This document shows positions 1 to 64,000 of a DNA stretch of 64,000 nucleotides, one piece after another; positions within the stretch are counted from its first letter, which is position 1, and every line of letters begins with the position of its first letter. The stretch lies in the NCBI RefSeq assembly GCF_003334335.1, contig NZ_QOWQ01000019.1; one strand, given 5' to 3'. The translations under genes were made by a program, and so were the position numbers. The notes under the pieces were generated by a model that did no database searches, was not told where the DNA came from, and was given only the letters and a program-made list of their open reading frames with translations. The DNA is from Escherichia coli (GTDB lineage: Bacteria; Pseudomonadota; Gammaproteobacteria; Enterobacterales; Enterobacteriaceae).

Positions 1-10280: not shown

Positions 10281-12326
10281 ATGCAGCAGTTAGCCAGTTT
10301 CTTATCCGGTACCTGGCAGTCTGGCCGGGGCCGTAGCCGTTTGATTCACCACGCTATTAGCGGCGAGGCGTTATGGGAAGTGACCAGTGAAGGTCTTGAT
10401 ATGGCGGCTGCCCGCCAGTTTGCCATTGAAAAAGGTGCCCCCGCCCTTCGCGCTATGACCTTTATCGAACGTGCGGCGATGCTTAAAGCGGTCGCTAAAC
10501 ATCTGCTGAGTGAAAAAGAGCGTTTCTATGCTCTTTCTGCGCAAACAGGCGCAACGCGGGCAGACAGTTGGGTTGATATTGAAGGTGGCATTGGGACGTT
10601 ATTTACTTACGCCAGCCTCGGTAGCCGGGAGCTGCCTGACGATACGCTGTGGCCGGAAGATGAATTGATCCCCTTATCGAAAGAAGGTGGATTTGCCGCG
10701 CGCCATTTACTGACCTCAAAGTCAGGCGTGGCAGTGCATATTAACGCCTTTAACTTCCCCTGCTGGGGAATGCTGGAAAAGCTGGCACCAACGTGGCTGG
10801 GCGGAATGCCAGCCATCATCAAACCAGCTACCGCGACGGCCCAACTGACTCAGGCGATGGTGAAATCAATTGTCGATAGTGGTCTTGTTCCCGAAGGCGC
10901 AATTAGTCTGATCTGCGGTAGTGCTGGCGACTTGTTGGATCATCTGGACAGCCAGGATGTGGTGACTTTCACGGGGTCAGCGGCGACCGGACAGATGCTG
11001 CGAGTTCAGCCAAATATCGTCGCCAAATCTATCCCCTTCACTATGGAAGCTGATTCCCTGAACTGCTGCGTACTGGGCGAAGATGTCACCCCGGATCAAC
11101 CGGAGTTTGCGCTGTTTATTCGTGAAGTTGTGCGTGAGATGACCACAAAAGCCGGGCAAAAATGTACGGCAATCCGGCGGATTATTGTGCCGCAGGCATT
11201 GGTTAATGCTGTCAGTGATGCTCTGGTTGCGCGATTACAGAAAGTCGTGGTCGGTGATCCTGCTCAGGAAGGCGTGAAAATGGGCGCACTGGTAAATGCT
11301 GAGCAGCGTGCCGATGTGCAGGAAAAAGTGAACATATTGCTGGCTGCAGGATGCGAGATTCGCCTCGGTGGTCAGGCGGATTTATCTGCTGCGGGTGCCT
11401 TCTTCCCGCCAACCTTATTGTACTGTCCGCAGCCGGATGAAACACCGGCGGTACATGCAACAGAAGCCTTTGGCCCTGTCGCAACGCTGATGCCAGCACA
11501 AAACCAGCGACATGCTCTGCAACTGGCTTGTGCAGGCGGCGGTAGCCTTGCGGGAACGCTGGTGACGGCTGATCCGCAAATTGCGCGTCAGTTTATTGCC
11601 GACGCGGCACGTACGCATGGGCGAATTCAGATCCTCAATGAAGAGTCGGCAAAAGAATCCACCGGGCATGGCTCCCCACTGCCACAACTGGTACATGGTG
11701 GGCCTGGTCGCGCAGGAGGCGGTGAAGAATTAGGCGGTTTACGAGCGGTGAAACATTACATGCAGCGAACCGCTGTTCAGGGTAGTCCGACGATGCTTGC
11801 CGCTATCAGTAAACAGTGGGTGCGCGGTGCGAAAGTCGAAGAAGATCGTATTCATCCGTTCCGCAAATATTTTGAGGAGCTACAACCAGGCGACAGCCTG
11901 TTGACTCCCCGCCGCACAATGACAGAGGCCGATATTGTTAACTTTGCTTGCCTCAGCGGCGATCATTTCTATGCACATATGGATAAGATTGCTGCTGCCG
12001 AATCTATTTTCGGTGAGCGGGTGGTGCATGGGTATTTTGTGCTTTCTGCGGCTGCGGGTCTGTTTGTCGATGCCGGTGTCGGTCCGGTCATTGCTAACTA
12101 CGGGCTGGAAAGCTTGCGTTTTATCGACCCCGTAAAGCCAGGCGATACCATCCAGGTGCGTCTCACCTGTAAGCGCAAGACGCTGAAAAAACAGCGTAGC
12201 GCAGAAGAAAAACCAACAGGTGTGGTGGAATGGGCTGTAGAGGTATTCAATCAGCATCAAACCCCGGTGGCGCTGTATTCAATTCTGACGCTGGTGGCCA
12301 GGCAGCACGGTGATTTTGTCGATTAA
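10281..12326 (+). CDS. paaZ: PaaZ, bifunctional oxepin-CoA hydrolase / 3-oxo-5,6-dehydrosuberyl-CoA semialdehyde dehydrogenase
   Basis: The 681-aa ORF has an aldehyde-dehydrogenase N-terminal domain and a MaoC-like hotdog C-terminal domain and matches PaaZ. Confidence 0.9.
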
Positions 12327-12338
12327 TCGGTGAATGAA

Positions 12339-12365
12339 GGGCAACGGCGAATAGTTGCCCTTTTA
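12339..12365 (+). terminator. Intrinsic terminator after paaZ
   Basis: Hairpin gggcaac...gttgccc (12339-12360) followed by tttt. Confidence 0.6.
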
Positions 12366-12573
12366 TTTCACTAAGTTTTGTGACGTTGTCACATTATGCA
12401 TGATGTGTACATCTATTTTCAGGGCATCCACTGTATGAAAAGCTGGCACACCTGCCAAACAACCTGGCAGGTGCAGGCAATCCCCTTTGCATCAGTACTG
12501 ATAATGTGAACCTGACTAAACCGCCCACAGAGCGCGGTTGCTAACAAGAACACAACATCTGACGAGGTTAATA

Positions 12574-14847
12574 ATGGGAAGCCCCTCTCTGTATTCTGCC
12601 CGTAAAACAACCCTGGCGTTGGCAGTCGCCTTAAGTTTCGCCTGGCAAGCGCCGGTATTTGCCCACGGTGGTGAAGCGCATATGGTGCCAATGGATAAAA
12701 CGCTTAAAGAATTTGGTGCCGATGTGCAGTGGGACGACTACGCCCAGCTCTTTACCCTGATTAAAGATGGCGCGTACGTGAAAGTGAAGCCTGGTGCGCA
12801 AACAGCAATTGTTAATGGTCAGCCTCTGGCACTGCAAGTACCGGTAGTGATGAAAGACAATAAAGCCTGGGTTTCTGACACCTTTATTAACGATGTTTTC
12901 CAGTCCGGGCTGGATCAAACCTTTCAGGTAGAAAAGCGCCCTCACCCACTTAATGCGCTAACTGCGGACGAAATTAAACAGGCCGTTGAAATTGTTAAAG
13001 CTTCCGCGGACTTCAAACCCAATACCCGTTTTACTGAGATCTCCCTGCTACCGCCAGATAAAGAAGCTGTCTGGGCGTTTGCGCTGGAAAACAAACCGGT
13101 TGACCAGCCGCGCAAAGCCGACGTCATTATGCTCGACGGCAAACATATCATCGAAGCGGTGGTGGATCTGCAAAACAACAAACTGCTCTCCTGGCAACCC
13201 ATTAAAGACGCCCACGGTATGGTGTTGCTGGATGATTTCGCCAGTGTGCAGAACATTATTAACAACAGTGAAGAATTTGCCGCTGCCGTGAAGAAACGCG
13301 GTATTACTGATGCGAAAAAAGTGATTACCACGCCGCTGACCGTAGGTTATTTCGATGGTAAAGATGGCCTGAAACAAGATGCCCGGTTGCTCAAAGTCAT
13401 CAGCTATCTTGATGTCGGTGATGGCAACTACTGGGCACATCCCATCGAAAACCTGGTGGCGGTCGTTGATTTAGAACAGAAAAAAATCGTTAAGATTGAA
13501 GAAGGTCCGGTAGTTCCGGTGCCAATGACCGCACGCCCATTTGATGGCCGTGACCGCGTTGCTCCGGCAGTTAAGCCTATGCAAATCATTGAACCTGAAG
13601 GTAAAAATTACACCATTACTGGCGATATGATTCACTGGCGGAACTGGGATTTTCACCTCAGCATGAACTCTCGCGTCGGGCCGATGATCTCCACCGTGAC
13701 TTATAACGACAATGGCACCAAACGCAAAGTCATGTACGAAGGTTCTCTCGGCGGCATGATTGTGCCTTACGGTGATCCTGATATTGGCTGGTACTTTAAA
13801 GCGTATCTGGACTCTGGTGACTACGGTATGGGCACGCTAACCTCACCAATTGCTCGTGGTAAAGATGCCCCGTCTAACGCAGTGCTCCTTAATGAAACCA
13901 TCGCCGACTACACTGGCGTGCCGATGGAGATCCCTCGCGCTATCGCGGTATTTGAACGTTATGCCGGGCCGGAGTATAAGCATCAGGAAATGGGCCAGCC
14001 CAACGTCAGTACCGAACGCCGGGAGTTAGTGGTGCGCTGGATCAGTACAGTGGGTAACTATGACTACATTTTTGACTGGATCTTCCATGAAAACGGCACT
14101 ATTGGCATCGATGCCGGTGCTACGGGCATCGAAGCGGTGAAAGGTGTTAAAGCGAAAACCATGCACGATGAGACGGCGAAAGATGACACGCGCTACGGCA
14201 CGCTTATCGATCACAATATCGTGGGTACTACACACCAACATATTTATAATTTCCGCCTCGATCTGGATGTAGATGGCGAGAATAACAGCCTGGTGGCGAT
14301 GGACCCAGTGGTAAAACCGAATACTGCCGGTGGCCCACGCACCAGTACCATGCAAGTTAATCAGTACAACATCGGCAATGAACAGGATGCCGCACAGAAA
14401 TTTGATCCGGGCACGATTCGTCTGTTGAGTAACCCGAACAAAGAGAACCGCATGGGCAATCCGGTTTCCTATCAAATTATTCCTTATGCAGGTGGTACTC
14501 ACCCGGTAGCAAAAGGTGCCCAGTTCGCGCCGGACGAGTGGATCTATCATCGTTTAAGCTTTATGGACAAGCAGCTCTGGGTAACGCGTTATCATCCTGG
14601 CGAGCGTTTCCCGGAAGGCAAATATCCGAACCGTTCTACTCATGACACCGGTCTTGGACAATACAGTAAGGATAACGAGTCGCTGGACAACACCGACGCC
14701 GTTGTCTGGATGACCACCGGCACCACACATGTGGCCCGCGCCGAAGAGTGGCCGATTATGCCGACCGAATGGGTACATACTCTGCTGAAACCATGGAACT
14801 TCTTTGACGAAACGCCAACGCTAGGGGCGCTGAAGAAAGATAAGTGA
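12574..14847 (+). CDS. tynA: TynA, periplasmic copper/topaquinone primary amine oxidase
   Basis: The ORF matches TynA, with signal peptide MGSPSLYSARKTTLALAVALSFAWQAPVFA. I placed the start at the internal Met that gives 757 aa; the longest ORF begins at 12538. Confidence 0.9.
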   Translation: MGSPSLYSARKTTLALAVALSFAWQAPVFAHGGEAHMVPMDKTLKEFGADVQWDDYAQLFTLIKDGAYVKVKPGAQTAIVNGQPLALQVPVVMKDNKAWVSDTFINDVFQSGLDQTFQVEKRPHPLNALTADEIKQAVEIVKASADFKPNTRFTEISLLPPDKEAVWAFALENKPVDQPRKADVIMLDGKHIIEAVVDLQNNKLLSWQPIKDAHGMVLLDDFASVQNIINNSEEFAAAVKKRGITDAKKVITTPLTVGYFDGKDGLKQDARLLKVISYLDVGDGNYWAHPIENLVAVVDLEQKKIVKIEEGPVVPVPMTARPFDGRDRVAPAVKPMQIIEPEGKNYTITGDMIHWRNWDFHLSMNSRVGPMISTVTYNDNGTKRKVMYEGSLGGMIVPYGDPDIGWYFKAYLDSGDYGMGTLTSPIARGKDAPSNAVLLNETIADYTGVPMEIPRAIAVFERYAGPEYKHQEMGQPNVSTERRELVVRWISTVGNYDYIFDWIFHENGTIGIDAGATGIEAVKGVKAKTMHDETAKDDTRYGTLIDHNIVGTTHQHIYNFRLDLDVDGENNSLVAMDPVVKPNTAGGPRTSTMQVNQYNIGNEQDAAQKFDPGTIRLLSNPNKENRMGNPVSYQIIPYAGGTHPVAKGAQFAPDEWIYHRLSFMDKQLWVTRYHPGERFPEGKYPNRSTHDTGLGQYSKDNESLDNTDAVVWMTTGTTHVARAEEWPIMPTEWVHTLLKPWNFFDETPTLGALKKDK

Positions 14848-14858
14848 TTGTTTCAGAC

Positions 14859-14887
14859 AAAAAAACGGCACCAGGTGCCGTTTTTTA
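14859..14887. terminator. Bidirectional intrinsic terminator between convergent tynA and feaB
   Basis: aaaaaaa-cggcacc-aggtgccg-tttttt: a hairpin flanked by an A-run and a T-run. Confidence 0.7.
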
Positions 14888-14904
14888 CTTATGAGCGAAC
14901 CAGA

Positions 14905-16404
14905 TTAATACCGTACACACACCGACTTAGTTTCACACCAACCGTCCAGCCAGTCGGGGCCAAAATCACGGCCCGTTCCTGACTGCTTCATCCCACCAAA
15001 CGGTAAGTTAGCGTCAATTAAGGTATGGCTGTTTACCCACACCGTCCCTGCCTGTAAGCGATCGCTATATTCCAGAGCCTGGGAGAGATTTTGCGTCCAG
15101 ACACTGGCAGTTAAGCCATATTCCGTGTCGTTTGCCAGTTGTAACGCCTCTTCTCCATCCGCTACTCGCACCAGGTTTACCACCGGACCAAACACCTCTT
15201 CACGAGTTAAGCGCAATTTAGCATCGGGATTTACCACCAGCGTTGGCGCAACATAATACCCCTCTCCGGCTGGTCCATTCGACCCGCGAATCAGCTCTGC
15301 TTGCTGTGCCTGCGCATCGTCGAGGAATGAACACACTTTGTCGCAGTGCGCACGAGAAACCAAAGGGTTAATCTGTGCAACAGGTGACATCCCCGGTCCC
15401 ACTTGCAACGATTTTACCGCCTGCTCAAATCCACTAACCAGCGTGTCAAACAACGGCGCTTCAATATAAATTCGCGAACTGGCGGCGCATACTTGCCCTT
15501 GATTCAGGAAGCTTCCGGTCATCAAGCCTTCAATAACCCATTGCGGATCAGCATCTTTTAATACAATTGCCGGGTTTTTACCGCCCAGTTCCAGCGTTAC
15601 ACGCGTTAAGTGATCAGCAGCAGTTCTGGCAATACCTTTTCCCGTCGCGGTTGAACCGGTAAAACTGATTTTCGCAACATGAGGATGTGACGTCAGGGCC
15701 GCGCCGCATACAGCACCTGACCCGGTGACGACATTAAAAACGCCATCAGGGATACCAGCCTCGCTGGCCAGTTCCGCCACGCGCAACATCGTCAGTGGCG
15801 TGGTTTCCGAAGGCTTAATCACGATTGAACAGCCTGCTGCCAGTGCTGGCATCACCTTCCACATACCAATCATCAACGGAAAGTTCCATGGCACAATTCC
15901 CGCCACTACGCCAACCGGCTCTTTACGCGTCCAGGCCTGATAACGCGCCCCCTGGGGTAAGGGAATCGACAAGTCCAGCGTTTTACCCGCGATTTTGGTC
16001 GTTAACCCGGCGGTATAACGCATCCAGTTCAGCGTACAGCCCACTTCAAAAGCACGGGAAATGGCAATTGACTTGCCTTGCTCCAGGGTTTCCAGTTGCG
16101 CCAGCTCCTCACTGTGCTGCTCCACCAGATCAGCAAAACGTAGCAGAATACGTTCACGCTCTGCGGGTAATCGCCCGGCCCAGCGACGCGAGACAAAGGC
16201 CCGCCAGGCAGACATGACTGCGTTATCTACATCCGCTTCGTTGGCATCAGCAGTAGACGCAATTTCTTGCCCGGTGGCCGGATCAAAGATCGCCAACCGT
16301 TTTTCACTTTGTGCGGGGCCAGGACGACCATCAATATAAAGACCGTGTTGACGATCGAGAAACTGTTGGACCTGGCTTAATACTGCTACATGCGGCTCTG
16401 TCAT
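14905..16404 (-). CDS. feaB: FeaB, phenylacetaldehyde dehydrogenase
   Basis: The 499-aa aldehyde-dehydrogenase-family ORF ([26 protein letters not shown]...) matches FeaB and sits next to feaR and tynA. Confidence 0.9.
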
Positions 16405-16407
16405 CAC

Positions 16408-16639
16408 TTTTCCTTATTATTTACCCAGTGTGATTTCAGTGTACGCAGCGACAAGAAAAGTCACTTTTTTCGCTGTGACATTCGCTTTGTCAGCTGTGAC
16501 AAGCTCCGCAAATCGTGACAATAACCGCTTATGTCTCTATGCCTGACAAGACTTATTTCCTATAGTCAGGCTCATTAGCTTCGTTTATTGCAACACAAAT
16601 GCAACAATAAAAATACATTTCACAGAGCGAAAACGTGCC
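16408..16639. promoter_or_regulatory. Divergent feaB / feaR promoter region
   Basis: Intergenic region between divergent genes; FeaR is the AraC-type activator of tynA and feaB. Confidence 0.5.
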
Positions 16640-17545
16640 ATGAACCCCGCAGTGGATAATGAGTTTCAGCAATGGCTTTCCCAAATCAATCAGGTATGCG
16701 GAAATTTTACCGGACGCCTGCTGACTGAGCGTTACACGGGTGTACTGGACACGCATTTTGCCAAAGGACTAAAGCTGAGTACCGTGACAACCAGCGGGGT
16801 GAATTTATCCCGCACCTGGCAGGAAGTAAAAGGCAGCGACGATGCCTGGTTTTACACCGTTTTTCAGCTTAGTGGTCAGGCAATAATGGAGCAGGATGAG
16901 CGTCAGGTGCAGATTGGCGCTGGCGATATTACGTTACTCGATGCCTCACGCCCCTGTTCGCTTTACTGGCAGGAGTCTTCTAAACAGATTTCATTACTTT
17001 TGCCACGCACTCTGCTGGAACAATATTTTCCCCATCAAAAACCTGTCTGCGCAGAAAGACTGGACGCTGACTTACCCATGGTGCAACTCAGTCATCGCCT
17101 GTTACAGGAGAGCATGAATAATCCGGCACTTTCTGAAACAGAAAGTGAAGCTGCGCTACAGGCGATGGTGTGTCTGCTGCGCCCGGTACTTCATCAGCGG
17201 GAATCTGTTCAACCTCGTCGTGAACGTCAGTTTCAAAAAGTGGTTACGTTGATAGACGATAATATTCGCGAAGAGATATTACGCCCGGAGTGGATAGCCG
17301 GAGAGACAGGTATGTCAGTACGTAGTTTGTACCGAATGTTTGCCGATAAAGGTTTGGTAGTCGCGCAATATATTCGTAACCGTCGTCTCGATTTTTGTGC
17401 AGATGCGATTCGCCATGCCGCAGATGATGAAAAACTGGCAGGCATCGGCTTTCATTGGGGATTTTCTGACCAGAGTCATTTTTCAACGGTATTTAAGCAA
17501 CGCTTTGGGATGACGCCAGGCGAGTATCGACGTAAATTCCGCTAA
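16640..17545 (+). CDS. feaR: FeaR, AraC-family transcriptional activator of tynA/feaB
   Basis: The 301-aa ORF has a C-terminal AraC helix-turn-helix signature (GFSDQSHFSTVFKQRFGMTPGEYRR). Confidence 0.9.
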   Translation: MNPAVDNEFQQWLSQINQVCGNFTGRLLTERYTGVLDTHFAKGLKLSTVTTSGVNLSRTWQEVKGSDDAWFYTVFQLSGQAIMEQDERQVQIGAGDITLLDASRPCSLYWQESSKQISLLLPRTLLEQYFPHQKPVCAERLDADLPMVQLSHRLLQESMNNPALSETESEAALQAMVCLLRPVLHQRESVQPRRERQFQKVVTLIDDNIREEILRPEWIAGETGMSVRSLYRMFADKGLVVAQYIRNRRLDFCADAIRHAADDEKLAGIGFHWGFSDQSHFSTVFKQRFGMTPGEYRRKFR

Positions 17546-17582
17546 CTAATTGGCGTTGCATGTACTGCAACGCCAATTAGTT
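17544..17582. terminator. Perfect 17-bp-stem palindrome between convergent feaR and ydbL; putative bidirectional terminator
   Basis: aactaattggcgttgca-tgtac-tgcaacgccaattagtt, immediately after the feaR stop at 17543-17545. Confidence 0.5.
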
Positions 17583-17716
17583 AAAACAGATATTTGACTA
17601 TGCATTTTTCAGGGCAAAAGGCAATTTGACAGGAGTTTTTGAATATTCACCTTGTTTCAGGAAAATAGATCAATCGCCTTCTCCTGTAGCGTTATCCCGA
17701 TATTGCGGTTTTGCTA

Positions 17717-18043
17717 TTAAAATTTTCGCACCCATTTACCGTTTATCCCTTGTACATATTCCCCCGGTTTGGCCCGAGCTACGAGCTTTTGCCCGGCGAG
17801 TTTCGCGATATCATCTACCGACACATTATTTTGCTTTGCCAGTTGTTGGTAACTCGCTTTACGTTCGGCATTAATGTCGGCTACTAATTTCTCTGTTTCA
17901 GCATCCGTTTTCAGCGCAACCAGATAACCGTAAAATGTTTCACCTACCCGCCCCTGAGTTCTGGCTTCATCCAGAGTCAATGCCATTACATTGCTGCTTA
18001 CCAGCCCAACAAGAAACGCACAAAGAAGTAATGTTTTCTTCAT
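17717..18043 (-). CDS. ydbL: YdbL, small periplasmic protein (DUF1318)
   Basis: ORF with signal peptide MKKTLLLCAFLVGLVSSNVMA; I placed the start at the internal Met that gives 108 aa. Confidence 0.75.
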   Translation of the reverse strand: MKKTLLLCAFLVGLVSSNVMALTLDEARTQGRVGETFYGYLVALKTDAETEKLVADINAERKASYQQLAKQNNVSVDDIAKLAGQKLVARAKPGEYVQGINGKWVRKF

Positions 18044-18050
18044 CATCACC

Positions 18051-18236
18051 TCAGAAAAGATCGCTACGAGTTTCAAGCAGCTCTTCGACATCTTTGTCTG
18101 CCTTGATGATGATCTCATGCTCAATTTTAACGTTCATATTGATAGTGATCGGTTCCTTAGGTGCAGCGACTTCAATGCGAGGCGTACAGCCAACCAGCAT
18201 AAAAGATGACGTCAACGCAGCCAGTAAAATTTTCAT
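18051..18236 (-). CDS. ynbE: YnbE, small lipoprotein
   Basis: 61-aa ORF with a lipobox (MKILLAALTSSFMLVGC); its start overlaps the ydbH stop. Confidence 0.8.
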   Translation of the reverse strand: MKILLAALTSSFMLVGCTPRIEVAAPKEPITINMNVKIEHEIIIKADKDVEELLETRSDLF

Positions 18237-20872
18237 TGTTTTTCCTCACACTCTTTTCCTTGCGGACAGTCATTTCCCGGCAGACGTGCGTTCTGCTCCA
18301 GCCATGCCTGGAGATTATCGCCAAAGCGTAAACTGCGCCACAGCGTAAAAATATTCTCTTCATGATGGTAATTAAGGTTTACCGTACCGCTTTTACCATC
18401 AACGCGACTGGTACCTGTAATGTTGGCCTGCATGGTTAATAAACCGAGATTATCTAAATTAATTTTTGTCGATGAACGGCTAATTTCCATATAGCGCAAC
18501 CAGTTAATTGCTGAACCTGCAGTCATATTGTCTTTTACAACCGCATCCGCAGTGTCTTTATCCAGTCGCAATGTCATCGGCCCGCTATTCGCCAGCCAGC
18601 CATCTTTCACAATCCATTTTTCATTGTTCAGCCATAACGGCAGTGCACCACTAAATGCCCCGGACATGGCGAATTGTTTCGGATTGACGGCGCTAACCAG
18701 TTCGCTGGATGAGAGATTATTCAGCCGCAACAGCGCCGGGTCATGTTGCGGCATACGTAATTGTTTCATCAGTACGTTACCGCCTAACACATCGACGCTA
18801 ACATCAGTCAACAGCAAGGGTTCTTCTTCAGTCCACGGATAACGCCCTTGCAAATCAGCCGTAATATTTTTCGCTGTCACCAGATTAATCACTTCGGCAA
18901 TTCGCAACGTAACGGGGCCGCGAGTCCCCAGATGCCAGGCTCCATCGGCAAAACGGAAAGGCAGGACAAAATCGACACCGTTAACCTGATTATCTGGCAT
19001 CCAGGCACTACCGCCTTTCAACACGCCGTGTCCTCCCGCGCGGAATCCTTGTTCAGGCGCAGCAGAAAATGCAACCTGAGCATACAGTTCACCATCGCGT
19101 AAGTTCATCTTCCAGTCGGGTGGCACCAGCGGCTGGAATACGGTCAGTGATTGTTTAGGCCACCAGGCGTTACCGCGCAGACGAATACCGTCCCAGCGAC
19201 CATTTACCCGAACCGGGCCAATCTCACCAGCATGTAAATCGCCTTTAAAGAGGAAATAGGTAGGATCGCGCCCATCGACGCTAAATTTTAAGGTTGATGG
19301 CGGTAACACACTGCCGCCAGTGAACAGCGTTTGCCCGGCGTCCAGTGACAGCGCGCCGCTAAAGGAGGGATGCTGTGCGTCACGTACCCAGACGATGGGC
19401 TTGTCGAGAATTAATCGCGGCTTTTCTACCGTCATCGTACCGTATTGTAACTGGTCGAAACCGGTGGAGAGATCGGTCAGCGTAATCGTGCTGTCATGCC
19501 ACTCACCTTTTCCTGCGACATCCCAGGTGGCATTCATCGGTGTAAAACTCCCTTTTCCCCAGTAGCGCCACTGCCAGCGGCCAGCGTCAGGGAGAAAATC
19601 ATTCGCCAGCCCATCCATATGCAGCACGAAATCGCCCAGTTCATTTTCATGCGCCTGCAAGATGGCCTGCAAACGTCCGTCAACACCACGTTGGGTGACT
19701 TTTACACCCGCTAAAGGCCAGCGGATTTCATCGATGTCCAGCGAATCGATGACTCTTCCCTTTGAACGAAGTAACGCGCCTGGCTCAAAGGTCAGCGTTG
19801 GGTCAGACAGACTTCCACTTAGCTGCGCAGGTAAACGGGCATATAAAATGAGGTCCGCCTGTTTCGCTTCACCGGTCAGCTGCAGAGGCAGCTGACTGTT
19901 ATCCATGCTTAATTTTCCTGGGCCAAAATTAAGCACCGCGTTGCCCTTACCCGCTTGCCCCTGGGTCAGCACACTCAGTCGTCCGCTGACCAGAGCGTTC
20001 TCAAGCCCTGCCTGCCAGTTGTCGACTTTGACACCCAGTCGGCCACTCAAAGGAAAACCTGCATACGGCCAGCTCCAGCGACCATCGCTTACGGTCAATT
20101 GTTGACGAGTAATTTGCCACGGCAAATCGAGCAACGGATCGCCGTTATCCCGTGCCAGCACGATCAATTGCCCGCTATTTTCCTGCCAGTCCAGCTCGGC
20201 ATCCACCAGTGACGGTTCCTGCGGCAAGTTTAACGTCGCAGTAGCATGCCCACTTACAGGAAGTCCATCCGGCACGAGCGGCATAGCAAATTCCCCCACC
20301 AGTTTTACCGGCGGCTGATTTTCAAACGCGACGACATCCAGTTCGCTGACTGTAAGTTGTTGCCCTTTCAGCTGGCCTTGAAATTTAACTTTTTCGCCCT
20401 GATAACGCAGTTGCTGGATATCAGAGGTTAATGCGAGAGAGAGTTTTCCCTGCCATTCCTGCCAGGGAGAAAAAATCAGTTTATCGATATTGATCCAGGT
20501 GTTAGGCAGCATGGCCTGCCACTGCGCGAGTGTTTTTGGAGCGGCTGGCGATTGCTCCGTCTGCGGCAATTTCGCCAGACAAGCAGAATCAAGTTCTACC
20601 GTGCCGACGTTCAATAACCAGCGGCTGGGATGTGAAAGGCTGGCGTTGGTGATATGCGCAAGCTGACAATCTCCCACCAGATAACGGAGATCGGGAATGA
20701 TTAAACCTTTACGCGTAATGCGTGGGCTTTCATCTAATGCAATACGTGTCCCGAGCGGTAGCCAGATGCCCGCCAGCGTGGGAACCCACAGCCCGAGCGT
20801 CATCAGCAGCGTCAACGGCACAAGAATAATCAGTAATAACAGCGCGAGAACGGCTTTATATTTACCCAGCAT
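18233..20872 (-). CDS. ydbH: YdbH, AsmA-family large envelope protein
   Basis: 879-aa ORF with an N-terminal transmembrane anchor (MLGKYKAVLALLLLIILVPLTLLMTLGLWV) in conserved position upstream of ynbE and ydbL. Confidence 0.85.
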   Translation of the reverse strand: MLGKYKAVLALLLLIILVPLTLLMTLGLWVPTLAGIWLPLGTRIALDESPRITRKGLIIPDLRYLVGDCQLAHITNASLSHPSRWLLNVGTVELDSACLAKLPQTEQSPAAPKTLAQWQAMLPNTWINIDKLIFSPWQEWQGKLSLALTSDIQQLRYQGEKVKFQGQLKGQQLTVSELDVVAFENQPPVKLVGEFAMPLVPDGLPVSGHATATLNLPQEPSLVDAELDWQENSGQLIVLARDNGDPLLDLPWQITRQQLTVSDGRWSWPYAGFPLSGRLGVKVDNWQAGLENALVSGRLSVLTQGQAGKGNAVLNFGPGKLSMDNSQLPLQLTGEAKQADLILYARLPAQLSGSLSDPTLTFEPGALLRSKGRVIDSLDIDEIRWPLAGVKVTQRGVDGRLQAILQAHENELGDFVLHMDGLANDFLPDAGRWQWRYWGKGSFTPMNATWDVAGKGEWHDSTITLTDLSTGFDQLQYGTMTVEKPRLILDKPIVWVRDAQHPSFSGALSLDAGQTLFTGGSVLPPSTLKFSVDGRDPTYFLFKGDLHAGEIGPVRVNGRWDGIRLRGNAWWPKQSLTVFQPLVPPDWKMNLRDGELYAQVAFSAAPEQGFRAGGHGVLKGGSAWMPDNQVNGVDFVLPFRFADGAWHLGTRGPVTLRIAEVINLVTAKNITADLQGRYPWTEEEPLLLTDVSVDVLGGNVLMKQLRMPQHDPALLRLNNLSSSELVSAVNPKQFAMSGAFSGALPLWLNNEKWIVKDGWLANSGPMTLRLDKDTADAVVKDNMTAGSAINWLRYMEISRSSTKINLDNLGLLTMQANITGTSRVDGKSGTVNLNYHHEENIFTLWRSLRFGDNLQAWLEQNARLPGNDCPQGKECEEKQ

Positions 20873-21079
20873 GGGTAGTTAATATCCTGATTTAGCGAAA
20901 AATTAAGCATTCAATACGGGTATTGTGGCATGTTTAACCGTTCAGTTGAAGGTTGCGCCTACACTAAGCATAGTTGTTGATGAATTTTTCAATATCGCCA
21001 TAGCTTTCAATTAAATTTGAAATTTTGTAAAATATTTTTAGTAGCTTAAATGTGATTCAACATCACTGGAGAAAGTCTT

Positions 21080-22069
21080 ATGAAACTCGCCGTTTATAGC
21101 ACAAAACAGTACGACAAGAAGTACCTGCAACAGGTGAACGAGTCCTTTGGCTTTGAGCTGGAATTTTTTGACTTTCTGCTGACGGAAAAAACCGCTAAAA
21201 CTGCCAATGGCTGCGAAGCGGTATGTATTTTCGTAAACGATGACGGCAGCCGCCCGGTGCTGGAAGAGCTGAAAAAGCACGGCGTTAAATATATCGCCCT
21301 GCGCTGTGCCGGTTTCAATAACGTCGACCTTGACGCGGCAAAAGAACTGGGGCTGAAAGTAGTCCGTGTTCCAGCCTATGATCCAGAGGCCGTTGCTGAA
21401 CACGCCATCGGTATGATGATGACGCTGAACCGCCGTATTCACCGCGCGTATCAGCGTACCCGTGATGCTAACTTCTCTCTGGAAGGTCTGACCGGCTTTA
21501 CTATGTATGGCAAAACGGCAGGCGTTATCGGTACCGGTAAAATCGGTGTGGCGATGCTGCGCATTCTGAAAGGTTTTGGTATGCGTCTGCTGGCGTTCGA
21601 TCCGTATCCAAGTGCAGCGGCGCTGGAACTCGGTGTGGAGTATGTCGATCTGCCAACCCTGTTCTCTGAATCAGACGTTATCTCTCTGCACTGCCCGCTG
21701 ACACCGGAAAACTATCATCTGTTGAACGAAGCCGCCTTCGAACAGATGAAAAATGGCGTGATGATCGTCAATACCAGTCGCGGTGCATTGATTGATTCTC
21801 AGGCAGCAATTGAAGCGCTGAAAAATCAGAAAATTGGTTCGTTGGGTATGGACGTGTATGAGAACGAACGCGATCTATTCTTTGAAGATAAATCCAACGA
21901 CGTGATCCAGGATGACGTATTCCGTCGCCTGTCTGCCTGCCACAACGTGCTGTTTACCGGGCACCAGGCATTCCTGACAGCAGAAGCTCTGACCAGTATT
22001 TCTCAGACTACGCTGCAAAACTTAAGCAATCTGGAAAAAGGCGAAACCTGCCCGAACGAACTGGTTTAA
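21080..22069 (+). CDS. ldhA: LdhA, fermentative NAD-dependent D-lactate dehydrogenase
   Basis: 329-aa ORF beginning MKLAVYSTKQYDKKYLQQVNESFGFELEFFDFLLTEKTAKTANGCEAVCIFVNDD, of the 2-hydroxyacid dehydrogenase family. Confidence 0.95.
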   Translation: MKLAVYSTKQYDKKYLQQVNESFGFELEFFDFLLTEKTAKTANGCEAVCIFVNDDGSRPVLEELKKHGVKYIALRCAGFNNVDLDAAKELGLKVVRVPAYDPEAVAEHAIGMMMTLNRRIHRAYQRTRDANFSLEGLTGFTMYGKTAGVIGTGKIGVAMLRILKGFGMRLLAFDPYPSAAALELGVEYVDLPTLFSESDVISLHCPLTPENYHLLNEAAFEQMKNGVMIVNTSRGALIDSQAAIEALKNQKIGSLGMDVYENERDLFFEDKSNDVIQDDVFRRLSACHNVLFTGHQAFLTAEALTSISQTTLQNLSNLEKGETCPNELV

Positions 22070-22179
22070 TCTTGCCGCTCCCCTGCATTCCAGGGGAGCT
22101 GATTCAGATAATCCCCAATGACCTTTCATCCTCTATTCTTAAAATAGTCCTGAGTCAGAAACTGTAATTGAGAACCACA

Positions 22180-22602
22180 ATGAAGAAAGTAGCCGCGTTT
22201 GTTGCGCTAAGCCTGCTGATGGCGGGATGTGTAAGTAATGACAAAATTGCTGTTACGCCAGAACAGCTACAGCATCATCGCTTTGTGCTGGAAAGCGTAA
22301 ACGGTAAGCCCGTGACCAGCGATAAAAATCCGCCAGAAATCAGCTTTGGTGAAAAAATGATGATTTCCGGCAGCATGTGTAACCGCTTTAGCGGTGAAGG
22401 CAAACTGTCTAATGGTGAACTGACAGCCAAAGGGCTGGCAATGACCCGTATGATGTGCGCTAACCCGCAGCTTAATGAACTCGATAACACCATTAGCGAA
22501 ATGCTGAAAGAAGGTGCACAAGTGGATCTGACCGCGAACCAGTTAACGCTGGCGACCGCAAAACAGACATTAACTTATAAGCTGGCGGATTTAATGAATT
22601 AA
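22180..22602 (+). CDS. hslJ: HslJ, heat-inducible lipoprotein
   Basis: ORF with lipoprotein signal MKKVAAFVALSLLMAGC (140 aa from the internal Met; the longest ORF starts at 22168). Confidence 0.85.
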   Translation: MKKVAAFVALSLLMAGCVSNDKIAVTPEQLQHHRFVLESVNGKPVTSDKNPPEISFGEKMMISGSMCNRFSGEGKLSNGELTAKGLAMTRMMCANPQLNELDNTISEMLKEGAQVDLTANQLTLATAKQTLTYKLADLMN

Positions 22603-22865
22603 TAGCTGCCACAGCTCCCGGCGGCAAGTGACTGTTCGCTACAGCGTTTGCCGTTGGGTAATGCACACATCCCAATCGCCGTACCATCCAGTTGACGGGC
22701 AACAGAAAGCGAACCGCCGATCATTGCACAATTTGCTTCTCCACTACTGGACATCGACGCTTTTAAACCTGGCGCTACGTGCGCGGCAGTCGCCTGCTGA
22801 ACAGGTTCACTACTACACGCCGACAACAATAAAGCGGCACACCCTACCCAAAACGCTGCTCGCAT
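22599..22865 (-). CDS. ydbJ: YdbJ, small lipoprotein (DUF333)
   Basis: 88-aa ORF with a lipobox (MRAAFWVGCAALLLSAC). Confidence 0.75.
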   Translation of the reverse strand: MRAAFWVGCAALLLSACSSEPVQQATAAHVAPGLKASMSSSGEANCAMIGGSLSVARQLDGTAIGMCALPNGKRCSEQSLAAGSCGSY

Positions 22866-23138
22866 CTTTTCTTCCTCTGATCTTCAAGCCAAACGACACC
22901 GCCATAAATAATAGGCAGCACAGAGGGCGGCGTCGAGAGCTGTCCTGCGCGTTGCCCCGCATTTTTACTTTTTTATGGCTATTTTTTTGCCCTCTGTTTG
23001 ATCAAAACATTCATTACGCTGATGTGGGGGACACAAAAGCGAAAATGCAGAAGAAAGCCATTTGCTAAAATTGAAAGATTACTACTGGGCGCGCAGCAAT
23101 TTCGTGCGCCCCTCATTTGCGCAATGTAAGGGTGTCAT

Positions 23139-26100
23139 ATGATTACTATTGACGGTAATGGCGCGGTTGCTTCGGTCGCATTTCGCACCAGTGAAGTTAT
23201 CGCCATCTACCCTATTACCCCCAGTTCCACGATGGCAGAACAGGCTGATGCCTGGGCCGGAAACGGCTTAAAGAACGTTTGGGGAGACACACCACGCGTG
23301 GTTGAAATGCAGTCGGAAGCGGGTGCTATCGCTACCGTGCATGGCGCTTTGCAGACGGGTGCCCTTTCAACATCGTTTACGTCATCGCAGGGTTTGCTGC
23401 TGATGATCCCGACGCTGTACAAACTGGCAGGCGAACTAACACCGTTTGTCCTGCATGTAGCGGCACGTACCGTTGCCACACATGCACTCTCTATTTTTGG
23501 CGATCATTCCGACGTTATGGCGGTGCGCCAGACGGGTTGCGCGATGTTGTGTGCAGCAAACGTCCAGGAAGCGCAAGACTTTGCTCTCATTTCGCAAATC
23601 GCGACGCTGAAAAGCCGCGTGCCATTTATTCATTTCTTTGATGGTTTCCGCACGTCCCACGAAATCAATAAAATTGTCCCGCTGGCCGATGACACGATTC
23701 TTGATCTCATGCCGCAGGTCGAAATTGATGCTCATCGCGCCCGGGCACTCAACCCGGAACATCCGGTGATCCGCGGTACGTCCGCCAATCCTGACACTTA
23801 TTTCCAGTCTCGCGAAGCCACCAACCCATGGTACAACGCGGTCTATGACCATGTTGAACAGGCGATGAATGATTTCTCTGCCGCGACAGGTCGTCAGTAT
23901 CAGCCGTTTGAATATTACGGGCATCCGCAAGCGGAACGGGTGATTATCCTGATGGGCTCTGCCATTGGCACCTGTGAAGAAGTGGTTGATGAATTGCTAA
24001 CCCGTGGCGAAAAAGTTGGCGTGCTGAAAGTTCGCCTGTACCGCCCCTTCTCCGCTAAACATTTACTGCAAGCTCTGCCGGGATCCGTACGCAGCGTGGC
24101 GGTACTGGACAGAACCAAAGAACCCGGTGCCCAGGCAGAACCGCTCTATCTGGATGTAATGACCGCACTGGCAGAAGCCTTTAATAATGGCGAGCGCGAA
24201 ACTCTGCCCCGTGTCATTGGTGGGCGCTATGGTCTTTCATCCAAAGAATTTGGCCCAGACTGTGTACTGGCGGTATTTGCCGAGCTCAACGCGGCTAAAC
24301 CGAAAGCGCGCTTTACGGTTGGTATTTACGATGATGTGACCAATCTGTCACTGCCGTTGCCGGAAAACACCCTGCCAAACTCGGCGAAACTGGAAGCCTT
24401 GTTTTATGGCCTTGGTAGTGATGGCAGCGTTTCCGCGACCAAAAACAATATCAAGATTATCGGTAATTCCACGCCGTGGTACGCACAGGGCTATTTTGTT
24501 TACGACTCCAAAAAGGCGGGCGGCCTGACGGTTTCTCACCTTCGAGTGAGCGAACAGCCGATTCGTTCCGCTTATCTCATTTCCCAGGCTGATTTTGTTG
24601 GCTGCCACCAGTTGCAGTTTATCGATAAATATCAGATGGCTGAGCGTTTAAAACCTGGCGGCATTTTCCTGCTCAACACGCCGTACAGCGCAGATGAAGT
24701 GTGGTCGCGCTTGCCGCAAGAAGTTCAGGCCGTGTTAAACCAGAAAAAAGCGCGCTTCTATGTGATTAACGCGGCGAAAATCGCCCGCGAATGTGGCCTG
24801 GCGGCCCGTATTAATACCGTCATGCAGATGGCTTTTTTCCATCTGACGCAAATTCTGCCTGGCGATAGCGCCCTCGCAGAATTGCAGGGTGCGATTGCCA
24901 AAAGTTACAGTAGCAAAGGCCAGGATCTGGTGGAACGCAACTGGCAGGCTCTGGCGCTGGCGCGTGAATCCGTAGAAGAAGTTCCGTTGCAACCGGTAAA
25001 TCCGCACAGCGCCAATCGACCGCCAGTGGTTTCCGATGCCGCCCCTGATTTCGTGAAAACCGTAACCGCTGCGATGCTCGCCGGGCTTGGTGACGCCCTC
25101 CCCGTTTCGGCGCTGCCGCCAGACGGCACCTGGCCGATGGGCACTACGCGCTGGGAAAAACGCAATATCGCCGAAGAGATCCCCATCTTGAAAGAGGAAC
25201 TCTGTACCCAATGTAACCACTGCGTTGCCGCTTGCCCACACTCAGCTATTCGCGCAAAAGTGGTGCCGCCTGAAGCGATGGAAAACGCCCCTGCCAGCCT
25301 GCATTCGCTGGATGTGAAATCGCGTGATATGCGCGGGCAGAAATATGTCTTGCAGGTGGCACCGGAAGATTGCACCGGTTGTAACCTGTGCGTCGAAGTT
25401 TGCCCGGCGAAAGACCGTCAGAATCCAGAGATTAAAGCCATCAATATGATGTCTCGCCTGGAACATGTCGAAGAAGAGAAAATCAATTACGATTTCTTCC
25501 TCAACCTGCCAGAAATCGACCGTAGCAAACTGGAACGTATTGATATTCGTACATCGCAGCTGATTACACCGCTGTTTGAATATTCAGGTGCTTGCTCCGG
25601 TTGTGGCGAGACGCCGTATATTAAATTACTGACTCAGCTCTATGGCGACCGGATGTTGATCGCTAACGCCACTGGCTGTTCTTCAATTTATGGCGGTAAC
25701 CTGCCCTCTACACCGTATACCACCGATGCCAACGGTCGTGGGCCGGCATGGGCGAACTCTCTATTTGAAGATAATGCCGAATTTGGCCTTGGTTTCCGCC
25801 TGACGGTCGATCAACACCGTGTCCGCGTGCTGCGTCTGCTGGATCAATTTGCCGATAAAATCCCGGCGGAATTACTGACGGCGTTGAAATCAGACGCCAC
25901 GCCAGAGGTTCGTCGTGAACAGGTTGCAGCTTTACGCCAGCAACTCAACGATGTTGCCGAAGCACATGAACTGCTACGTGATGCAGATGCACTGGTGGAA
26001 AAATCAATCTGGCTGATTGGTGGTGATGGCTGGGCTTACGATATCGGCTTTGGCGGTCTGGATCATGTATTGAGTTTGACGGAAAACGTCAACATTCTGG

Positions 26101-26663
26101 TGCTGGATACGCAATGCTATTCCAACACCGGTGGTCAGGCGTCGAAAGCGACACCGCTGGGTGCAGTAACTAAATTTGGCGAGCACGGCAAACGTAAAGC
26201 GCGTAAAGATCTTGGCGTCAGTATGATGATGTACGGTCATGTTTATGTGGCGCAGATTTCTCTCGGCGCGCAGCTGAACCAGACGGTGAAAGCGATTCAG
26301 GAAGCGGAAGCGTATCCGGGGCCATCGCTGATCATTGCTTATAGCCCGTGTGAAGAGCATGGTTACGATCTGGCACTCAGCCACGACCAGATGCGCCAAC
26401 TCACAGCTACCGGCTTCTGGCCGCTATATCGCTTTGATCCGCGTCGTGCCGATGAAGGCAAACTGCCGCTGGCCTTGGATTCACGCCCGCCGTCAGAAGC
26501 ACTGGAAGAAACGTTACTTCACGAGCAACGTTTCCGTCGGCTGAATTCGCAGCAGCCAGAAGTGGCAGAACAGTTATGGAAAGATGCTGCAGCTGATTTG
26601 CAAAAACGCTATGACTTCCTGGCACAAATGGCCGGAAAAGCGGAAAAAAGCAACACCGATTAA
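23139..26663 (+). CDS. ydbK: Pyruvate:flavodoxin/ferredoxin oxidoreductase (PFOR)
   Basis: 1174-aa ORF with 4Fe-4S ferredoxin Cys motifs (CTQCNHCVAACP, CTGCNLCVEVCP) and a thiamine-pyrophosphate-binding region (GGDGWAYDIGFGG). Confidence 0.95.
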   Translation: MITIDGNGAVASVAFRTSEVIAIYPITPSSTMAEQADAWAGNGLKNVWGDTPRVVEMQSEAGAIATVHGALQTGALSTSFTSSQGLLLMIPTLYKLAGELTPFVLHVAARTVATHALSIFGDHSDVMAVRQTGCAMLCAANVQEAQDFALISQIATLKSRVPFIHFFDGFRTSHEINKIVPLADDTILDLMPQVEIDAHRARALNPEHPVIRGTSANPDTYFQSREATNPWYNAVYDHVEQAMNDFSAATGRQYQPFEYYGHPQAERVIILMGSAIGTCEEVVDELLTRGEKVGVLKVRLYRPFSAKHLLQALPGSVRSVAVLDRTKEPGAQAEPLYLDVMTALAEAFNNGERETLPRVIGGRYGLSSKEFGPDCVLAVFAELNAAKPKARFTVGIYDDVTNLSLPLPENTLPNSAKLEALFYGLGSDGSVSATKNNIKIIGNSTPWYAQGYFVYDSKKAGGLTVSHLRVSEQPIRSAYLISQADFVGCHQLQFIDKYQMAERLKPGGIFLLNTPYSADEVWSRLPQEVQAVLNQKKARFYVINAAKIARECGLAARINTVMQMAFFHLTQILPGDSALAELQGAIAKSYSSKGQDLVERNWQALALARESVEEVPLQPVNPHSANRPPVVSDAAPDFVKTVTAAMLAGLGDALPVSALPPDGTWPMGTTRWEKRNIAEEIPILKEELCTQCNHCVAACPHSAIRAKVVPPEAMENAPASLHSLDVKSRDMRGQKYVLQVAPEDCTGCNLCVEVCPAKDRQNPEIKAINMMSRLEHVEEEKINYDFFLNLPEIDRSKLERIDIRTSQLITPLFEYSGACSGCGETPYIKLLTQLYGDRMLIANATGCSSIYGGNLPSTPYTTDANGRGPAWANSLFEDNAEFGLGFRLTVDQHRVRVLRLLDQFADKIPAELLTALKSDATPEVRREQVAALRQQLNDVAEAHELLRDADALVEKSIWLIGGDGWAYDIGFGGLDHVLSLTENVNILVLDTQCYSNTGGQASKATPLGAVTKFGEHGKRKARKDLGVSMMMYGHVYVAQISLGAQLNQTVKAIQEAEAYPGPSLIIAYSPCEEHGYDLALSHDQMRQLTATGFWPLYRFDPRRADEGKLPLALDSRPPSEALEETLLHEQRFRRLNSQQPEVAEQLWKDAAADLQKRYDFLAQMAGKAEKSNTD

Positions 26664-26692
26664 ATGCTCTGGATAAGGATTATCCAATTCTA

Positions 26693-26802
26693 AAAAAAAA
26701 GCCCGGACGACTGTTCGGGCTTGTCTTTTTATATGTTGGAAAATCAGTGGCAATGCAATGGCCCAACAGAAAATAAAATCTGTGACAATAAAGGCATATA
26801 AC
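26693..26802 (-). ncRNA. micC: MicC, Hfq-dependent sRNA repressing ompC
   Basis: The reverse complement reads GTTATATGCCTTTATTGTCACAGATTTTATTTTCTGTTGGGCC...AAGCCCGAACAGTCGTCCGGGCTTTTTTT, matching MicC as recalled, in the conserved ompN-ydbK intergenic position; the terminator hairpin also serves ydbK on the + strand. Confidence 0.85.
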
Positions 26803-27029
26803 CCGCGCAGAATAACGTATAGCAAATTAAAAGTATAATTTTTATTTTGTATGTATTATCTTCGATACATTCACCAGACTTATTATCATTTCAGAGGAAT
26901 TATTTGATTAAGGTTTTACTTAAGGCGTAACAAATGATATTTATCGGCTAACTGAACTTCTCCTTTAGGATGTTTTCACTCCCCGAAATGGGGATAAAAG
27001 GCAAATAAAATAACTAAAGGATTTATTCA

Positions 27030-28163
27030 ATGAAAAGCAAAGTACTGGCACTTTTAATTCCTGCCCTGCTCGCCGCAGGTGCTGCACATGCAGCCGAAGT
27101 TTATAATAAAGACGGCAACAAATTAGATCTGTATGGCAAAGTTGATGGCCTGCATTATTTTTCTGATAATTCAGCGAAAGATGGCGACCAGAGCTATGCG
27201 CGTCTGGGTTTTAAAGGCGAAACCCAAATTAACGATCAACTCACTGGCTACGGTCAATGGGAATACAATATTCAGGCAAACAACACTGAATCTTCAAAAA
27301 ACCAGTCATGGACCCGTCTGGCATTTGCCGGGCTGAAATTTGCAGATTACGGTTCTTTCGATTACGGACGTAATTATGGCGTAATGTACGACATCGAAGG
27401 CTGGACCGATATGCTGCCTGAATTTGGCGGTGACTCTTATACCAATGCAGACAACTTTATGACTGGTCGAGCCAATGGCGTCGCGACTTATCGTAATACT
27501 GATTTCTTCGGTCTGGTAAATGGTCTGAACTTCGCGGTGCAGTATCAAGGTAACAACGAAGGAGCCAGTAATGGTCAGGAAGGCACCAACAACGGACGTG
27601 ATGTTCGCCATGAAAACGGTGACGGCTGGGGTCTTTCCACAACATATGATTTAGGCATGGGCTTTAGCGCTGGTGCGGCATACACCTCTTCTGACCGCAC
27701 CAATGACCAGGTTAACCATACTGCGGCGGGTGGTGATAAAGCAGACGCGTGGACTGCTGGGCTAAAATACGATGCTAACAATATTTACCTGGCAACCATG
27801 TATTCAGAAACGCGTAATATGACCCCGTTTGGCGACAGCGATTATGCTGTGGCAAACAAAACCCAGAATTTTGAAGTCACTGCACAGTACCAGTTTGATT
27901 TTGGTCTGCGTCCGGCAGTCTCTTTCCTGATGTCTAAAGGCCGTGACCTGCACGCTGCGGGTGGTGCAGACAACCCGGCAGGTGTTGATGATAAAGATCT
28001 GGTTAAATACGCCGATATTGGCGCGACTTACTATTTCAATAAAAACATGTCCACCTACGTTGACTATAAAATCAACCTGTTGGATGAAGATGACAGCTTC
28101 TACGCTGCCAATGGCATCTCTACCGATGATATTGTCGCTTTAGGTCTGGTTTATCAGTTCTAA
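27030..28163 (+). CDS. ompN: OmpN, OmpC/OmpF-family general porin
   Basis: 377-aa ORF with signal peptide [21 protein letters not shown] and a porin C-terminus ending LVYQF. Confidence 0.9.
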
Positions 28164-28172
28164 ATCCTCCTG

Positions 28173-28196
28173 CCCGCTGTTATGGCGGGCTTTTTC
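28173..28196 (+). terminator. Intrinsic terminator after ompN
   Basis: gcccgc-tgttat-ggcgggc followed by ttttt. Confidence 0.7.
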
Positions 28197-28222
28197 TGCT
28201 TATTCTTCCTCCTTTGATCTAA

Positions 28223-28738
<516 letters not shown>

Positions 28739-28745
28739 CACTAAC

Positions 28746-28771
28746 GCCCGCACATTGCTGCGGGCTTTTTG
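28746..28771 (+). terminator. Intrinsic terminator after uspF
   Basis: gcccgca-cattgc-tgcgggc followed by ttttt. Confidence 0.7.
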
Positions 28772-28914
28772 ATTCATTTCGCAAATGTGCTGACATTTTC
28801 CCCTCTAATCCGTACCATACACGCCACAGTTTTTTATATCAGATTTCTTATGCTGGGCGTTCCGGCATGACGCATACTCTTCTGATGCCATATAACGAAT
28901 TGAGTCGCTTTTAA

Positions 28915-29850
28915 ATGTCGCAAAATCAAGAAATTAGTAAGAAAGAACAATACAACCTGAACAAATTACAAAAACGTCTGCGTCGTAACGTGGGCGAAGC
29001 CATTGCTGACTTCAATATGATTGAAGAAGGCGATCGCATCATGGTTTGCCTCTCCGGGGGTAAAGACAGCTATACCATGCTGGAGATTCTGCGCAATTTG
29101 CAGCAAAGCGCGCCAATCAATTTTTCGCTGGTGGCTGTTAACCTCGATCAAAAGCAACCGGGCTTCCCGGAACACGTTCTGCCCGAGTATCTTGAAAAGC
29201 TGGGCGTTGAGTACAAGATTGTTGAAGAGAATACTTACGGTATCGTGAAAGAGAAGATTCCAGAGGGCAAAACCACTTGCTCACTGTGTTCTCGCCTTCG
29301 TCGCGGTATCCTTTATCGTACCGCAACGGAACTGGGGGCGACGAAGATCGCGTTGGGTCACCATCGTGACGATATCCTGCAAACGTTGTTCTTAAATATG
29401 TTCTACGGCGGTAAGATGAAAGGTATGCCTCCGAAACTGATGAGCGATGATGGCAAACATATCGTTATTCGTCCGCTGGCCTACTGCCGCGAGAAAGATA
29501 TTCAGCGATTTGCCGATGCAAAAGCGTTCCCGATTATTCCGTGCAACCTGTGCGGTTCACAGCCTAACCTGCAACGTCAGGTGATTGCTGACATGTTGCG
29601 TGACTGGGATAAACGTTATCCAGGGCGTATCGAGACGATGTTCAGCGCGATGCAGAATGTGGTGCCGTCGCATCTGTGCGATACCAACCTGTTCGATTTC
29701 AAAGGCATCACCCACGGTTCTGAAGTGGTTAACGGGGGTGATCTGGCGTTTGATCGCGAAGAGATCCCACTACAACCGGCGTGCTGGCAGCCAGAAGAAG
29801 ATGAAAATCAGTTGGATGAGTTACGGCTGAATGTGGTTGAAGTGAAATAA
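28915..29850 (+). CDS. ttcA: TtcA, tRNA 2-thiocytidine(32) synthetase
   Basis: 311-aa ORF with PP-loop SGGKDS and CxxC motifs. Its N-terminus ([17 protein letters not shown]) differs from the K-12 TtcA N-terminus as I recall it ([17 protein letters not shown]). Confidence 0.9.
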
Positions 29851-29858
29851 CCAGGATA

Positions 29859-29932
29859 GCGCCCGATGCGCAAGCGTATCGGGCTACTCTTATGGAGGCC
29901 GGATAAGACGCGGCCAGCGTCGCATCCGGCAA
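29859..29932. repeat. REP (repetitive extragenic palindromic) elements between ttcA and dbpA
   Basis: Two imperfect palindromes of REP type: gcccgatgcgcaagcgtatcgggc and gccggataagacgcggccagcgtcgcatccggc. Confidence 0.7.
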
Positions 29933-29978
29933 TCCCGAATAAGATGTTTACTCTTGCACCCGGCAATTCAACATTTCA

Positions 29979-31352
29979 TTATTTTAATAACCGCACCCGG
30001 CACGTTTTTCCTTTAATCTTCCCGCCCTGTAACTGTTTCCATGCTTTATGAGCAACAGCCTGACGGACCGCGACATAGACATGCGCCGGATGCACGGCGA
30101 TTTTGCCAATATCTGCGCCATCAAGCCCGATATCTCCTGTCAGTGCACCTAATACATCACCCGGGCGCATTTTGGCTTTTTTCCCGCCATCGATACACAA
30201 CGTTGCCATTTCTGCTTCCAGCGTCGCAATGGAACTATTAGCTGGCGGCGTTTGCCAGTTAAGTTTTATCTGCAACATGTCAGAAATGATATTGGCCCGC
30301 TGTGCTTCTTCCGGAGCACAGAAACTGATCGCCAGACCGCTATTTCCTGCACGAGCTGTACGACCGATGCGATGTACATGAACTTCAGGGTCCCACGCCA
30401 GCTCAAAGTTCACCACCAGCTCAAGCGATTTAATATCCAGACCACGCGCAGCAACATCAGTCGCGACCAGTACACGGGCGCTACCGTTAGCAAAACGTAC
30501 CAGGGTCTGATCGCGATCGCGTTGCTCCAAATCGCCGTGTAATGACAATGCACTTTGCCCTACTTCATTCAGCGCGTCGCAGACAGCCTGGCAATCTTTT
30601 TTGGTATTGCAAAACACCACGCAAGAGGATGGCTGATGCAAGCTTAATAACCGTTGCAACAGAGGAATTTTGCCTTTGCTGGATGTCTCATAAAATTGTT
30701 GTTCAATGGGTGGCAAAGCATCTGTTGAGTCAATTTCAATCGCCAAAGGATCGCGTTGCACTCGTCCGCTGATTGCAGCGATGGCTTCCGGCCAGGTTGC
30801 CGAAAACAGAAGCGTCTGTCGAGATGCAGGCGCAAAACGGATGACATCATCAATGGCATCGCTAAATCCCATATCCAGCATGCGGTCGGCCTCATCCATC
30901 ACCAGCGTATTCAACGCATCCAGTGATACCGTGCCTTTTTGCAGGTGATCCAGCAAACGCCCCGGCGTTGCCACGATAATATGCGGCGCATGTTGCAACG
31001 AATCACGCTGCATACCGAACGGTTGACCACCGCACAACGTCAAAATTTTGGTATTTGGCAGAAAACGCGCCAGCCGACGCAATTCACCTGCCACCTGATC
31101 CGCCAGTTCACGCGTAGGACACAGCACTAAAGCCTGGGTTTGAAATAGCGACGCATCAATTTGCTGTAACAAGCCGAGGCCAAAAGCCGCCGTTTTGCCG
31201 CTGCCGGTTTTCGCCTGCACGCGAACATCTTTTCCGGCAAGGATCGCCGGAAGCGCGGCGGCCTGCACCGGCGTCATGGTTAAATAACCCAACTCATTAA
31301 GGTTCGTGAGTTGGGCGGGAGGCAAAACATTCAGGGTAGAAAAAGCGGTCAC
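29979..31352 (-). CDS. dbpA: DbpA, ATP-dependent DEAD-box RNA helicase specific for 23S rRNA
   Basis: 457-aa ORF with DEAD-box motifs (AKTGSGKT, DEAD, SAT) and a C-terminal RNA-binding domain. Confidence 0.9.
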   Translation of the reverse strand: MTAFSTLNVLPPAQLTNLNELGYLTMTPVQAAALPAILAGKDVRVQAKTGSGKTAAFGLGLLQQIDASLFQTQALVLCPTRELADQVAGELRRLARFLPNTKILTLCGGQPFGMQRDSLQHAPHIIVATPGRLLDHLQKGTVSLDALNTLVMDEADRMLDMGFSDAIDDVIRFAPASRQTLLFSATWPEAIAAISGRVQRDPLAIEIDSTDALPPIEQQFYETSSKGKIPLLQRLLSLHQPSSCVVFCNTKKDCQAVCDALNEVGQSALSLHGDLEQRDRDQTLVRFANGSARVLVATDVAARGLDIKSLELVVNFELAWDPEVHVHRIGRTARAGNSGLAISFCAPEEAQRANIISDMLQIKLNWQTPPANSSIATLEAEMATLCIDGGKKAKMRPGDVLGALTGDIGLDGADIGKIAVHPAHVYVAVRQAVAHKAWKQLQGGKIKGKTCRVRLLK

Positions 31353-31612
31353 AATCTATTCTCGTGGTCATCGACGCAAAGTTAGCAGGCGCGTATCCTC
31401 GCAGATCTACGCTCACGATGCGACAATTTAATCGGTTCTTCATCGGGTGGTGGGTCAGGCATGGGTTGCGGGCGAGGGATCGGATCGGGCACTGGAACAG
31501 GATCGCCAGGAATCGGTTCAGGGACAGGAATTTGCAAATAAATAAGTGTCGTCATATTTCCCTCTGGTCATTGGGTGGACTCTTAAAGGGTAGACGCTGA
31601 TAAATAACAGGC

Positions 31613-31734
31613 AAAAAAAAGCCGACTCATCAAAGTCGGCGTCGTACGAATCAATTGTGCTATGCAGTAATTCAAAAAAGGAAGTAAGACAATATGGAGC
31701 GCAACGCCCATCGCTTGACGTTGCATTCACCTGC
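31613..31734 (-). ncRNA. fnrS: FnrS, FNR-activated Hfq-dependent sRNA
   Basis: The reverse complement reads GCAGGTGAATGCAACGTCAAGCGATGGGCGTTGCGCTCCATATTGTCTTACTTCC...GCCGACTTTGATGAGTCGGCTTTTTTTT (122 nt), in the conserved zntB-dbpA intergenic position. Confidence 0.85.
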
Positions 31735-31769
31735 AAGAGAGATATTGCCCTGAATGGGTAGAGAGTTTA

Positions 31770-31783
31770 TTGACTTCGCTCAA
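31770..31783 (-). promoter_or_regulatory. FNR box (TTGAGcgaaGTCAA) about 42 bp upstream of the fnrS 5' end
   Basis: Matches the FNR consensus TTGAT-N4-ATCAA at class II spacing relative to the inferred fnrS start. Confidence 0.75.
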
Positions 31784-31829
31784 ACTTTGCGGCGTTTTTG
31801 TATACAGACAGCCGGAAAAATTGCTTTTG

Positions 31830-32834
<1,005 letters not shown>

Positions 32835-33067
32835 TTATTTTGTAGTCTAGCCTTCTGGCCCTGTTACGCAACATCTCATCACCCCATTACCCTGAAATGA
32901 TTAATAAAATTCTGTCTAAATTGAATACAAAAAGCAAAATGCTTTTCCGTATACAAACCGTGTGAAGTGTTAAATAGCGTCTATCATTATCAGAATTATC
33001 TGATCATATGACGTGGCTTTTTTGCGATCGGATAGCAACAAAAATTGATAAAAATAACGGGATCTCA

Positions 33068-34300
33068 ATGATTACGCACAACTTCAATACCCTGGACTTA
33101 CTCACCAGTCCTGTCTGGATCGTTTCGCCCTTTGAGGAACAGTTAATTTATGCCAATAGCGCGGCGAAACTGTTGATGCAAGACCTCACGTTTAGTCAGC
33201 TACGAACCGGACCCTATTCCGTCTCCTCACAAAAAGAACTGCCGAAATACCTCTCCGATCTGCAAAACCAACACGATATTATCGAAATCCTCACTGTTCA
33301 GCGTAAAGAAGAGGAAACAGCATTGAGCTGTCGGCTTGTTTTGCGAAAGCTGACAGAAACAGAACCGGTGATTATTTTCGAAGGTATCGAAGCGCCGGCA
33401 ACGCTGGGTTTAAAAGCCAGTCGCTCGGCAAATTATCAGCGCAAAAAACAAGGTTTTTATGCGCGCTTTTTTCTGACTAACTCTGCACCAATGTTGTTGA
33501 TTGACCCGTCACGAGATGGACAAATCGTCGATGCTAACCTCGCCGCGCTCAATTTCTATGGTTATAACCATGAAACGATGTGCCAGAAACATACCTGGGA
33601 AATAAATATGCTCGGGCGTCGCGTCATGCCTATCATGCATGAAATCTCGCATTTACCCGGTGGTCATAAACCTTTGAATTTTGTTCATAAACTGGCGGAT
33701 GGTTCGACTCGTCATGTGCAGACCTATGCCGGACCGATTGAAATTTATGGCGACAAGCTCATGTTATGTATTGTGCATGATATTACTGAGCAAAAACGGC
33801 TGGAGGAGCAGCTGGAACATGCTGCTCACCATGACGCGATGACCGGATTACTGAATCGGCGACAGTTTTATCACATTACGGAACCAGGCCAAATGCAGCA
33901 TCTCGCCATCGCTCAGGATTACAGCTTGTTGCTCATCGACACCGATCGTTTTAAACACATTAACGATCTCTATGGGCATTCTAAAGGTGATGAGGTGTTA
34001 TGCGCCCTCGCCCGCACCCTCGAAAGTTGCGCTCGCAAAGGCGATTTGGTGTTTCGTTGGGGAGGCGAAGAGTTTGTCTTATTGCTACCAAGAACCCCAC
34101 TGGATACCGCGCTTTCGCTGGCTGAAACTATCCGCGTAAGCGTGGCAAAAGTGAGTATTTCGGGCTTACCACGCTTTACCGTCAGCATTGGTGTGGCGCA
34201 TCACGAAGGAAATGAAAGCATCGATGAACTGTTTAAACGCGTTGATGATGCTTTGTATCGGGCGAAAAATGATGGACGCAACCGCGTGCTGGCGGCATAA
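33068..34300 (+). CDS. dgcM: DgcM (YdaM), PAS-GGDEF diguanylate cyclase
   Basis: ORF with PAS domains and a GGEEF active site (VFRWGGEEFVLL); I placed the start at the internal Met MITHNF, giving 410 aa. Confidence 0.85.
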   Translation: MITHNFNTLDLLTSPVWIVSPFEEQLIYANSAAKLLMQDLTFSQLRTGPYSVSSQKELPKYLSDLQNQHDIIEILTVQRKEEETALSCRLVLRKLTETEPVIIFEGIEAPATLGLKASRSANYQRKKQGFYARFFLTNSAPMLLIDPSRDGQIVDANLAALNFYGYNHETMCQKHTWEINMLGRRVMPIMHEISHLPGGHKPLNFVHKLADGSTRHVQTYAGPIEIYGDKLMLCIVHDITEQKRLEEQLEHAAHHDAMTGLLNRRQFYHITEPGQMQHLAIAQDYSLLLIDTDRFKHINDLYGHSKGDEVLCALARTLESCARKGDLVFRWGGEEFVLLLPRTPLDTALSLAETIRVSVAKVSISGLPRFTVSIGVAHHEGNESIDELFKRVDDALYRAKNDGRNRVLAA

Positions 34301-34320
34301 GCCGCGGATGCGTCTCGAGA

Positions 34321-34884
34321 TCAACGACTGCGCTTAGCGTGGCGCTCCCAGTTTTCTTGCTTCGCCTGCGCCGTTTTACGTAGTGCGACGTAACACGCCC
34401 CGCTGCCGCCATGATGCGGTAGCGCGGTGCAATATGCCTGAACATCATCAAATTCGGTCAGCCAGCGCGCCACATAGCTGCGGACAATATTGGCATGCGA
34501 TTTATCATCCCGCCCTTTACCATGAATAATCAGCACGTTACGCAAACCATCCGCCAGGGCTTGTTGAATAAAACTGAACACCATTTTGCGGCACTCTTCC
34601 ACCGGCTGGCGCAAAAGATTCAGGCTCGCCTGTTGCGGATATTTACCACTGCGCAGCTTATCCAGCACCCCATGTTGCAACCCTTCCCGCCGAAACTCCA
34701 GCGGCTGACTTAGTGGGATGATGTCGAGAAATCCGGTGGTGAGGAAATTATCAAGCTGCAGCGTGTCGATACGCTGCGGCGCACGTTGGTTACGCGTTGG
34801 ATGCCAGTGGACATCGGTAGCACGTTTCAGCGGCTGGACATCTTCCATGGCGTCAAGAAACAGCGATTTGTCGTCAAGGTTCAT
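34321..34884 (-). CDS. smrA: SmrA (YdaL), Smr-domain DNA endonuclease
   Basis: 187-aa ORF with an Smr domain (LIIHGKGRD...). Confidence 0.8.
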   Translation of the reverse strand: MNLDDKSLFLDAMEDVQPLKRATDVHWHPTRNQRAPQRIDTLQLDNFLTTGFLDIIPLSQPLEFRREGLQHGVLDKLRSGKYPQQASLNLLRQPVEECRKMVFSFIQQALADGLRNVLIIHGKGRDDKSHANIVRSYVARWLTEFDDVQAYCTALPHHGGSGACYVALRKTAQAKQENWERHAKRSR

Positions 34885-35111
34885 GTTACATCCTCCCGCA
34901 ATTAAGAGCGCGATATGATAACCAGACCGGGTCGGTCCAACAACGTATTACCCAAATTTCCAGTAATAAGTTCCAAATATTGCCGATATTTTAAGCAAAA
35001 TACTTATGCATGATTATTCATTCACGATATTAATAATGTAACTTATATTTTCGTGAAATCTGTCACTGAAGAAAATTGGCAACTAAAGGTTAAAACCGTT
35101 ATAACACAGTC

Positions 35112-35206
35112 ACCGGCGCAGAGGAGACAATGCCGGATTTAAGACGCGGATGCACTGCTGTGTGTACTGTAGAGTCTGGCGGATGTCGACAGACTCTATT
35201 TTTTTA
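35112..35206 (+). ncRNA. mcaS: McaS (IsrA), Hfq/CsrA-binding sRNA
   Basis: ACCGGCGCAGAGGAGACAATGCCGGATTTAAGACGCGGATGCACTGCTGTGTGTACTGTAGAGTCTGGCGGATGTCGACAGACTCTATTTTTTT (95 nt with a terminal hairpin and T-run), in the conserved smrA-abgR intergenic position. Confidence 0.7.
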
Positions 35207-35213
35207 TGCAGTT

Positions 35214-36122
35214 TTAACTTTGCAGATAGCCGCATTCTCGCCGGAATTGCGTGATTAATGACGCGGTCAGTGGTGTCTGGCGACTATCACGCCGCTGAAT
35301 CAAATAATAGGCCGCTTTCGGTAAAATTTCGCTAACCGGCAACATCACCAGCCCCTGTCCGTGCAAGGGATCGCAGCCCATTTCTTCAGGCAGTATGCTG
35401 AGAAAATCGCTTTTTGCCACCAGACTGATACAGGCTGAGAACGTCTCGCAGACTACACCGACCTGTGGCGTTTGCGCCTGATCGTCAAGCAATTCACTCA
35501 ACTGTTTGTAGTAGCTGCCGTGTGGCGTCGGCATTGTCCAGCTGTAATCCAGTAACTGTTTGATCGAACGGGCACCAATGGCGGGGTGTCCCGGGCGGCA
35601 AAAGATCGCGAATTGCTTTTCCAGTAATTTCTCAAAAGTAAATTCGTGGTCGTACGGTCCCTGATAATAGGTATTGATGGTGAAATCCAATTCTCCCTGA
35701 CGCAATTCATTAATCATCGACACCAGTTGCCCTTCCATAATGCGTACTTTTACCTGCGGATGCTGCTGATGAAAACGAGATATGACAGCTGGCATCAGAC
35801 TGCGGGAAATACTGGCCCCCATGCCGATATTAATCTGCCCTGCCAGTTGCCCTTGTCGTTGGCGAATATCCTCTTGGGCTGCGCGCAGCTCTTCAAGAAT
35901 TAGACTGGCGTGCTGATAAAAACTTTCACCGGCATCAGTTAACGTCACGCCTTTACTACGGCGAAAAAAGAGTTGCGCCGCTAACCCTTCTTCTAGCTCC
36001 TGAATAGATTTACTCAGTGCCGGTTGCGACATATTCAACATTCGGCTCGCTCCGCGAATGCTGCCCTGACGAGCCACTTCAACAAAAGCCCGAATTTGAT
36101 GAATTTTTACCTGAAAAGCCAT
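35214..36122 (-). CDS. abgR: AbgR, LysR-family regulator of the abg operon
   Basis: 302-aa LysR-type ORF with an N-terminal helix-turn-helix, divergent from abgA. Confidence 0.85.
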   Translation of the reverse strand: MAFQVKIHQIRAFVEVARQGSIRGASRMLNMSQPALSKSIQELEEGLAAQLFFRRSKGVTLTDAGESFYQHASLILEELRAAQEDIRQRQGQLAGQINIGMGASISRSLMPAVISRFHQQHPQVKVRIMEGQLVSMINELRQGELDFTINTYYQGPYDHEFTFEKLLEKQFAIFCRPGHPAIGARSIKQLLDYSWTMPTPHGSYYKQLSELLDDQAQTPQVGVVCETFSACISLVAKSDFLSILPEEMGCDPLHGQGLVMLPVSEILPKAAYYLIQRRDSRQTPLTASLITQFRRECGYLQS

Positions 36123-36297
36123 GACGCCACCGATAACCGTTATTTATCAGACCAAAGAAACTGGCATCTACTTTAATGCAGATGATTGTGTCAGGGTAAT
36201 TTATGAACGGTTAAAACTGTGAAAAATCAGTTAGTGATAAGTAAAAACTATCGCTACGTGAACCGGGTCACACTTTTTACTGATGACGGGAAAGGTT

Positions 36298-37608
36298 ATG
36301 GAGTCTTTGAATCAATTTGTTAATTCGCTTGCCCCAAAATTATCGCACTGGCGACGTGATTTTCATCACTATGCAGAGTCTGGCTGGGTGGAATTCCGCA
36401 CTGCCACCCTTGTTGCGGAAGAATTGCACCAGCTCGGCTATTCACTGGCGCTGGGTCGCGAAGTAGTTAATGAAAGTAGCCGGATGGGATTACCTGATGA
36501 ATTCACTCTACAACGCGAATTCGAGCGCGCTCGTCAACAGGGTGCGCTAGCACAATGGATTGCGGCTTTTGAAGGTGGTTTCACTGGTATCGTCGCCACC
36601 CTGGATACCGGTCGCCCCGGTCCGGTGATGGCTTTCCGTGTCGATATGGACGCGCTGGATCTCAGTGAAGAGCAGGATGTCAGCCATCGCCCCTACCGCG
36701 ACGGTTTTGCGTCATGTAACGCCGGAATGATGCATGCCTGTGGTCATGATGGACATACCGCCATTGGGCTTGGGCTGGCGCATACCCTTAAACAGTTCGA
36801 GTCCGGACTACATGGCGTCATCAAACTGATTTTTCAGCCTGCAGAGGAAGGTACGCGTGGCGCGCGGGCGATGGTCGATGCAGGTGTCGTAGATGATGTT
36901 GATTATTTTACTGCCGTGCACATTGGCACTGGCGTACCTGCGGGCACCGTGGTGTGCGGCAGTGATAATTTTATGGCAACCACCAAATTTGACGCGCACT
37001 TCACCGGTACCGCCGCTCACGCAGGCGCAAAACCAGAAGACGGTCACAATGCCTTGTTGGCGGCAGCACAAGCCACTCTTGCACTGCATGCAATCGCCCC
37101 GCACAGCGAAGGAGCTTCCAGAGTAAACGTGGGCGTTATGCAGGCAGGAAGCGGTCGTAACGTTGTTCCTGCCTCGGCGTTGCTGAAAGTGGAAACACGC
37201 GGGGCCAGCGACGTCATTAATCAATATGTTTTTGACCGTGCACAACAAGCGATTCAGGGCGCAGCAACCATGTATGGTGTCGGCGTTGAAACTCGTCTGA
37301 TGGGTGCAGCTACCGCCAGTTCTCCTTCGCCGCAATGGGTCGCATGGTTGCAAAGTCAGGCGGCTCAGGTCGCGGGGGTCAATCAGGCCATTGAACGTGT
37401 TGAAGCGCCTGCGGGTTCCGAAGATGCCACATTAATGATGGCCCGCGTGCAGCAACATCAAGGGCAAGCCTCCTACGTGGTGTTTGGCACACAGCTGGCG
37501 GCAGGTCATCACAACGAAAAATTCGATTTTGACGAGCAGGTTCTCGCTATTGCCGTCGAAACGCTGGCGCGCACCGCGCTCAATTTTCCCTGGACGCGAG
37601 GTATCTGA
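36298..37608 (+). CDS. abgA: AbgA, p-aminobenzoyl-glutamate hydrolase subunit A (M20 peptidase)
   Basis: 436-aa M20-family amidohydrolase from the internal Met MESLNQ; the longest ORF starts at 36283. Confidence 0.85.
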   Translation: MESLNQFVNSLAPKLSHWRRDFHHYAESGWVEFRTATLVAEELHQLGYSLALGREVVNESSRMGLPDEFTLQREFERARQQGALAQWIAAFEGGFTGIVATLDTGRPGPVMAFRVDMDALDLSEEQDVSHRPYRDGFASCNAGMMHACGHDGHTAIGLGLAHTLKQFESGLHGVIKLIFQPAEEGTRGARAMVDAGVVDDVDYFTAVHIGTGVPAGTVVCGSDNFMATTKFDAHFTGTAAHAGAKPEDGHNALLAAAQATLALHAIAPHSEGASRVNVGVMQAGSGRNVVPASALLKVETRGASDVINQYVFDRAQQAIQGAATMYGVGVETRLMGAATASSPSPQWVAWLQSQAAQVAGVNQAIERVEAPAGSEDATLMMARVQQHQGQASYVVFGTQLAAGHHNEKFDFDEQVLAIAVETLARTALNFPWTRGI

Positions 37609-39053
37609 TGCAGGAAATCTATCGTTTTATCGACGATGCGATTGAAGCCGATCGCCAACGTTATACCGATATTGCCGATCAAATCTGGGATCATCCAGAA
37701 ACACGTTTTGAAGAGTTCTGGTCAGCGGAGCATCTGGCTTCGGCGCTGGAATCTGCAGGCTTCACCGTTACCCGCAACGTAGGCAATATCCCAAATGCCT
37801 TTATTGCTTCGTTTGGTCAAGGCAAACCGGTTATCGCCCTGCTGGGAGAATATGACGCCCTGGCAGGTTTAAGTCAGCAAGCAGGTTGCGCGCAACCTAC
37901 ATCCGTGACGCCCGGTGAAAATGGTCACGGTTGCGGACACAATTTGCTGGGAACCGCCGCCTTTGCCGCTGCAATAGCCGTCAAGAAATGGCTGGAACAA
38001 TATGGGCAAGGCGGCACGGTGCGCTTTTATGGTTGTCCTGGCGAAGAAGGCGGCTCGGGTAAAACGTTCATGGTTCGCGAGGGGGTATTTGATGATGTGG
38101 ATGCGGCACTCACCTGGCACCCGGAAGCCTTTGCCGGTATGTTCAATACCCGCACGCTGGCAAACATTCAGGCATCATGGCGCTTTAAAGGGATCGCAGC
38201 ACATGCCGCGAATTCCCCTCATTTGGGACGCAGCGCCCTTGATGCCGTAACGTTGATGACCACTGGCACCAACTTCCTCAACGAACATATTATTGAAAAA
38301 GCGCGCGTACACTATGCCATCACAAATAGCGGCGGGATCTCGCCCAACGTGGTCCAGGCGCAGGCAGAAGTGCTTTATCTTATCCGCGCCCCCGAAATGA
38401 CCGACGTGCAGCATATTTATGATCGGGTCGCCAAAATCGCCGAAGGTGCGGCATTGATGACCGAAACCACGGTTGAATGCCGCTTCGACAAAGCCTGTTC
38501 CAGTTATCTCCCGAATCGCACCTTAGAAAATGCCATGTACCAGGCCCTATCCCATTTTGGTACCCCGGAATGGAACTCCGAAGAACTGGCTTTTGCGAAA
38601 CAAATTCAGGCTACGCTCACCTCCAACGATCGGCAAAACAGTCTGAATAATATCGCCGCAACCGGTGGCGAAAACGGCAAGGTTTTTGCACTACGTCATC
38701 GTGAAACGGTACTGGCGAATGAAGTCGCTCCATATGCCGCCACCGATAACGTGCTTGCGGCATCGACTGATGTCGGCGACGTCAGTTGGAAACTGCCTGT
38801 TGCCCAGTGTTTCAGCCCCTGTTTTGCCGTCGGTACACCGCTACATACGTGGCAACTGGTTAGCCAGGGGCGAACATCTATTGCTCATAAAGGAATGCTG
38901 CTGGCGGCGAAAACTATGGCAGCAACCACAGTCAATCTCTTCCTTGATTCAGGGCTATTGCAAGAATGCCAACAAGAGCATCAGCAAGTAACGGACACGC
39001 AACCGTATCACTGCCCTATCCCGAAAAACGTGACACCGTCACCTTTAAAATAA
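37608..39053 (+). CDS. abgB: AbgB, p-aminobenzoyl-glutamate hydrolase subunit B (M20 peptidase)
   Basis: 481-aa M20-family ORF whose start overlaps the abgA stop (TGATG). Confidence 0.85.
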   Translation: MQEIYRFIDDAIEADRQRYTDIADQIWDHPETRFEEFWSAEHLASALESAGFTVTRNVGNIPNAFIASFGQGKPVIALLGEYDALAGLSQQAGCAQPTSVTPGENGHGCGHNLLGTAAFAAAIAVKKWLEQYGQGGTVRFYGCPGEEGGSGKTFMVREGVFDDVDAALTWHPEAFAGMFNTRTLANIQASWRFKGIAAHAANSPHLGRSALDAVTLMTTGTNFLNEHIIEKARVHYAITNSGGISPNVVQAQAEVLYLIRAPEMTDVQHIYDRVAKIAEGAALMTETTVECRFDKACSSYLPNRTLENAMYQALSHFGTPEWNSEELAFAKQIQATLTSNDRQNSLNNIAATGGENGKVFALRHRETVLANEVAPYAATDNVLAASTDVGDVSWKLPVAQCFSPCFAVGTPLHTWQLVSQGRTSIAHKGMLLAAKTMAATTVNLFLDSGLLQECQQEHQQVTDTQPYHCPIPKNVTPSPLK

Positions 39054-39089
39054 CAACAACAACGCAAACACAACAACCGAGGAATGCCC

Positions 39090-40616
39090 ATGAGTATGTC
39101 ATCCATACCGTCGTCCTCCCAATCCGGGAAGCTCTATGGCTGGGTCGAAAGAATTGGTAACAAGGTTCCCCATCCTTTTCTGCTCTTTATCTATTTGATT
39201 ATCGTACTCATGGTGACGACGGCAATTTTGTCGGCCTTTGGCGTCAGTGCGAAAAACCCGACCGATGGTACGCCGGTCGTGGTGAAAAACCTGCTCAGTG
39301 TGGAAGGATTACACTGGTTTTTACCCAATGTTATTAAAAACTTTAGCGGTTTTGCTCCACTTGGTGCGATCCTGGCGCTGGTTTTAGGTGCCGGTCTGGC
39401 GGAGCGCGTCGGCTTACTGCCAGCACTAATGGTTAAAATGGCATCGCATGTTAATGCCCGCTACGCCAGTTATATGGTGCTGTTTATTGCTTTTTTCAGC
39501 CACATTTCTTCCGATGCGGCGTTAGTGATCATGCCACCGATGGGTGCGCTGATTTTTCTGGCGGTGGGCAGGCATCCAGTTGCAGGTTTACTGGCTGCCA
39601 TTGCAGGCGTAGGTTGCGGCTTTACGGCTAATTTACTGATTGTCACAACCGACGTGTTGCTGTCGGGGATCAGCACGGAAGCGGCAGCTGCGTTCAATCC
39701 GCAAATGCACGTCAGTGTAATTGATAACTGGTATTTTATGGCCAGCTCCGTAGTCGTACTGACGATTGTTGGCGGCCTGATAACCGACAAAATCATCGAG
39801 CCACGGTTAGGTCAATGGCAGGGAAACAGCGATGAGAAACTGCAGACATTGACCGAAAGTCAGCGTTTTGGTTTACGCATAGCAGGTGTCGTATCGCTAC
39901 TTTTTATTGCTGCGATTGCGCTGATGGTGATCCCGCAAAACGGGATATTGCGCGATCCGATTAATCACACCGTGATGCCATCACCCTTTATTAAAGGTAT
40001 CGTGCCACTGATCATTCTTTTTTTCTTTGTTGTCTCGCTGGCTTATGGCATCGCTACCCGCACAATTCGACGTCAGGCGGATTTACCGCATTTAATGATT
40101 GAACCGATGAAAGAGATGGCGGGATTTATCGTGATGGTTTTTCCCCTCGCCCAATTTGTCGCCATGTTTAACTGGAGCAACATGGGGAAATTCATCGCCG
40201 TGGGGCTGACCGATATACTGGAAAGTTCAGGGCTTAGCGGCATCCCGGCGTTTGTCGGTCTGGCGTTGCTTTCCTCTTTCTTATGCATGTTTATTGCCAG
40301 CGGTTCCGCAATCTGGTCGATTCTTGCCCCCATTTTCGTACCAATGTTTATGCTACTTGGCTTTCACCCGGCATTTGCGCAAATCCTCTTTCGTATTGCC
40401 GACTCATCCGTATTGCCTTTAGCGCCGGTATCTCCTTTTGTTCCACTGTTTCTTGGATTCCTGCAACGCTACAAACCAGACGCGAAACTGGGTACTTACT
40501 ATTCGTTAGTCTTGCCCTATCCACTTATCTTTTTGGTGGTATGGCTGCTGATGTTGCTGGCGTGGTATCTTGTCGGTCTGCCGATAGGTCCGGGTATTTA
40601 CCCACGTTTGTCTTAA
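39090..40616 (+). CDS. abgT: AbgT, p-aminobenzoyl-glutamate transporter
   Basis: 508-aa polytopic membrane protein immediately downstream of abgB; the longest ORF starts at 39084. Confidence 0.85.
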
Positions 40617-40626
40617 GAGAGAACGG

Positions 40627-41142
40627 ATGCTGAGATTACTTGAAGAAAAAATTGCCACGCCACTGGGTCCACTGTGGGTGATTTGCGATGAGCAATTTCG
40701 CCTGCGGGCGGTTGAATGGGAAGAGTACAGCGAACGCATGGTGCAGCTGCTGGACATCCATTATCGCAAAGAAGGCTATGAGCGCATTTCTGCCACCAAT
40801 CCAGGCGGTTTAAGCGACAAGCTTCGTGAATATTTTGCCGGTAATCTTAGCATTATTGATACGCTTCCCACTGCTACGGGGGGGACGCCATTTCAGCGCG
40901 AAGTCTGGAAAACACTACGCACTATCCCCTGCGGGCAGGTAATGCATTACGGCCAACTGGCTGAGCAATTGGGCCGTCCTGGCGCGGCGCGTGCCGTTGG
41001 TGCGGCAAACGGATCGAATCCCATCAGCATCGTCGTACCTTGCCATCGGGTTATTGGCCGAAACGGCACCATGACCGGATATGCAGGCGGAGTTCAGCGA
41101 AAAGAGTGGTTATTGCGCCATGAAGGTTATCTTTTGCTGTAA
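40627..41142 (+). CDS. ogt: Ogt, O6-alkylguanine-DNA alkyltransferase
   Basis: 171-aa ORF with the active-site motif PCHRVIG. Confidence 0.9.
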
Positions 41143-41336
41143 ACATTAAACAATTTGTGCCAGCTTGTTCACACTTTTATGTAAAGTTACCCTTAACAAC
41201 TTAAGGGTTTTCAAATAGATAGACATATATTTACATCTAATATCGGAATTCTCTGCTGTTAAGGTTTGCTTAGACTTACTTGCTCCCTAAAAAGATGTTA
41301 AAATTGACAAATATCAATTACGGCTTGAGCAGACCT

Positions 41337-42089
41337 ATGATCCCGGAAAAGCGAATTATACGGCGCATTCAGTCTGGCGGTTGTGCTATCCATTGCCAGG
41401 ATTGCAGCATCAGCCAGCTTTGCATCCCGTTCACACTCAACGAACATGAGCTTGATCAGCTTGATAATATCATTGAGCGGAAGAAGCCTATTCAGAAAGG
41501 CCAGACGCTGTTTAAGGCTGGTGATGAACTTAAATCGCTTTATGCCATCCGCTCCGGTACGATTAAAAGTTATACCATCACTGAGCAAGGCGACGAGCAA
41601 ATCACTGGTTTCCATTTAGCAGGCGACCTGGTGGGATTTGACGCCATCGGCAGCGGCCATCACCCGAGCTTCGCGCAGGCGCTGGAAACCTCGATGGTAT
41701 GTGAAATCCCGTTCGAAACGCTGGACGATTTGTCCGGTAAAATGCCGAATCTGCGTCAGCAGATGATGCGTCTGATGAGCGGTGAAATCAAAGGCGATCA
41801 GGACATGATCCTGCTGTTGTCGAAGAAAAATGCCGAGGAACGTCTGGCTGCATTCATCTACAACCTGTCCCGTCGTTTTGCCCAACGCGGCTTCTCCCCT
41901 CGTGAATTCCGCCTGACGATGACTCGTGGCGATATCGGTAACTATCTGGGCCTGACGGTAGAAACCATCAGCCGTCTGCTGGGTCGCTTCCAGAAAAGCG
42001 GCATGCTGGCAGTCAAAGGTAAATACATCACCATCGAAAATAACGATGCGCTGGCCCAGCTTGCTGGTCATACGCGTAACGTTGCCTGA
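41337..42089 (+). CDS. fnr: FNR, oxygen-sensing global transcription regulator
   Basis: 250-aa CRP/FNR-family ORF from the internal Met [29 protein letters not shown], which contains the N-terminal Fe-S cysteine cluster. Confidence 0.95.
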
Positions 42090-42240
42090 TTTTTCCGCAT
42101 AACTCACTATCCTTCTGTCATATCATTAAATTTTTCTGATTTATTGATCTGGCAGAAGGTTCATCACTGTTTCATTCACCAGATATGGGTTAATCTTTTA
42201 ATTACAAACTGCGTTGACAGTTGTTGTAAGGAGACCCTGT

Positions 42241-43191
42241 ATGGCTATGTATCAGAACATGCTCGTTGTTATCGATCCTAACCAGGACGACCAACCAGCA
42301 TTGCGGCGAGCTGTTTATTTACATCAACGGATTGGTGGCAAAATTAAAGCCTTTTTGCCGATCTATGACTTCTCATACGAAATGACCACCCTGCTCTCCC
42401 CGGACGAACGTACCGCTATGCGTCAGGGCGTCATCAGCCAGCGTACAGCCTGGATCCACGAGCAGGCAAAATATTATCTCAATGCTGGCGTTCCCATTGA
42501 AATTAAAGTGGTCTGGCATAACCGTCCTTTCGAAGCCATCATTCAGGAAGTGATCAGCGGCGGACACGATTTGGTGCTAAAAATGGCGCACCAACATGAC
42601 CGTCTGGAAGCGGTGATTTTTACGCCAACGGACTGGCATCTGTTACGCAAATGCCCAAGCCCGGTGTGGATGGTGAAAGACCAGCCGTGGCCGGAAGGAG
42701 GCAAGGCGCTGGTGGCGGTGAATCTCGCCAGTGAAGAGCCGTATCATAATGCGCTCAATGAAAAACTGGTCAAAGAGACGATCGAACTGGCAGAACAAGT
42801 CAACCATACCGAAGTTCATCTGGTTGGCGCTTATCCGGTAACGCCAATTAATATCGCGATTGAACTGCCGGAATTTGACCCGAGCGTTTATAACGATGCC
42901 ATTCGTGGGCAACATTTGCTGGCAATGAAAGCCCTGCGGCAGAAATTCGGCATTAATGAAAACATGACGCACGTAGAAAAAGGTCTGCCAGAAGAGGTGA
43001 TTCCTGATTTGGCGGAGCACTTACAGGCGGGGATTGTGGTTCTGGGCACGGTAGGACGCACCGGTATTTCAGCAGCATTCCTCGGCAACACGGCGGAACA
43101 GGTGATTGATCATCTTCGCTGCGACCTGCTGGTCATTAAACCTGACCAGTATCAGACACCCGTTGAACTGGATGACGAAGAAGACGATTAA
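42241..43191 (+). CDS. uspE: UspE, tandem-domain universal stress protein
   Basis: 316-aa ORF from the internal Met [25 protein letters not shown]. Confidence 0.9.
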
Positions 43192-43212
43192 CGACTCTTC
43201 AATAACTGACAA

Positions 43213-43238
43213 GGCCCGAGTTATCGGGCCTATTTTTT
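43213..43238. terminator. Bidirectional terminator between convergent uspE and ynaJ
   Basis: ggcccga-gttatc-gggcc followed by tattttttt. Confidence 0.65.
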
Positions 43239-43240
43239 AC

Positions 43241-43498
43241 TTACTGCTCTTCGCCGCCAAGGAAATAAATTCCCAACGGGATTGCCAGCAACACAGTAAA
43301 GACCAGGCTATAAACAAAAATCATCGATGACTGAATCACATACATTGATGTCGTCCACTCAGACAGCGGAATATTGTACTGTTCTATAACGCCGCCGATG
43401 GTCGCGCGAGTCACAACCGACGCCGCAATAATGAAAACCGCCAACAAACCAAAGAGAAATTTCTTCCCTTTCGCTGACTTCAGTTTCGCCATAATCAT
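43241..43498 (-). CDS. ynaJ: YnaJ, small inner-membrane protein (DUF2534)
   Basis: 85-aa ORF with two predicted transmembrane segments. Confidence 0.75.
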   Translation of the reverse strand: MIMAKLKSAKGKKFLFGLLAVFIIAASVVTRATIGGVIEQYNIPLSEWTTSMYVIQSSMIFVYSLVFTVLLAIPLGIYFLGGEEQ

Positions 43499-43741
43499 GA
43501 TGTAATCCTTGTGCAGACAAATTTCTTGTTACCTAAACGTAACAATACCATGACATTTCACCGTTGTCTGCTCTGAAAACCTCACCTCTTAGCTGGATTT
43601 ACAATCAACGCATTGATTAGTTAGCTAATGTTGCTACTTCCTTCCCTGACTATTGATGATCTGAATGAATTGTCGCGGTAAAATAGCCCCGCCAGGGGTT
43701 TCCGGCATGACGACAATTATCTGGAGGAGCCTGATAAAACA

Positions 43742-44773
43742 ATGATCGCTGAACTGTTTACAAATAATGCGCTTAATCTGGTCATTATTTTCGGTAGCTG
43801 CGCAGCATTGATTCTGATGAGCTTTTGGTTTCGCCGTGGAAATCGTAAAAGAAAAGGATTTTTATTCCATGCGGTGCAATTTTTAATCTACACCATAATT
43901 ATCAGTGCTGTTGGTAGCATTATTAATTATGTTATAGAAAACTATAAACTCAAATTTATCACCCCAGGCGTTATCGATTTTATCTGTACGTCCCTGATTG
44001 CGGTTATTCTGACGATTAAGCTATTTCTGCTGATTAATCAGTTTGAAAAACAGCAGATTAAAAAAGGTCGCGATATCACCAGTGCGCGGATTATGTCGCG
44101 TATCATCAAAATCACCATTATTGTGGTGCTTGTTCTGCTTTATGGCGAACATTTCGGCATGAGCCTTTCTGGCTTGCTGACCTTTGGTGGTATTGGTGGT
44201 CTGGCTGTCGGTATGGCCGGTAAAGATATTCTGAGTAACTTCTTTTCCGGGATTATGCTCTATTTCGACCGTCCTTTCAGTATTGGCGACTGGATCCGTT
44301 CACCGGACAGAAATATCGAAGGTACAGTAGCGGAAATTGGCTGGCGAATTACCAAAATTACGACCTTTGATAATCGTCCATTGTACGTACCGAACTCGCT
44401 GTTTTCGTCGATCAGCGTAGAAAACCCAGGACGAATGACCAACCGCCGCATTACCACGACCATTGGTTTACGTTATGAGGATGCGGCAAAAGTGGGCGTT
44501 ATTGTCGAAGCTGTACGTGAGATGCTGAAAAATCACCCGGCCATCGACCAGCGACAAACCTTACTGGTTTATTTCAACCAGTTTGCTGACTCTTCATTGA
44601 ATATTATGGTTTATTGCTTTACCAAAACCACGGTATGGGCTGAATGGCTTGCTGCACAGCAAGACGTTTATTTGAAGATTATCGATATTGTACAGTCACA
44701 CGGCGCGGACTTTGCCTTCCCCAGCCAGACGCTGTATATGGATAACATTACACCGCCGGAACAGGGTCGCTAA
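43742..44773 (+). CDS. ynaI: YnaI, MscS-family mechanosensitive channel
   Basis: 343-aa ORF with N-terminal transmembrane helices and an MscS beta-domain. Confidence 0.85.
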
Positions 44774-44823
44774 ATCAGACATCACTGGCGTTATGCACAA
44801 GGGTAACGCCAGTTCCCATCACA

Positions 44824-46437
44824 TCAATGCTTCACAATATACATAGTCCGACTGTACGCCACATCTTCAGGATTATTAATGGGATAACCTTTCAGCCACG
44901 GCTTGATTAATCGTCCATTGGTATATTGATAAATTGGTGCAATCGGTGCTTGCTCCATGAGGATTTTTTCTGCCGCGTTGTAATCGGCATTACGCGCTTT
45001 AACGGTATTTTCCGTCGATGCCTGGGCCAGAACTTTGTCATATGCCGGATTGTTAAAGCGTGAAATATTTCCTGAATGCGTTGACGTTAATAATGTCAGG
45101 AAAGTGGAGGGTTCATTATAATCCCCCACCCACGAGGCGCGGATAACATCAAAATTGCCGGTGTTACGGCTATCGATATAGGTTTTCCATTCCTGATTTT
45201 GCAATTTAACATCTACGCCAAGGTTCTTTTTCCACATCGATGCTACAGCAATCGCAATTTTTTGATGGTTTTCTGAAGTGTTATACAAAAGCGTCAGCTT
45301 CAGCGGTTTTTGCGGACCATAACCAGCTGCGCTCAACAAAGTTTTTGCCTGCGCATTCAGTTCTTCCTGACTCATTTGTTCAAACGGCGAAGGTTCCGGC
45401 GTAAATCCCGCGGTAACATCTGGTGTAAAATGCCACGCTGGCTTTTCGCCCGTCCCTAATACTTTTTCGGTCATCAGGCGGCGATCTATCGTCATACTTA
45501 ATGCCAGACGAACGCGCTGATCTGCCGTCGGCCCTTTTTGCGTGTTAAACGCATAATAATAGGTCCCGAGCTGCGGCGGCGTATAAACCTGCCCCGGAAT
45601 ATCCTTCAACAGCTTCTGATACATATTTTTCGGGAAGGATTCGGTGATATCAATATCCCCCGCGAGGTAACGCTTAGTGGCTGCGGATTCCTGATTAATT
45701 GGCAGGAAGGTCACTTTTTGCAGTACCGTTTTGGCGTTATCCCAATAATGGGTATTCGGTACCACGACCAGTTTTTCATTGACTACGCGCTCTTTAAGAA
45801 CATAAGCGCCATTGCCGATCAGATTTCCGGGTTTCGTCCACTCTTTACCGCTTTCTACGTTGGCTTTTTGCACCGGGAAGAAGGCAAAGTTAGCGGTTAA
45901 ATTCACAAACCACGGCAACGGTTTATCAAGCTGAATTTTCAAAGTATGGGCATCAACTGCGGTGACGCCAAGCTGGTCAGGCGTAGCTTTACCATCAATA
46001 ATCGCCTGTGCGTTGTTGATTCCCGCCAGCGCGGCAAACCATGCAAATGGCGACAATGTTTTTGGGTCCACCAGACGTTGCCAGCTGTAGACAAAATCTT
46101 GCGCCGTTACCGGTGTGCCATCCGCCCATTTTGCGTTATCGCGCAGGGTAAAAGTCCAGATACGGTTGTCATTACTTTTCCACTGAGTCGCAACGCCGGG
46201 GACAATCTCCCCTTTTTCGTTCTGATTCACCAGACCTTCAAACAGATCGCGAATGACCTGAATCTCTGGCAGGCCCACGGCTTTAGCGGGATCCAGCGAC
46301 GCAGGCTCATCTTTAATGTGGCGCACCAGCTCCTGCTTCTCTGCCAGTACTGTGCCGCTCGGAACTTCTGCAGCATACGAAAGAGAAATGCTGCTGACCA
46401 ACAGCGCACAACACGTGACTGAAACAGAGTGCTTCAT
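44824..46437 (-). CDS. mppA: MppA, periplasmic murein tripeptide-binding protein
   Basis: 537-aa OppA-like solute-binding protein from the internal Met MKHSVSV; the longest ORF starts at 46458. Confidence 0.85.
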   Translation of the reverse strand: MKHSVSVTCCALLVSSISLSYAAEVPSGTVLAEKQELVRHIKDEPASLDPAKAVGLPEIQVIRDLFEGLVNQNEKGEIVPGVATQWKSNDNRIWTFTLRDNAKWADGTPVTAQDFVYSWQRLVDPKTLSPFAWFAALAGINNAQAIIDGKATPDQLGVTAVDAHTLKIQLDKPLPWFVNLTANFAFFPVQKANVESGKEWTKPGNLIGNGAYVLKERVVNEKLVVVPNTHYWDNAKTVLQKVTFLPINQESAATKRYLAGDIDITESFPKNMYQKLLKDIPGQVYTPPQLGTYYYAFNTQKGPTADQRVRLALSMTIDRRLMTEKVLGTGEKPAWHFTPDVTAGFTPEPSPFEQMSQEELNAQAKTLLSAAGYGPQKPLKLTLLYNTSENHQKIAIAVASMWKKNLGVDVKLQNQEWKTYIDSRNTGNFDVIRASWVGDYNEPSTFLTLLTSTHSGNISRFNNPAYDKVLAQASTENTVKARNADYNAAEKILMEQAPIAPIYQYTNGRLIKPWLKGYPINNPEDVAYSRTMYIVKH

Positions 46438-46773
46438 AAGTTTCCCTCTAACCGACATTAAAATTGATGCGTAATTATTTGTTTCGCCTTAAAGAAATGC
46501 AAACAACTTCCATCAAAAAAGTGACAAAGGAAGCATCAAATGTTTTAAGTATCAATATATCAAATCAGATTTAGTGTAAATAATAGTCTCCAAAATGCGG
46601 TAAAGCACATAGAACTCCGAACACTACGTTCGGGCTTCGCACGTTCAAACCCGTTTTCGGTATCATAATCAGCATCTGTCGCCATTGTACGAAGAATAAA
46701 AAATGACCAAAACGTTGAAAGGAACTGAGAATACGTTAAGAGAAGAATTAAATTAATGTATCAGCAAGTAGTG

Positions 46774-47673
46774 CTAAACAGCACCTTTATACTTCAGCCT
46801 ATCTATAAATAATGAGAATGCCGAGCCAGCATGTCGACGGTGTGGATAGTACAGGTGATAACCGGGTAAATCTGGTGTGAATTTATCCAAAACACGTATC
46901 AGTTTTTTTTCTTTAATAGCCCGCTCAACCTGATCATAAGGTAGATACGCCAATCCATGCCCATCAATTGCAGCATCAATGATCAGGTCTATCGTATTCA
47001 GTAAAAGCTGACCTTCCATGCGAACACGAACTTCACGTCCACCGCGTATTAATCTCCAGCGATTTGCTGTACCCGATGTGGGAAGATACAAATTAATTGC
47101 CTGATGATCTATTAATTGTGACACTGACGTTGGAACACTTCGGCGAGAAAAATAATCCGGTGAGCCAACAATAGCCATTGGTATATCTGGCCCGATTCGA
47201 ATGGCGATCATATCTTTATCCATCTCCCCACCCAGACGGACGCCTGCATCAAAACGTTCAGAAACGACATCGGTCAAACCATAATCAATGGTGAGCTGAA
47301 TATCAATTTCAGGATGCGATTTCAGGAATGTGCGCATTGCTGGTAACAATATCGTTTTTGCTGCATGTTCTACAGTAGTAATACGTATTGTCCCGGATGG
47401 GCGGTTCTGCAGATCGCTCAGGGATGCCATGGCTGAATCTATGTCATGCAACATAGGGCCAAGAACAGACAAAAGATGCTCGCCCGCTTCAGTTGGAACA
47501 ACGCTGCGCGTGGTTCGCGTCAGAAGCCGCAATCCCAATCGTTCTTCTATACGACGCACTATCTGGCTTAAAGCTGACTGCGCCATGCTCAGGCGGGCTG
47601 CTGCACGAGTGAAGCTACGCTCCTCTGCAACGACGACAAACGCCATCAGATCAGCGATTTCTTCACGCTTCAT
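46774..47673 (-). CDS. pgrR: LysR-family transcriptional regulator (PgrR/YcjZ)
   Basis: 299-aa LysR-type ORF with an N-terminal helix-turn-helix. Confidence 0.75.
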   Translation of the reverse strand: MKREEIADLMAFVVVAEERSFTRAAARLSMAQSALSQIVRRIEERLGLRLLTRTTRSVVPTEAGEHLLSVLGPMLHDIDSAMASLSDLQNRPSGTIRITTVEHAAKTILLPAMRTFLKSHPEIDIQLTIDYGLTDVVSERFDAGVRLGGEMDKDMIAIRIGPDIPMAIVGSPDYFSRRSVPTSVSQLIDHQAINLYLPTSGTANRWRLIRGGREVRVRMEGQLLLNTIDLIIDAAIDGHGLAYLPYDQVERAIKEKKLIRVLDKFTPDLPGYHLYYPHRRHAGSAFSLFIDRLKYKGAV

Positions 47674-47798
47674 TCAGTATCTCCATGCAATCTATTAATC
47701 ATTTAAATGATAGGTCTAATCATGATTTTGGGTCTAATCAACTTAATGATCAATATCTATAGTGATATCACCAACCGTTAAAACGAACCGACAACTCC

Positions 47799-48731
47799 AT
47801 GAGGAACGGAATGATGAATAATAAAGTCAGCTTCACTAACAGCAATAATCCAACCATCTCTTTGTCTGCAGTGATCTATTTCCCTCCAAAATTTGATGAA
47901 ACCCGTCAGTATCAGGCAATTGTGTTATCTCACCCAGGTGGGGGCGTTAAAGAACAAACGGCCGGAACCTATGCCAAAAAACTGGCGGAAAAGGGATTTG
48001 TCACTATTGCTTATGACGCATCTTATCAAGGTGAAAGTGGCGGCGAGCCGCGTCAGTTAGAAAACCCATACATTCGTACTGAAGACATCAGTGCCGTGAT
48101 TGATTACCTGACAACGCTTTCTTATGTCGACAATACCCGAATTGGTGCGATGGGAATTTGTGCCGGTGCAGGATATACAGCCAATGCTGCAATTCAGGAT
48201 CGCCGCATCAAGGCCATCGGTACCGTTAGTGCGGTCAATATTGGTTCGATATTCCGTAATGGTTGGGAAAACAATGTGAAATCTATTGATGCCCTGCCAT
48301 ACGTTGAAGCGGGTTCAAACGCCAGAACCAGCGATATTAGCAGCGGAGAATACGCCATTATGCCACTGGCACCAATGAAGGAGTCCGATGCGCCGAACGA
48401 AGAACTGCGTCAGGCCTGGGAGTATTACCACACCCCTCGCGCGCAGTATTCAACAGCACCGGGTTACGCTACTTTGCGCAGCCTTAACCAGATTATTACC
48501 TATGATGCTTACCATATGGCGGAAGTGTACCTGACTCAGCCGACGCAGATTGTGGCGGGCAGCCAGGCAGGGAGCAAATGGATGAGTGACGACCTGTACG
48601 ATCGAGCATCAAGCCAGGATAAACGCTATCACATTGTTGAAGGCGCAAACCATATGGATCTTTATGACGGCAAAGCCTATGTGGCTGAAGCAATTTCAGT
48701 ATTAGCTCCGTTCTTTGAGGAAACTCTGTAA
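47799..48731 (+). CDS. ycjY: YcjY, putative alpha/beta hydrolase (dienelactone-hydrolase-like)
   Basis: 310-aa ORF with a GICAGAG-type nucleophile-elbow motif; the true start may be a few codons downstream. Confidence 0.7.
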   Translation: MRNGMMNNKVSFTNSNNPTISLSAVIYFPPKFDETRQYQAIVLSHPGGGVKEQTAGTYAKKLAEKGFVTIAYDASYQGESGGEPRQLENPYIRTEDISAVIDYLTTLSYVDNTRIGAMGICAGAGYTANAAIQDRRIKAIGTVSAVNIGSIFRNGWENNVKSIDALPYVEAGSNARTSDISSGEYAIMPLAPMKESDAPNEELRQAWEYYHTPRAQYSTAPGYATLRSLNQIITYDAYHMAEVYLTQPTQIVAGSQAGSKWMSDDLYDRASSQDKRYHIVEGANHMDLYDGKAYVAEAISVLAPFFEETL

Positions 48732-48801
48732 TGAAACATATTCAAATCCGCAATAGTGATATGGACTGGCATATTGCTGCCAATAATCTGGGATAATTTT
48801 C

Positions 48802-48984
48802 ATGAAAAATGTACTGATTCTTGGTGCTGGCGGTCAGATAGCCCGCCATGTGATTAATCAACTGGCAGATAAGCAAACCATTAAACAAACTTTATTTGCC
48901 CGTCAGCCAGCAAAAATCCACAAACCCTATCCAACTAATAAAATGCAAACAACTTCCGGCAAAAAAGTGATACAAGATCGATGA
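48802..48984 (+). pseudogene. Short N-terminal fragment of an NAD(P)-binding Rossmann-fold protein (gene remnant)
   Basis: The 60-aa ORF MKNVLILGAGGQIARHVINQLADK... carries a GxGxxG dinucleotide-binding motif and then terminates, too short for a functional oxidoreductase. Confidence 0.35.
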
Positions 48985-49065
48985 CATAGCGTTGAAGAAA
49001 AGGATTTGATAATCCGCAAAATTTGCACAACACTGCCTGTAATACTTCCTGAACCAGAGACGATC

Positions 49066-49768
49066 ATGACCGTAACCCGCCCACGCGCCGAACGCGGCGC
49101 ATTTCCGCCCGGAACAGAACATTACGGACGTTCATTATTGGGCGCGCCGTTAATCTGGTTTCCTGCCCCTGCAGCCAGCCGCGAAAGTGGTTTGATTCTG
49201 GCTGGCACTCACGGTGATGAAAACTCTTCGGTCGTCACGCTCTCCTGTGCTCTGCGGACGTTGACACCTTCTTTGCGCCGTCATCATGTGGTGCTGTGTG
49301 TGAATCCTGACGGCTGCCAGTTGGGGTTACGGGCCAATGCTAATGGTGTGGATTTAAACAGAAACTTTCCGGCGGCGAACTGGAAGGAAGGTGAAACCGT
49401 TTATCGCTGGAACAGCGCCGCTGAAGAACGCGATGTCGTATTACTGACAGGTGACAAACCTGGCTCCGAACCTGAAACCCAGGCGCTGTGCCAGCTTATA
49501 CACCGCATTCAACCTGCCTGGGTGGTCTCATTCCACGATCCACTGGCCTGTATTGAAGATCCCAGACACAGCGAATTAGGCGAATGGCTGGCTCAGGCGT
49601 TTGAATTGCCTCTGGTAACCAGCGTCGGTTATGAAACGCCTGGCTCTTTCGGCAGTTGGTGTGCAGATCTGAACTTGCATTGCATCACCGCAGAGTTTCC
49701 GCCCATCTCCTCCGACGAAGCCAGCGAAAAATATCTCTTTGCGATGGCAAACTTGCTGCGCTGGCATC

Positions 49769-49794
<26 letters not shown>
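49066..49794 (+). CDS. mpaA: MpaA, murein peptide amidase A
   Basis: 242-aa M14-family ORF from the internal Met MTVTRPRAERGAFPPG; the longest ORF starts at 49006. Confidence 0.85.
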
Positions 49795-50744
<950 letters not shown>

Positions 50745-50852
50745 TGTTGTCGCGGTGGTCTGCGGATTAAGCGCAAATAGCGTTTGCTGTGTTATTGACA
50801 GTTAGCATAAACTAGGTGTGACGTTAACTATATGTAAACAGGAAAGATAATC

Positions 50853-51359
50853 ATGTCACAAACCGTTCATTTCCAGGGCAACCCGGTTACAGTCGCCAAT
50901 TCCATCCCGCAGGCGGGTAGCAAAGCGCAGACTTTTACTCTCGTGGCAAAAGATCTGTCTGACGTCACCCTCGGTCAGTTTGCGGGTAAACGCAAAGTGC
51001 TGAACATTTTCCCGAGTATTGATACCGGTGTTTGCGCCGCATCAGTACGTAAGTTTAACCAACTGGCAACTGAGATCGACAACACCGTTGTGCTGTGTAT
51101 CTCTGCCGATCTGCCGTTCGCCCAGTCTCGTTTCTGCGGCGCAGAAGGTCTGAACAACGTTATCACCCTCTCCACTTTCCGTAACGCTGAATTTCTGCAA
51201 GCTTACGGTGTGGCAATTGCTGATGGCCCACTGAAAGGTCTGGCAGCGCGTGCCGTTGTGGTTATTGACGAAAATGACAATGTGATTTTCAGCCAGCTGG
51301 TGGATGAAATCACCACCGAGCCGGATTACGAAGCAGCTCTGGCTGTACTGAAAGCATAA
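50853..51359 (+). CDS. tpx: Tpx, thiol peroxidase
   Basis: 168-aa [41 protein letters not shown]... with the peroxidatic Cys in the conserved DTGVCA context. Confidence 0.95.
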
Positions 51360-51363
51360 TTTA

Positions 51364-51396
51364 ATATGCCTGATGGTGTTGCACCATCAGGCATAT
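51364..51396. terminator. 15-bp-stem palindrome between convergent tpx and tyrR (putative bidirectional terminator)
   Basis: atatgcctgatggtg-ttg-caccatcaggcatat, immediately after the tpx stop. Confidence 0.4.
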
Positions 51397-51402
51397 TCGC
51401 GC

Positions 51403-52944
51403 TTACTCTTCGTTCTTCTTCTGACTCAGACCATATTCCCGCAACTTATTGGCAATCGCGGTATGTGAAACGCCGAGACGTTTTGCCAGTTTGCGCGTGC
51501 TGGGATAATTGCGATAAAGCTGGGTTAATACCGAGCGTTCAAAACGGCTGGTGATTTCGTCCAGCGAACCTTCCATCGCATCTTCGCCCACGGCTACCGT
51601 TGCGGCGTCATAATCCGGCAACAAAATATCCTGTGGACGCAGCTCATAACCGTCCAGTTGTGTCAGTGCGCGATAGATAGCGTTCTTTAACTGCCGCACA
51701 TTTCCCGGCCACGCATAACGCGTAAGTACAGTATTCAGGTCAGCGGCCAGTTTCGGACGCGGCACGCCCTGCTCGTCGGCAAAGCGGGCGACGAACAGCT
51801 CAGTTAACGGCATGATGTCCTGCGGACAGTCACGTAGCGGCGGCAGATTGAGCGTCAACACGTTCAGACGATAATAGAGATCTTCACGGAACATGCCTTT
51901 TTGCACCAGTTCGACCAGATTCTTCTGCGTAGCGCAAATCACCCGCACATCGACATGCACCTCATGGTCTTCGCCAACCCGACGGAAAGTGCCATCATTA
52001 AGGAAACGCAGTAATTTCGCCTGCATCCGTGGTGACATTTCCCCTATTTCATCCAACAGCACCGAACCACCGTTCGCCTGCTCAAAGAATCCTTTCTTCC
52101 CTTCCGGAGCATGACCAAACAGTTCACTCTCGACCGCATCTTCCGGTATAGACGCACAGTTCAGCGCCAGGTAAGGTTTGCCCGCTCTGGGGCTTGCCTG
52201 ATGGCAGGCGTAGGCAAAGAGATCTTTACCTGTACCTGTGTCACCCGTAATCAGCAGCGGCGCGCTTAGCATCGCCAGTTTCTGCGCCTGTTCGACAACA
52301 TGCTTCATTTTCGGGCTGACGGCGACAATTTGACTGAAGGCGCTGACGTCCTGGGCGGCGACATTTTGCAACTGGCGGCCCATACGAATCGTTGATCGCA
52401 ACATCACCACCGCACCGGTCAGGACGTGTTGATCATTTTCATCCTGAAGATAAACAGGCGTAATCTCCATCAGGAAATTCTGCCCATTAATAACGACATG
52501 CTCGTTATGCGAATCTTGCGGTTCGCTTTCCAGCCAACGTAAAAAATTAAAGCCGTTAATCAATTGTGCGGCGGTATGGTTGCGCAGGCGATCCAATTTT
52601 TGCCCAAAAAGCTGACAGCTCGCCGGGTTCGCCATATCCACTTTGCTTTTCATATCGACAGAGAGCACAGGTTCAGGCAACGCCTCCAGTAACGCGCTCA
52701 ACGCCAGATGCTCACGTTCGGAAGGCATCCACGGGACAGTACGCACATCGGTAACACCCGCAATACGGCGTATTTCGGCCATCAGACTGCTGAAACTCTC
52801 AAACTCCAGTTCAGCAAAATTGAGGTAGATTCGCCCAATGGGATCAATCTCAATACCGCGTAAATCAATGCCTCTTAGCACGAGTAGATCGAGTAATTCG
52901 CGGGTCAGACCGAGTCGGTCTTCACAAAAGACTTCCAGACGCAT
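51403..52944 (-). CDS. tyrR: TyrR, aromatic amino-acid regulon transcriptional regulator
   Basis: 513-aa ORF with ACT/PAS, sigma-54-type AAA+ (GDTGTGKD) and C-terminal helix-turn-helix domains, from the internal Met MRLEVFCEDRLGL. Confidence 0.95.
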   Translation of the reverse strand: MRLEVFCEDRLGLTRELLDLLVLRGIDLRGIEIDPIGRIYLNFAELEFESFSSLMAEIRRIAGVTDVRTVPWMPSEREHLALSALLEALPEPVLSVDMKSKVDMANPASCQLFGQKLDRLRNHTAAQLINGFNFLRWLESEPQDSHNEHVVINGQNFLMEITPVYLQDENDQHVLTGAVVMLRSTIRMGRQLQNVAAQDVSAFSQIVAVSPKMKHVVEQAQKLAMLSAPLLITGDTGTGKDLFAYACHQASPRAGKPYLALNCASIPEDAVESELFGHAPEGKKGFFEQANGGSVLLDEIGEMSPRMQAKLLRFLNDGTFRRVGEDHEVHVDVRVICATQKNLVELVQKGMFREDLYYRLNVLTLNLPPLRDCPQDIMPLTELFVARFADEQGVPRPKLAADLNTVLTRYAWPGNVRQLKNAIYRALTQLDGYELRPQDILLPDYDAATVAVGEDAMEGSLDEITSRFERSVLTQLYRNYPSTRKLAKRLGVSHTAIANKLREYGLSQKKNEE

Positions 52945-53091
52945 GGGAACCTTCACCTGAAAAAAGAACAATTAATATGATGATATGACACTATTTGGAT
53001 AGCAGGAAGGTTTCTGTCAACAATCATTGACACAAAGACGGAAAAACGGGCACTTCGGCGTAAAGATATCCGGTCAGCACCCGATATTGCA

Positions 53092-54153
53092 TTATTTTTC
53101 GCTGGGCGTTTTGCCTTTTTGCAGCGTTTCTTTCACCTGACCGATAAGCTGACGACGGAAATCCCCGAGGCGAGGTTTGTCATCGTCAATCCACGGCAGC
53201 GGGCGGCAAAGCTCCATAGCTTTAATCCCGAGTCGTGCCGTCAGAAGTCCTGCACCAATCCCCTGAGCTGCGCGGGTAGACAAACGAGCAGCGAGATCTT
53301 GCGACATCCAGTCCATCCCCACTTCGCGCACCAGTTCGCTGGCTCCGGCAAAAGCGATATTCAGCAATACCAGCTTAAACAGACGCAAACGGCTGTAATA
53401 CCCCAGTTCAATGCCATACAGCGTGGCGATGCGATTAATTAAACGCAGATTGCGCCAGGCGATAAACGCCATATCGACCAACGCCAGCGGGCTGACCGCA
53501 ATCATCAACGTTGATTCCGCCGCCGAACGGCTGATTTCGCGCCGCGCCTGGGCATCTAAAACTGGCTGGACCAAATGCGCATACAGGCTGACCACTTCAC
53601 GGTCGTTTTGCGTTTCATGGATTGAGGCATACCAGCGTTGCAGCGCCGGATGCGACTGATCAATACCCGCCTGCTGCGCCAGTTTTTCGCAAAATGCGCG
53701 GCCTTTGCCCGTGCCGTGGCTATGCAATAAATCACGCGCTTCGTCGCGTTCATGGGCGCGCTGTCGCAAGCGCCATAAGCGCCGCCACTCTGTTACCACA
53801 GAACCTACGCCAGCGCCGATAATCAATGCCCCAGCGGCACATCCACCCAGCGCCACCCAGTCCTGGGTTTGCCAGGCATTCATTGTCCACTGTACACCCT
53901 GCCCGACAACGCTTGCGCCAAACAGAGCCAGCCCTCCCATCACCATTTTGCGCCACAGGCTGCGTTTCGGACGTAACGCTGCGTCCATTACCGCTTCGAC
54001 TTGCCCCTCTTCTTCCTGCGCTTCGTCGAGCGTGGCCGGGGCAAAATTTTGCGCCTGATTTTCGTCAAAGGTCTGCTGCGCCCTGAATTTAGGATTCTGA
54101 TCGACCTCCAGAGGACCGTCGAAATCAATACGTGGTTTTAACGGTTCGGTCAT
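53092..54153 (-). CDS. ycjF: YcjF, inner-membrane protein (DUF697)
   Basis: 353-aa ORF; its start overlaps the ycjX stop. Confidence 0.8.
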
Positions 54154-55547
54154 CGCAATTTATCTCCTATTAAAAATTCCAGCGCAGCATCAAGACGAAT
54201 ATGCGGTAGTGGTTTGTCGACATCCATCACCTGCGGACGAAATGCCTCAAACTGGAAGCCTTGCTTATCCCAGAACGCCTGACCAGGCAAACGTGCGGGA
54301 ACTTCGCCAGGATAAACAGTGAGCGGTGCGCCATCGCTAAGTCGATTACCACGCAGCGCCGGGATTTTCTCACCGTTAACATCAATAATGCCGCTGGTGG
54401 TCGCCTGAACTGACGCCAGCCCCAGGCAGTCCATGCTGATCCCTTCGAACGCCGCATTTTGCCAGGCATCCTGAATCAGTTGTTGCAGTAATGAAACCAT
54501 ATTAGCGTGCTGATCGATGGTCACATGGTCCGCTTTAGTGGCAGCAAACAATAGCTTATCGATAACCGGCGAAAACAAACGCCGGAACAGGGTACGCTGC
54601 CCGTAGTGAAAACTTTGCATCAGCTGCGTCAGTGCCAGACGCATATCATTAAATGCCTGTGGCCCACTGTTGAGAGGTTGCAGGCAATCCACCAGCACAA
54701 TCTGGCGGTCAAAGCGCAGAAAATGATTCTTATAGAACCCCTTCACCACCTTCTCGCAGTAATAATTAAAGCGCTCGCGCAGCATTCCGGCATTGGTATG
54801 CTTATCGGCCTGCGCCAGTTTGGACTCGCCCCAGGTATCGACATCCGGCCACGGGAAGAATTGCAGCGCGGGCGCACCTGCCATATCTCCCGGCAAGACA
54901 AAGCGCCCAGGCTGAATAAAGTGCAGCCCCTGCTCTTTACAGTGGTGGAGATAATCGGTCCACGCGGCGGCAATGTCCGCCAGCCGGTTTTCGTCGGCAG
55001 GCGCTAGCGGGTCCAGCCCTTCGCTCATCATTCGCCATTTCGCCGACCATTCTCCGCGCTGACCATTGAGTAAGCCCGTCATCTGGCGCGACCAGCTTAA
55101 ATAGTCCTGCGCCAGCATCGGCAGGTCGAGCAACCATTCGCCGGGATAATCCACAATTTCCAGATACAGCGTGGAGGTATCCTTAAAGTGGCGTAGCAGC
55201 GAATCATTCGATTTAAAACGTAGCGCCAGGCGGATTTCACTGACGCCGCGCGTTGGCGTTGGCCAGGCGGGTGGATCGCCATATAACTGCGCCAGCCCTT
55301 CGTCATAGGTGAAGCGCGGAATGCCAAAGTCACGCTGGGGAATGCGTTTCACGCCCAGCAGGCGCTCTTCACGCACCGCACTTAACAGCGGCAAACGTGC
55401 TCCGGCGTGAATATTAAGCAACTGATTAACCATCGCGGTGATAAACGCTGTTTTGCCGCTGCGGCTAAGTCCGGTTACAGCGAGGCGCAGATGTCTGTCG
55501 ACACCCCGATTCACCAGCGCATTGAGTTCATTTTTAAGTCGCTTCAT
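54150..55547 (-). CDS. ycjX: YcjX, P-loop NTPase (DUF463)
   Basis: 465-aa ORF with Walker A motif GLSRSGKT. Confidence 0.8.
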
Positions 55548-55702
55548 TGCTGTCCTGTGCTGCTCTGAAGACCAGAAAAAAAATCATTCGTAAGGATATG
55601 AATGTGGGGGCCAGGCCATTGATTATCAACTGCCCGTGTTGTCATCGACCGGCGAACTCCATAAGATGTGCAGCATTCACGTTCGGACGGAGTTCCTGAC
55701 CT

Positions 55703-56701
55703 ATGTCCCCTACTATTTATGATATTGCCAGGGTTGCAGGCGTATCAAAATCCACCGTATCACGCGTGCTGAATAAGCAAACTAATATCTCCCCGGAAGC
55801 GCGCGAAAAAGTGTTACGGGCCATTGAAGAATTACAGTATCAGCCAAACAAGCTGGCCCGCGCGCTGACCTCTTCGGGTTTTGATGCCATTATGGTGATT
55901 TCTACCCGTTCGACCAAAACTACGGCGGGTAATCCGTTTTTCTCTGAAGTTTTGCATGCCATCACCGCCAAAGCTGAAGAAGAAGGTTTCGACGTGATAT
56001 TACAAACGTCGCACAATCCGGCAGAAGATCTGCAAAAATGCGAAAGCAAAATTAAGCAGAAAATGATTAAAGGCATTATTATGCTCAGTTCGCCAGCGGA
56101 TGAGTCATTTTTTGCCCAACTCGATAAATATGATATTCCGGTGGTGGTGATTGGCAAAGTTGAAGGTCAATATGCCCATGTTTATTCTGTCGATACCGAT
56201 AATTTTGGCGACAGCATTGCGTTGACCGATGCATTAATTGAAAGTGGGCATCAAAATATTGCCTGCCTGCATGCTCCGCTTGATGTCCATGTTTCGGTTG
56301 ATCGCGTTAATGGTTATAAGCAGAGCCTGGCTGCGCATAATATTGCAGTGCGTGATGAATGGATTGTTGATGGCGGTTATACCCATGAAACTGCATTAAA
56401 AGCAGCACGGCAATTATTAAGCCAGTCACCGTTGCCTGAGGCGGTGTTTGCCACTGACAGCCTGAAATTAATGAGCATTTATCGTGCGGCAGCAGAGAAA
56501 AATATTGCTATTCCGCAGCAGTTAGCGGTGGTGGGTTATAGCAATGAAACGCTGTCATTTATTTTAACGCCTGCACCGGGCGGCATCGATGTTCCGACGC
56601 AGGAGTTAGGTCAACAAAGCTGCGAGTTATTATTCCGCTTAATTTCTGGAAAACCGTCACCACAGAATATTACCGTTGCCACGCATATGACGCTGAAATA
56701 A
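55703..56701 (+). CDS. ycjW: YcjW, LacI-family transcriptional regulator
   Basis: 332-aa ORF with N-terminal LacI helix-turn-helix ([20 protein letters not shown]). Confidence 0.85.
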
Positions 56702-56716
56702 ATACCAGCTACCTTG

Positions 56717-56800
56717 CCTGAATGCCAGATGCGATGCTAGCGCATCTTATCCGGCCTACATTTATAGATCGGATAAAGTACTCGCGCCGCATCCGGCAAT
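56717..56800. repeat. REP elements between ycjW and ompG
   Basis: gcctgaatgccagatgcgatgctagcgcatcttatccggcctaca and a second cgcgccgcatccggcaat unit, of typical REP type. Confidence 0.65.
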
Positions 56801-56811
56801 TTAGCCCATTA

Positions 56812-57717
56812 TCAGAACGAGTAATTTACGCCGACACCTGCATAATGGAATTTATCACTGTCGCCTTCGTCGTGATCCTGCCACTCAAACGCGTATTCCA
56901 GCGAAACGGAAAGTCCGTTCTGGAAATCATAACCGTAAAATAAACCTACACGGTTAAAATCATGGCCTTCACGTTCAATATCATCCTGCCAGTCCCAGTT
57001 ACTCCAGCGATCCAGCCCAATGCGCGTATACGGCGTCACCGAGTGGTTGCCGAGCGTCAGCGGCAAATAGGCGCGAATTTCTTGCGTGGAAAACTCACCG
57101 TTATTGCGGCTGTCGTCCATATTGAAGCCGCGCTCGAGATAATAGTTCACTCGCAAGGCAACCGTTTCGTTGAAGGTATATTGCAGACCTGTTTCCGTTT
57201 CGACACGGGTATCAGCGTAACCGGTAGTGTTCAGATCGTTGGCAAATTTATACATCGACAACCAACCGTTGAAACGTAAATCGTCAGTCAGTTTCACATC
57301 CCAGTCTGGCGCGATTTTCCAGCGCTGCATATTCGCCGTGTCTTTACCCGGTTCATCAACGTAGTGATAACCATAATTACGGAAACCGCCGGTCAGGCCG
57401 AAACTGAAATCATCGTTTTCGAGGAACTGATAATGCACCTCCAGCTCCGGGCGATCAAACCACGTTCCACGTTTACCCGCGCTATAATCTACCGGCCCTT
57501 CCTGATAATAGGCCAGAGCAATTCTCCACGGCCCGTTGGCGGCATTAAAATAGACTGAAGGCTCCGCCAGCCCATCCATATCTTCGCCATAACCCTCGAC
57601 GTTTTCTATTTCGTACATCGCGCCGATATTAAAGTGCCAGTCGTTCCTTTCCTCGGCCTGTGCGCAGGCCATTCCCGCACACATCACCAGTGCGGTACAG
57701 GGTAATAACTTTTTCAT
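56812..57717 (-). CDS. ompG: OmpG, monomeric outer-membrane porin
   Basis: 301-aa ORF with signal peptide MKKLLPCTALVMCAGMACA and a beta-barrel C-terminus ending YSF. Confidence 0.9.
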   Translation of the reverse strand: MKKLLPCTALVMCAGMACAQAEERNDWHFNIGAMYEIENVEGYGEDMDGLAEPSVYFNAANGPWRIALAYYQEGPVDYSAGKRGTWFDRPELEVHYQFLENDDFSFGLTGGFRNYGYHYVDEPGKDTANMQRWKIAPDWDVKLTDDLRFNGWLSMYKFANDLNTTGYADTRVETETGLQYTFNETVALRVNYYLERGFNMDDSRNNGEFSTQEIRAYLPLTLGNHSVTPYTRIGLDRWSNWDWQDDIEREGHDFNRVGLFYGYDFQNGLSVSLEYAFEWQDHDEGDSDKFHYAGVGVNYSF

Positions 57718-57761
57718 TATTGTTCCTTGTATTATCCTGGGGGAATGCCTTCCCCCTGTAT

Positions 57762-64000: not shown

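Follow-up and report, generated by a model that had tools for sequence, protein, structure and literature searches.

Between the convergent genes feaR and ydbL of Escherichia coli lies a 41-bp palindrome that is real, beyond chance, and that we read with moderate confidence as a shared protective 3' stem-loop of two converging, weakly expressed, Rho-terminated transcripts. The DNA is palindromic, and a single 41-bp segment therefore gives the same hairpin to both strands. The element was studied in a stretch of 64,000 nucleotides from E. coli contig NZ_QOWQ01000019.1 (assembly GCF_003334335.1), hereafter the window, which reads as the reverse complement of NC_000913.3; the palindrome corresponds to MG1655 positions 1446340..1446380, and a 651-bp stretch surrounding it matches E. 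coli K-12 MG1655 with 100% identity. The convergence of feaR (+) and ydbL (-), given in a preliminary description of this DNA made by reading its letters and open reading frames, is correct by the ORFs and by RefSeq. In NC_000913.3, ydbL occupies 1445880..1446206 (+) and feaR 1446378..1447283 (-). The features of the locus, in window coordinates, are as follows:

16640..17545, + strand: feaR coding sequence (NCBIfam equivalog NF007243, E = 8e-152; RefSeq)
17240..17422, - strand: region antisense to feaR, candidate rut/termination zone (Adams et al. 2021 peak; C/G profile)
17543..17560: 5' arm of the palindrome (on the + strand), TAACTAATTGGCGTTGCA, whose first three bases are the feaR TAA stop (repeat search, ORF end, RefSeq)
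17552..17574: GC-rich inner core, 9 bp plus loop, holding all six positions polymorphic in E. coli
17561..17565: loop, TGTAC (repeat search, fold)
17566..17583: 3' arm, TGCAACGCCAATTAGTTA (repeat search, fold)
17584..17716: non-coding spacer, constituting the ydbL 3' UTR (- strand) and the feaR downstream region (+ strand)
17717..18043, - strand: ydbL, last gene of the ydbH-ynbE-ydbL run (ORF list, RefSeq)

An inverted-repeat search delimits the palindrome at 17543-17583 as TAACTAATTGGCGTTGCA-TGTAC-TGCAACGCCAATTAGTTA, with arms of 18+18 nt that are 100% complementary and a 5-nt loop; the stem is A/U-rich on the outside and GC-rich on the inside. The preliminary description had recognized the perfect hairpin and its 5-nt loop but had assigned it a 17-bp stem at 17544-17582, missing the outermost T-A pair, and had it begin directly after the feaR stop codon. 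T17543 is in fact the first base of the feaR TAA stop, and the whole stop codon thus lies inside the 5' arm. The fold-energy calculation proposed at that stage bears out the strength of the structure: with RNAfold, the + strand 41-mer folds at -26.7 kcal/mol (z = -8.95), with 0 of 200 shuffles folding as well. With flanking sequence included, the energies are -27.7 kcal/mol on the + strand and -33.0 kcal/mol on the - strand (RNAfold), where a 2-nt bulge lets the helix reach about 23 bp. Within the 64-kb window, the palindrome is the longest perfect short-loop inverted repeat, followed by repeats of 16 bp at 51363-51397 and 13 bp at 14860-14886, and its core pattern, with up to three mismatches allowed, occurs once where 100 shuffles give an expectation of 0.00.

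The hairpin lies 134 nt downstream of the ydbL stop codon, and it would constitute the end of the feaR mRNA if it defines that transcript's 3' end. The 171-nt feaR-ydbL spacer of NC_000913.3 carries no annotated feature and no repeat_region, a promoter/terminator consensus scan made no call in the spacer, and literature searches on feaR together with ydbL, on a ydbL terminator and on a feaR terminator returned nothing on a hairpin or site between the two genes. An Rfam search of 16400-18400 at E <= 10 placed only chance miRNA-like matches on the hairpin, far below gathering scores. Two types of candidate promoter or operator sequence were also set aside on inspection by eye: a sigma-54 promoter (TGGCG..TTGCA), in which the GG-GC spacing is about 5 nt as against the roughly 10 needed, and boxes resembling those of PdhR, TyrR and FNR.

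One proposal carried by the preliminary description, that of a bidirectional terminator, finds no support in the intrinsic sense, given the missing tracts, the negative scores and a drop in transcription in the ydbL direction that is Rho-dependent. The GC-rich stem-loop expected of an intrinsic terminator is present, in the form of the 9-bp core within the 18-bp stem, and the 7-8 nt U-rich tract expected 3' of the stem is absent. For the + strand this absence had been pointed out from the start (tail AAACAGATATTTGAC / AAACAGAU), and it holds on the - strand as well, where the tail GCGGAATTTACGTCG / GCGGAAUU has no U-tract. The sequence that follows the GC-rich core, AAUUAGUU, contains 4 U among its 8 residues. 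The position between convergent genes is the one expected of a bidirectional terminator, but the A-tract/U-tract flanks are lacking, the flanks CCGC / AAAC offering neither an A-tract upstream nor a U-tract downstream on either strand. Terminator scores of the d'Aubenton-Carafa type, computed for the full stem plus three shorter registers on both strands, range from -12 to -53 and are negative in every register on both strands; the best register, TTGGCG..CGCCAA then TTAGTTA, scores -12 to -16. A control is supplied by the tynA/feaB terminator at 14860-14886 (AAAAAAACGGCACC-A-GGTGCCGTTTTTT), a canonical A7-stem-T6 structure situated 2.7 kb from the palindrome, for which the same procedure gives +13 to +27 on both strands. 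The stem alone is no ground for a label of intrinsic or bidirectional terminator, and the value of this result is mostly one of annotation.

What is seen in the ydbL direction is a signature of Rho. Adams and colleagues reported a Rho termination region on the ydbL-sense strand (MG1655 +) with its peak at 1446501, a score of 4.0 and p = 1.3e-5 (Adams et al. 2021, PMC7815308). The peak converts to window position 17422, 121 nt beyond the hairpin and inside the sequence antisense to feaR, which puts the Rho-dependent termination region for ydbL-direction transcription some 120-160 nt after the hairpin. Coverage upstream/downstream was 54/14 without bicyclomycin (-BCM) and 87/91 with it (+BCM), figures that come from one culture, 800-nt windows and tens of reads, are coarse in resolution and pertain to the ydbL direction only (Adams et al. 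2021, PMC7815308). At this low resolution, no termination persists in the ydbL direction under Rho inhibition. The drop vanishes when Rho is inhibited; the hairpin alone therefore does not stop the polymerase, and the data show no block independent of Rho. Past the hairpin, the RNA has a C/G ratio of up to 2.1 on the - strand (about 17360-17240) and of 1.5-2.2 on the + strand (17660-18020), and this C-rich, G-poor composition on both strands fits rut-like sequence. The preliminary description had specified that transcript 3' ends mapping elsewhere, combined with read-through across the hairpin, would tell against its functional proposals; read-through is indeed seen with bicyclomycin in the ydbL direction, and no curated 3' end lies at the hairpin. 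More precisely, the curated Term-seq 3' ends from three conditions include none at or near the hairpin, in the interval 14461xx-14464xx (Adams et al. 2021, PMC7815308). The same curated lists hold no 3' end for feaB, tynA, ydbH or ynbE either, and low expression may thus explain why the hairpin is missing from them. In those portions of the TRS and SMRT-Cappable-seq supplement text that were accessible, neither gene names nor coordinate prefixes gave a match.

Together, the anatomy of the element on both strands and the Rho signature on the ydbL strand lead to the reading of a shared protective 3' stem-loop. Researchers established that Rho-dependent 3' ends in E. coli lie nearly all just after stable, low-U stem-loops without an A-tract, that C>G sequence or rut sites occur just downstream, and that PNPase and RNase II shorten the tails as far as the stem (Dar & Sorek 2018, PMC6061677). 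At feaR/ydbL, the stem is stable, downstream U is low and an A-tract is lacking, and bicyclomycin sensitivity and C>G sequence are both found, the evidence on Rho being confined to one direction. By this mechanism, RNA polymerase arriving from ydbH-ynbE-ydbL would transcribe through the palindrome, and polymerase arriving from feaR probably does so too, all behavior in the feaR direction being inferred. Rho would then release the polymerase further on, in sequence antisense to the opposing gene that yields C-rich, untranslated RNA; the 3'-to-5' exonucleases PNPase and RNase II would trim the ragged tails to the base of the hairpin, and this base would become the protective 3' end of each mRNA and presumably stabilize it. 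Among the functions first entertained for the hairpin, that of an RNA-stability element is accordingly the best-supported option in respect of its anatomy and of the rut-like C>G sequence downstream, with the stabilizing effect itself a matter of likelihood.

Sequence variation within E. coli provides a further view of the element. Six alleles were distinguished, and about 97% of carriers have one of the four designated A, B, C or D; the fold energies listed are those of the + strand:

Allele A (K-12): no change; perfect 18 bp; -26.7 kcal/mol; 1403 exact genomes
Allele B (BL21, C7): 17552 C only, giving a C.C mismatch; -20.1 kcal/mol; about 410 genomes, including allele F and other near-matches
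Allele C (042, ST131, E166): 17552 G to C, 17574 C to G and 17566 T to A; -24.9 kcal/mol; 880 exact genomes
Allele D (H10, 190): CA to TG at 17559-60; -23.4 kcal/mol; 1327 exact genomes
Allele E: the changes of B plus those of D; -16.8 kcal/mol; rare
Allele F: B plus a C to T wobble; -18.2 kcal/mol; rare

All six alleles fold into the same hairpin, with energies of -16.8 to -26.7 kcal/mol. Allele C combines a compensated G-C to C-G swap with a change at 17566 that opens the loop-closing pair, and allele D has two G.U wobbles on the feaR-sense RNA and A.C mismatches on the other strand. One pair went from G-C to C-G via a C.C intermediate; the remaining three substitutions in the stem, all transitions, produce G.U pairs in the feaR-sense RNA. 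This count of one double change and three wobble changes does not amount to significant covariation, as 335 of 500 shuffles did as well with the six alleles. The polymorphic positions (17552, 17554, 17559, 17560, 17566 and 17574) all fall in the inner core, and the outer A/U-rich 9 bp, or 18 stem bases, are invariant among the 12 genomes compared. Variable sites make up 6 of the 41 positions of the palindrome and 19 of the 133 positions of the neighboring spacer (14%), an equal density. In the haplotype matrix, C at 17552 occurs on several diverged backgrounds and G at 17552 only in the closely related A/D (K-12/D) clade, from which it follows that the perfect palindrome is derived and the mismatched form old. 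The perfect form is present in about a third of carriers and an asymmetric version in about 65%; the description of the palindrome as unusually perfect is therefore apt for the K-12-like allele but not as a conserved property of the element, and its perfection is a recent derived state. Several of these observations run counter to a protective role: conservation is no higher than that of the spacer, the mismatch allele sits on several haplotype backgrounds, and covariation falls short of significance. The allele series, with perfect, mismatched and compensated forms spread over about 4200 genomes, amounts to a small natural experiment on how much pairing 3' structures need.

Megablast and blastn searches of 5426 complete E. 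coli genomes located the element in 4191 of them, always as a single copy at this locus. A second 'place' per genome in the blastn search most likely reflects a match of the palindrome to its own reverse strand, and the search for the palindrome elsewhere, recommended in the preliminary description, disclosed no further copy in the window or in the E. coli genomes. Viral contigs gave no match; the plasmid and phage records with a match are two 'plasmids' of 4.8-4.9 Mb, which must be chromosomes, a 252-kb plasmid and a 23-kb phage record that carries no annotation. A remnant of a mobile element (MITE, IS end or phage att site) was rejected on account of the single locus and the unmatched viral contigs, as was a REP/BIME repeat, given the single copy, the lack of a REP consensus and the lack of a repeat_region in NC_000913.3.

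About 23% of E. coli genomes are without the element. By alignment and blastn, segment 17546-17652 is found solely alongside the feaR 3' end, and segment 17653-17716 persists also in strains that lack the fea/paa cluster; in such strains, e.g. Nissle, everything left of 17653 is lost, the hairpin included. Strains with deletions that leave a 3' feaR remnant, a pseudogene, keep the hairpin. Beyond the species, a FeaR-based search yielded four usable outgroup loci, none of which has the element. In Pseudocitrobacter faecalis, P. vendiensis and a Pluralibacter MAG, feaR and ydbL are convergent and their stop codons abut (TGA/TTA), with no spacer and no hairpin. In the divergent Escherichia lineage L014, whose FeaR is 97% identical, blastn homology to the window breaks off precisely at the feaR stop codon, where the palindrome has its left edge, and sets in again at that of ydbL; the intervening spacer is unrelated, about 72 nt long and devoid of a strong hairpin. 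Since the element is missing from relatives that have the same gene pair, it is young, specific to E. coli and dispensable to the gene pair. This dispensability over evolution, evident from its absence in part of E. coli and in relatives, also goes against a protective function.

Several other explanations can be weighed against these data. One that we consider unlikely holds that the element is a weak or context-dependent bidirectional terminator, in which a hairpin of the 9-11 bp GC core would be followed by the outer stem AAUUAGUUA acting as a degenerate U-tract, or that the stem-loop positions polymerase collisions. The symmetrical element sits exactly between convergent genes, its A/U-rich outer and GC-rich inner stem resembles the A-tract/U-tract pairing of bidirectional terminators, and the best register is only mildly negative; a nascent stem-loop is needed to fix the position of collisions between convergent genes (Wang et al., bioRxiv 10.1101/2022.10.23.513370). 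A terminator of this kind would be least unlikely when feaR is induced. Mixed cases, in which inefficient intrinsic termination is joined to Rho, have been noted (Dar & Sorek 2018, PMC6061677). Yet coverage in the ydbL direction stays level across the site once Rho is inhibited (87 upstream vs 91 downstream), and no register is positive on either strand, unlike those of the nearby tynA/feaB terminator. Moreover, because the stop codon is part of the 5' arm, ribosomes that finish feaR there would keep the arm unpaired, as judged from the known ribosome footprint. Cleavage by RNase III, by which the helix, or a sense/antisense duplex of the two overlapping transcripts, would be cut so as to destabilize or mature the feaR and ydbL mRNAs, strikes us as very improbable. 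A helix of about 18-23 bp is near the length that RNase III accepts, and the element supplies a perfect helix of 18 bp and, on the - strand, a bulged one of about 23 bp; at the tpx/tyrR palindrome, furthermore, the dominant Term-seq 3' end is located within the 5' arm, 6 nt in, a position that fits stem cleavage and not exonuclease stalling. On the other hand, 18 bp is short for efficient cleavage, and alleles with internal mismatches are common.

It is also unlikely, if conceivable on evolutionary grounds, that the palindrome is largely neutral and lineage-specific, a by-product of the origin of the spacer by inverted duplication or template switch that was re-perfected by templated mutation and has no important function. 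The homology breakpoint of L014 at the left edge of the palindrome, the other genera without any spacer and the retention of the element by strains with a feaR remnant are what such an origin would leave behind, as are a polymorphism density equal to that of the flanking spacer, a mismatch allele that is long-lived (about 400 genomes on diverged backgrounds) and a perfect form that is derived and restricted to the K-12/D clade. Correction of quasipalindromes by template switching is reportedly a documented mutational mechanism in E. coli, credited to Ripley, Lovett and colleagues, and would yield 'compensatory' changes without selection. Against neutrality, every allele keeps a hairpin of -16.8 kcal/mol or better, and the outer 18 stem bases are invariant while the adjacent spacer varies at 14% of its sites. 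All three of the stem transitions are wobble-compatible on the feaR-sense RNA, a weak point given a chance expectation of about 1 in 8; and so stable a structure within a transcribed 3' region will block exonucleases, selected or not. Scarcely credible, finally, is an operator at the DNA level, where a dimeric protein on two half-sites would block transcription or organize the locus. The dyad symmetry of K-12 is perfect over 41 bp, and the G-C to C-G swap keeps DNA symmetry as well as RNA pairing, but alleles B, D, E and F are asymmetric, with D (1327 genomes) altering two adjacent bases and B one, in a single arm; nothing is annotated at the site in NC_000913.3, and the element is missing in relatives with the same gene pair. 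The operator is disfavored because most carriers have asymmetric half-sites, and the protein-binding site raised in the preliminary description accordingly goes without support, about 65% of carriers being asymmetric and the commonest variant pairing through G.U wobbles only.

A more speculative proposal, which we regard as quite improbable, builds on the protective stem-loop. The feaR stop in the 5' arm would couple translation termination to the hairpin, with the ribosome gating the access of Rho, RNase III or exonucleases, and the arms would be kept matched by template-switch mutation. Such palindrome-templated mutation would explain both the clustering of polymorphism in the core and the re-formation of a G-C pair as C-G.

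The closest relatives of the feaR/ydbL hairpin are the stem-loops that precede Rho-dependent 3' ends, and the hairpin is an unannotated example of this known class, with nothing surprising in it for a specialist. It resembles the elements described by Dar & Sorek in its stable stem, the lack of a U- or A-tract, the C>G sequence downstream, the bicyclomycin-sensitive termination shortly beyond and the weak expression. It differs in that theirs come with a mapped steady-state 3' end, whereas the feaR/ydbL hairpin is placed by its anatomy and Rho signature, and in that one palindrome would serve two converging transcripts and holds the stop codon of one gene inside its stem.

REP elements offer a second comparison. 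They attenuate transcription partly via Rho and stabilize upstream mRNA, and their presence at convergent gene pairs is associated with increased expression of the two genes (Harris et al. 2026, bioRxiv 10.64898/2026.03.23.713779). Like them, the feaR/ydbL element is an extragenic palindrome whose location varies between strains; unlike them, it is single-copy, lacks the REP consensus and bears no repeat_region annotation.

Within the window itself, the 16-bp palindrome at 51363-51397 between tpx and tyrR presents a further parallel: it is perfect, A/T-rich on the outside and GC-rich on the inside, has no U-tract, fills a convergent spacer and is followed, in the direction of tpx transcription, by a strong Rho region (Rho score 19). 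It differs in that its hairpin begins 4 nt after the tpx stop, in that tpx is highly expressed and in that its mapped 3' end falls within the 5' arm. A 3' end located there instead of beyond the stem suggests a different kind of processing and, by analogy, hints that palindromes of convergent genes might be processed in a way not yet described.

Bidirectional intrinsic terminators, which are said to have been described genome-wide at convergent genes by Ju et al. in 2019, share with the feaR/ydbL element a single palindrome between convergent genes that gives the same hairpin on both transcripts, as at tynA/feaB. The stem of 18 perfect bp and -27 kcal/mol is longer than typical terminator stems. 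Unlike these terminators, the feaR/ydbL palindrome has no A-/U-tract flanks, scores negatively and depends on Rho in one direction. A canonical bidirectional terminator and a palindrome without a U-tract that is tied to Rho thus stand 2.7 kb apart on the same DNA, forming a clean side-by-side pair.

Among the 12 Escherichia coli genomes compared, all six polymorphic sites of the feaR/ydbL palindrome fall within the 23-nt inner core and loop (window 17552-17574; density 0.26), and the 18 outer stem bases and the adjoining 17 nt of spacer have none. This clustering could mark a mutational hot spot associated with the hairpin, or the outer stem and the sequence around the stop codon could be under selection.

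Changes around feaR and ydbL were seen at the following comparison loci:

L003 (strain M45), 674-1252: paa-feaR deletion fusion
L004 (strain E166), 849-1208: paa-feaR deletion fusion
L019 (O157:H7 strain AC-5), 2499-2822: divergent ydbL

Recurrent deletions, seen at the first two loci, have taken out tynA-feaB along with the bulk of the paa cluster; what is left of feaR, a piece of its 3' end, is fused directly to paaY or paaX, itself truncated. The deletions start at different points on the left, and on the right they end at query position 45 or at 86-89, a difference of 41-44 nt; the hairpin and ydbL are untouched in all of them, and a feaR 3' remnant of this type is present in ST131 genomes. 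In the O157:H7 strain, ydbL adjoins a gene for a proline-rich-domain protein, with no neighbouring feaR. The ydbL-ydbH region matches the window at 92% identity over a 5-kb blastn alignment, and megablast found a fragment within ydbL at 77%. Homology to the window starts only at the ydbL stop; at least three replacements of the 3' flank of ydbL have therefore occurred in Escherichia.

Two further palindromes in the window lie between convergent genes (tpx and tyrR, which flank the second, are listed with it):

14860-14886: canonical bidirectional intrinsic terminator, AAAAAAACGGCACC-A-GGTGCCGTTTTTT, between tynA and feaB
50853..51359, + strand: tpx
51363-51397: second perfect palindrome, 16+16 nt with a 3-nt loop, arms AATATGCCTGATGGTG/CACCATCAGGCATATT
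51403..52971, - strand: tyrR

The tynA/feaB palindrome served as the positive control for terminator scoring and returned a positive score on both strands. Neither feaB nor tynA has a Term-seq 3' end among those listed by Adams et al. (2021, PMC7815308), and the entire fea/tyn region was thus probably silent under the conditions of that study.

The tpx/tyrR palindrome, which has no U-tract, occupies almost the whole 43-nt spacer between its genes. The main Term-seq 3' end of tpx (MG1655 1388306, - strand; Adams et al. 2021, PMC7815308) is situated 6 nt within the 5' arm of the hairpin, not past the stem; possible explanations are cleavage by RNase III, or an artefact of ligation or structure. 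Downstream of the hairpin, antisense to tyrR, the same study reported a strong Rho region in the tpx direction (score 19), with counts of 293/9 without bicyclomycin versus 225/132 with it.

The feaR and tpx stops are about 33.8 kb apart in the window (17543 to 51359) versus about 58.1 kb in MG1655 (1446380 versus 1388306), so that some 24 kb of MG1655 is missing from the window's strain, a difference that would fit absence of the Rac prophage. At the feaR locus the window resembles K-12, yet it is not MG1655 itself.

In Pseudocitrobacter and Pluralibacter (L015, L016 and L017, ~3400-3410), the feaR and ydbL stop codons abut (TGA|TTA) with zero intergenic bases, and each transcript must therefore end within the opposing gene. 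These genera provide a natural contrast, in which the convergent genes manage without any common hairpin.

Follow-up and report, generated by a model that had tools for sequence, protein, structure and literature searches.

The ydbH, ynbE and ydbL genes and their products

In the 64,000-nucleotide stretch of Escherichia coli chromosomal DNA analysed here (the window), the ydbH (20872..18233; 879 amino acids), ynbE (18236..18051; 61 amino acids) and ydbL (18043..17717; 108 amino acids) genes follow one another on the minus strand, as deduced from the list of open reading frames and their translations. Their coordinates are the same as those that RefSeq gives for MG1655 and ETEC4073. An earlier, sequence-only reading of this DNA had named the three genes correctly, as verified by family profile matches and by the RefSeq annotation, and had left out the strand. 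The locus is the same as the ydbH-ynbE-ydbL locus of E. coli K-12 (b1381-b1383 region; Kumar, Davis & Ruiz 2024; De'Ath et al. 2026). The window differs from MG1655 by three bases over 9.6 kb, two of them in ydbH, with identical coding-sequence coordinates, and ETEC4073 and MG1655 have identical protein accessions for all three genes. The strain backgrounds of the window and MG1655 differ, the Rac prophage being missing in the window. The locus is present in 5410 of the 5426 complete E. coli genomes.

YdbH matches the NCBIfam profile NF007971 over residues 1-878 (1400.9 bits, for a cut-off of 824) and the Pfam family PF11739 (E=3.6e-291), in keeping with its initial description as an AsmA-like large envelope protein, and its translation begins with a long hydrophobic stretch (about residues 7-40). 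YdbH is probably an inner-membrane-anchored, AsmA-like (repeating β-groove) phospholipid-transport protein; a look-up of solved structures found none for YdbH. The initiation region of ydbH is weak, with an AGGA motif 12 nt from the ATG and a predicted opening energy of 10 kcal/mol.

The proposal that YnbE and YdbL are small lipoprotein or periplasmic partners also holds. YnbE matches Pfam PF13617 (E=3.7e-16) and its translation contains the lipobox L-V-G-C17, followed by a threonine at position +2; the lipobox cysteine column is at least 90% conserved among 41 diverse homologues. We recognize YnbE as the precursor of an outer-membrane lipoprotein, the mature form of which comprises 45 amino acids (pI 4.7). 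YdbL matches Pfam PF07027 (DUF1318; E=2.2e-31), and its residues 22-108 match the PDB entry 28oj_A, "Probable chaperone-like protein YdbL" (E=8.5e-53). Its signal peptide, in which the N-terminal MKKTLLLCAFLVGLVSSNVMA precedes the mature start, is cleaved after Ala21 to leave a mature protein of 87 amino acids (pI 9.3), and these matches identify YdbL as a periplasmic, chaperone-like protein. The NCBIfam profile search returned no match for YnbE or YdbL, whereas Pfam matched both.

The two gene junctions and the coupling of translation

The ydbH stop codon and the ynbE start codon overlap exactly as had been claimed, in the ATGA tetranucleotide at 18236-18233 of the minus strand (ynbE ATG, 18236-18234; ydbH TGA, 18235-18233), i.e., a -4 overlap. 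The Shine-Dalgarno (SD) motif of ynbE, GAGGA (18247-18243, minus strand), lies in the last codons of ydbH (C-E-E), 6 nt 5' of the ynbE ATG, and its predicted duplex with the anti-SD sequence has an energy of -6.2 kcal/mol. This is the geometry expected of a termination-reinitiation pair, namely a same-strand -4 or -1 overlap and an SD motif encoded within the first of the two genes. The pairs studied by Huber in 2019 and 2023 (hyfH-hyfI, astD-astB, menD-menH and ydbH-ynbE) likewise combine a same-strand stop/start overlap with such an SD motif, and ydbH-ynbE was among those tested and found to be strongly coupled.

At the second junction, the ynbE stop codon TGA occupies 18053-18051 (minus strand) and the first base of the ydbL ATG is at 18043. 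The ydbL start had been placed 8 bp after the ynbE stop, a figure that stands when counted from the last base of the stop to the first base of the start; the spacer itself is 7 nt. The ydbL SD, GAGGTGAT (18045..18052, minus strand), overlaps the ynbE stop codon and has a predicted duplex energy of -6.9 kcal/mol with the anti-SD. The ynbE-ydbL junction falls within the very short spacers (-8 to +10 nt) that define termination-reinitiation pairs. Unlike the Huber pairs, it has no overlap (+7 nt) and lies outside the Huber tests, in which spacers of +2 to +14 nt led to variable losses of 5-80% (Huber 2023, PMC10666635). Two alternative in-frame starts of ydbL occur at 18046 (ATG) and 18049 (GTG); we favour the start at 18043 because several genera possess only the +7 ATG.

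Both junctions are widely conserved. In the O157:H7-type allele, the segment has only 82.6% DNA identity, yet both junctions and both SD motifs are unchanged. In our set of 79 species-representative genomes, 72 enterobacterial ydbH/ynbE loci could be measured, as well as 68 ynbE-ydbL spacers. The ydbH/ynbE overlap is kept in 66 of the 72 loci (47 at -4, 7 at -1 and 12 at -8 to -17) although the C-terminal tail of YdbH varies, and the ynbE-ydbL spacer is 4-14 nt long in 62 of the 68. The ynbE SD is kept across genera as GAGGA or AAGGAG and is invariant between the divergent E. coli alleles, while most species have a stop-in-SD design at ydbL (TGAGG, TAGGAG or TAAGGAG). A -4 overlap alone is ordinary in E. 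coli, in which the range of -8..+6 nt takes in 24% of all gene pairs on one strand (Huber 2023, PMC10666635); the arrangement is nonetheless conserved. The relatives from the Oceanospirillales have the same gene order with ydbH-ynbE spacers of 47-104 nt, and the overlap is therefore not needed for the system to exist. An apparent in-frame ydbH-ynbE fusion at three Pectobacterium loci proved to be a tblastn artefact, the alignment having run through a stop codon; three-frame translation revealed a stop and then, with no change of frame, a spacer of 15 nt.

The coupling of ynbE translation to that of ydbH, which the sequence-only reading had deduced from the overlap, is established by published reporter assays on this very pair (Huber 2019, 2023), and Kumar 2024 (PMC11126948) explicitly mentioned the ATGA coupling. 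From these assays and the following lines of evidence, we consider the main alternative to be quite improbable, namely that the three genes are co-transcribed, but with translation of ynbE and ydbL mainly by independent ribosome binding and the overlap and spacer reflecting mere compact packing. First, the ynbE reporter was almost silent (translation extremely low or undetectable) once ydbH translation was stopped early, whereas the ynbE and ydbL SDs, with the duplex energies given above, are good and well spaced enough to suit independent initiation (Huber 2019, PMC6728339, for the reporter). Second, the SD motif was strictly essential for ynbE reinitiation (Huber 2019, PMC6728339). Third, reinitiation at ynbE was strongly distance-dependent and fell when the stop codon was placed farther off (Huber 2023, PMC10666635); the same study reported that -4 overlaps are more frequent in E. 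coli than any other same-strand arrangement, as mere packing would have it. Fourth, the conservation of the overlap in the enterobacterial species, despite the variable YdbH tail, also argues against independent initiation, while the non-enterobacterial relatives, which work with long spacers, speak for it.

A further point on the side of independent initiation is the unusual openness predicted for the region where ynbE translation initiates, both in the window (opening energy 2.9 kcal/mol) and in most species: in 62 of the 79 species, the value ranks within the lowest decile of the species' own background. The -99..+30 fragment around the ynbE start is no more stable than its shuffles (z = +0.73). 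These two results give no support to RNA structure as the cause of the coupling, a structure-blocking idea that had been offered for ynbE (Huber 2019, PMC6728339). With a start predicted to be open and a fragment of no unusual stability, the sequence by itself also permits direct initiation, and strict dependence of ynbE translation on ydbH is argued for by the published reporter data only.

Coupling at the ynbE-ydbL junction is putative; Kumar 2024 (PMC11126948) mentioned it as possible. In the window, codons 42-45 of ynbE can base-pair with the SD and start of ydbL, for which the opening energy is 9.4 kcal/mol. The idea that a conserved hairpin sequesters this start was discarded, since the pairing of UCAUCAUCA (18112-18104) with UGAUGAUGA (18048-18040) seen here is not conserved across genera. 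An Rfam scan found no RNA family match inside the operon. Our search for ribosome-profiling or abundance figures for the three genes found none, with no entries in the supplements of Mori 2021 or Burkhardt 2017.

The probable transcription unit and its flanks

The three genes very probably form a single polycistronic unit on the minus strand, with a promoter and a terminator that we place by inference. They were reported to be co-transcribed (De'Ath 2026, preprint), and the gaps between them are too small for a promoter or a terminator. No terminator-like site was found on the minus strand inside the operon. In the divergent ldhA/ydbH spacer, genomic SELEX located an RpoD-holoenzyme site and a predicted promoter for 'ydbH--ydbL' (Shimada 2014); the corresponding candidate sigma-70 promoter, TTGAAA-15-AAAAAT, is predicted at 20984..21010 (minus strand). 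Our sigma-70 consensus scan of this spacer found nothing on the minus strand at 9 of 12 matches, and this weak SELEX-derived prediction is the sole candidate left there.

An internal promoter in ydbH that would additionally or mainly drive ynbE-ydbL, uncoupled from ydbH, is the least probable of the readings considered: a minus-strand promoter-like site does lie in ydbH (18744..18716), some 480 nt upstream of ynbE, and a Yersinia rfaH mutant listing shows ynbE alone as differentially expressed, but the promoter-like matches are at chance level (5 found, for 5.2 +/- 2.1 expected from shuffles), the SELEX and operon listings give a single unit, the preprint reports co-transcription and, even with such a promoter, ynbE translation would depend on that of ydbH (Huber 2019, PMC6728339).

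Downstream of ydbL, the alignment of the window with ETEC4073 revealed a conserved stretch of 63 nt (17654..17716, minus strand), past which the strains diverge, the window carrying a fea/tynA/paa island that is missing from ETEC4073. A scan of the minus strand downstream of ydbL revealed no canonical intrinsic terminator. At 17542..17584, the feaR stop codon is overlapped by a 19-bp palindrome, near-perfect and with a loop of 5 nt; its region (181 nt) has a folding energy of -56.4 kcal/mol (z = -5.67), a value that 0 of 200 shuffles equalled. This palindrome is possibly a hairpin at which transcripts of the convergent genes feaR and ydbL end in both directions. Its terminator function is put forward as an inference, because neither strand has a following U-tract.

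The YdbH-YnbE complex, its modulator YdbL and the proposed mechanism

The YdbH-YnbE complex that the sequence-only reading had anticipated was demonstrated by in vivo photocrosslinking and genetics in a study which also showed that YnbE multimerises (Kumar 2024, PMC11126948). In P. aeruginosa, where PA5307 (ydbH) adjoins PA5306 (ynbE), YdbH function also requires YnbE, as shown in a tamB yhdP background, and the P. aeruginosa YdbH is very divergent, with 24% identity across a sixth of its length (Sposato-group paper 2025, PMC12447247). As for YdbL, its structure was determined, together with its binding to the C-terminal helix of YnbE through a K45-F61 interface and a 1:1 binding to the YnbE C-terminal peptide in vitro (De'Ath 2026, preprint). 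YdbL is a non-essential, chaperone-like modulator and not a fixed subunit, and its ratio to YdbH and YnbE matters. Earlier publications had already covered how the genes are arranged, their coupling through ATGA and the complex of the proteins; the observation made on the window is correct and not new.

With high confidence, we propose that this locus is a coupled operon in which ynbE reinitiation is tied to ydbH, and which encodes two bridge-building proteins and the modulator YdbL. Ribosomes finishing the poorly initiated ydbH gene would terminate at the TGA within ATGA and reinitiate on the overlapping ynbE ATG, aided by the GAGGA motif inside ydbH. Through this termination-reinitiation, the output of the outer-membrane YnbE would be tied to that of the inner-membrane YdbH. 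The translation of ydbL is probably mixed, combining reinitiation and direct initiation. YnbE would then lengthen the β-groove at the YdbH C-terminus by β-strand augmentation, which would complete a bridge for phospholipids from the inner to the outer membrane; TamB and YhdP are redundant with this bridge. YdbL, needed only in the right ratio, binds the acidic C-terminal helix of YnbE and would limit its self-multimerisation.

TamA-TamB resembles YdbH-YnbE in that its AsmA-like protein of the inner membrane depends on a partner in the outer membrane for spanning the periplasm, and the functions of TamB, YdbH and YhdP are redundant. The partner of TamB is an Omp85 β-barrel, in contrast with the 45-residue lipoprotein YnbE, and TamA-TamB operates without a YdbL-like modulator. 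Three redundant systems, YdbH-YnbE among them, have been proposed to bring phospholipids to the outer membrane of Gram-negative bacteria. The dosage of YdbH, YnbE and YdbL relative to one another is critical for function, an excess of YdbL being lethal in the absence of TamB and YhdP.

What the present analysis adds is modest: a cross-species count of the conservation of the junction geometry, and a pattern of joint loss of ydbL and of the YnbE tail. If ynbE translation were strictly dependent on reinitiation, YnbE should not exceed YdbH; this sits uneasily with a bridge comprising many YnbE per YdbH and would argue against several YnbE stacked on one YdbH. It is with reservation, as a view somewhat less probable than its contrary, that we suggest both that YnbE, on this strict dependence, never outnumbers YdbH, and that YdbL and the C-terminal tail of YnbE make up a co-evolving, dispensable module. 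ydbL is absent beside ynbE in 11 of the 79 species, in about eight lineages, and in 10 of these 11 YnbE also lacks the otherwise near-universal C-terminal ...LF ending. The lineages without an adjacent ydbL include Pectobacterium/Brenneria, Tatumella and Pseudescherichia vulneris.

Gene layout, junctions and protein identity

The three genes ydbH (20872..18233; 879 aa), ynbE (18236..18051; 61 aa) and ydbL (18043..17717; 108 aa) follow one another on the minus strand, as ascertained with the ORF list, the translations and the reverse-strand read-out, and RefSeq annotates the same three CDS with identical coordinates. The 3' end of ydbH reads GAG GAA AAA CAA TGA, and the ynbE start codon is the ATG of the resulting ATGA, which creates a 4-nt overlap with the ydbH stop (18233-18236). 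The sequence-only reading had placed this overlap exactly, leaving the strand unstated; its "8 bp" between ynbE and ydbL holds if one counts from the final base of the stop codon up to the first of the start codon, the actual spacer being 7 nt (ydbL ATG at 18043). A GAGGA motif (18247-18243) lies within ydbH, 6 nt 5' of the ynbE ATG, and the ynbE stop codon TGA (18053-18051) is the opening part of GAGGTGAT, which closely approaches a perfect Shine-Dalgarno sequence.

E. coli K-12 and numerous other strains share the segment at 99.9% identity. Of 5426 complete E. coli genomes, 5410 carry the locus (query: window 17500-21100, which also covers the ends of feaR and ldhA). A few genomes carry two copies of the locus, and five matches fall on plasmid-labelled records of this collection. 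YdbH matches NCBIfam NF007971 (1400.9 bits; cut-off 824) and Pfam PF11739, and has no deposited structure. YnbE is assigned to PF13617 and carries a lipobox, LVGC17, followed by Thr at +2; YdbL matches PF07027, its residues 22-108 corresponding to PDB 28oj ("Probable chaperone-like protein YdbL"). The mature YnbE is acidic (pI 4.7), whereas the mature YdbL is basic (pI 9.3). A 104-aa metagenomic protein (P0035), encoded on a 903-bp contig, combines the PF13617 and PF07027 domains, and could represent either a gene fusion or an artefact of a frameshift.

Translational coupling and the envelope complex

The sequence-only reading had taken these junctions to imply coupled translation, consistent with a stoichiometric envelope complex. 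This interpretation is supported, and both it and the underlying observation are already known from the following published work. First, Huber 2019 (PMC6728339) included ydbH/ynbE among five native E. coli gene pairs, finding "extremely low or undetectable" translation of the ynbE reporter if ribosomes on ydbH were made to stop upstream, and a "strictly essential" Shine-Dalgarno motif. Second, reinitiation at ydbH/ynbE was found to be steeply distance-dependent, and short-distance gene pairs to be enriched for subunits of heteromeric complexes (Huber 2023, PMC10666635). Third, Kumar 2024 (PMC11126948) demonstrated a YdbH-YnbE complex with genetic evidence and in vivo photocrosslinking, explicitly named the ATGA overlap, raised ynbE-ydbL coupling as possible, and reported YnbE to multimerise and YdbL to be non-essential and yet required in the right ratio. 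Fourth, De'Ath 2026 (preprint) solved the structure of YdbL and mapped its binding to YnbE K45-F61, in a 1:1 ratio with the peptide. In P. aeruginosa, YdbH function also needs YnbE (PMC12447247).

As to the initiation signals, that of ydbH is weak (AGGA 12 nt from the ATG; predicted opening energy 10 kcal/mol), that of ynbE combines a good Shine-Dalgarno motif with a very open region (predicted opening energy 2.9 kcal/mol), and that of ydbL has the strongest Shine-Dalgarno motif of the three. The ydbL Shine-Dalgarno and start region UGAUGAUGA (18040-18048, minus strand) is the exact complement of UCAUCAUCA (18104-18112, minus strand), i.e. ynbE codons 42-45 (Ile-Ile-Ile), with a predicted ydbL opening energy of 9.4 kcal/mol. 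The complementarity predicts a hairpin that would be opened by the passage of ribosomes along ynbE; the sequestration occurs in the window's allele, and is not conserved in other genera.

The ynbE initiation region (window 18227-18251, and its counterparts in L004-L083, loci from species-representative genomes) is predicted to be open, i.e. in the lowest decile of the locus's own background, in 62 of 79 species loci, though it lies within the ydbH coding sequence. Furthermore, the ynbE fragment from -99 to +30 is no more stable than its shuffles, and folding therefore gives no reason for a dependence on ydbH. The case for ydbH-ynbE coupling rests on experiment, not on sequence-based folding, and the open start fits poorly with the proposal that ribosomes are kept from initiating directly at ynbE by local structure (Huber 2019, PMC6728339).

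Conservation of the junctions and of the YdbL-YnbE pair

A -4 overlap is by itself ordinary, this being the commonest same-strand distance in E. coli, where 707 of 2,987 same-strand pairs (24%) lie within -8 to +6 nt (Huber 2023, PMC10666635); we therefore tested its conservation. Within E. coli, a divergent allele (O157:H7 and others; about 375 of 5415 genomes), compared as L002 294-810 (O157:H7 TR01) against window 17717-18236, is about 82.6% identical in ynbE-ydbL DNA, with proteins 70% (YdbL) and 90% (YnbE) identical to those of the window. Both Shine-Dalgarno motifs are nonetheless preserved in it without change, as are the 7-nt spacer and the ATGA overlap. Outside its signal peptide, YnbE differs by E52D and E55K, which fall in the YdbL-binding C-terminal helix.

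For other species, an alignment of diverse YnbE homologues was used to scan species-representative genomes, yielding 80 loci, 79 of which were measured by script, with the ydbH-ynbE distance unmeasurable in two located at contig ends. The two genes overlap in 66 of the 72 measurable enterobacterial species (-4, n = 47; -1, n = 7; -8 to -17, n = 12), the remainder having distances of +2, +9 or +15 (n = 6). Yet in Oceanospirillales (L076, L079, L081, L082 and L083; about positions 1500-4200) the spacers are +47 to +104 nt without overlap, so that not every such system has the overlap; the order ydbH-like, ynbE, ydbL is kept there, the upstream ORF (about 770-800 aa) being YdbH-like by Pfam PF11739. 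Of the 68 ydbL-containing loci, 62 have 4-14 nt between ynbE and ydbL, and across species the Shine-Dalgarno sequence of ydbL (TGAGG, TAGGAG or TAAGGAG) usually includes the ynbE stop.

At the level of the locus, ydbL is absent directly downstream of ynbE in 11 of 79 cases (L032, L048, L057, L062, L064, L065, L066, L070, L071, L072 and L075; about positions 4150-4700 in each), which comprise three Pectobacterium, Brenneria, Tatumella, Erwinia endophytica, Pseudescherichia vulneris, Phytobacter massiliensis, two Enterobacter sp. and one MAG. A YnbE terminating in ...LF or ...IF is found in 67 of the 68 loci with ydbL, versus a comparable ending (...VF) in only one of the 11 without it; in the other ten the usual ...LF is lost, YnbE being truncated, extended or rewritten (Fisher's exact p = 8e-11, not corrected for phylogeny). 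The loci without ydbL represent about eight lineages. The joint pattern of ydbL absence and altered YnbE ending fits the published interface between YdbL and the YnbE tail.

Transcription signals and genomic surroundings

The junctions leave no room for a promoter or terminator between the genes, the operon interior has no terminator-like site on the minus strand, and promoter-like matches (5) equal the expectation from shuffles (5.2). Co-transcription of ydbH, ynbE and ydbL is stated by De'Ath 2026. By SELEX, Shimada 2014 placed a site for the RpoD holoenzyme in the ldhA/ydbH spacer, and assigned the predicted promoter TTGAAA-15-AAAAAT to "ydbH--ydbL"; we located this motif at 21010-20984. 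On the other side, no canonical terminator was found 3' of ydbL. Positions 17542-17584, which overlap the feaR stop codon, form a near-perfect palindrome of 19 bp; the region containing it folds much more stably than its shuffles (z = -5.67). In the alignment with ETEC4073, an E. coli strain devoid of the fea/tynA/paa island, the 63 nt following the ydbL stop are common to both, and homology breaks at about 17654, the start of this strain-variable island; the operon 3' end therefore differs between strains.

Elsewhere in the window, ttcA directly follows uspF (28700-28950). The Rac prophage, which separates these genes in K-12 MG1655, is therefore absent from the window. The region spanning this junction (24000-44000) is a single contiguous stretch in 2389 of 5426 genomes. 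Rfam identifies the sRNA genes MicC (26685-26805, minus strand), FnrS (31617-31734, minus strand) and McaS (35112-35207, plus strand).

Follow-up and report, generated by a model that had tools for sequence, protein, structure and literature searches.

Intact genes for the Hfq-binding small RNAs MicC, FnrS and McaS in a 64-kb Escherichia coli chromosomal window, and a candidate bidirectional terminator between micC and nifJ

Gene content and gene order

The window, by which we mean the whole 64-kb stretch of DNA analysed here, is a segment of an Escherichia coli chromosome. Many complete E. coli chromosomes contain, at 100% identity, the 11-kb slice that surrounds three small RNA (sRNA) loci, and all but nine of the complete E. 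coli genomes (5417/5426) match it at least in part. Gene positions were taken from the annotation of an identical genome and mapped onto the window. The order begins with nifJ (ydbK, +), which converges on micC (-), and continues with ompN (+), uspF, ttcA, dbpA (-), ynaL (-), fnrS (-), zntB (-), ynaN, dgcM, smrA (-) and mcaS (+), the last of which converges on abgR (-). The coordinates of the main features are collected in Table 1.

This gene order is that of K-12, except that the 23-kb Rac prophage is missing. In K-12 this cryptic prophage is inserted into ttcA at its 5' end, some 2 kb past ompN-uspF; in the window ttcA (28915-29850) is intact and adjoins uspF. Because Rac is absent, micC and fnrS are 5 kb apart here and 28 kb apart in K-12. 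The IS5 element located between ynaI and ynaJ in K-12 is likewise missing from the window. The initial annotation, made from the sequence, had placed the three sRNA genes in their conserved positions, and the synteny is indeed canonical for each of them.

The fnrS-zntB unit is bordered by two very small annotated open reading frames. The proline-rich ynaL (31382-31555, -, 57 aa) shares the strand of fnrS and begins about 57 nt beyond its terminator; ynaN (32827-32874, -, 15 aa) is situated directly upstream of zntB.

Table 1. Coordinates of the sRNA genes, their regulatory and pairing segments, and adjoining genes in the window
Feature	Position	Strand	Remarks
nifJ (ydbK), pyruvate:flavodoxin oxidoreductase	23139..26663	+	convergent with micC; stop codon 26661-26663
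micC (MicC sRNA, 109-111 nt)	26692..26802	-	+1 = G at 26802; Rfam and identity to K-12 b4427
G+C-rich hairpin: MicC intrinsic terminator, candidate nifJ/ydbK terminator	26699..26722	both	terminator scan, folding, conservation
MicC 5' seed (nt 1-22), ompC leader pairing	26781..26802	-	complementarity, conservation
ompN porin gene	27030..28163	+	divergent from micC
fnrS (FnrS sRNA, 122 nt)	31613..31734	-	+1 = G at 31734; Rfam and identity to K-12 b4699
FNR site TTGACttcgCTCAA	31770..31783	palindrome	centre 42.5 nt upstream of fnrS +1, class II activation position
mcaS (isrA/IS061), 95 nt	35112..35206	+	Rfam and identity to K-12 b4426
McaS nt 40-55, csgD 5' UTR complement	35151..35166	+	16-nt perfect Watson-Crick run to csgD -96..-81
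abgR	stop codon 35214-35216	-	convergent with mcaS

Identification of the three sRNA genes

The whole window was scanned with cmscan against Rfam 15 at gathering thresholds, and exactly three matches exceeded the gathering score. MicC (RF00121) was matched at 26685-26805(-) with 125.0 bits against a gathering score of 90 (E 2e-19, model positions 1-123 of 123). FnrS (RF01796, named frnS in Rfam) was matched at 31617-31734(-) with 134.8 bits against 60 (E 4e-24, model positions 1-119 of 119), and McaS/IsrA (RF00115) at 35112-35207(+) with 118.4 bits against 42 (E 2e-21, model positions 1-96 of 96). All three matches are thus full length and untruncated. Pairwise alignment furthermore showed that each gene is 100% identical to its counterpart in K-12 MG1655, including the promoter and about 80 nt on each side, without an insertion or deletion in any of the three. 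The curated MG1655 record lists micC (b4427), fnrS (b4699) and mcaS (b4426) as ncRNA genes of the corresponding region.

The same three sRNAs had been named in the initial annotation, and both the covariance-model search and the base-for-base identity to K-12 corroborate that assignment. That the matches are chance resemblances, or belong to a mis-assigned family, has a vanishingly small probability: it is refuted by E-values of 2e-19 to 4e-24, complete coverage of the models, scores 35-76 bits above gathering and identity to the curated genes. The boundaries proposed at the outset (26693-26802, 31613-31734 and 35112-35206) also held, being at most 1 nt off the ends mapped from K-12. The difference falls inside the 3' U-run and is within normal 3'-end heterogeneity; for mcaS, the K-12 boundaries correspond to 35112-35205(+), or to 35206 for the published 95-nt form. 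We add the strands, which were absent from that annotation: minus for micC and fnrS, and plus for mcaS.

A permissive Rfam scan for additional RNAs (E<=1, positions 24000-38000) returned sub-threshold noise only, including a match to an archaeal snoRNA with an E-value of 0.6 that was rejected. Weak matches to naRNA4 (RF02564), below threshold and on both strands, coincide with a REP-like palindromic element at 29897-29935 between the convergent ttcA and dbpA genes. Over the span of the window, the curated K-12 annotation holds no other ncRNAs outside the Rac prophage, which is itself missing here. The list of three is therefore complete by the K-12 standard.

Folded as single sequences, the three RNAs give z-scores of -1.7 to -2.3, modest values of a kind usual in sRNAs. 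Their terminators are Rho-independent and end in 7-9 U. With a promoter of its own as well, each sRNA gene would be transcribed as a separate unit of about 95-122 nt.

Base pairing with target mRNAs was assessed with the ompC, csgD and sodB leaders of K-12 rather than those of the strain's own genome. Whole-molecule RNAduplex predictions were discarded, as they ignore intramolecular structure and so give unrealistically long duplexes; only restricted seed tests and counts of perfect runs were therefore relied on. Every defining feature that can be tested on sequence was found for MicC, FnrS and McaS, apart from the FnrS/sodB pairing result described below.

MicC and its pairing with ompC

The 5' end of MicC is strongly complementary to the ompC leader. 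Nucleotides 1-16 are a perfect complement of K-12 ompC -30..-15, and nucleotides 1-22 form a duplex with ompC (-47..-14) with a dG of -26.5 kcal/mol that none of 300 dinucleotide shuffles equalled. A 22-bp MicC-ompC duplex that blocks 30S binding has been published, and both Hfq binding by MicC and Hfq-dependent repression of OmpC are known from the literature (PMC5745476). With its invariant 5' 22 nt, MicC would accordingly base-pair to the stretch of the ompC leader that directly precedes the ribosome-binding site and so block 30S binding.

Conservation was examined in 30 species-representative genomes that comprise Citrobacter, Salmonella, Superficieibacter, Pseudocitrobacter and other Escherichia. 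MicC nt 1-21 (GUUAUAUGCCUUUAUUGUCAC) are exactly conserved in this set. The MicC terminator stem (AAGCCCGAAC/GUUCGGGCUU) and its tail of 7-10 U are invariant or nearly so, and one closing pair of the stem shows a compensatory change from C-G to U-A. When the 30 genes were aligned with MAFFT and folded with RNAalifold, the invariant terminator hairpin was the only structure recovered. Sequence alignment of the variable central stem-loop is too poor for a covariation test, and the Rfam model was relied on for it instead. The gene neighborhood is similarly stable. In 29 of the 30 other genomes nifJ is convergent and ends about 140 nt after the MicC +1 on the opposite strand, and in 24 of them ompN is divergent upstream of micC. 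Among the remaining six, four loci end short of the ompN site and two are Salmonella subspecies without an ompN match.

In the window, the MicC terminator is Rho-independent and has a 9-U tail; a terminator of this kind with a U tail is expected of Hfq-binding sRNAs. The gene itself does not differ from K-12 micC, with which it shares its sequence and promoter, neighbors, ompC seed and terminator.

A hairpin possibly shared by the ends of micC and nifJ

The G+C-rich hairpin that terminates MicC lies 35 nt past the nifJ stop codon and folds on both strands. The layout at 26691-26732 is AAAAAAAAA-hairpin-GTCTTTTTAT: with an A-run before the hairpin and a U-run after it, either strand presents a hairpin and then a U-run. 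On the MicC side, nine A on the plus strand provide the 9-U tail at 26692-26700 of the minus strand. On the nifJ side, the plus strand forms a perfect 10-bp stem followed by GUCUUUUUAU, and its tail GTCTTTTTAT has 6 T in 8 nt with a GUC interruption. A simple terminator scan flags this hairpin on the plus (nifJ) strand, and it is the only terminator-like hairpin in the interval from the nifJ stop codon to micC.

At the MicC terminator the window has the allele of K-12: the MicC-strand stem reads GUCCGGGCUU, with an A.C mismatch, where 28 of the 30 genomes read GUUCGGGCUU. Seen from nifJ, the mismatched position is occupied by a G.U pair, which makes the stem more regular in the nifJ direction and the stability of the hairpin strand-asymmetric.

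The initial annotation had called this hairpin a bidirectional terminator shared with ydbK. Part of that description stands, as the hairpin folds on both strands and stands between an A-run and a T-rich tail. The tail, however, is not conserved outside Escherichia: the hairpin stem is invariant in the 30 genomes, and the nifJ-side tail reaches 5-6 T per 8 nt in Escherichia only, with counts of 4 for Citrobacter and Salmonella and 2 for Superficieibacter. Judged from these counts, the bidirectional form of the MicC hairpin is not conserved in the other genera.

It is possible, though less likely than not, that the hairpin is the terminator of MicC only and that nifJ/ydbK transcription ends elsewhere, for example through Rho or by read-through into micC antisense. 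The restriction of the T-rich tail to Escherichia speaks for this, since fewer T's in the other genera indicate that termination in the nifJ direction is not a conserved feature. The tail T's are moreover the complement of an A/U-rich stretch 5' of the MicC terminator and may be constrained by MicC alone, and searching the literature for a bidirectional terminator of micC and ydbK turned up only unrelated uses of the term. These points are countered by the perfect plus-strand stem and its tail, which pass the terminator scan, and by the proximity of the hairpin to the nifJ stop codon, with no competing hairpin between the two. We infer that in Escherichia the MicC hairpin may also stop convergent nifJ transcription, which is structurally plausible, if unproven.

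One could go further and speculate that the Escherichia MicC terminator was remodelled to serve nifJ as well, as a strand-asymmetric bidirectional terminator in which some MicC terminator strength was traded for nifJ termination. The T-rich nifJ-strand tail in Escherichia and the K-12-type A.C/G.U substitution suggest this scenario, which we nevertheless consider unlikely.

FnrS and its FNR site

FnrS opens with a stem-loop at its 5' end, followed by a C/U-rich linker and a small hairpin, and closes with a terminator hairpin (31621-31640) and 8 U. Upstream of the gene is an FNR-like box, read as TTGACTTCGCTCAA. The initial annotation had put an FNR box about 42 bp upstream of fnrS; its center is at -42.5, which equals the published value. 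Table 1 of the FNR ChIP-seq work by Myers et al. (2013) gives fnrS a peak and a site at -42.5 (PMC3688515). The box could not be called from the motif alone, because the window shows no enrichment of the FNR consensus at <=2 mismatches (44 matches versus 37 expected). The meaning of the fnrS box thus comes from its position and from the published ChIP-seq.

Anaerobic, FNR-dependent expression of FnrS is known from the literature, and the same Table 1 of Myers et al. names sodB, gpmA, cydDC and other operons as indirectly repressed via FnrS (PMC3688515). By this mechanism, FNR bound at -42.5 would switch FnrS on when oxygen is absent, and FnrS would then repress the mRNAs of enzymes that are unneeded anaerobically, such as that of sodB. 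In the predicted duplex, the C/U-rich linker pairs with the Shine-Dalgarno region of sodB. The pairing is indistinguishable from shuffled controls: 22 of 300 shuffles were as good, and the longest perfect run is 6 nt. Compared with K-12 fnrS, there is no difference in the sequence, the FNR site at -42.5 or the location between zntB and ynaL/dbpA.

The window also contains the fnr gene (41337-42089, +), whose target fnrS is about 10 kb away. An FNR box close to the consensus, with one mismatch (TTGACAAATATCAA, 41304-41317), is located 20 nt upstream of the fnr start codon and is presumably the fnr autoregulatory site.

McaS, its csgD-pairing segment and its alleles

McaS has three stem-loops and a 7-U tail. 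It contains four GGA motifs, at nt 12, 24, 37 and 70, in agreement with the four GGA motifs published for the CsrA-binding McaS (PMC10729762). The perfect 16-nt run of complementarity to the csgD 5' UTR compares with a longest run of 11 nt in 500 shuffles, and one of 300 shuffles was as good as the extended duplex. Pairing of McaS far upstream of the csgD ribosome-binding site, followed by Hfq- and RNase E-dependent cleavage, has been reported (PMC6061853), and McaS binds both Hfq and CsrA in vivo (PMC6061853, PMC10729762). The McaS encoded here would likewise pair with csgD mRNA in its leader, far ahead of the start codon, leading to RNase E cleavage, and would also bind CsrA through its GGA motifs. 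No difference from K-12 mcaS was found in the sequence, the four GGA motifs, the csgD-complementary segment or the smrA-abgR location.

The end of mcaS is 8 nt from the stop codon of the convergent abgR (35206-35216). Here the terminator hairpin has no T-run after it on the abgR strand and so, in contrast to that of micC, does not look bidirectional.

mcaS was found in 5305 of the 5426 complete E. coli genomes, but only 3905 of these matches cover >=80% of the query. The gene is dimorphic in E. coli: about 1400 of the 5305 genomes match only from around nt 21 onward. In the one such genome that was inspected, E. coli GN02461 (L003:381-476), the copy departs from the window allele at nt 7-21, in the loop of stem-loop 1. 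It retains the stem, with a U.G/C-G swap, and the loop GGA, and it still scores 112.8 bits as McaS. Its upstream neighbor is an AraC-family regulator, not smrA. The window has the K-12 allele of mcaS, and a second allele that is common in E. coli has a different stem-loop-1 loop.

Distribution and standing of the three genes

fnrS is present in 5393 of the 5426 complete E. coli genomes, in 5390 of them at >=99% identity. micC was detected in 4911 and undetected in 515, and in E. coli E08 it is broken after nt 52 by an IS1 element (L004:1501-1552). From its lack of detection in these genomes and its interruption in E08, MicC is dispensable in nature, in contrast to the near-universal fnrS.

This dispensability gives some footing to the idea that the sRNA genes are relics in this strain, in the form of silent or decayed copies. 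The idea is nonetheless very improbable, given that all three, with their promoters and about 80 nt of flanking sequence, match functional K-12 alleles base for base and without indels. We conclude, with a probability of about 0.97, that the three loci are orthodox E. coli genes for the trans-acting, Hfq-binding sRNAs MicC, FnrS and McaS. They are intact and do not differ from the alleles studied experimentally in K-12. What the sequence establishes is that the genes are there and whole, their identity and synteny, where the promoter element lies, and the seed complementarity of MicC to ompC and of McaS to csgD; Hfq and CsrA binding, FNR activation and the regulatory effects are known from published work. 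The identification of these sRNAs is already known, and nothing new about them follows from it.

The practical value lies in annotation and little in discovery, since these sRNAs are among the best characterised in enterobacteria. The initial annotation had anticipated that ORF-based annotation would miss them, and RefSeq/PGAP has no feature under micC, fnrS or mcaS in the identical genome or among the sampled matches listed. An ORF-based reading of the window consequently leaves about 330 nt of functional, regulated genes unlabelled, and known sRNAs such as these could be recognised from raw sequence to within 1 nt.

A deletion in the phenylacetate operon

Elsewhere in the window, a 7.3-kb deletion inside the phenylacetate (paa) operon removes paaB-paaJ and fuses paaA to paaK in frame, with the junction at 9121/9122. 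The resulting open reading frame (7813-9996, -) encodes 727 aa that correspond roughly to PaaA 1-292 and PaaK 3-437. Only five of the 5426 complete E. coli genomes (H37-H41) have this junction, and a further 3165 match its two halves at separate places.

Follow-up and report, generated by a model that had tools for sequence, protein, structure and literature searches.

Evidence for an unoccupied attachment site of Rac-like prophages at the 5' end of ttcA in an Escherichia coli strain closely related to K-12

Introduction

The Rac prophage of Escherichia coli K-12 lies at the 5' end of ttcA and supplies the first codons of that gene, as both the MG1655 annotation and a comparison of attL with attR bear out. 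In a 64-kb stretch of E. coli DNA (64,000 nucleotides of contig NZ_QOWQ01000019.1, assembly GCF_003334335.1; hereafter the window), ttcA directly adjoins uspF and encodes a different N-terminus. An earlier reading of this DNA, made without database searches (the sequence-only reading), took the locus to be the attachment site as it was before Rac integrated. The locus raises two questions: is it an empty Rac site, and has a prophage ever occupied it?

The uspF-ttcA locus

The following features, all on the plus strand, define the locus:

28304-28738, plus strand: uspF (universal stress protein F), 144 amino acids, from the ORF and an NCBIfam model
28739-28914, plus strand: uspF-ttcA intergenic region, 176 bp, native spacer
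28746-28770, plus strand: terminator-like hairpin and T-run, GCCCGCACATTGCTGCGGGC TTTTT, directly 3' of uspF, from a consensus scan
28915-29850, plus strand: ttcA, tRNA 2-thiocytidine(32) synthetase, 311 amino acids, undisrupted host form
28915-28938, plus strand: host-type first 8 codons of ttcA (MSQNQEIS), ATGTCGCAAAATCAAGAAATTAGT, from a three-way comparison of the window, K-12 attR and K-12 attL
28939-28964, plus strand: Rac attachment core AAGAAAGAACAATACAACCTGAACAA, 26 bp, the attB crossover region, ttcA codons 9-17

UspF was assigned by a full-length match (residues 1-144) to the NCBIfam equivalog model NF011581 (302.2 bits, cut-off 166), and TtcA by the equivalog model NF007972 (513.5 bits, cut-off 272). 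The PP-loop domain of TtcA (Pfam PF01171) spans residues 42-204, and the translation shows the ATP-binding motif SGGKDS together with the CXXC cysteine pairs CSLC and CNLC. The K-12 counterpart of uspF, b1376, flanks the attR side of Rac. The coordinates agree with the sequence-only reading that 176 bp separate the uspF stop (28738) from the ttcA ATG (28915). These 176 bp are identical to the spacer between uspF and ttcC in MG1655, and the host ttcA promoter and 5' untranslated region should lie within them; in K-12, the spacer remains with ttcC and uspF, cut off from ttcA by Rac.

The spacer itself holds few recognizable elements. The hairpin behind uspF has a stem of seven pairs, six of them G-C, at 28746-28765, with the T-run following, and from this structure may act as a terminator. 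By consensus scan, a single weak promoter-like site at 28790-28818 was no better than chance, and promoter-like sites were not enriched in the spacer (2, versus 2.8 expected from shuffled sequence). Short repeats in the spacer were at chance level, and an Rfam scan of 28739-28960 found no RNA family. The only ORF in the gap, of 66 amino acids at 28714-28914, was dismissed as purely mechanical; it is unannotated in K-12.

Comparison with K-12

In MG1655 (NC_000913.3), the "cryptic prophage Rac" is annotated at 1411899-1434958, a length of 23,060 bp. It is bounded by ttcA (b1344) and intR on one side, and by ttcC (b4638, a 51-nt pseudogene) followed by uspF on the other. By BLAST, window positions 9121-28964 match the uspF-side arm of K-12 and 28922-43624 match the ttcA-side arm, with 99.96% identity for the former and 99.97% for the latter (99.96-99.98% overall), the two matches overlapping at 28922-28964. 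The interior of Rac found no match anywhere in the 64-kb window, and the ORF list contains no integrase or other phage gene between uspF and ttcA. The sequence-only reading, which saw no phage gene in this gap and considered the roughly 23-kb element to be absent, was right on both counts.

When Rac was excised from MG1655 in silico, the product equaled window positions 26504-35394 base for base, 8.9 kb without a mismatch. The same junction is present in AG100, a K-12 derivative that is free of Rac. The AG100 record (NZ_LN832404.1) also contains a 461-bp duplication (excerpt 3498-3958) of the uspF-ttcA spacer and the 5' region of ttcA, with an N at one junction and ttcA split into two annotated CDS. 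The AG100 match has 100% coverage, in two pieces; the N-bearing duplication is most likely an assembly artefact and was not counted as biology. Only because of this record did we consider that the empty junction in the window could likewise be an artefact, from a prophage that was collapsed or omitted during assembly. We give that explanation hardly any credence: the junction is seamless, the ttcA reading frame is kept, the sequence equals the excision product that was verified by experiment, and thousands of complete genomes, sequenced independently, have the identical junction.

The strain is not K-12 itself. Where the flanks on the two sides of attB align with MG1655 (34.5 kb), the window differs from it by 13 mismatches; IS5F is missing, and so are 7.3 kb between paaA and paaK. 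The deletion, of about 7.3 kb relative to MG1655, extends from the 3' end of paaA past paaJ into paaK, of which it takes the first 4 nt. It leaves a paaA-paaK fusion at 7813-9996 on the minus strand, a 727-amino acid in-frame ORF with its junction at about 9121-9122, and the strain should therefore be unable to degrade phenylacetate. Positions 43621-43624 are the empty target site of K-12 IS5F (insH4, between ynaI and ynaJ); the two K-12 matches have 4 nt in common there, in keeping with the target duplication made by IS5.

Several other features of the window were recorded in the course of this comparison. An intact ydbA-type autotransporter ORF of 1,756 amino acids occupies 193-5463 on the minus strand, whereas ydbA of K-12 is broken into three pieces and annotated as a pseudogene. 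Repeats of about 366 bp, roughly 90% identical to one another, lie within the ORF, and its length is unlike that in relatives (5.8-6.1 kb there). A 102-bp difference from K-12 lies at position 5588. Three small RNAs were found at their expected K-12 positions, each above the Rfam gathering score: MicC (26685-26805, minus strand), FnrS (31617-31734, minus strand), and McaS (35112-35207, plus strand).

The attachment core and the 5' end of ttcA

The core, AAGAAAGAACAATACAACCTGAACAA, occurs once in the 64-kb window, at 28939-28964, and twice in the K-12 Rac region, in attL and attR; a single copy is what the sequence-only reading had expected. In genomes that carry a Rac-like prophage, homology to the window breaks exactly at 28964. 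The interval proposed by the sequence-only reading ended at 28960, 4 nt before the end of the core.

Upstream of the core, the first eight codons differ between the two strains. The host-type sequence ATGTCGCAAAATCAAGAAATTAGT and the phage-supplied K-12 sequence ATGCAAGAAAATCAACAAATTACA (MQENQQIT) agree at 17 of 24 nt and have their start codons in register. The two TtcA proteins are identical at 307 of 311 residues, including all of residues 9-311, and differ (window to K-12) only by S2Q, Q3E, E6Q, and S8T, which sit N-terminal of the PP-loop catalytic domain. The K-12 N-terminus given by the sequence-only reading is exact, as judged by translation of NC_000913.3; it is not identical to that of the window, and identity does resume behind it, as had been proposed. 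K-12 keeps this host-type version of the first 50 nt as the ttcC pseudogene. In occupied genomes, the ttcC remnant sits next to the native upstream sequence, which identifies it as the original 5' end of ttcA. Taken together, we conclude that the window almost certainly contains the unoccupied chromosomal attB for Rac and Rac-like lambdoid prophages, located within codons 9-17 of ttcA; no observation spoke against this reading.

A model for integration

The phage attachment site, attP, holds its own, diverged version of the 50 nt with which ttcA begins, comprising a start codon, 24 diverged nucleotides, and the identical 26-bp core. That attP bears such a copy follows from the 17 matching nucleotides and the common start-codon register; in K-12, the diverged copy is placed 51 bp downstream of intR. 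Recombination inside the core by the tyrosine integrase inserts the phage and thereby replaces the first eight host codons of ttcA with phage-borne ones, exchanges the native 176-bp upstream region for a phage-borne region, and leaves the original 5' end of ttcA beside uspF as the ttcC pseudogene. We infer that the promoter itself is swapped in this process. Without a prophage, as in the window, ttcA retains its own upstream region and the N-terminus MSQNQEIS.

Phage sequences are consistent with this arrangement. The 26-bp core is annotated as attP in phage Rac-SA53 (KU052037.1), and in five IMG/VR viral contigs the 3' end of intR runs through the 24 ttcA-like nucleotides and the core straight into the opposite phage arm. 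These five contigs carry no host sequence, and thus represent the attP form. Among GenBank phages, no record spans both arms of the attP reconstructed from K-12. The apparent attP of Salmonella phage SPF_0923 (ON032529.1) was rejected, as it proved to be attR. The record includes the host genes for uspF, ompN, and pyruvate-flavodoxin oxidoreductase, and is therefore a prophage excerpt and not a packaged genome. This Rac-like prophage carries sitABC, encoding a manganese/iron ABC transporter, as cargo at 2903-5196, just inside attR.

Occupancy of the site across E. coli

The state of the site was scored in 5,426 complete E. coli genomes:

Uninterrupted uspF-ttcA junction, the state of the window: 2,489 of 5,426 (46%)
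3' end of an intR-type integrase gene joined to ttcA: 2,908 of 5,426 (54%)
Integrase-joined, with a fixed 2.3-kb remnant: 1,044 of 5,426 (19%)
Integrase-joined, with more than the remnant: 1,864 of 5,426 (34%), by subtraction
Neither state: 29, by subtraction

Given the number of uninterrupted genomes, the empty state is an ordinary one. The 2.3-kb remnant takes the place of attB between uspF and ttcA. It is made up of a metal-ABC (sit-like) permease pseudogene with a frameshift, a DUF1627 fragment, and 231 nt from the 3' end of the integrase gene; an example is found at 6312-8564 of the E. coli MS 200-1 locus, equivalent to window positions 28811-28914. In the remnant, the attR/ttcC side is deleted as far as the equivalent of window position 28810, and the phage-type N-terminus of TtcA (MQENQQIT) is therefore locked in. 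This remnant may be behind the "CFT073 exception" of Liu et al. 2015 (PMC4632033).

Gain and loss of prophages at ttcA

The paaA-paaK deletion junction provides a marker for close relatives of the strain, and is present in 5 of the 5,426 complete genomes. In four of these five (LR-29-1, GDSC2BY4G, EEC_W5, and PEC1009), a Rac-like prophage occupies the same core; in the fifth, EC416, the site is empty. Among the four prophages there are three different phage arms, and the host flanks around them are 99.9% identical or more. Compared over about 430 bp past the core, these are:

K-12/PEC1009 type: 100% identity to the K-12 arm
LR-29-1/EEC_W5 type: 97.9% identity to the K-12 arm
GDSC2BY4G type: about 90-92% identity to the K-12 arm, over 160 bp only

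With three arms at the same core on near-identical hosts, occupancy changes quickly here: prophages are gained, lost, or replaced at the ttcA site on the timescale of strain divergence, and the pattern indicates rapid prophage replacement. It also gives indirect grounds for supposing that this attB may be open to IntR-mediated integration.

Two histories could have produced the empty site in the window. In the first, the lineage once carried a Rac-like prophage and shed it when IntR/XisR excised it precisely, which would make the site a post-excision attB; we put this at a little under an even chance. The near identity of the window to Rac-carrying K-12 (99.96-99.98%) argues for such a loss, as do the four occupied sites, beside the empty one of EC416, among the five relatives with the paa deletion. 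Moreover, precise excision restores exactly the window sequence, whether in silico, in AG100, or in the experiments of Liu et al. (PMC4632033). However, the three different arms fit repeated independent integrations into an empty site equally well, and the window sequence bears no scar either way.

The second history is that the site was never occupied in this lineage and is a true pre-integration attB. The empty state in 46% of complete E. coli genomes, the varied prophage arms among close relatives, which point to independent gains, and the scarless junction all favor it, but the site is occupied in K-12 and in four of the five genomes identified here as closest, and Rac is regarded as an ancient acquisition in work cited by Liu et al. 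(PMC4632033). We consider this history, too, somewhat short of probable; loss by excision and a site never occupied are about equally likely. Thus, the designation "pre-integration attB" in the sequence-only reading stands as to attB, whereas "pre-integration" is not separable from post-excision, because the excision product is identical to the window.

Discussion

As a Rac-free close relative of K-12, the strain lacks the Rac genes, among them recET, kilR, ralRA, and trkG, and encodes the host-type isoform of TtcA. Beyond correct annotation, the importance of the finding is small. It could be imagined that occupancy is a reversible, population-level switch of TtcA isoform and promoter context, with effects on tRNA thiolation and stress tolerance that selection could act on, and not a neutral by-product of lysogeny; we regard this as improbable.

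The observation made by the sequence-only reading is real, correctly read, and already known. Liu et al. 2015 (Sci Rep 5:16074, PMC4632033) located Rac between ttcA and ttcC' and showed by induced excision that loss of the prophage alters four N-terminal residues of TtcA, the match between attL and attR being imperfect. In their comparison of 28 strains, which included the correlation with Rac occupancy, the TtcA' N-terminus (the "ancient copy") was common to Rac-free E. coli and Shigella strains. They also found that TtcA and TtcA' differ in a carbenicillin fitness assay, and renamed YdaQ, the Rac excisionase, XisR. For catalysis by IntR/XisR, and for the phenotype that goes with a change of isoform, we rely on the literature. 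The four changed residues, the remnant ttcC, and the link to occupancy were thus all in print in 2015, and the finding in the window is a correct rediscovery.

Compared with the K-12 Rac attachment sites described by Liu et al. (PMC4632033), the locus, the 26-bp core, and the four-residue difference are the same, and the protein encoded in the window is the TtcA' form. Nothing substantive differs; what is added here are the counts from 5,426 genomes and the turnover among close relatives, which update the 28-strain comparison and leave its picture unchanged. Rac-like phages and prophages, including Rac-SA53, integrate at the same ttcA core as that in the window, but these are occupied sites or phage genomes, whereas the window is without phage DNA.

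Temperate phages can integrate inside genes while carrying a substitute for the end of the gene, examples being phages at the 3' ends of tRNA genes, and P22-like phages. The ttcA site resembles these systems in that attP duplicates part of the target gene, which therefore is still functional after integration. The ttcA case departs from this general principle in that it is the 5' end that is replaced, start codon and upstream region included, by a version that has diverged (17 of 24 nt identical) and so gives another protein isoform.

Follow-up and report, generated by a model that had tools for sequence, protein, structure and literature searches.

Mobile-element sites in a K-12-like segment of the Escherichia coli core chromosome

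Given that the divergent ynaJ-ynaI spacer of this E. coli contig contains no insertion, we considered whether the DNA around it is free of mobile elements, whether its arrangement is older than that of K-12, and whether any of it provides the setting of a defence system. The original prediction, made from the letters of the window (the whole stretch of 64,000 nucleotides analysed here), held that no mobile element lies anywhere in it, that the arrangement is more ancestral than in K-12, and that nothing supports an undescribed system. It also stated that this region of K-12 carries Rac and IS copies, which is correct: in MG1655, the homologous interval contains IS5F, IS2D, IS30C and Rac, the last with IS5Y inside it. 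The features on which the following account relies are collected in Table 1.

Table 1. Positions of the features in the window.
Feature	Position	Strand	Remark
Right end of IS1414 (IS256 family), running off the left window edge	1-77	+	77/77 identical to the LR-64-2 copy
TGAGTTGC, backbone abutting the IS end, presumed 8-bp target-site copy	78-85		right junction alone in the window
ydbA autotransporter gene, broken	193-5859	-	ORFs 5497-5859 and 193-5463 remain
paaA'-'paaK in-frame fusion ORF, 727 aa	7813-9996	-	left by a 7,326-bp deletion of paaB-paaJ
ttcA, intact, with native (TtcA') N-terminus	28915-29850	+	from comparison with K-12 attL and attR
REP (repetitive extragenic palindrome), ttcA-dbpA	~29895-29935
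ynaJ	43241-43498	-
ynaJ-ynaI divergent intergenic spacer	43499-43741 (243 bp)		nothing inserted
ynaI	43742-44773	+
REP/BIME pair, ycjW-ompG	56720-56806

Collinearity with K-12 and lesions in coding regions

We aligned the window to MG1655 positions 1,372,000-1,478,000, together with their annotation. Local megablast placed window positions 78-64000 in collinearity with MG1655 1,474,128-1,375,665, in reverse orientation, and MG1655 tiled this span at 99.96-100% identity with gaps only at the K-12 IS5F, Rac, IS2D and IS30C or at paaB-J. Point differences from MG1655 numbered 14 in the ~58 kb of aligned backbone, a count from which the repeat-rich middle of ydbA was left out. From position 78 onward, the alignment left no block without a K-12 counterpart, and there is thus no insertion relative to the K-12 backbone from that position on. 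Furthermore, all parts of the window found matches at 99-100% identity when 5,426 complete E. coli genomes were searched by megablast, and natural isolates from pig, dog, human and seawater were 100.0% identical over 25001-50000 and 50001-64000, each in one piece.

The window spans from part of ycjQ to the pdxI-ydbA spacer. From left to right, its genes are ydbA, paaY, paaX, the paaA-paaK remnant, paaZ, tynA, feaB, feaR, ydbL, ynbE, ydbH, ldhA, hslJ, ydbJ, ydbK (nifJ), MicC, ompN, uspF, ttcA, dbpA, FnrS, zntB, dgcM, smrA, McaS, abgRABT, ogt, fnr, uspE, ynaJ, ynaI, mppA, pgrR, ycjY, mpaA, ycjG, tpx, tyrR, ycjF, ycjX, ycjW, ompG, ycjV, ycjU, ycjT, ycjS, ycjR and part of ycjQ. Rfam identified FnrS, MicC and McaS as the only sRNAs, and no tRNA genes were found in the window. 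Gene content, gene order and these three sRNAs are as in MG1655 1,375,665-1,474,128 (ycjQ to ydbA). Missing relative to MG1655 are IS5F, IS2D, IS30C, paaB-J and Rac together with its IS5Y. Conversely, ycjV is intact, ttcA encodes the TtcA' N-terminus, ydbA shows a 103-bp deletion and a 1-bp insertion, and an IS1414 end lies between pdxI and ydbA. Nothing about this region is unusual or new; it is well-characterised E. coli core chromosome. As a whole, the window is best explained, and with high probability, as core chromosomal DNA of a natural E. coli of phylogroup A, very closely related to K-12.

Three loci, apart from the sites of mobile DNA, differ from MG1655. The ycjV gene (57762-58844) is intact here, whereas MG1655 has a 1-bp deletion at window position 57885 that splits it into the ycjV and ymjB pseudogenes. 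In ydbA, a 103-bp deletion is followed 165 bp downstream by the 1-bp insertion, and an in-frame TAA results; the 120-aa N-terminal fragment is recorded in eight independent contigs, so the lesion is real. An exact-sequence look-up returned no record of the 1,756-aa ydbA ORF. The paa deletion has its junction at 9121/9122, with an overlap of only 2 bases between the flanking alignments, and the resulting ORF joins PaaA residues 1-291 to PaaK residues 3-437 in frame. In the fusion, NCBIfam models matched residues 7-293 (PaaA) and 301-722 (PaaK). Of the 5,426 complete genomes, 5 have the same junction, which also occurs in several draft or Logan contigs. The PaaA-PaaK fusion, common to a small wild lineage, might be expressed from the paaA promoter as a chimeric phenylacetate-CoA ligase.

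Unoccupied IS sites and the IS1414 end

The alignment blocks of the window abut, or overlap by a few bases, exactly at the K-12 mobile DNA. Within the ynaJ-ynaI spacer, the target that IS5F occupies in K-12 is a single, unoccupied TTAG at 43621-43624, and the blocks overlap there. In K-12, IS5F occupies 1,396,044-1,397,238 with TTAG on both sides; in window orientation, the ynaJ-side junction reads ...GATTAGTTAG and then directly the IS5 end, and on the ynaI side the other IS5 end is followed by TTAGCTAATG. An IS5 copy, that is, a 1.2-kb element with a duplicated YTAR tetranucleotide, was not found in the spacer, which contains one TTAG and measures 243 bp. The second spacer that had been described as short, between uspF and ttcA, measures 176 bp (28739-28914). 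A promoter scan gave no match to the sigma-70 consensus in the ynaJ-ynaI spacer, a result that is uninformative on promoters. In ydbA, the sites of IS2D (3738-3742, 5-bp overlap) and IS30C (3688-3690, 3-bp overlap) are likewise empty. The sequences duplicated in K-12 are therefore single here: TTAG for IS5F, 5 bp for IS2D and 2-3 bp for IS30C.

Precise excision of an IS is rare. Moreover, the ynaJ-ynaI junction was unbroken in 5,055 of the 5,426 complete genomes, across all identity bands, a count that, like the one for ttcA below, includes genomes in which small insertions of up to ~900 bp were joined into one place (e.g. IS1 in H40 and H70). Because the targets are single, precise excision is rare and the ynaJ-ynaI junction is so widely unbroken, an ancestral arrangement at the three backbone IS sites (IS5F, IS2D and IS30C) is well supported and very probably correct, and we infer that these sites were never occupied, as opposed to precisely excised. 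The window would represent the state of the interval before the K-12 lineage acquired IS5F, IS2D and IS30C, and positions 43499-43741 are simply a divergent spacer around an unoccupied IS5 target site, with no element and no system inside. The more ancestral arrangement that had been proposed thus stands for these three sites; for Rac it is plausible only.

At the left edge of the window, the claim that no mobile element is present has to be narrowed. No complete mobile-element gene was found and nothing is inserted in 78-64000, but an IS1414 end occupies positions 1-77. These bases match the last 77 bp of a 1,315-bp IS1414 copy in strain LR-64-2 at 77/77 positions. Positions 2-43 hold the last 13 codons of the transposase (FIIEFGDRLDGHF) and its stop; these residues equal the C-terminal end of the transposase in LR-64-2, and they are all of an IS256-family transposase that is visible in the window itself. 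The right terminal inverted repeat occupies positions 49-77, ends in ...CAGGCTC and is identical to the reference copy. In the LR-64-2 copy, the two 29-bp ends match at 21/29 positions; the left inverted repeat of IS1414 reads GAGCCTGTACATAG.... With a score of 426 bits, the 402-aa transposase ORF of that copy, in which an astA (EAST1) ORF is embedded, passed the cut-off of 150 of NCBIfam NF033543 (IS256 family transposase). IS1414 has been described in the same terms (PMC12585946, citing McVeigh et al. 2000), as an IS256-family element with the EAST1 toxin gene astA inside the transposase gene. The window differs from a full IS1414 in holding only these last 77 bp; astA, the left end and the target duplication lie beyond the edge.

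Searches of the E. coli genomes with window positions 1-300 identified the first 77 bases as a dispersed repeat, found at as many as 22 places in one genome and at 370 on plasmids, the other 223 bases of the query being single-copy backbone. Such a multi-copy distribution over chromosomes and plasmids is that expected of an IS1414/IS256-family element, and the genomic matches to the first 77 bases underlie genes annotated as 'IS256-like element IS1414 family transposase'. A similar IS1414-like copy is contained in phage 2B8 (72-base match). The top genome matches for the left end all begin at window position 78, and the exact junction of IS1414 with TGAGTTGC was found in no complete RefSeq genome. 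The empty site in K-12 reads ...CTGGATGAGTTGCTCTATTGTCC..., and LR-64-2 and AF58 carry a 1,315-bp IS1414 in the same pdxI-ydbA spacer, 10 bp further on and with the 8-bp duplication TATTGTCC. Since the insertion point here is 10 bp from the LR-64-2 site, the window IS1414 is an independent insertion. The pdxI-ydbA spacer has been hit by IS1414 at least twice.

Short-read assemblies typically break at multi-copy IS. In the draft NCBI assembly GCA_012531195.1, one contig matches window 80-15859 at 100% identity and stops at position 80 of the window, a break that is as expected if a multi-copy IS lies there. We infer that the IS1414 copy at the window edge is complete. Its 77-bp right end, from an independent insertion in the pdxI-ydbA spacer that the window edge cuts, is the sole transposable-element DNA of the strain in the window.

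Two other origins were weighed, one for the IS end and one for the window as a whole. Bases 1-77 might be a solo IS1414 remnant or an assembly join instead of the end of a complete active element, given that only 77 bp are visible and that many IS1414 copies are decayed according to a published survey (PMC12585946). However, they are identical to a copy that is apparently intact, having both its terminal repeats and a transposase ORF of 402 aa, and their junction with the backbone coincides exactly with the IS terminus. An independent draft assembly breaks its contig at the same junction, as a multi-copy repeat would cause it to do; we therefore consider a remnant or a join unlikely. Far less credible still is an origin in a reduced-genome strain, that is, a derivative of K-12 engineered to be free of IS or prophages. 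Such a strain would share the near-identity to MG1655 and the clean absence of all K-12 mobile elements of the interval, but not the 14 point differences, the ycjV gene that is frameshifted in K-12, the IS1414 end at a site empty in MG1655, the 100% identity of natural isolates over 39 kb, or the paa deletion and ydbA frameshift common to wild isolates and to draft assemblies from independent samples. On the point differences, the intact ycjV, the IS1414 end and the deletions common to wild isolates, an engineered IS-free K-12 origin was ruled out, and the natural, K-12-like core chromosome is retained as the source of the window.

The Rac attachment site in ttcA

The attB core of Rac and Rac-like lambdoid prophages (K-12 Rac, Sp10, CP-933R and Rac-SA53) and their host flanks, ttcA and uspF, are present in the window. 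K-12 Rac (1,411,942-1,434,958, including IS5Y) is absent, and the alignment junction falls at 28922-28964, inside ttcA. The unoccupied attB core for Rac-like phages is a 26-bp sequence at 28939-28964, AAGAAAGAACAATACAACCTGAACAA, which occurs in one copy inside ttcA and equals the attP annotated in phage Rac-SA53. A Rac-like prophage at ttcA was not found: no ORF in the window belongs to an intR or integrase family, and the core is not duplicated as attL and attR. In contrast to the sites occupied by Rac-like prophages, the window thus has one core copy, no intR and the native 5' end of ttcA. The N-terminus of its product reads MSQNQEIS..., compared with MQENQQIT... in K-12, and these four residue differences match exactly the TtcA' form. 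Liu et al. 2015 (PMC4632033) observed that form in strains lacking Rac-like prophages as well as upon excision of Rac, and called it the ancient copy.

Three phage records (Rac-SA53, 683R6 and SPF_0923) have an end of their match at window position 28922 or 28964. Among the complete genomes, the ttcA junction was unbroken in 2,489 of 5,426 (46%, spanning 98-100% identity), and most genomes with a broken junction split at 28922-28964, which marks this as a heavily used integration site. Three close relatives with the same rare paaB-J deletion were checked; LR-29-1 and GDSC2BY4G have a prophage at ttcA and EC416 has none. Occupancy of the ttcA site varies within a very tight lineage. The prophage of LR-29-1 is Rac-like, with a fuller set of tail genes than K-12 Rac and an IS1 inside its tape-measure gene. 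For GDSC2BY4G, the evidence of a prophage is the break at the att core only.

It is plausible that the Rac site was never occupied in the ancestry of this strain. The empty ttcA could instead be secondary, an ancestral Rac-like prophage having been lost by IntR/XisR-mediated precise excision that regenerated attB and the TtcA' N-terminus, a history that we regard as possible if somewhat doubtful. In favour of loss, K-12, only 14 point differences away, has Rac, and occupancy is mixed among the carriers of the paaB-J deletion; furthermore, K-12 Rac is excision-proficient, and its integrase-mediated (IntR/XisR) excision restores exactly the TtcA' sequence seen here (Liu et al. 2015, PMC4632033). 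Set against this are the 46% of complete genomes, over the 98-100% identity range, in which the site is unbroken, and the recurrent use of the site as an integration target, so that independent gains in the relatives are equally possible; neither history predicts a scar. Because excision restores the same sequence, a never-occupied and a precisely excised Rac site are indistinguishable, and with mixed occupancy among relatives and scarless excision, recent gain in the relatives and recent loss here are both possible.

Mobile-element scans, defence context and implications

Profile searches for IS and prophage genes, which had been proposed as a check, were performed against PHROGs with 50 proteins and ORFs of the window, and they detected no integrase, transposase, recombinase, capsid, tail or lysis family. 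Consistent with this and with the K-12 tiling, the absence of a transposase, integrase or recombinase ORF that had been noted was borne out in that no complete one is present in the window. Intergenic DNA amounts to 7,022 bp in total, and its longest stretch, which contains ynaJ, is 550 bp, leaving no room for an overlooked transposase or integrase gene. The PHROGs matches that were obtained belong to generic host-type families. Those to ttcA, uspF, ompN and smrA were rejected as a prophage signal, being full-length matches to host genes; for ttcA, uspF (28232-28738) and ompN (27030-28163), they were strong (e.g. phrog_27769 at 738 bits). The four matches most likely arose because host flanks of prophage records entered the library; ttcA, uspF and ompN are host genes that flank Rac-like prophages. 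When the whole window was compared by megablast with 50,697 phage records, the 72-base IS1414-like stretch was matched, and all other matches were to 'phage' records that align to host backbone alone. Several 'phage' GenBank records thus likewise contain this host DNA, and three of them stop at the att core.

Repeat searches gave a similar picture. As had been stated for terminal inverted repeats, the inverted-repeat search found no convincing pair; the candidate pairs were rejected as IS ends, being weak (73-85% complementary) and flanking no transposase gene. It also found a single perfect terminator hairpin, which follows feaR. Against the E. coli genomes, 25001-50000 and 50001-64000 matched a median of 1 and a maximum of 4 places per genome, which leaves no IS-sized dispersed repeat in 25001-64000. 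No ERIC/IRU repeats were found in the window with up to 3 mismatches allowed. REP/BIME sequences are the only dispersed-repeat family in the window besides the IS1414 end.

A PADLOC search of 50 proteins identified no defence island or anti-phage system in the window; the genes matched are scattered, lack partner genes and share generic domains only. DbpA was rejected as BrxH, Cas3 or DpdF on account of the shared generic DEAD-box helicase core, DgcM as Cas10 on account of the GGDEF domain, TyrR as RtcR on account of its AAA+ and HTH domains, and YcjV as mad3 on account of its ABC ATPase domain. DbpA, DgcM, TyrR and YcjV are well-characterised housekeeping genes. Since the gene content does not exceed that of K-12, nothing here gives a defence-island context, in support of the original prediction, whose further view that an undescribed system is not supported agrees with the lack of accessory cargo and defence context in the window.

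For the search for new systems, this means that neither mobile elements nor a defence island gives reason to look for one in this window, which hides no accessory cargo. The host-gene PHROGs entries near the Rac site are a trap for automated prophage finders. The IS1414 copy, in the part beyond the window edge, could carry astA (EAST1), which would be of interest to strain typing. We also consider, tentatively, that the strain could represent a 'pre-K-12' backbone, natural and near-isogenic, in which the paaA'-'paaK fusion is perhaps an expressed chimera and not dead DNA; if true, this would be a curiosity of lineage history and physiology and not a new system. For the E. coli chromosome itself, the analysis records how four sites that bear insertions in K-12 look when unoccupied.

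Follow-up and report, generated by a model that had tools for sequence, protein, structure and literature searches.

Probable Origin of the ymjC Fragment of Escherichia coli by a 665-bp Deletion between ycjY and mpaA

The ymjC open reading frame (ORF) of Escherichia coli is almost certainly the non-functional stump of a 212-residue atypical SDR gene, which was made by one 665-bp deletion and has since been carried as a passenger. The ORF was analyzed in a 64,000-nucleotide stretch of E. coli DNA (the window), and positions are those of this stretch unless an intact allele is named. The remnant itself is already catalogued, i.e., it is named as a gene, has an entry in UniProt, and is flagged as a pseudogene in RefSeq; the present analysis adds the position of the breakpoint, the source of the 14-residue tail, the removal of a terminator-like hairpin, and the allele frequencies.

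Results

Features of the ycjY-mpaA interval

The surrounding ORFs are pgrR (ycjZ), ycjY, mpaA, ycjG, tpx, and tyrR, and positions 48600-49200 of the window are 100% identical to the E. coli K-12 chromosome. Two intact-type loci, from strains MS20675 (L002) and E9 (L003), were fetched for comparison. The features are as follows.

47811..48731, + strand, ycjY, intact alpha/beta-hydrolase and first gene of the unit (RefSeq CDS, identical in the K-12 record)
48731..48796, + strand, ymjD, 21-codon ORF (MKHIQIRNSDMDWHIAANNLG), start overlapping with the ycjY stop; remnant of hydrolase 2
48802-48984, + strand, ymjC ORF, ATG start, 60 codons and TGA stop
48802..48939, + strand, homologous part of ymjC, SDR / NAD(P)H-binding codons 1-46 including GxxGxxA; 46/46 residues identical to the parent
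48940..48984, + strand, neo-C-terminus of ymjC, codons 47-60 (KMQTTSGKKVIQDR) and TGA; non-coding mpaA-upstream spacer in the intact allele
48940..48941, no strand, ymjC deletion junction; 665 bp of the intact alleles missing (L002 1842-2506)
48941..49065, + strand, surviving spacer, 125 of 290 nt (mpaA leader), colinear with L002 2507-2631
49066..49794, + strand, mpaA (murein tripeptide amidase), intact (RefSeq CDS)

The layout is compact; in addition to the overlap of ycjY and ymjD, the ymjD stop lies 5 nt before the ymjC start. The NCBIfam hydrolase matches of ycjY are weak, and all are under the curated cut-offs. The Rfam scan of positions 47600-49200 returned one sub-threshold match only, an AdoCbl-II riboswitch inside ycjY (48248-48338; 21.5 bits against a gathering threshold of 36.5, E-value of 0.064), which was rejected as almost certainly a chance match. 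ymjE was also considered as a third small gene at this locus and was rejected, since it maps next to puuP.

The ymjC ORF

A sequence-only reading of this DNA had pointed out a 60-residue ORF, and an ORF of this length with an ATG start is indeed present on the + strand at 48802-48984. In an exact-sequence look-up, its translation (MKNVLILGAGGQIARHVINQLADKQTIKQTLFARQPAKIHKPYPTNKMQTTSGKKVIQDR) is an exact match to UniProt "Protein YmjC" (YMJC_ECOLI), and there is no difference between the ORF of the window and either this entry or the K-12 RefSeq pseudogene. K-12 gene databases list ymjC as an N-terminal pseudogene fragment. In the K-12 record of RefSeq, the pseudogene is described as "NAD-dependent dehydratase; incomplete; missing C-terminus," and it corresponds exactly to positions 48802-48939 of the window. 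The homologous part of ymjC thus has the extent of the RefSeq pseudogene, 138 bp, which is also the reported gene size (PMC8803141); elsewhere, ymjC is named as a putative oxidoreductase (PMC8355897, PMC9602453).

A chance ORF was ruled out, because the first 46 residues are residues 1-46 of a 212-residue protein encoded at the same locus. They cover the first fifth of the PF13460 domain and contain the glycine-rich motif VLILGAGGQIA (residues 4-14), which follows the first hydrophobic segment and is the same in the parent. The start had been described as a canonical GxGxxG motif; the glycine-rich NAD(P)-binding start is present, whereas its spacing is GxxGxxA (G8-A-G-G11-Q-I-A14), i.e., the GxxGxx[G/A] spacing that defines the SDR/NmrA-type motif. 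A complete Rossmann-type domain (approximately 180 residues) is absent from the ORF, which keeps 39 of the approximately 182 domain residues (residues 8-46), and against NCBIfam the fragment scores at best 17.5 bits, where the cut-off is 267. Because only about one fifth of the nucleotide-binding domain is kept, we infer that the stump cannot act as an oxidoreductase.

Beyond residue 46, the ORF and the 212-residue protein diverge completely. The nucleotides of the tail are those of L002 2507-2550, which lie 166-209 nt 3' of the SDR stop codon (L002 2339-2341). The whole 60-residue ORF had been taken for an oxidoreductase fragment; this holds for codons 1-46, whereas codons 47-60 are former intergenic DNA. 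An abrupt stop followed by about 80 bp that carry no continuation had also been described, and the comparison agrees, as the 81 nt up to the mpaA start at 49066 contain no oxidoreductase sequence.

The ymjC ORF and mpaA are in one frame, in which a single TGA (48982-48984) and no other stop is found (translation of 48802-49110). The other listed members of the 90% cluster of ymjC in the exact-sequence look-up are MpaA proteins and not small proteins. This is probably because the two ORFs share a frame and are one TGA apart, e.g., through a member that is a stop-loss or read-through fusion.

The intact parent gene

The region was compared by megablast with 5,426 complete E. coli genomes, which are the sample for all counts given below. 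In many strains, an additional 665 bp separate the same flanks, and the gap is filled by a gene annotated as "SDR family oxidoreductase." The gene order in L002 is pgrR-ycjY-SDR-mpaA-ycjG, and L003 has the same order with a second alpha/beta-hydrolase gene (hydrolase 2) between ycjY and the SDR gene; a deletion pseudogene is expected to have such syntenic intact orthologues. The proposal that the ORF is what a deletion has left of an oxidoreductase gene is therefore sustained, as the 212-residue parent occupies the slot between ycjY and mpaA and the two forms are separated by one 665-bp gap. The parent and the breakpoint, which the sequence-only reading had suggested looking for, were both located within E. 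coli.

The intact SDR protein (WP_000800177.1, E. coli/Shigella) consists of 212 residues and matches Pfam PF13460 (NAD_binding_10) with residues 8-189 on model positions 1-184 (E-value of 3.4e-54), with weaker Pfam matches to NmrA and Epimerase. The NCBIfam scan of this protein gave no model at the curated cut-off. Over all 212 residues, it is near-identical to the crystal structure deposited as "NmrA family protein" (PDB accession number 3QVO). The parent shares with ymjC the locus, the start codon, the upstream region, and residues 1-46. It has in addition residues 47-212, which account for about four fifths of the domain, as well as its stop codon and a downstream hairpin, all of which are missing from the window. 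The nearest relatives in the PDB that are named for a function are BLVRB (biliverdin IX-beta / flavin reductase; 1HDO) and ChuY/ShuY (5GUY and 5FFQ), with phmmer E-values from 4.5e-06 to 2.5e-05 over approximately 155-185 residues. These proteins belong to the same NAD(P)H-binding atypical-SDR family; however, they are only distant kin of the parent, and their activities are not assignable to the ymjC stump.

The start of the SDR gene varies among intact alleles. A 12-nt indel lies just 5' of the start (L003 2495-2506 against window positions 48796-48802), where E9-like strains read ATGAGAAATATTATG, so that a 216-residue form starting with MRNIMKNV is possible in these strains. The window and L002 both lack the 12 nt, and database clusters hold both the 212-residue and the 216-residue forms.

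Breakpoint of the 665-bp deletion

In a base-by-base comparison, identity in the left register extends through window position 48940, and identity in the right register begins at 48940. Since both registers include this base, the junction is placed at 48940|48941 with a microhomology of a single A, and its position is uncertain by this 1 nt. Of the missing segment, 500 nt are coding; they start with the second base of codon 47 and end with the stop codon, so that codons 47-212 and the stop are gone. The other 165 nt belong to the 290-nt spacer between the SDR gene and mpaA. The flanks are colinear and 98-99.6% identical, and the breakpoint is definable, as is expected for a deletion pseudogene. 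At the ends of the 665 bp, no repeats or mobile-element features were found beyond the 1-nt microhomology. An assembly artefact was excluded as the source of the junction, because 2,293 complete genomes share it.

The spacer between the SDR gene and mpaA of the intact allele contains a 15-codon ORF (MKMQTTSGKKVIQDR; L002 2496-2543), and the junction lies in frame inside it (the retained part is window 48941-48984). The tail of the ymjC ORF arises because the junction has this position. The 15-codon ORF is probably not a gene, because no obvious Shine-Dalgarno sequence was found for it.

The junction also creates a -10-like hexamer, TAAAAT (48939-48944), with TCCACA 16 nt upstream (interval 48917-48944). 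The hexamer is located approximately 120 nt before mpaA, and the intact allele reads TAGCAA at this place. Promoter scans gave fewer sites than shuffled sequence, so the hexamer is regarded as a consensus match only and is given no evidential use.

ymjD, a second deletion scar

ymjD is composed of 18 N-terminal codons and 3 C-terminal codons plus the stop of the 310-residue hydrolase 2. In the alignment with L003, it was made by an in-frame deletion of 867 nt (L003 1612-2478), with the junction at window 48785|48786, and its 21-residue product is an exact match to UniProt YMJD_ECOLI (YmjD). Like ymjC, ymjD is a short ORF to which a deletion has reduced an accessory gene of the same operon. On the other hand, the ymjD deletion is internal and in frame (289 codons), leaving the authentic start and stop, whereas ymjC has lost its 3' end and terminates at a spacer-derived stop. 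In K-12 gene databases, ymjD is listed as a deletion-fusion remnant that is reportedly expressed.

Allele frequencies and order of the deletions

An 80-nt query spanning the ymjC junction has a full match in 2,293 of the 5,426 genomes (~42%); among all matching records, the best place has at least 99% identity in 2,281. A total of 2,943 genomes contain the deleted 665-bp segment (2,901 at ≥80% coverage). Among the strains with the deletion are K-12, strain C, and O104:H4, and the intact SDR gene is carried by strains including LF82, Nissle 1917, and O157:H7. The junction is identical in all carriers, which points to a single event.

The ymjD scar was found in 3,948 of the 5,426 genomes and the interior of hydrolase 2 in 1,283. 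The combination of a hydrolase-2 tail with the ymjC junction was searched for with a 307-nt chimeric query, which replaced an initial 325-nt query that was uninformative because the joined pieces are 665 bp apart. Only 2 of the 5,426 genomes have this combination, and neither is clean. The deletions are therefore nested, i.e., the loss of hydrolase 2 came first, and that of the SDR gene followed in a sub-lineage. Subtraction of the junction carriers from the scar carriers (3,948 - 2,293) gives 1,655 genomes with the ymjD scar only; with the 1,283 genomes that have hydrolase 2, 2,938 SDR carriers are expected, and 2,943 were observed.

The two exceptions to the nesting are PNUSAE019785 and BS-04. 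In PNUSAE019785 (L005; NZ_CP104645.1, 648-2149), the SDR gene has an independent internal deletion of 78 bp and hydrolase 2 is frameshifted; these independent lesions suggest that the hydrolase/SDR cluster is dispensable and decaying. BS-04 (L004; NZ_CP172819.1, 2130-2880) has a partial remnant of hydrolase 2 and a run of 13 T at the ymjC junction in a gap-ridden alignment. It was rejected as an independent or intermediate deletion, because the junction is the same apart from the 13-T insert in that alignment, and an assembly error is probable.

Two further records were noticed at this locus. Strain 2017.13.01CC (NZ_AP027813.1, 2604838-2606215) has an IS1A insertion in the ycjY-ymjC-mpaA interval. 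The record NZ_CP026085.1, which is labelled "E. coli strain DH5alpha" (4.83 Mb), has intact hydrolase-2 and SDR genes; this is at odds with the K-12-type allele of the window, and the record may be mislabelled.

A terminator-like hairpin in the deleted segment

The segment removed by the deletion contains a hairpin at L002 2361-2385, 20 nt past the SDR stop, in which an 11-bp stem is followed by TTTATT. Its folding energy is -15.3 kcal/mol (z = -3.96), and none of 200 shuffled sequences folds as well. On the + strand of the window, the consensus scan found no terminator-like site between ycjY and mpaA. Terminator function and read-through are thus judged here from the consensus scan and the fold, and the T-tract TTTATT is weak. 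The Rfam scan of L002 at an E-value threshold gave only sub-threshold matches to RAGATH-10 and mir-181, which lie outside the deleted spacer and are ascribed to chance.

Discussion

The observations are best explained by one illegitimate deletion of 665 bp, which would have fused the SDR gene, after the first base of its codon 47, to a point 165 nt past its stop codon. The inherited start and ribosome-binding region would then open a chimeric frame of 60 codons, of which 46 are parental and 14 come from the former spacer. The deletion appears to have been a single event on a chromosome from which hydrolase 2 was already missing, with ymjD left as its remnant. The stump would persist because it is young and neutral, as a passenger in the ycjY-ymjD-ymjC-mpaA transcription unit.

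It is very improbable that YmjC is instead a selected small protein with a Rossmann N-terminus and a new basic tail, acting, e.g., as an upstream ORF or a modulator of mpaA expression. ymjC does retain the parental start, a weak Shine-Dalgarno region, and a translationally compact layout, and the exact 60-residue sequence is found on at least 1,000 contigs. All of these copies, however, are one near-invariant allele, and for this reason their conservation is uninformative about selection; more than half of the E. coli genomes lack the junction and have intact-type sequence instead, and the tail is translated spacer. The comparison within E. coli thus did not reveal the conserved, complete small protein that would have contradicted the sequence-only reading. 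The position of ymjC in frame with mpaA, with a single TGA between them, could also be seen as a sign of function; however, a stop-free shared frame over 27 codons has an estimated chance of about 9%, which is unremarkable. Weak phenotypes of ymjC have been published (PMC9602453, PMC8803141, PMC8355897). The Keio deletion of ymjC had a 2-fold higher trimethoprim MIC that was not reversed by complementation (PMC8355897), and the TraDIS signal was judged to be stochastic by its authors (PMC8803141). In a pan-genome study, acid-resistant isolates were enriched for "ymjC" (PMC9602453), an enrichment that may simply track phylogroup.

The opposite polarity, in which the short form is ancestral and the 212-residue gene arose by a 665-bp insertion, is scarcely credible. 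The comparison was made within E. coli alone, and the polarity is not formally rooted; nevertheless, the long form specifies an entire Pfam domain and a protein that has been crystallized, whereas the short form stops one fifth into this domain and then continues through DNA that the long form does not translate. In addition, the ends of the 665 bp lack the repeats or mobile-element features of an insertion, and the short form is confined to the background with the ymjD scar.

Given a deletion, its effect may reach mpaA. A ycjY-ymjDC transcription unit has been described (PMC3946193), and the PgrR regulon includes a unit given as "ycjY-ymfDC-mpaA" [sic] (PMC5934670). Because the deletion took the hairpin and the window has no terminator-like site between the two genes, tighter co-transcription of mpaA with ycjY is plausible in the K-12 lineage. 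Removal of the hairpin would probably strengthen the coupling of mpaA to the PgrR-controlled promoter of ycjY. A broader reading, possible but doubtful in our judgment, is that the nested deletions and the hairpin loss joined a four-gene accessory cluster and an mpaA gene that had been terminated separately in a single short operon; PgrR control of mpaA would then be a lineage-specific rewiring (~42% of E. coli, including K-12) and not a species-wide feature.

The locus is a textbook case of an accessory E. coli cluster whose genes are still decaying. Knockout and TraDIS phenotypes of "ymjC, putative oxidoreductase" in K-12 should not be read as oxidoreductase functions and may reflect polar effects on mpaA, and the presence or absence of "ymjC" in pan-genome studies probably scores a lineage-tracking allele. 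Likewise, the regulation of mpaA as derived from K-12 may not apply in strains whose SDR gene is intact and still followed by the hairpin.
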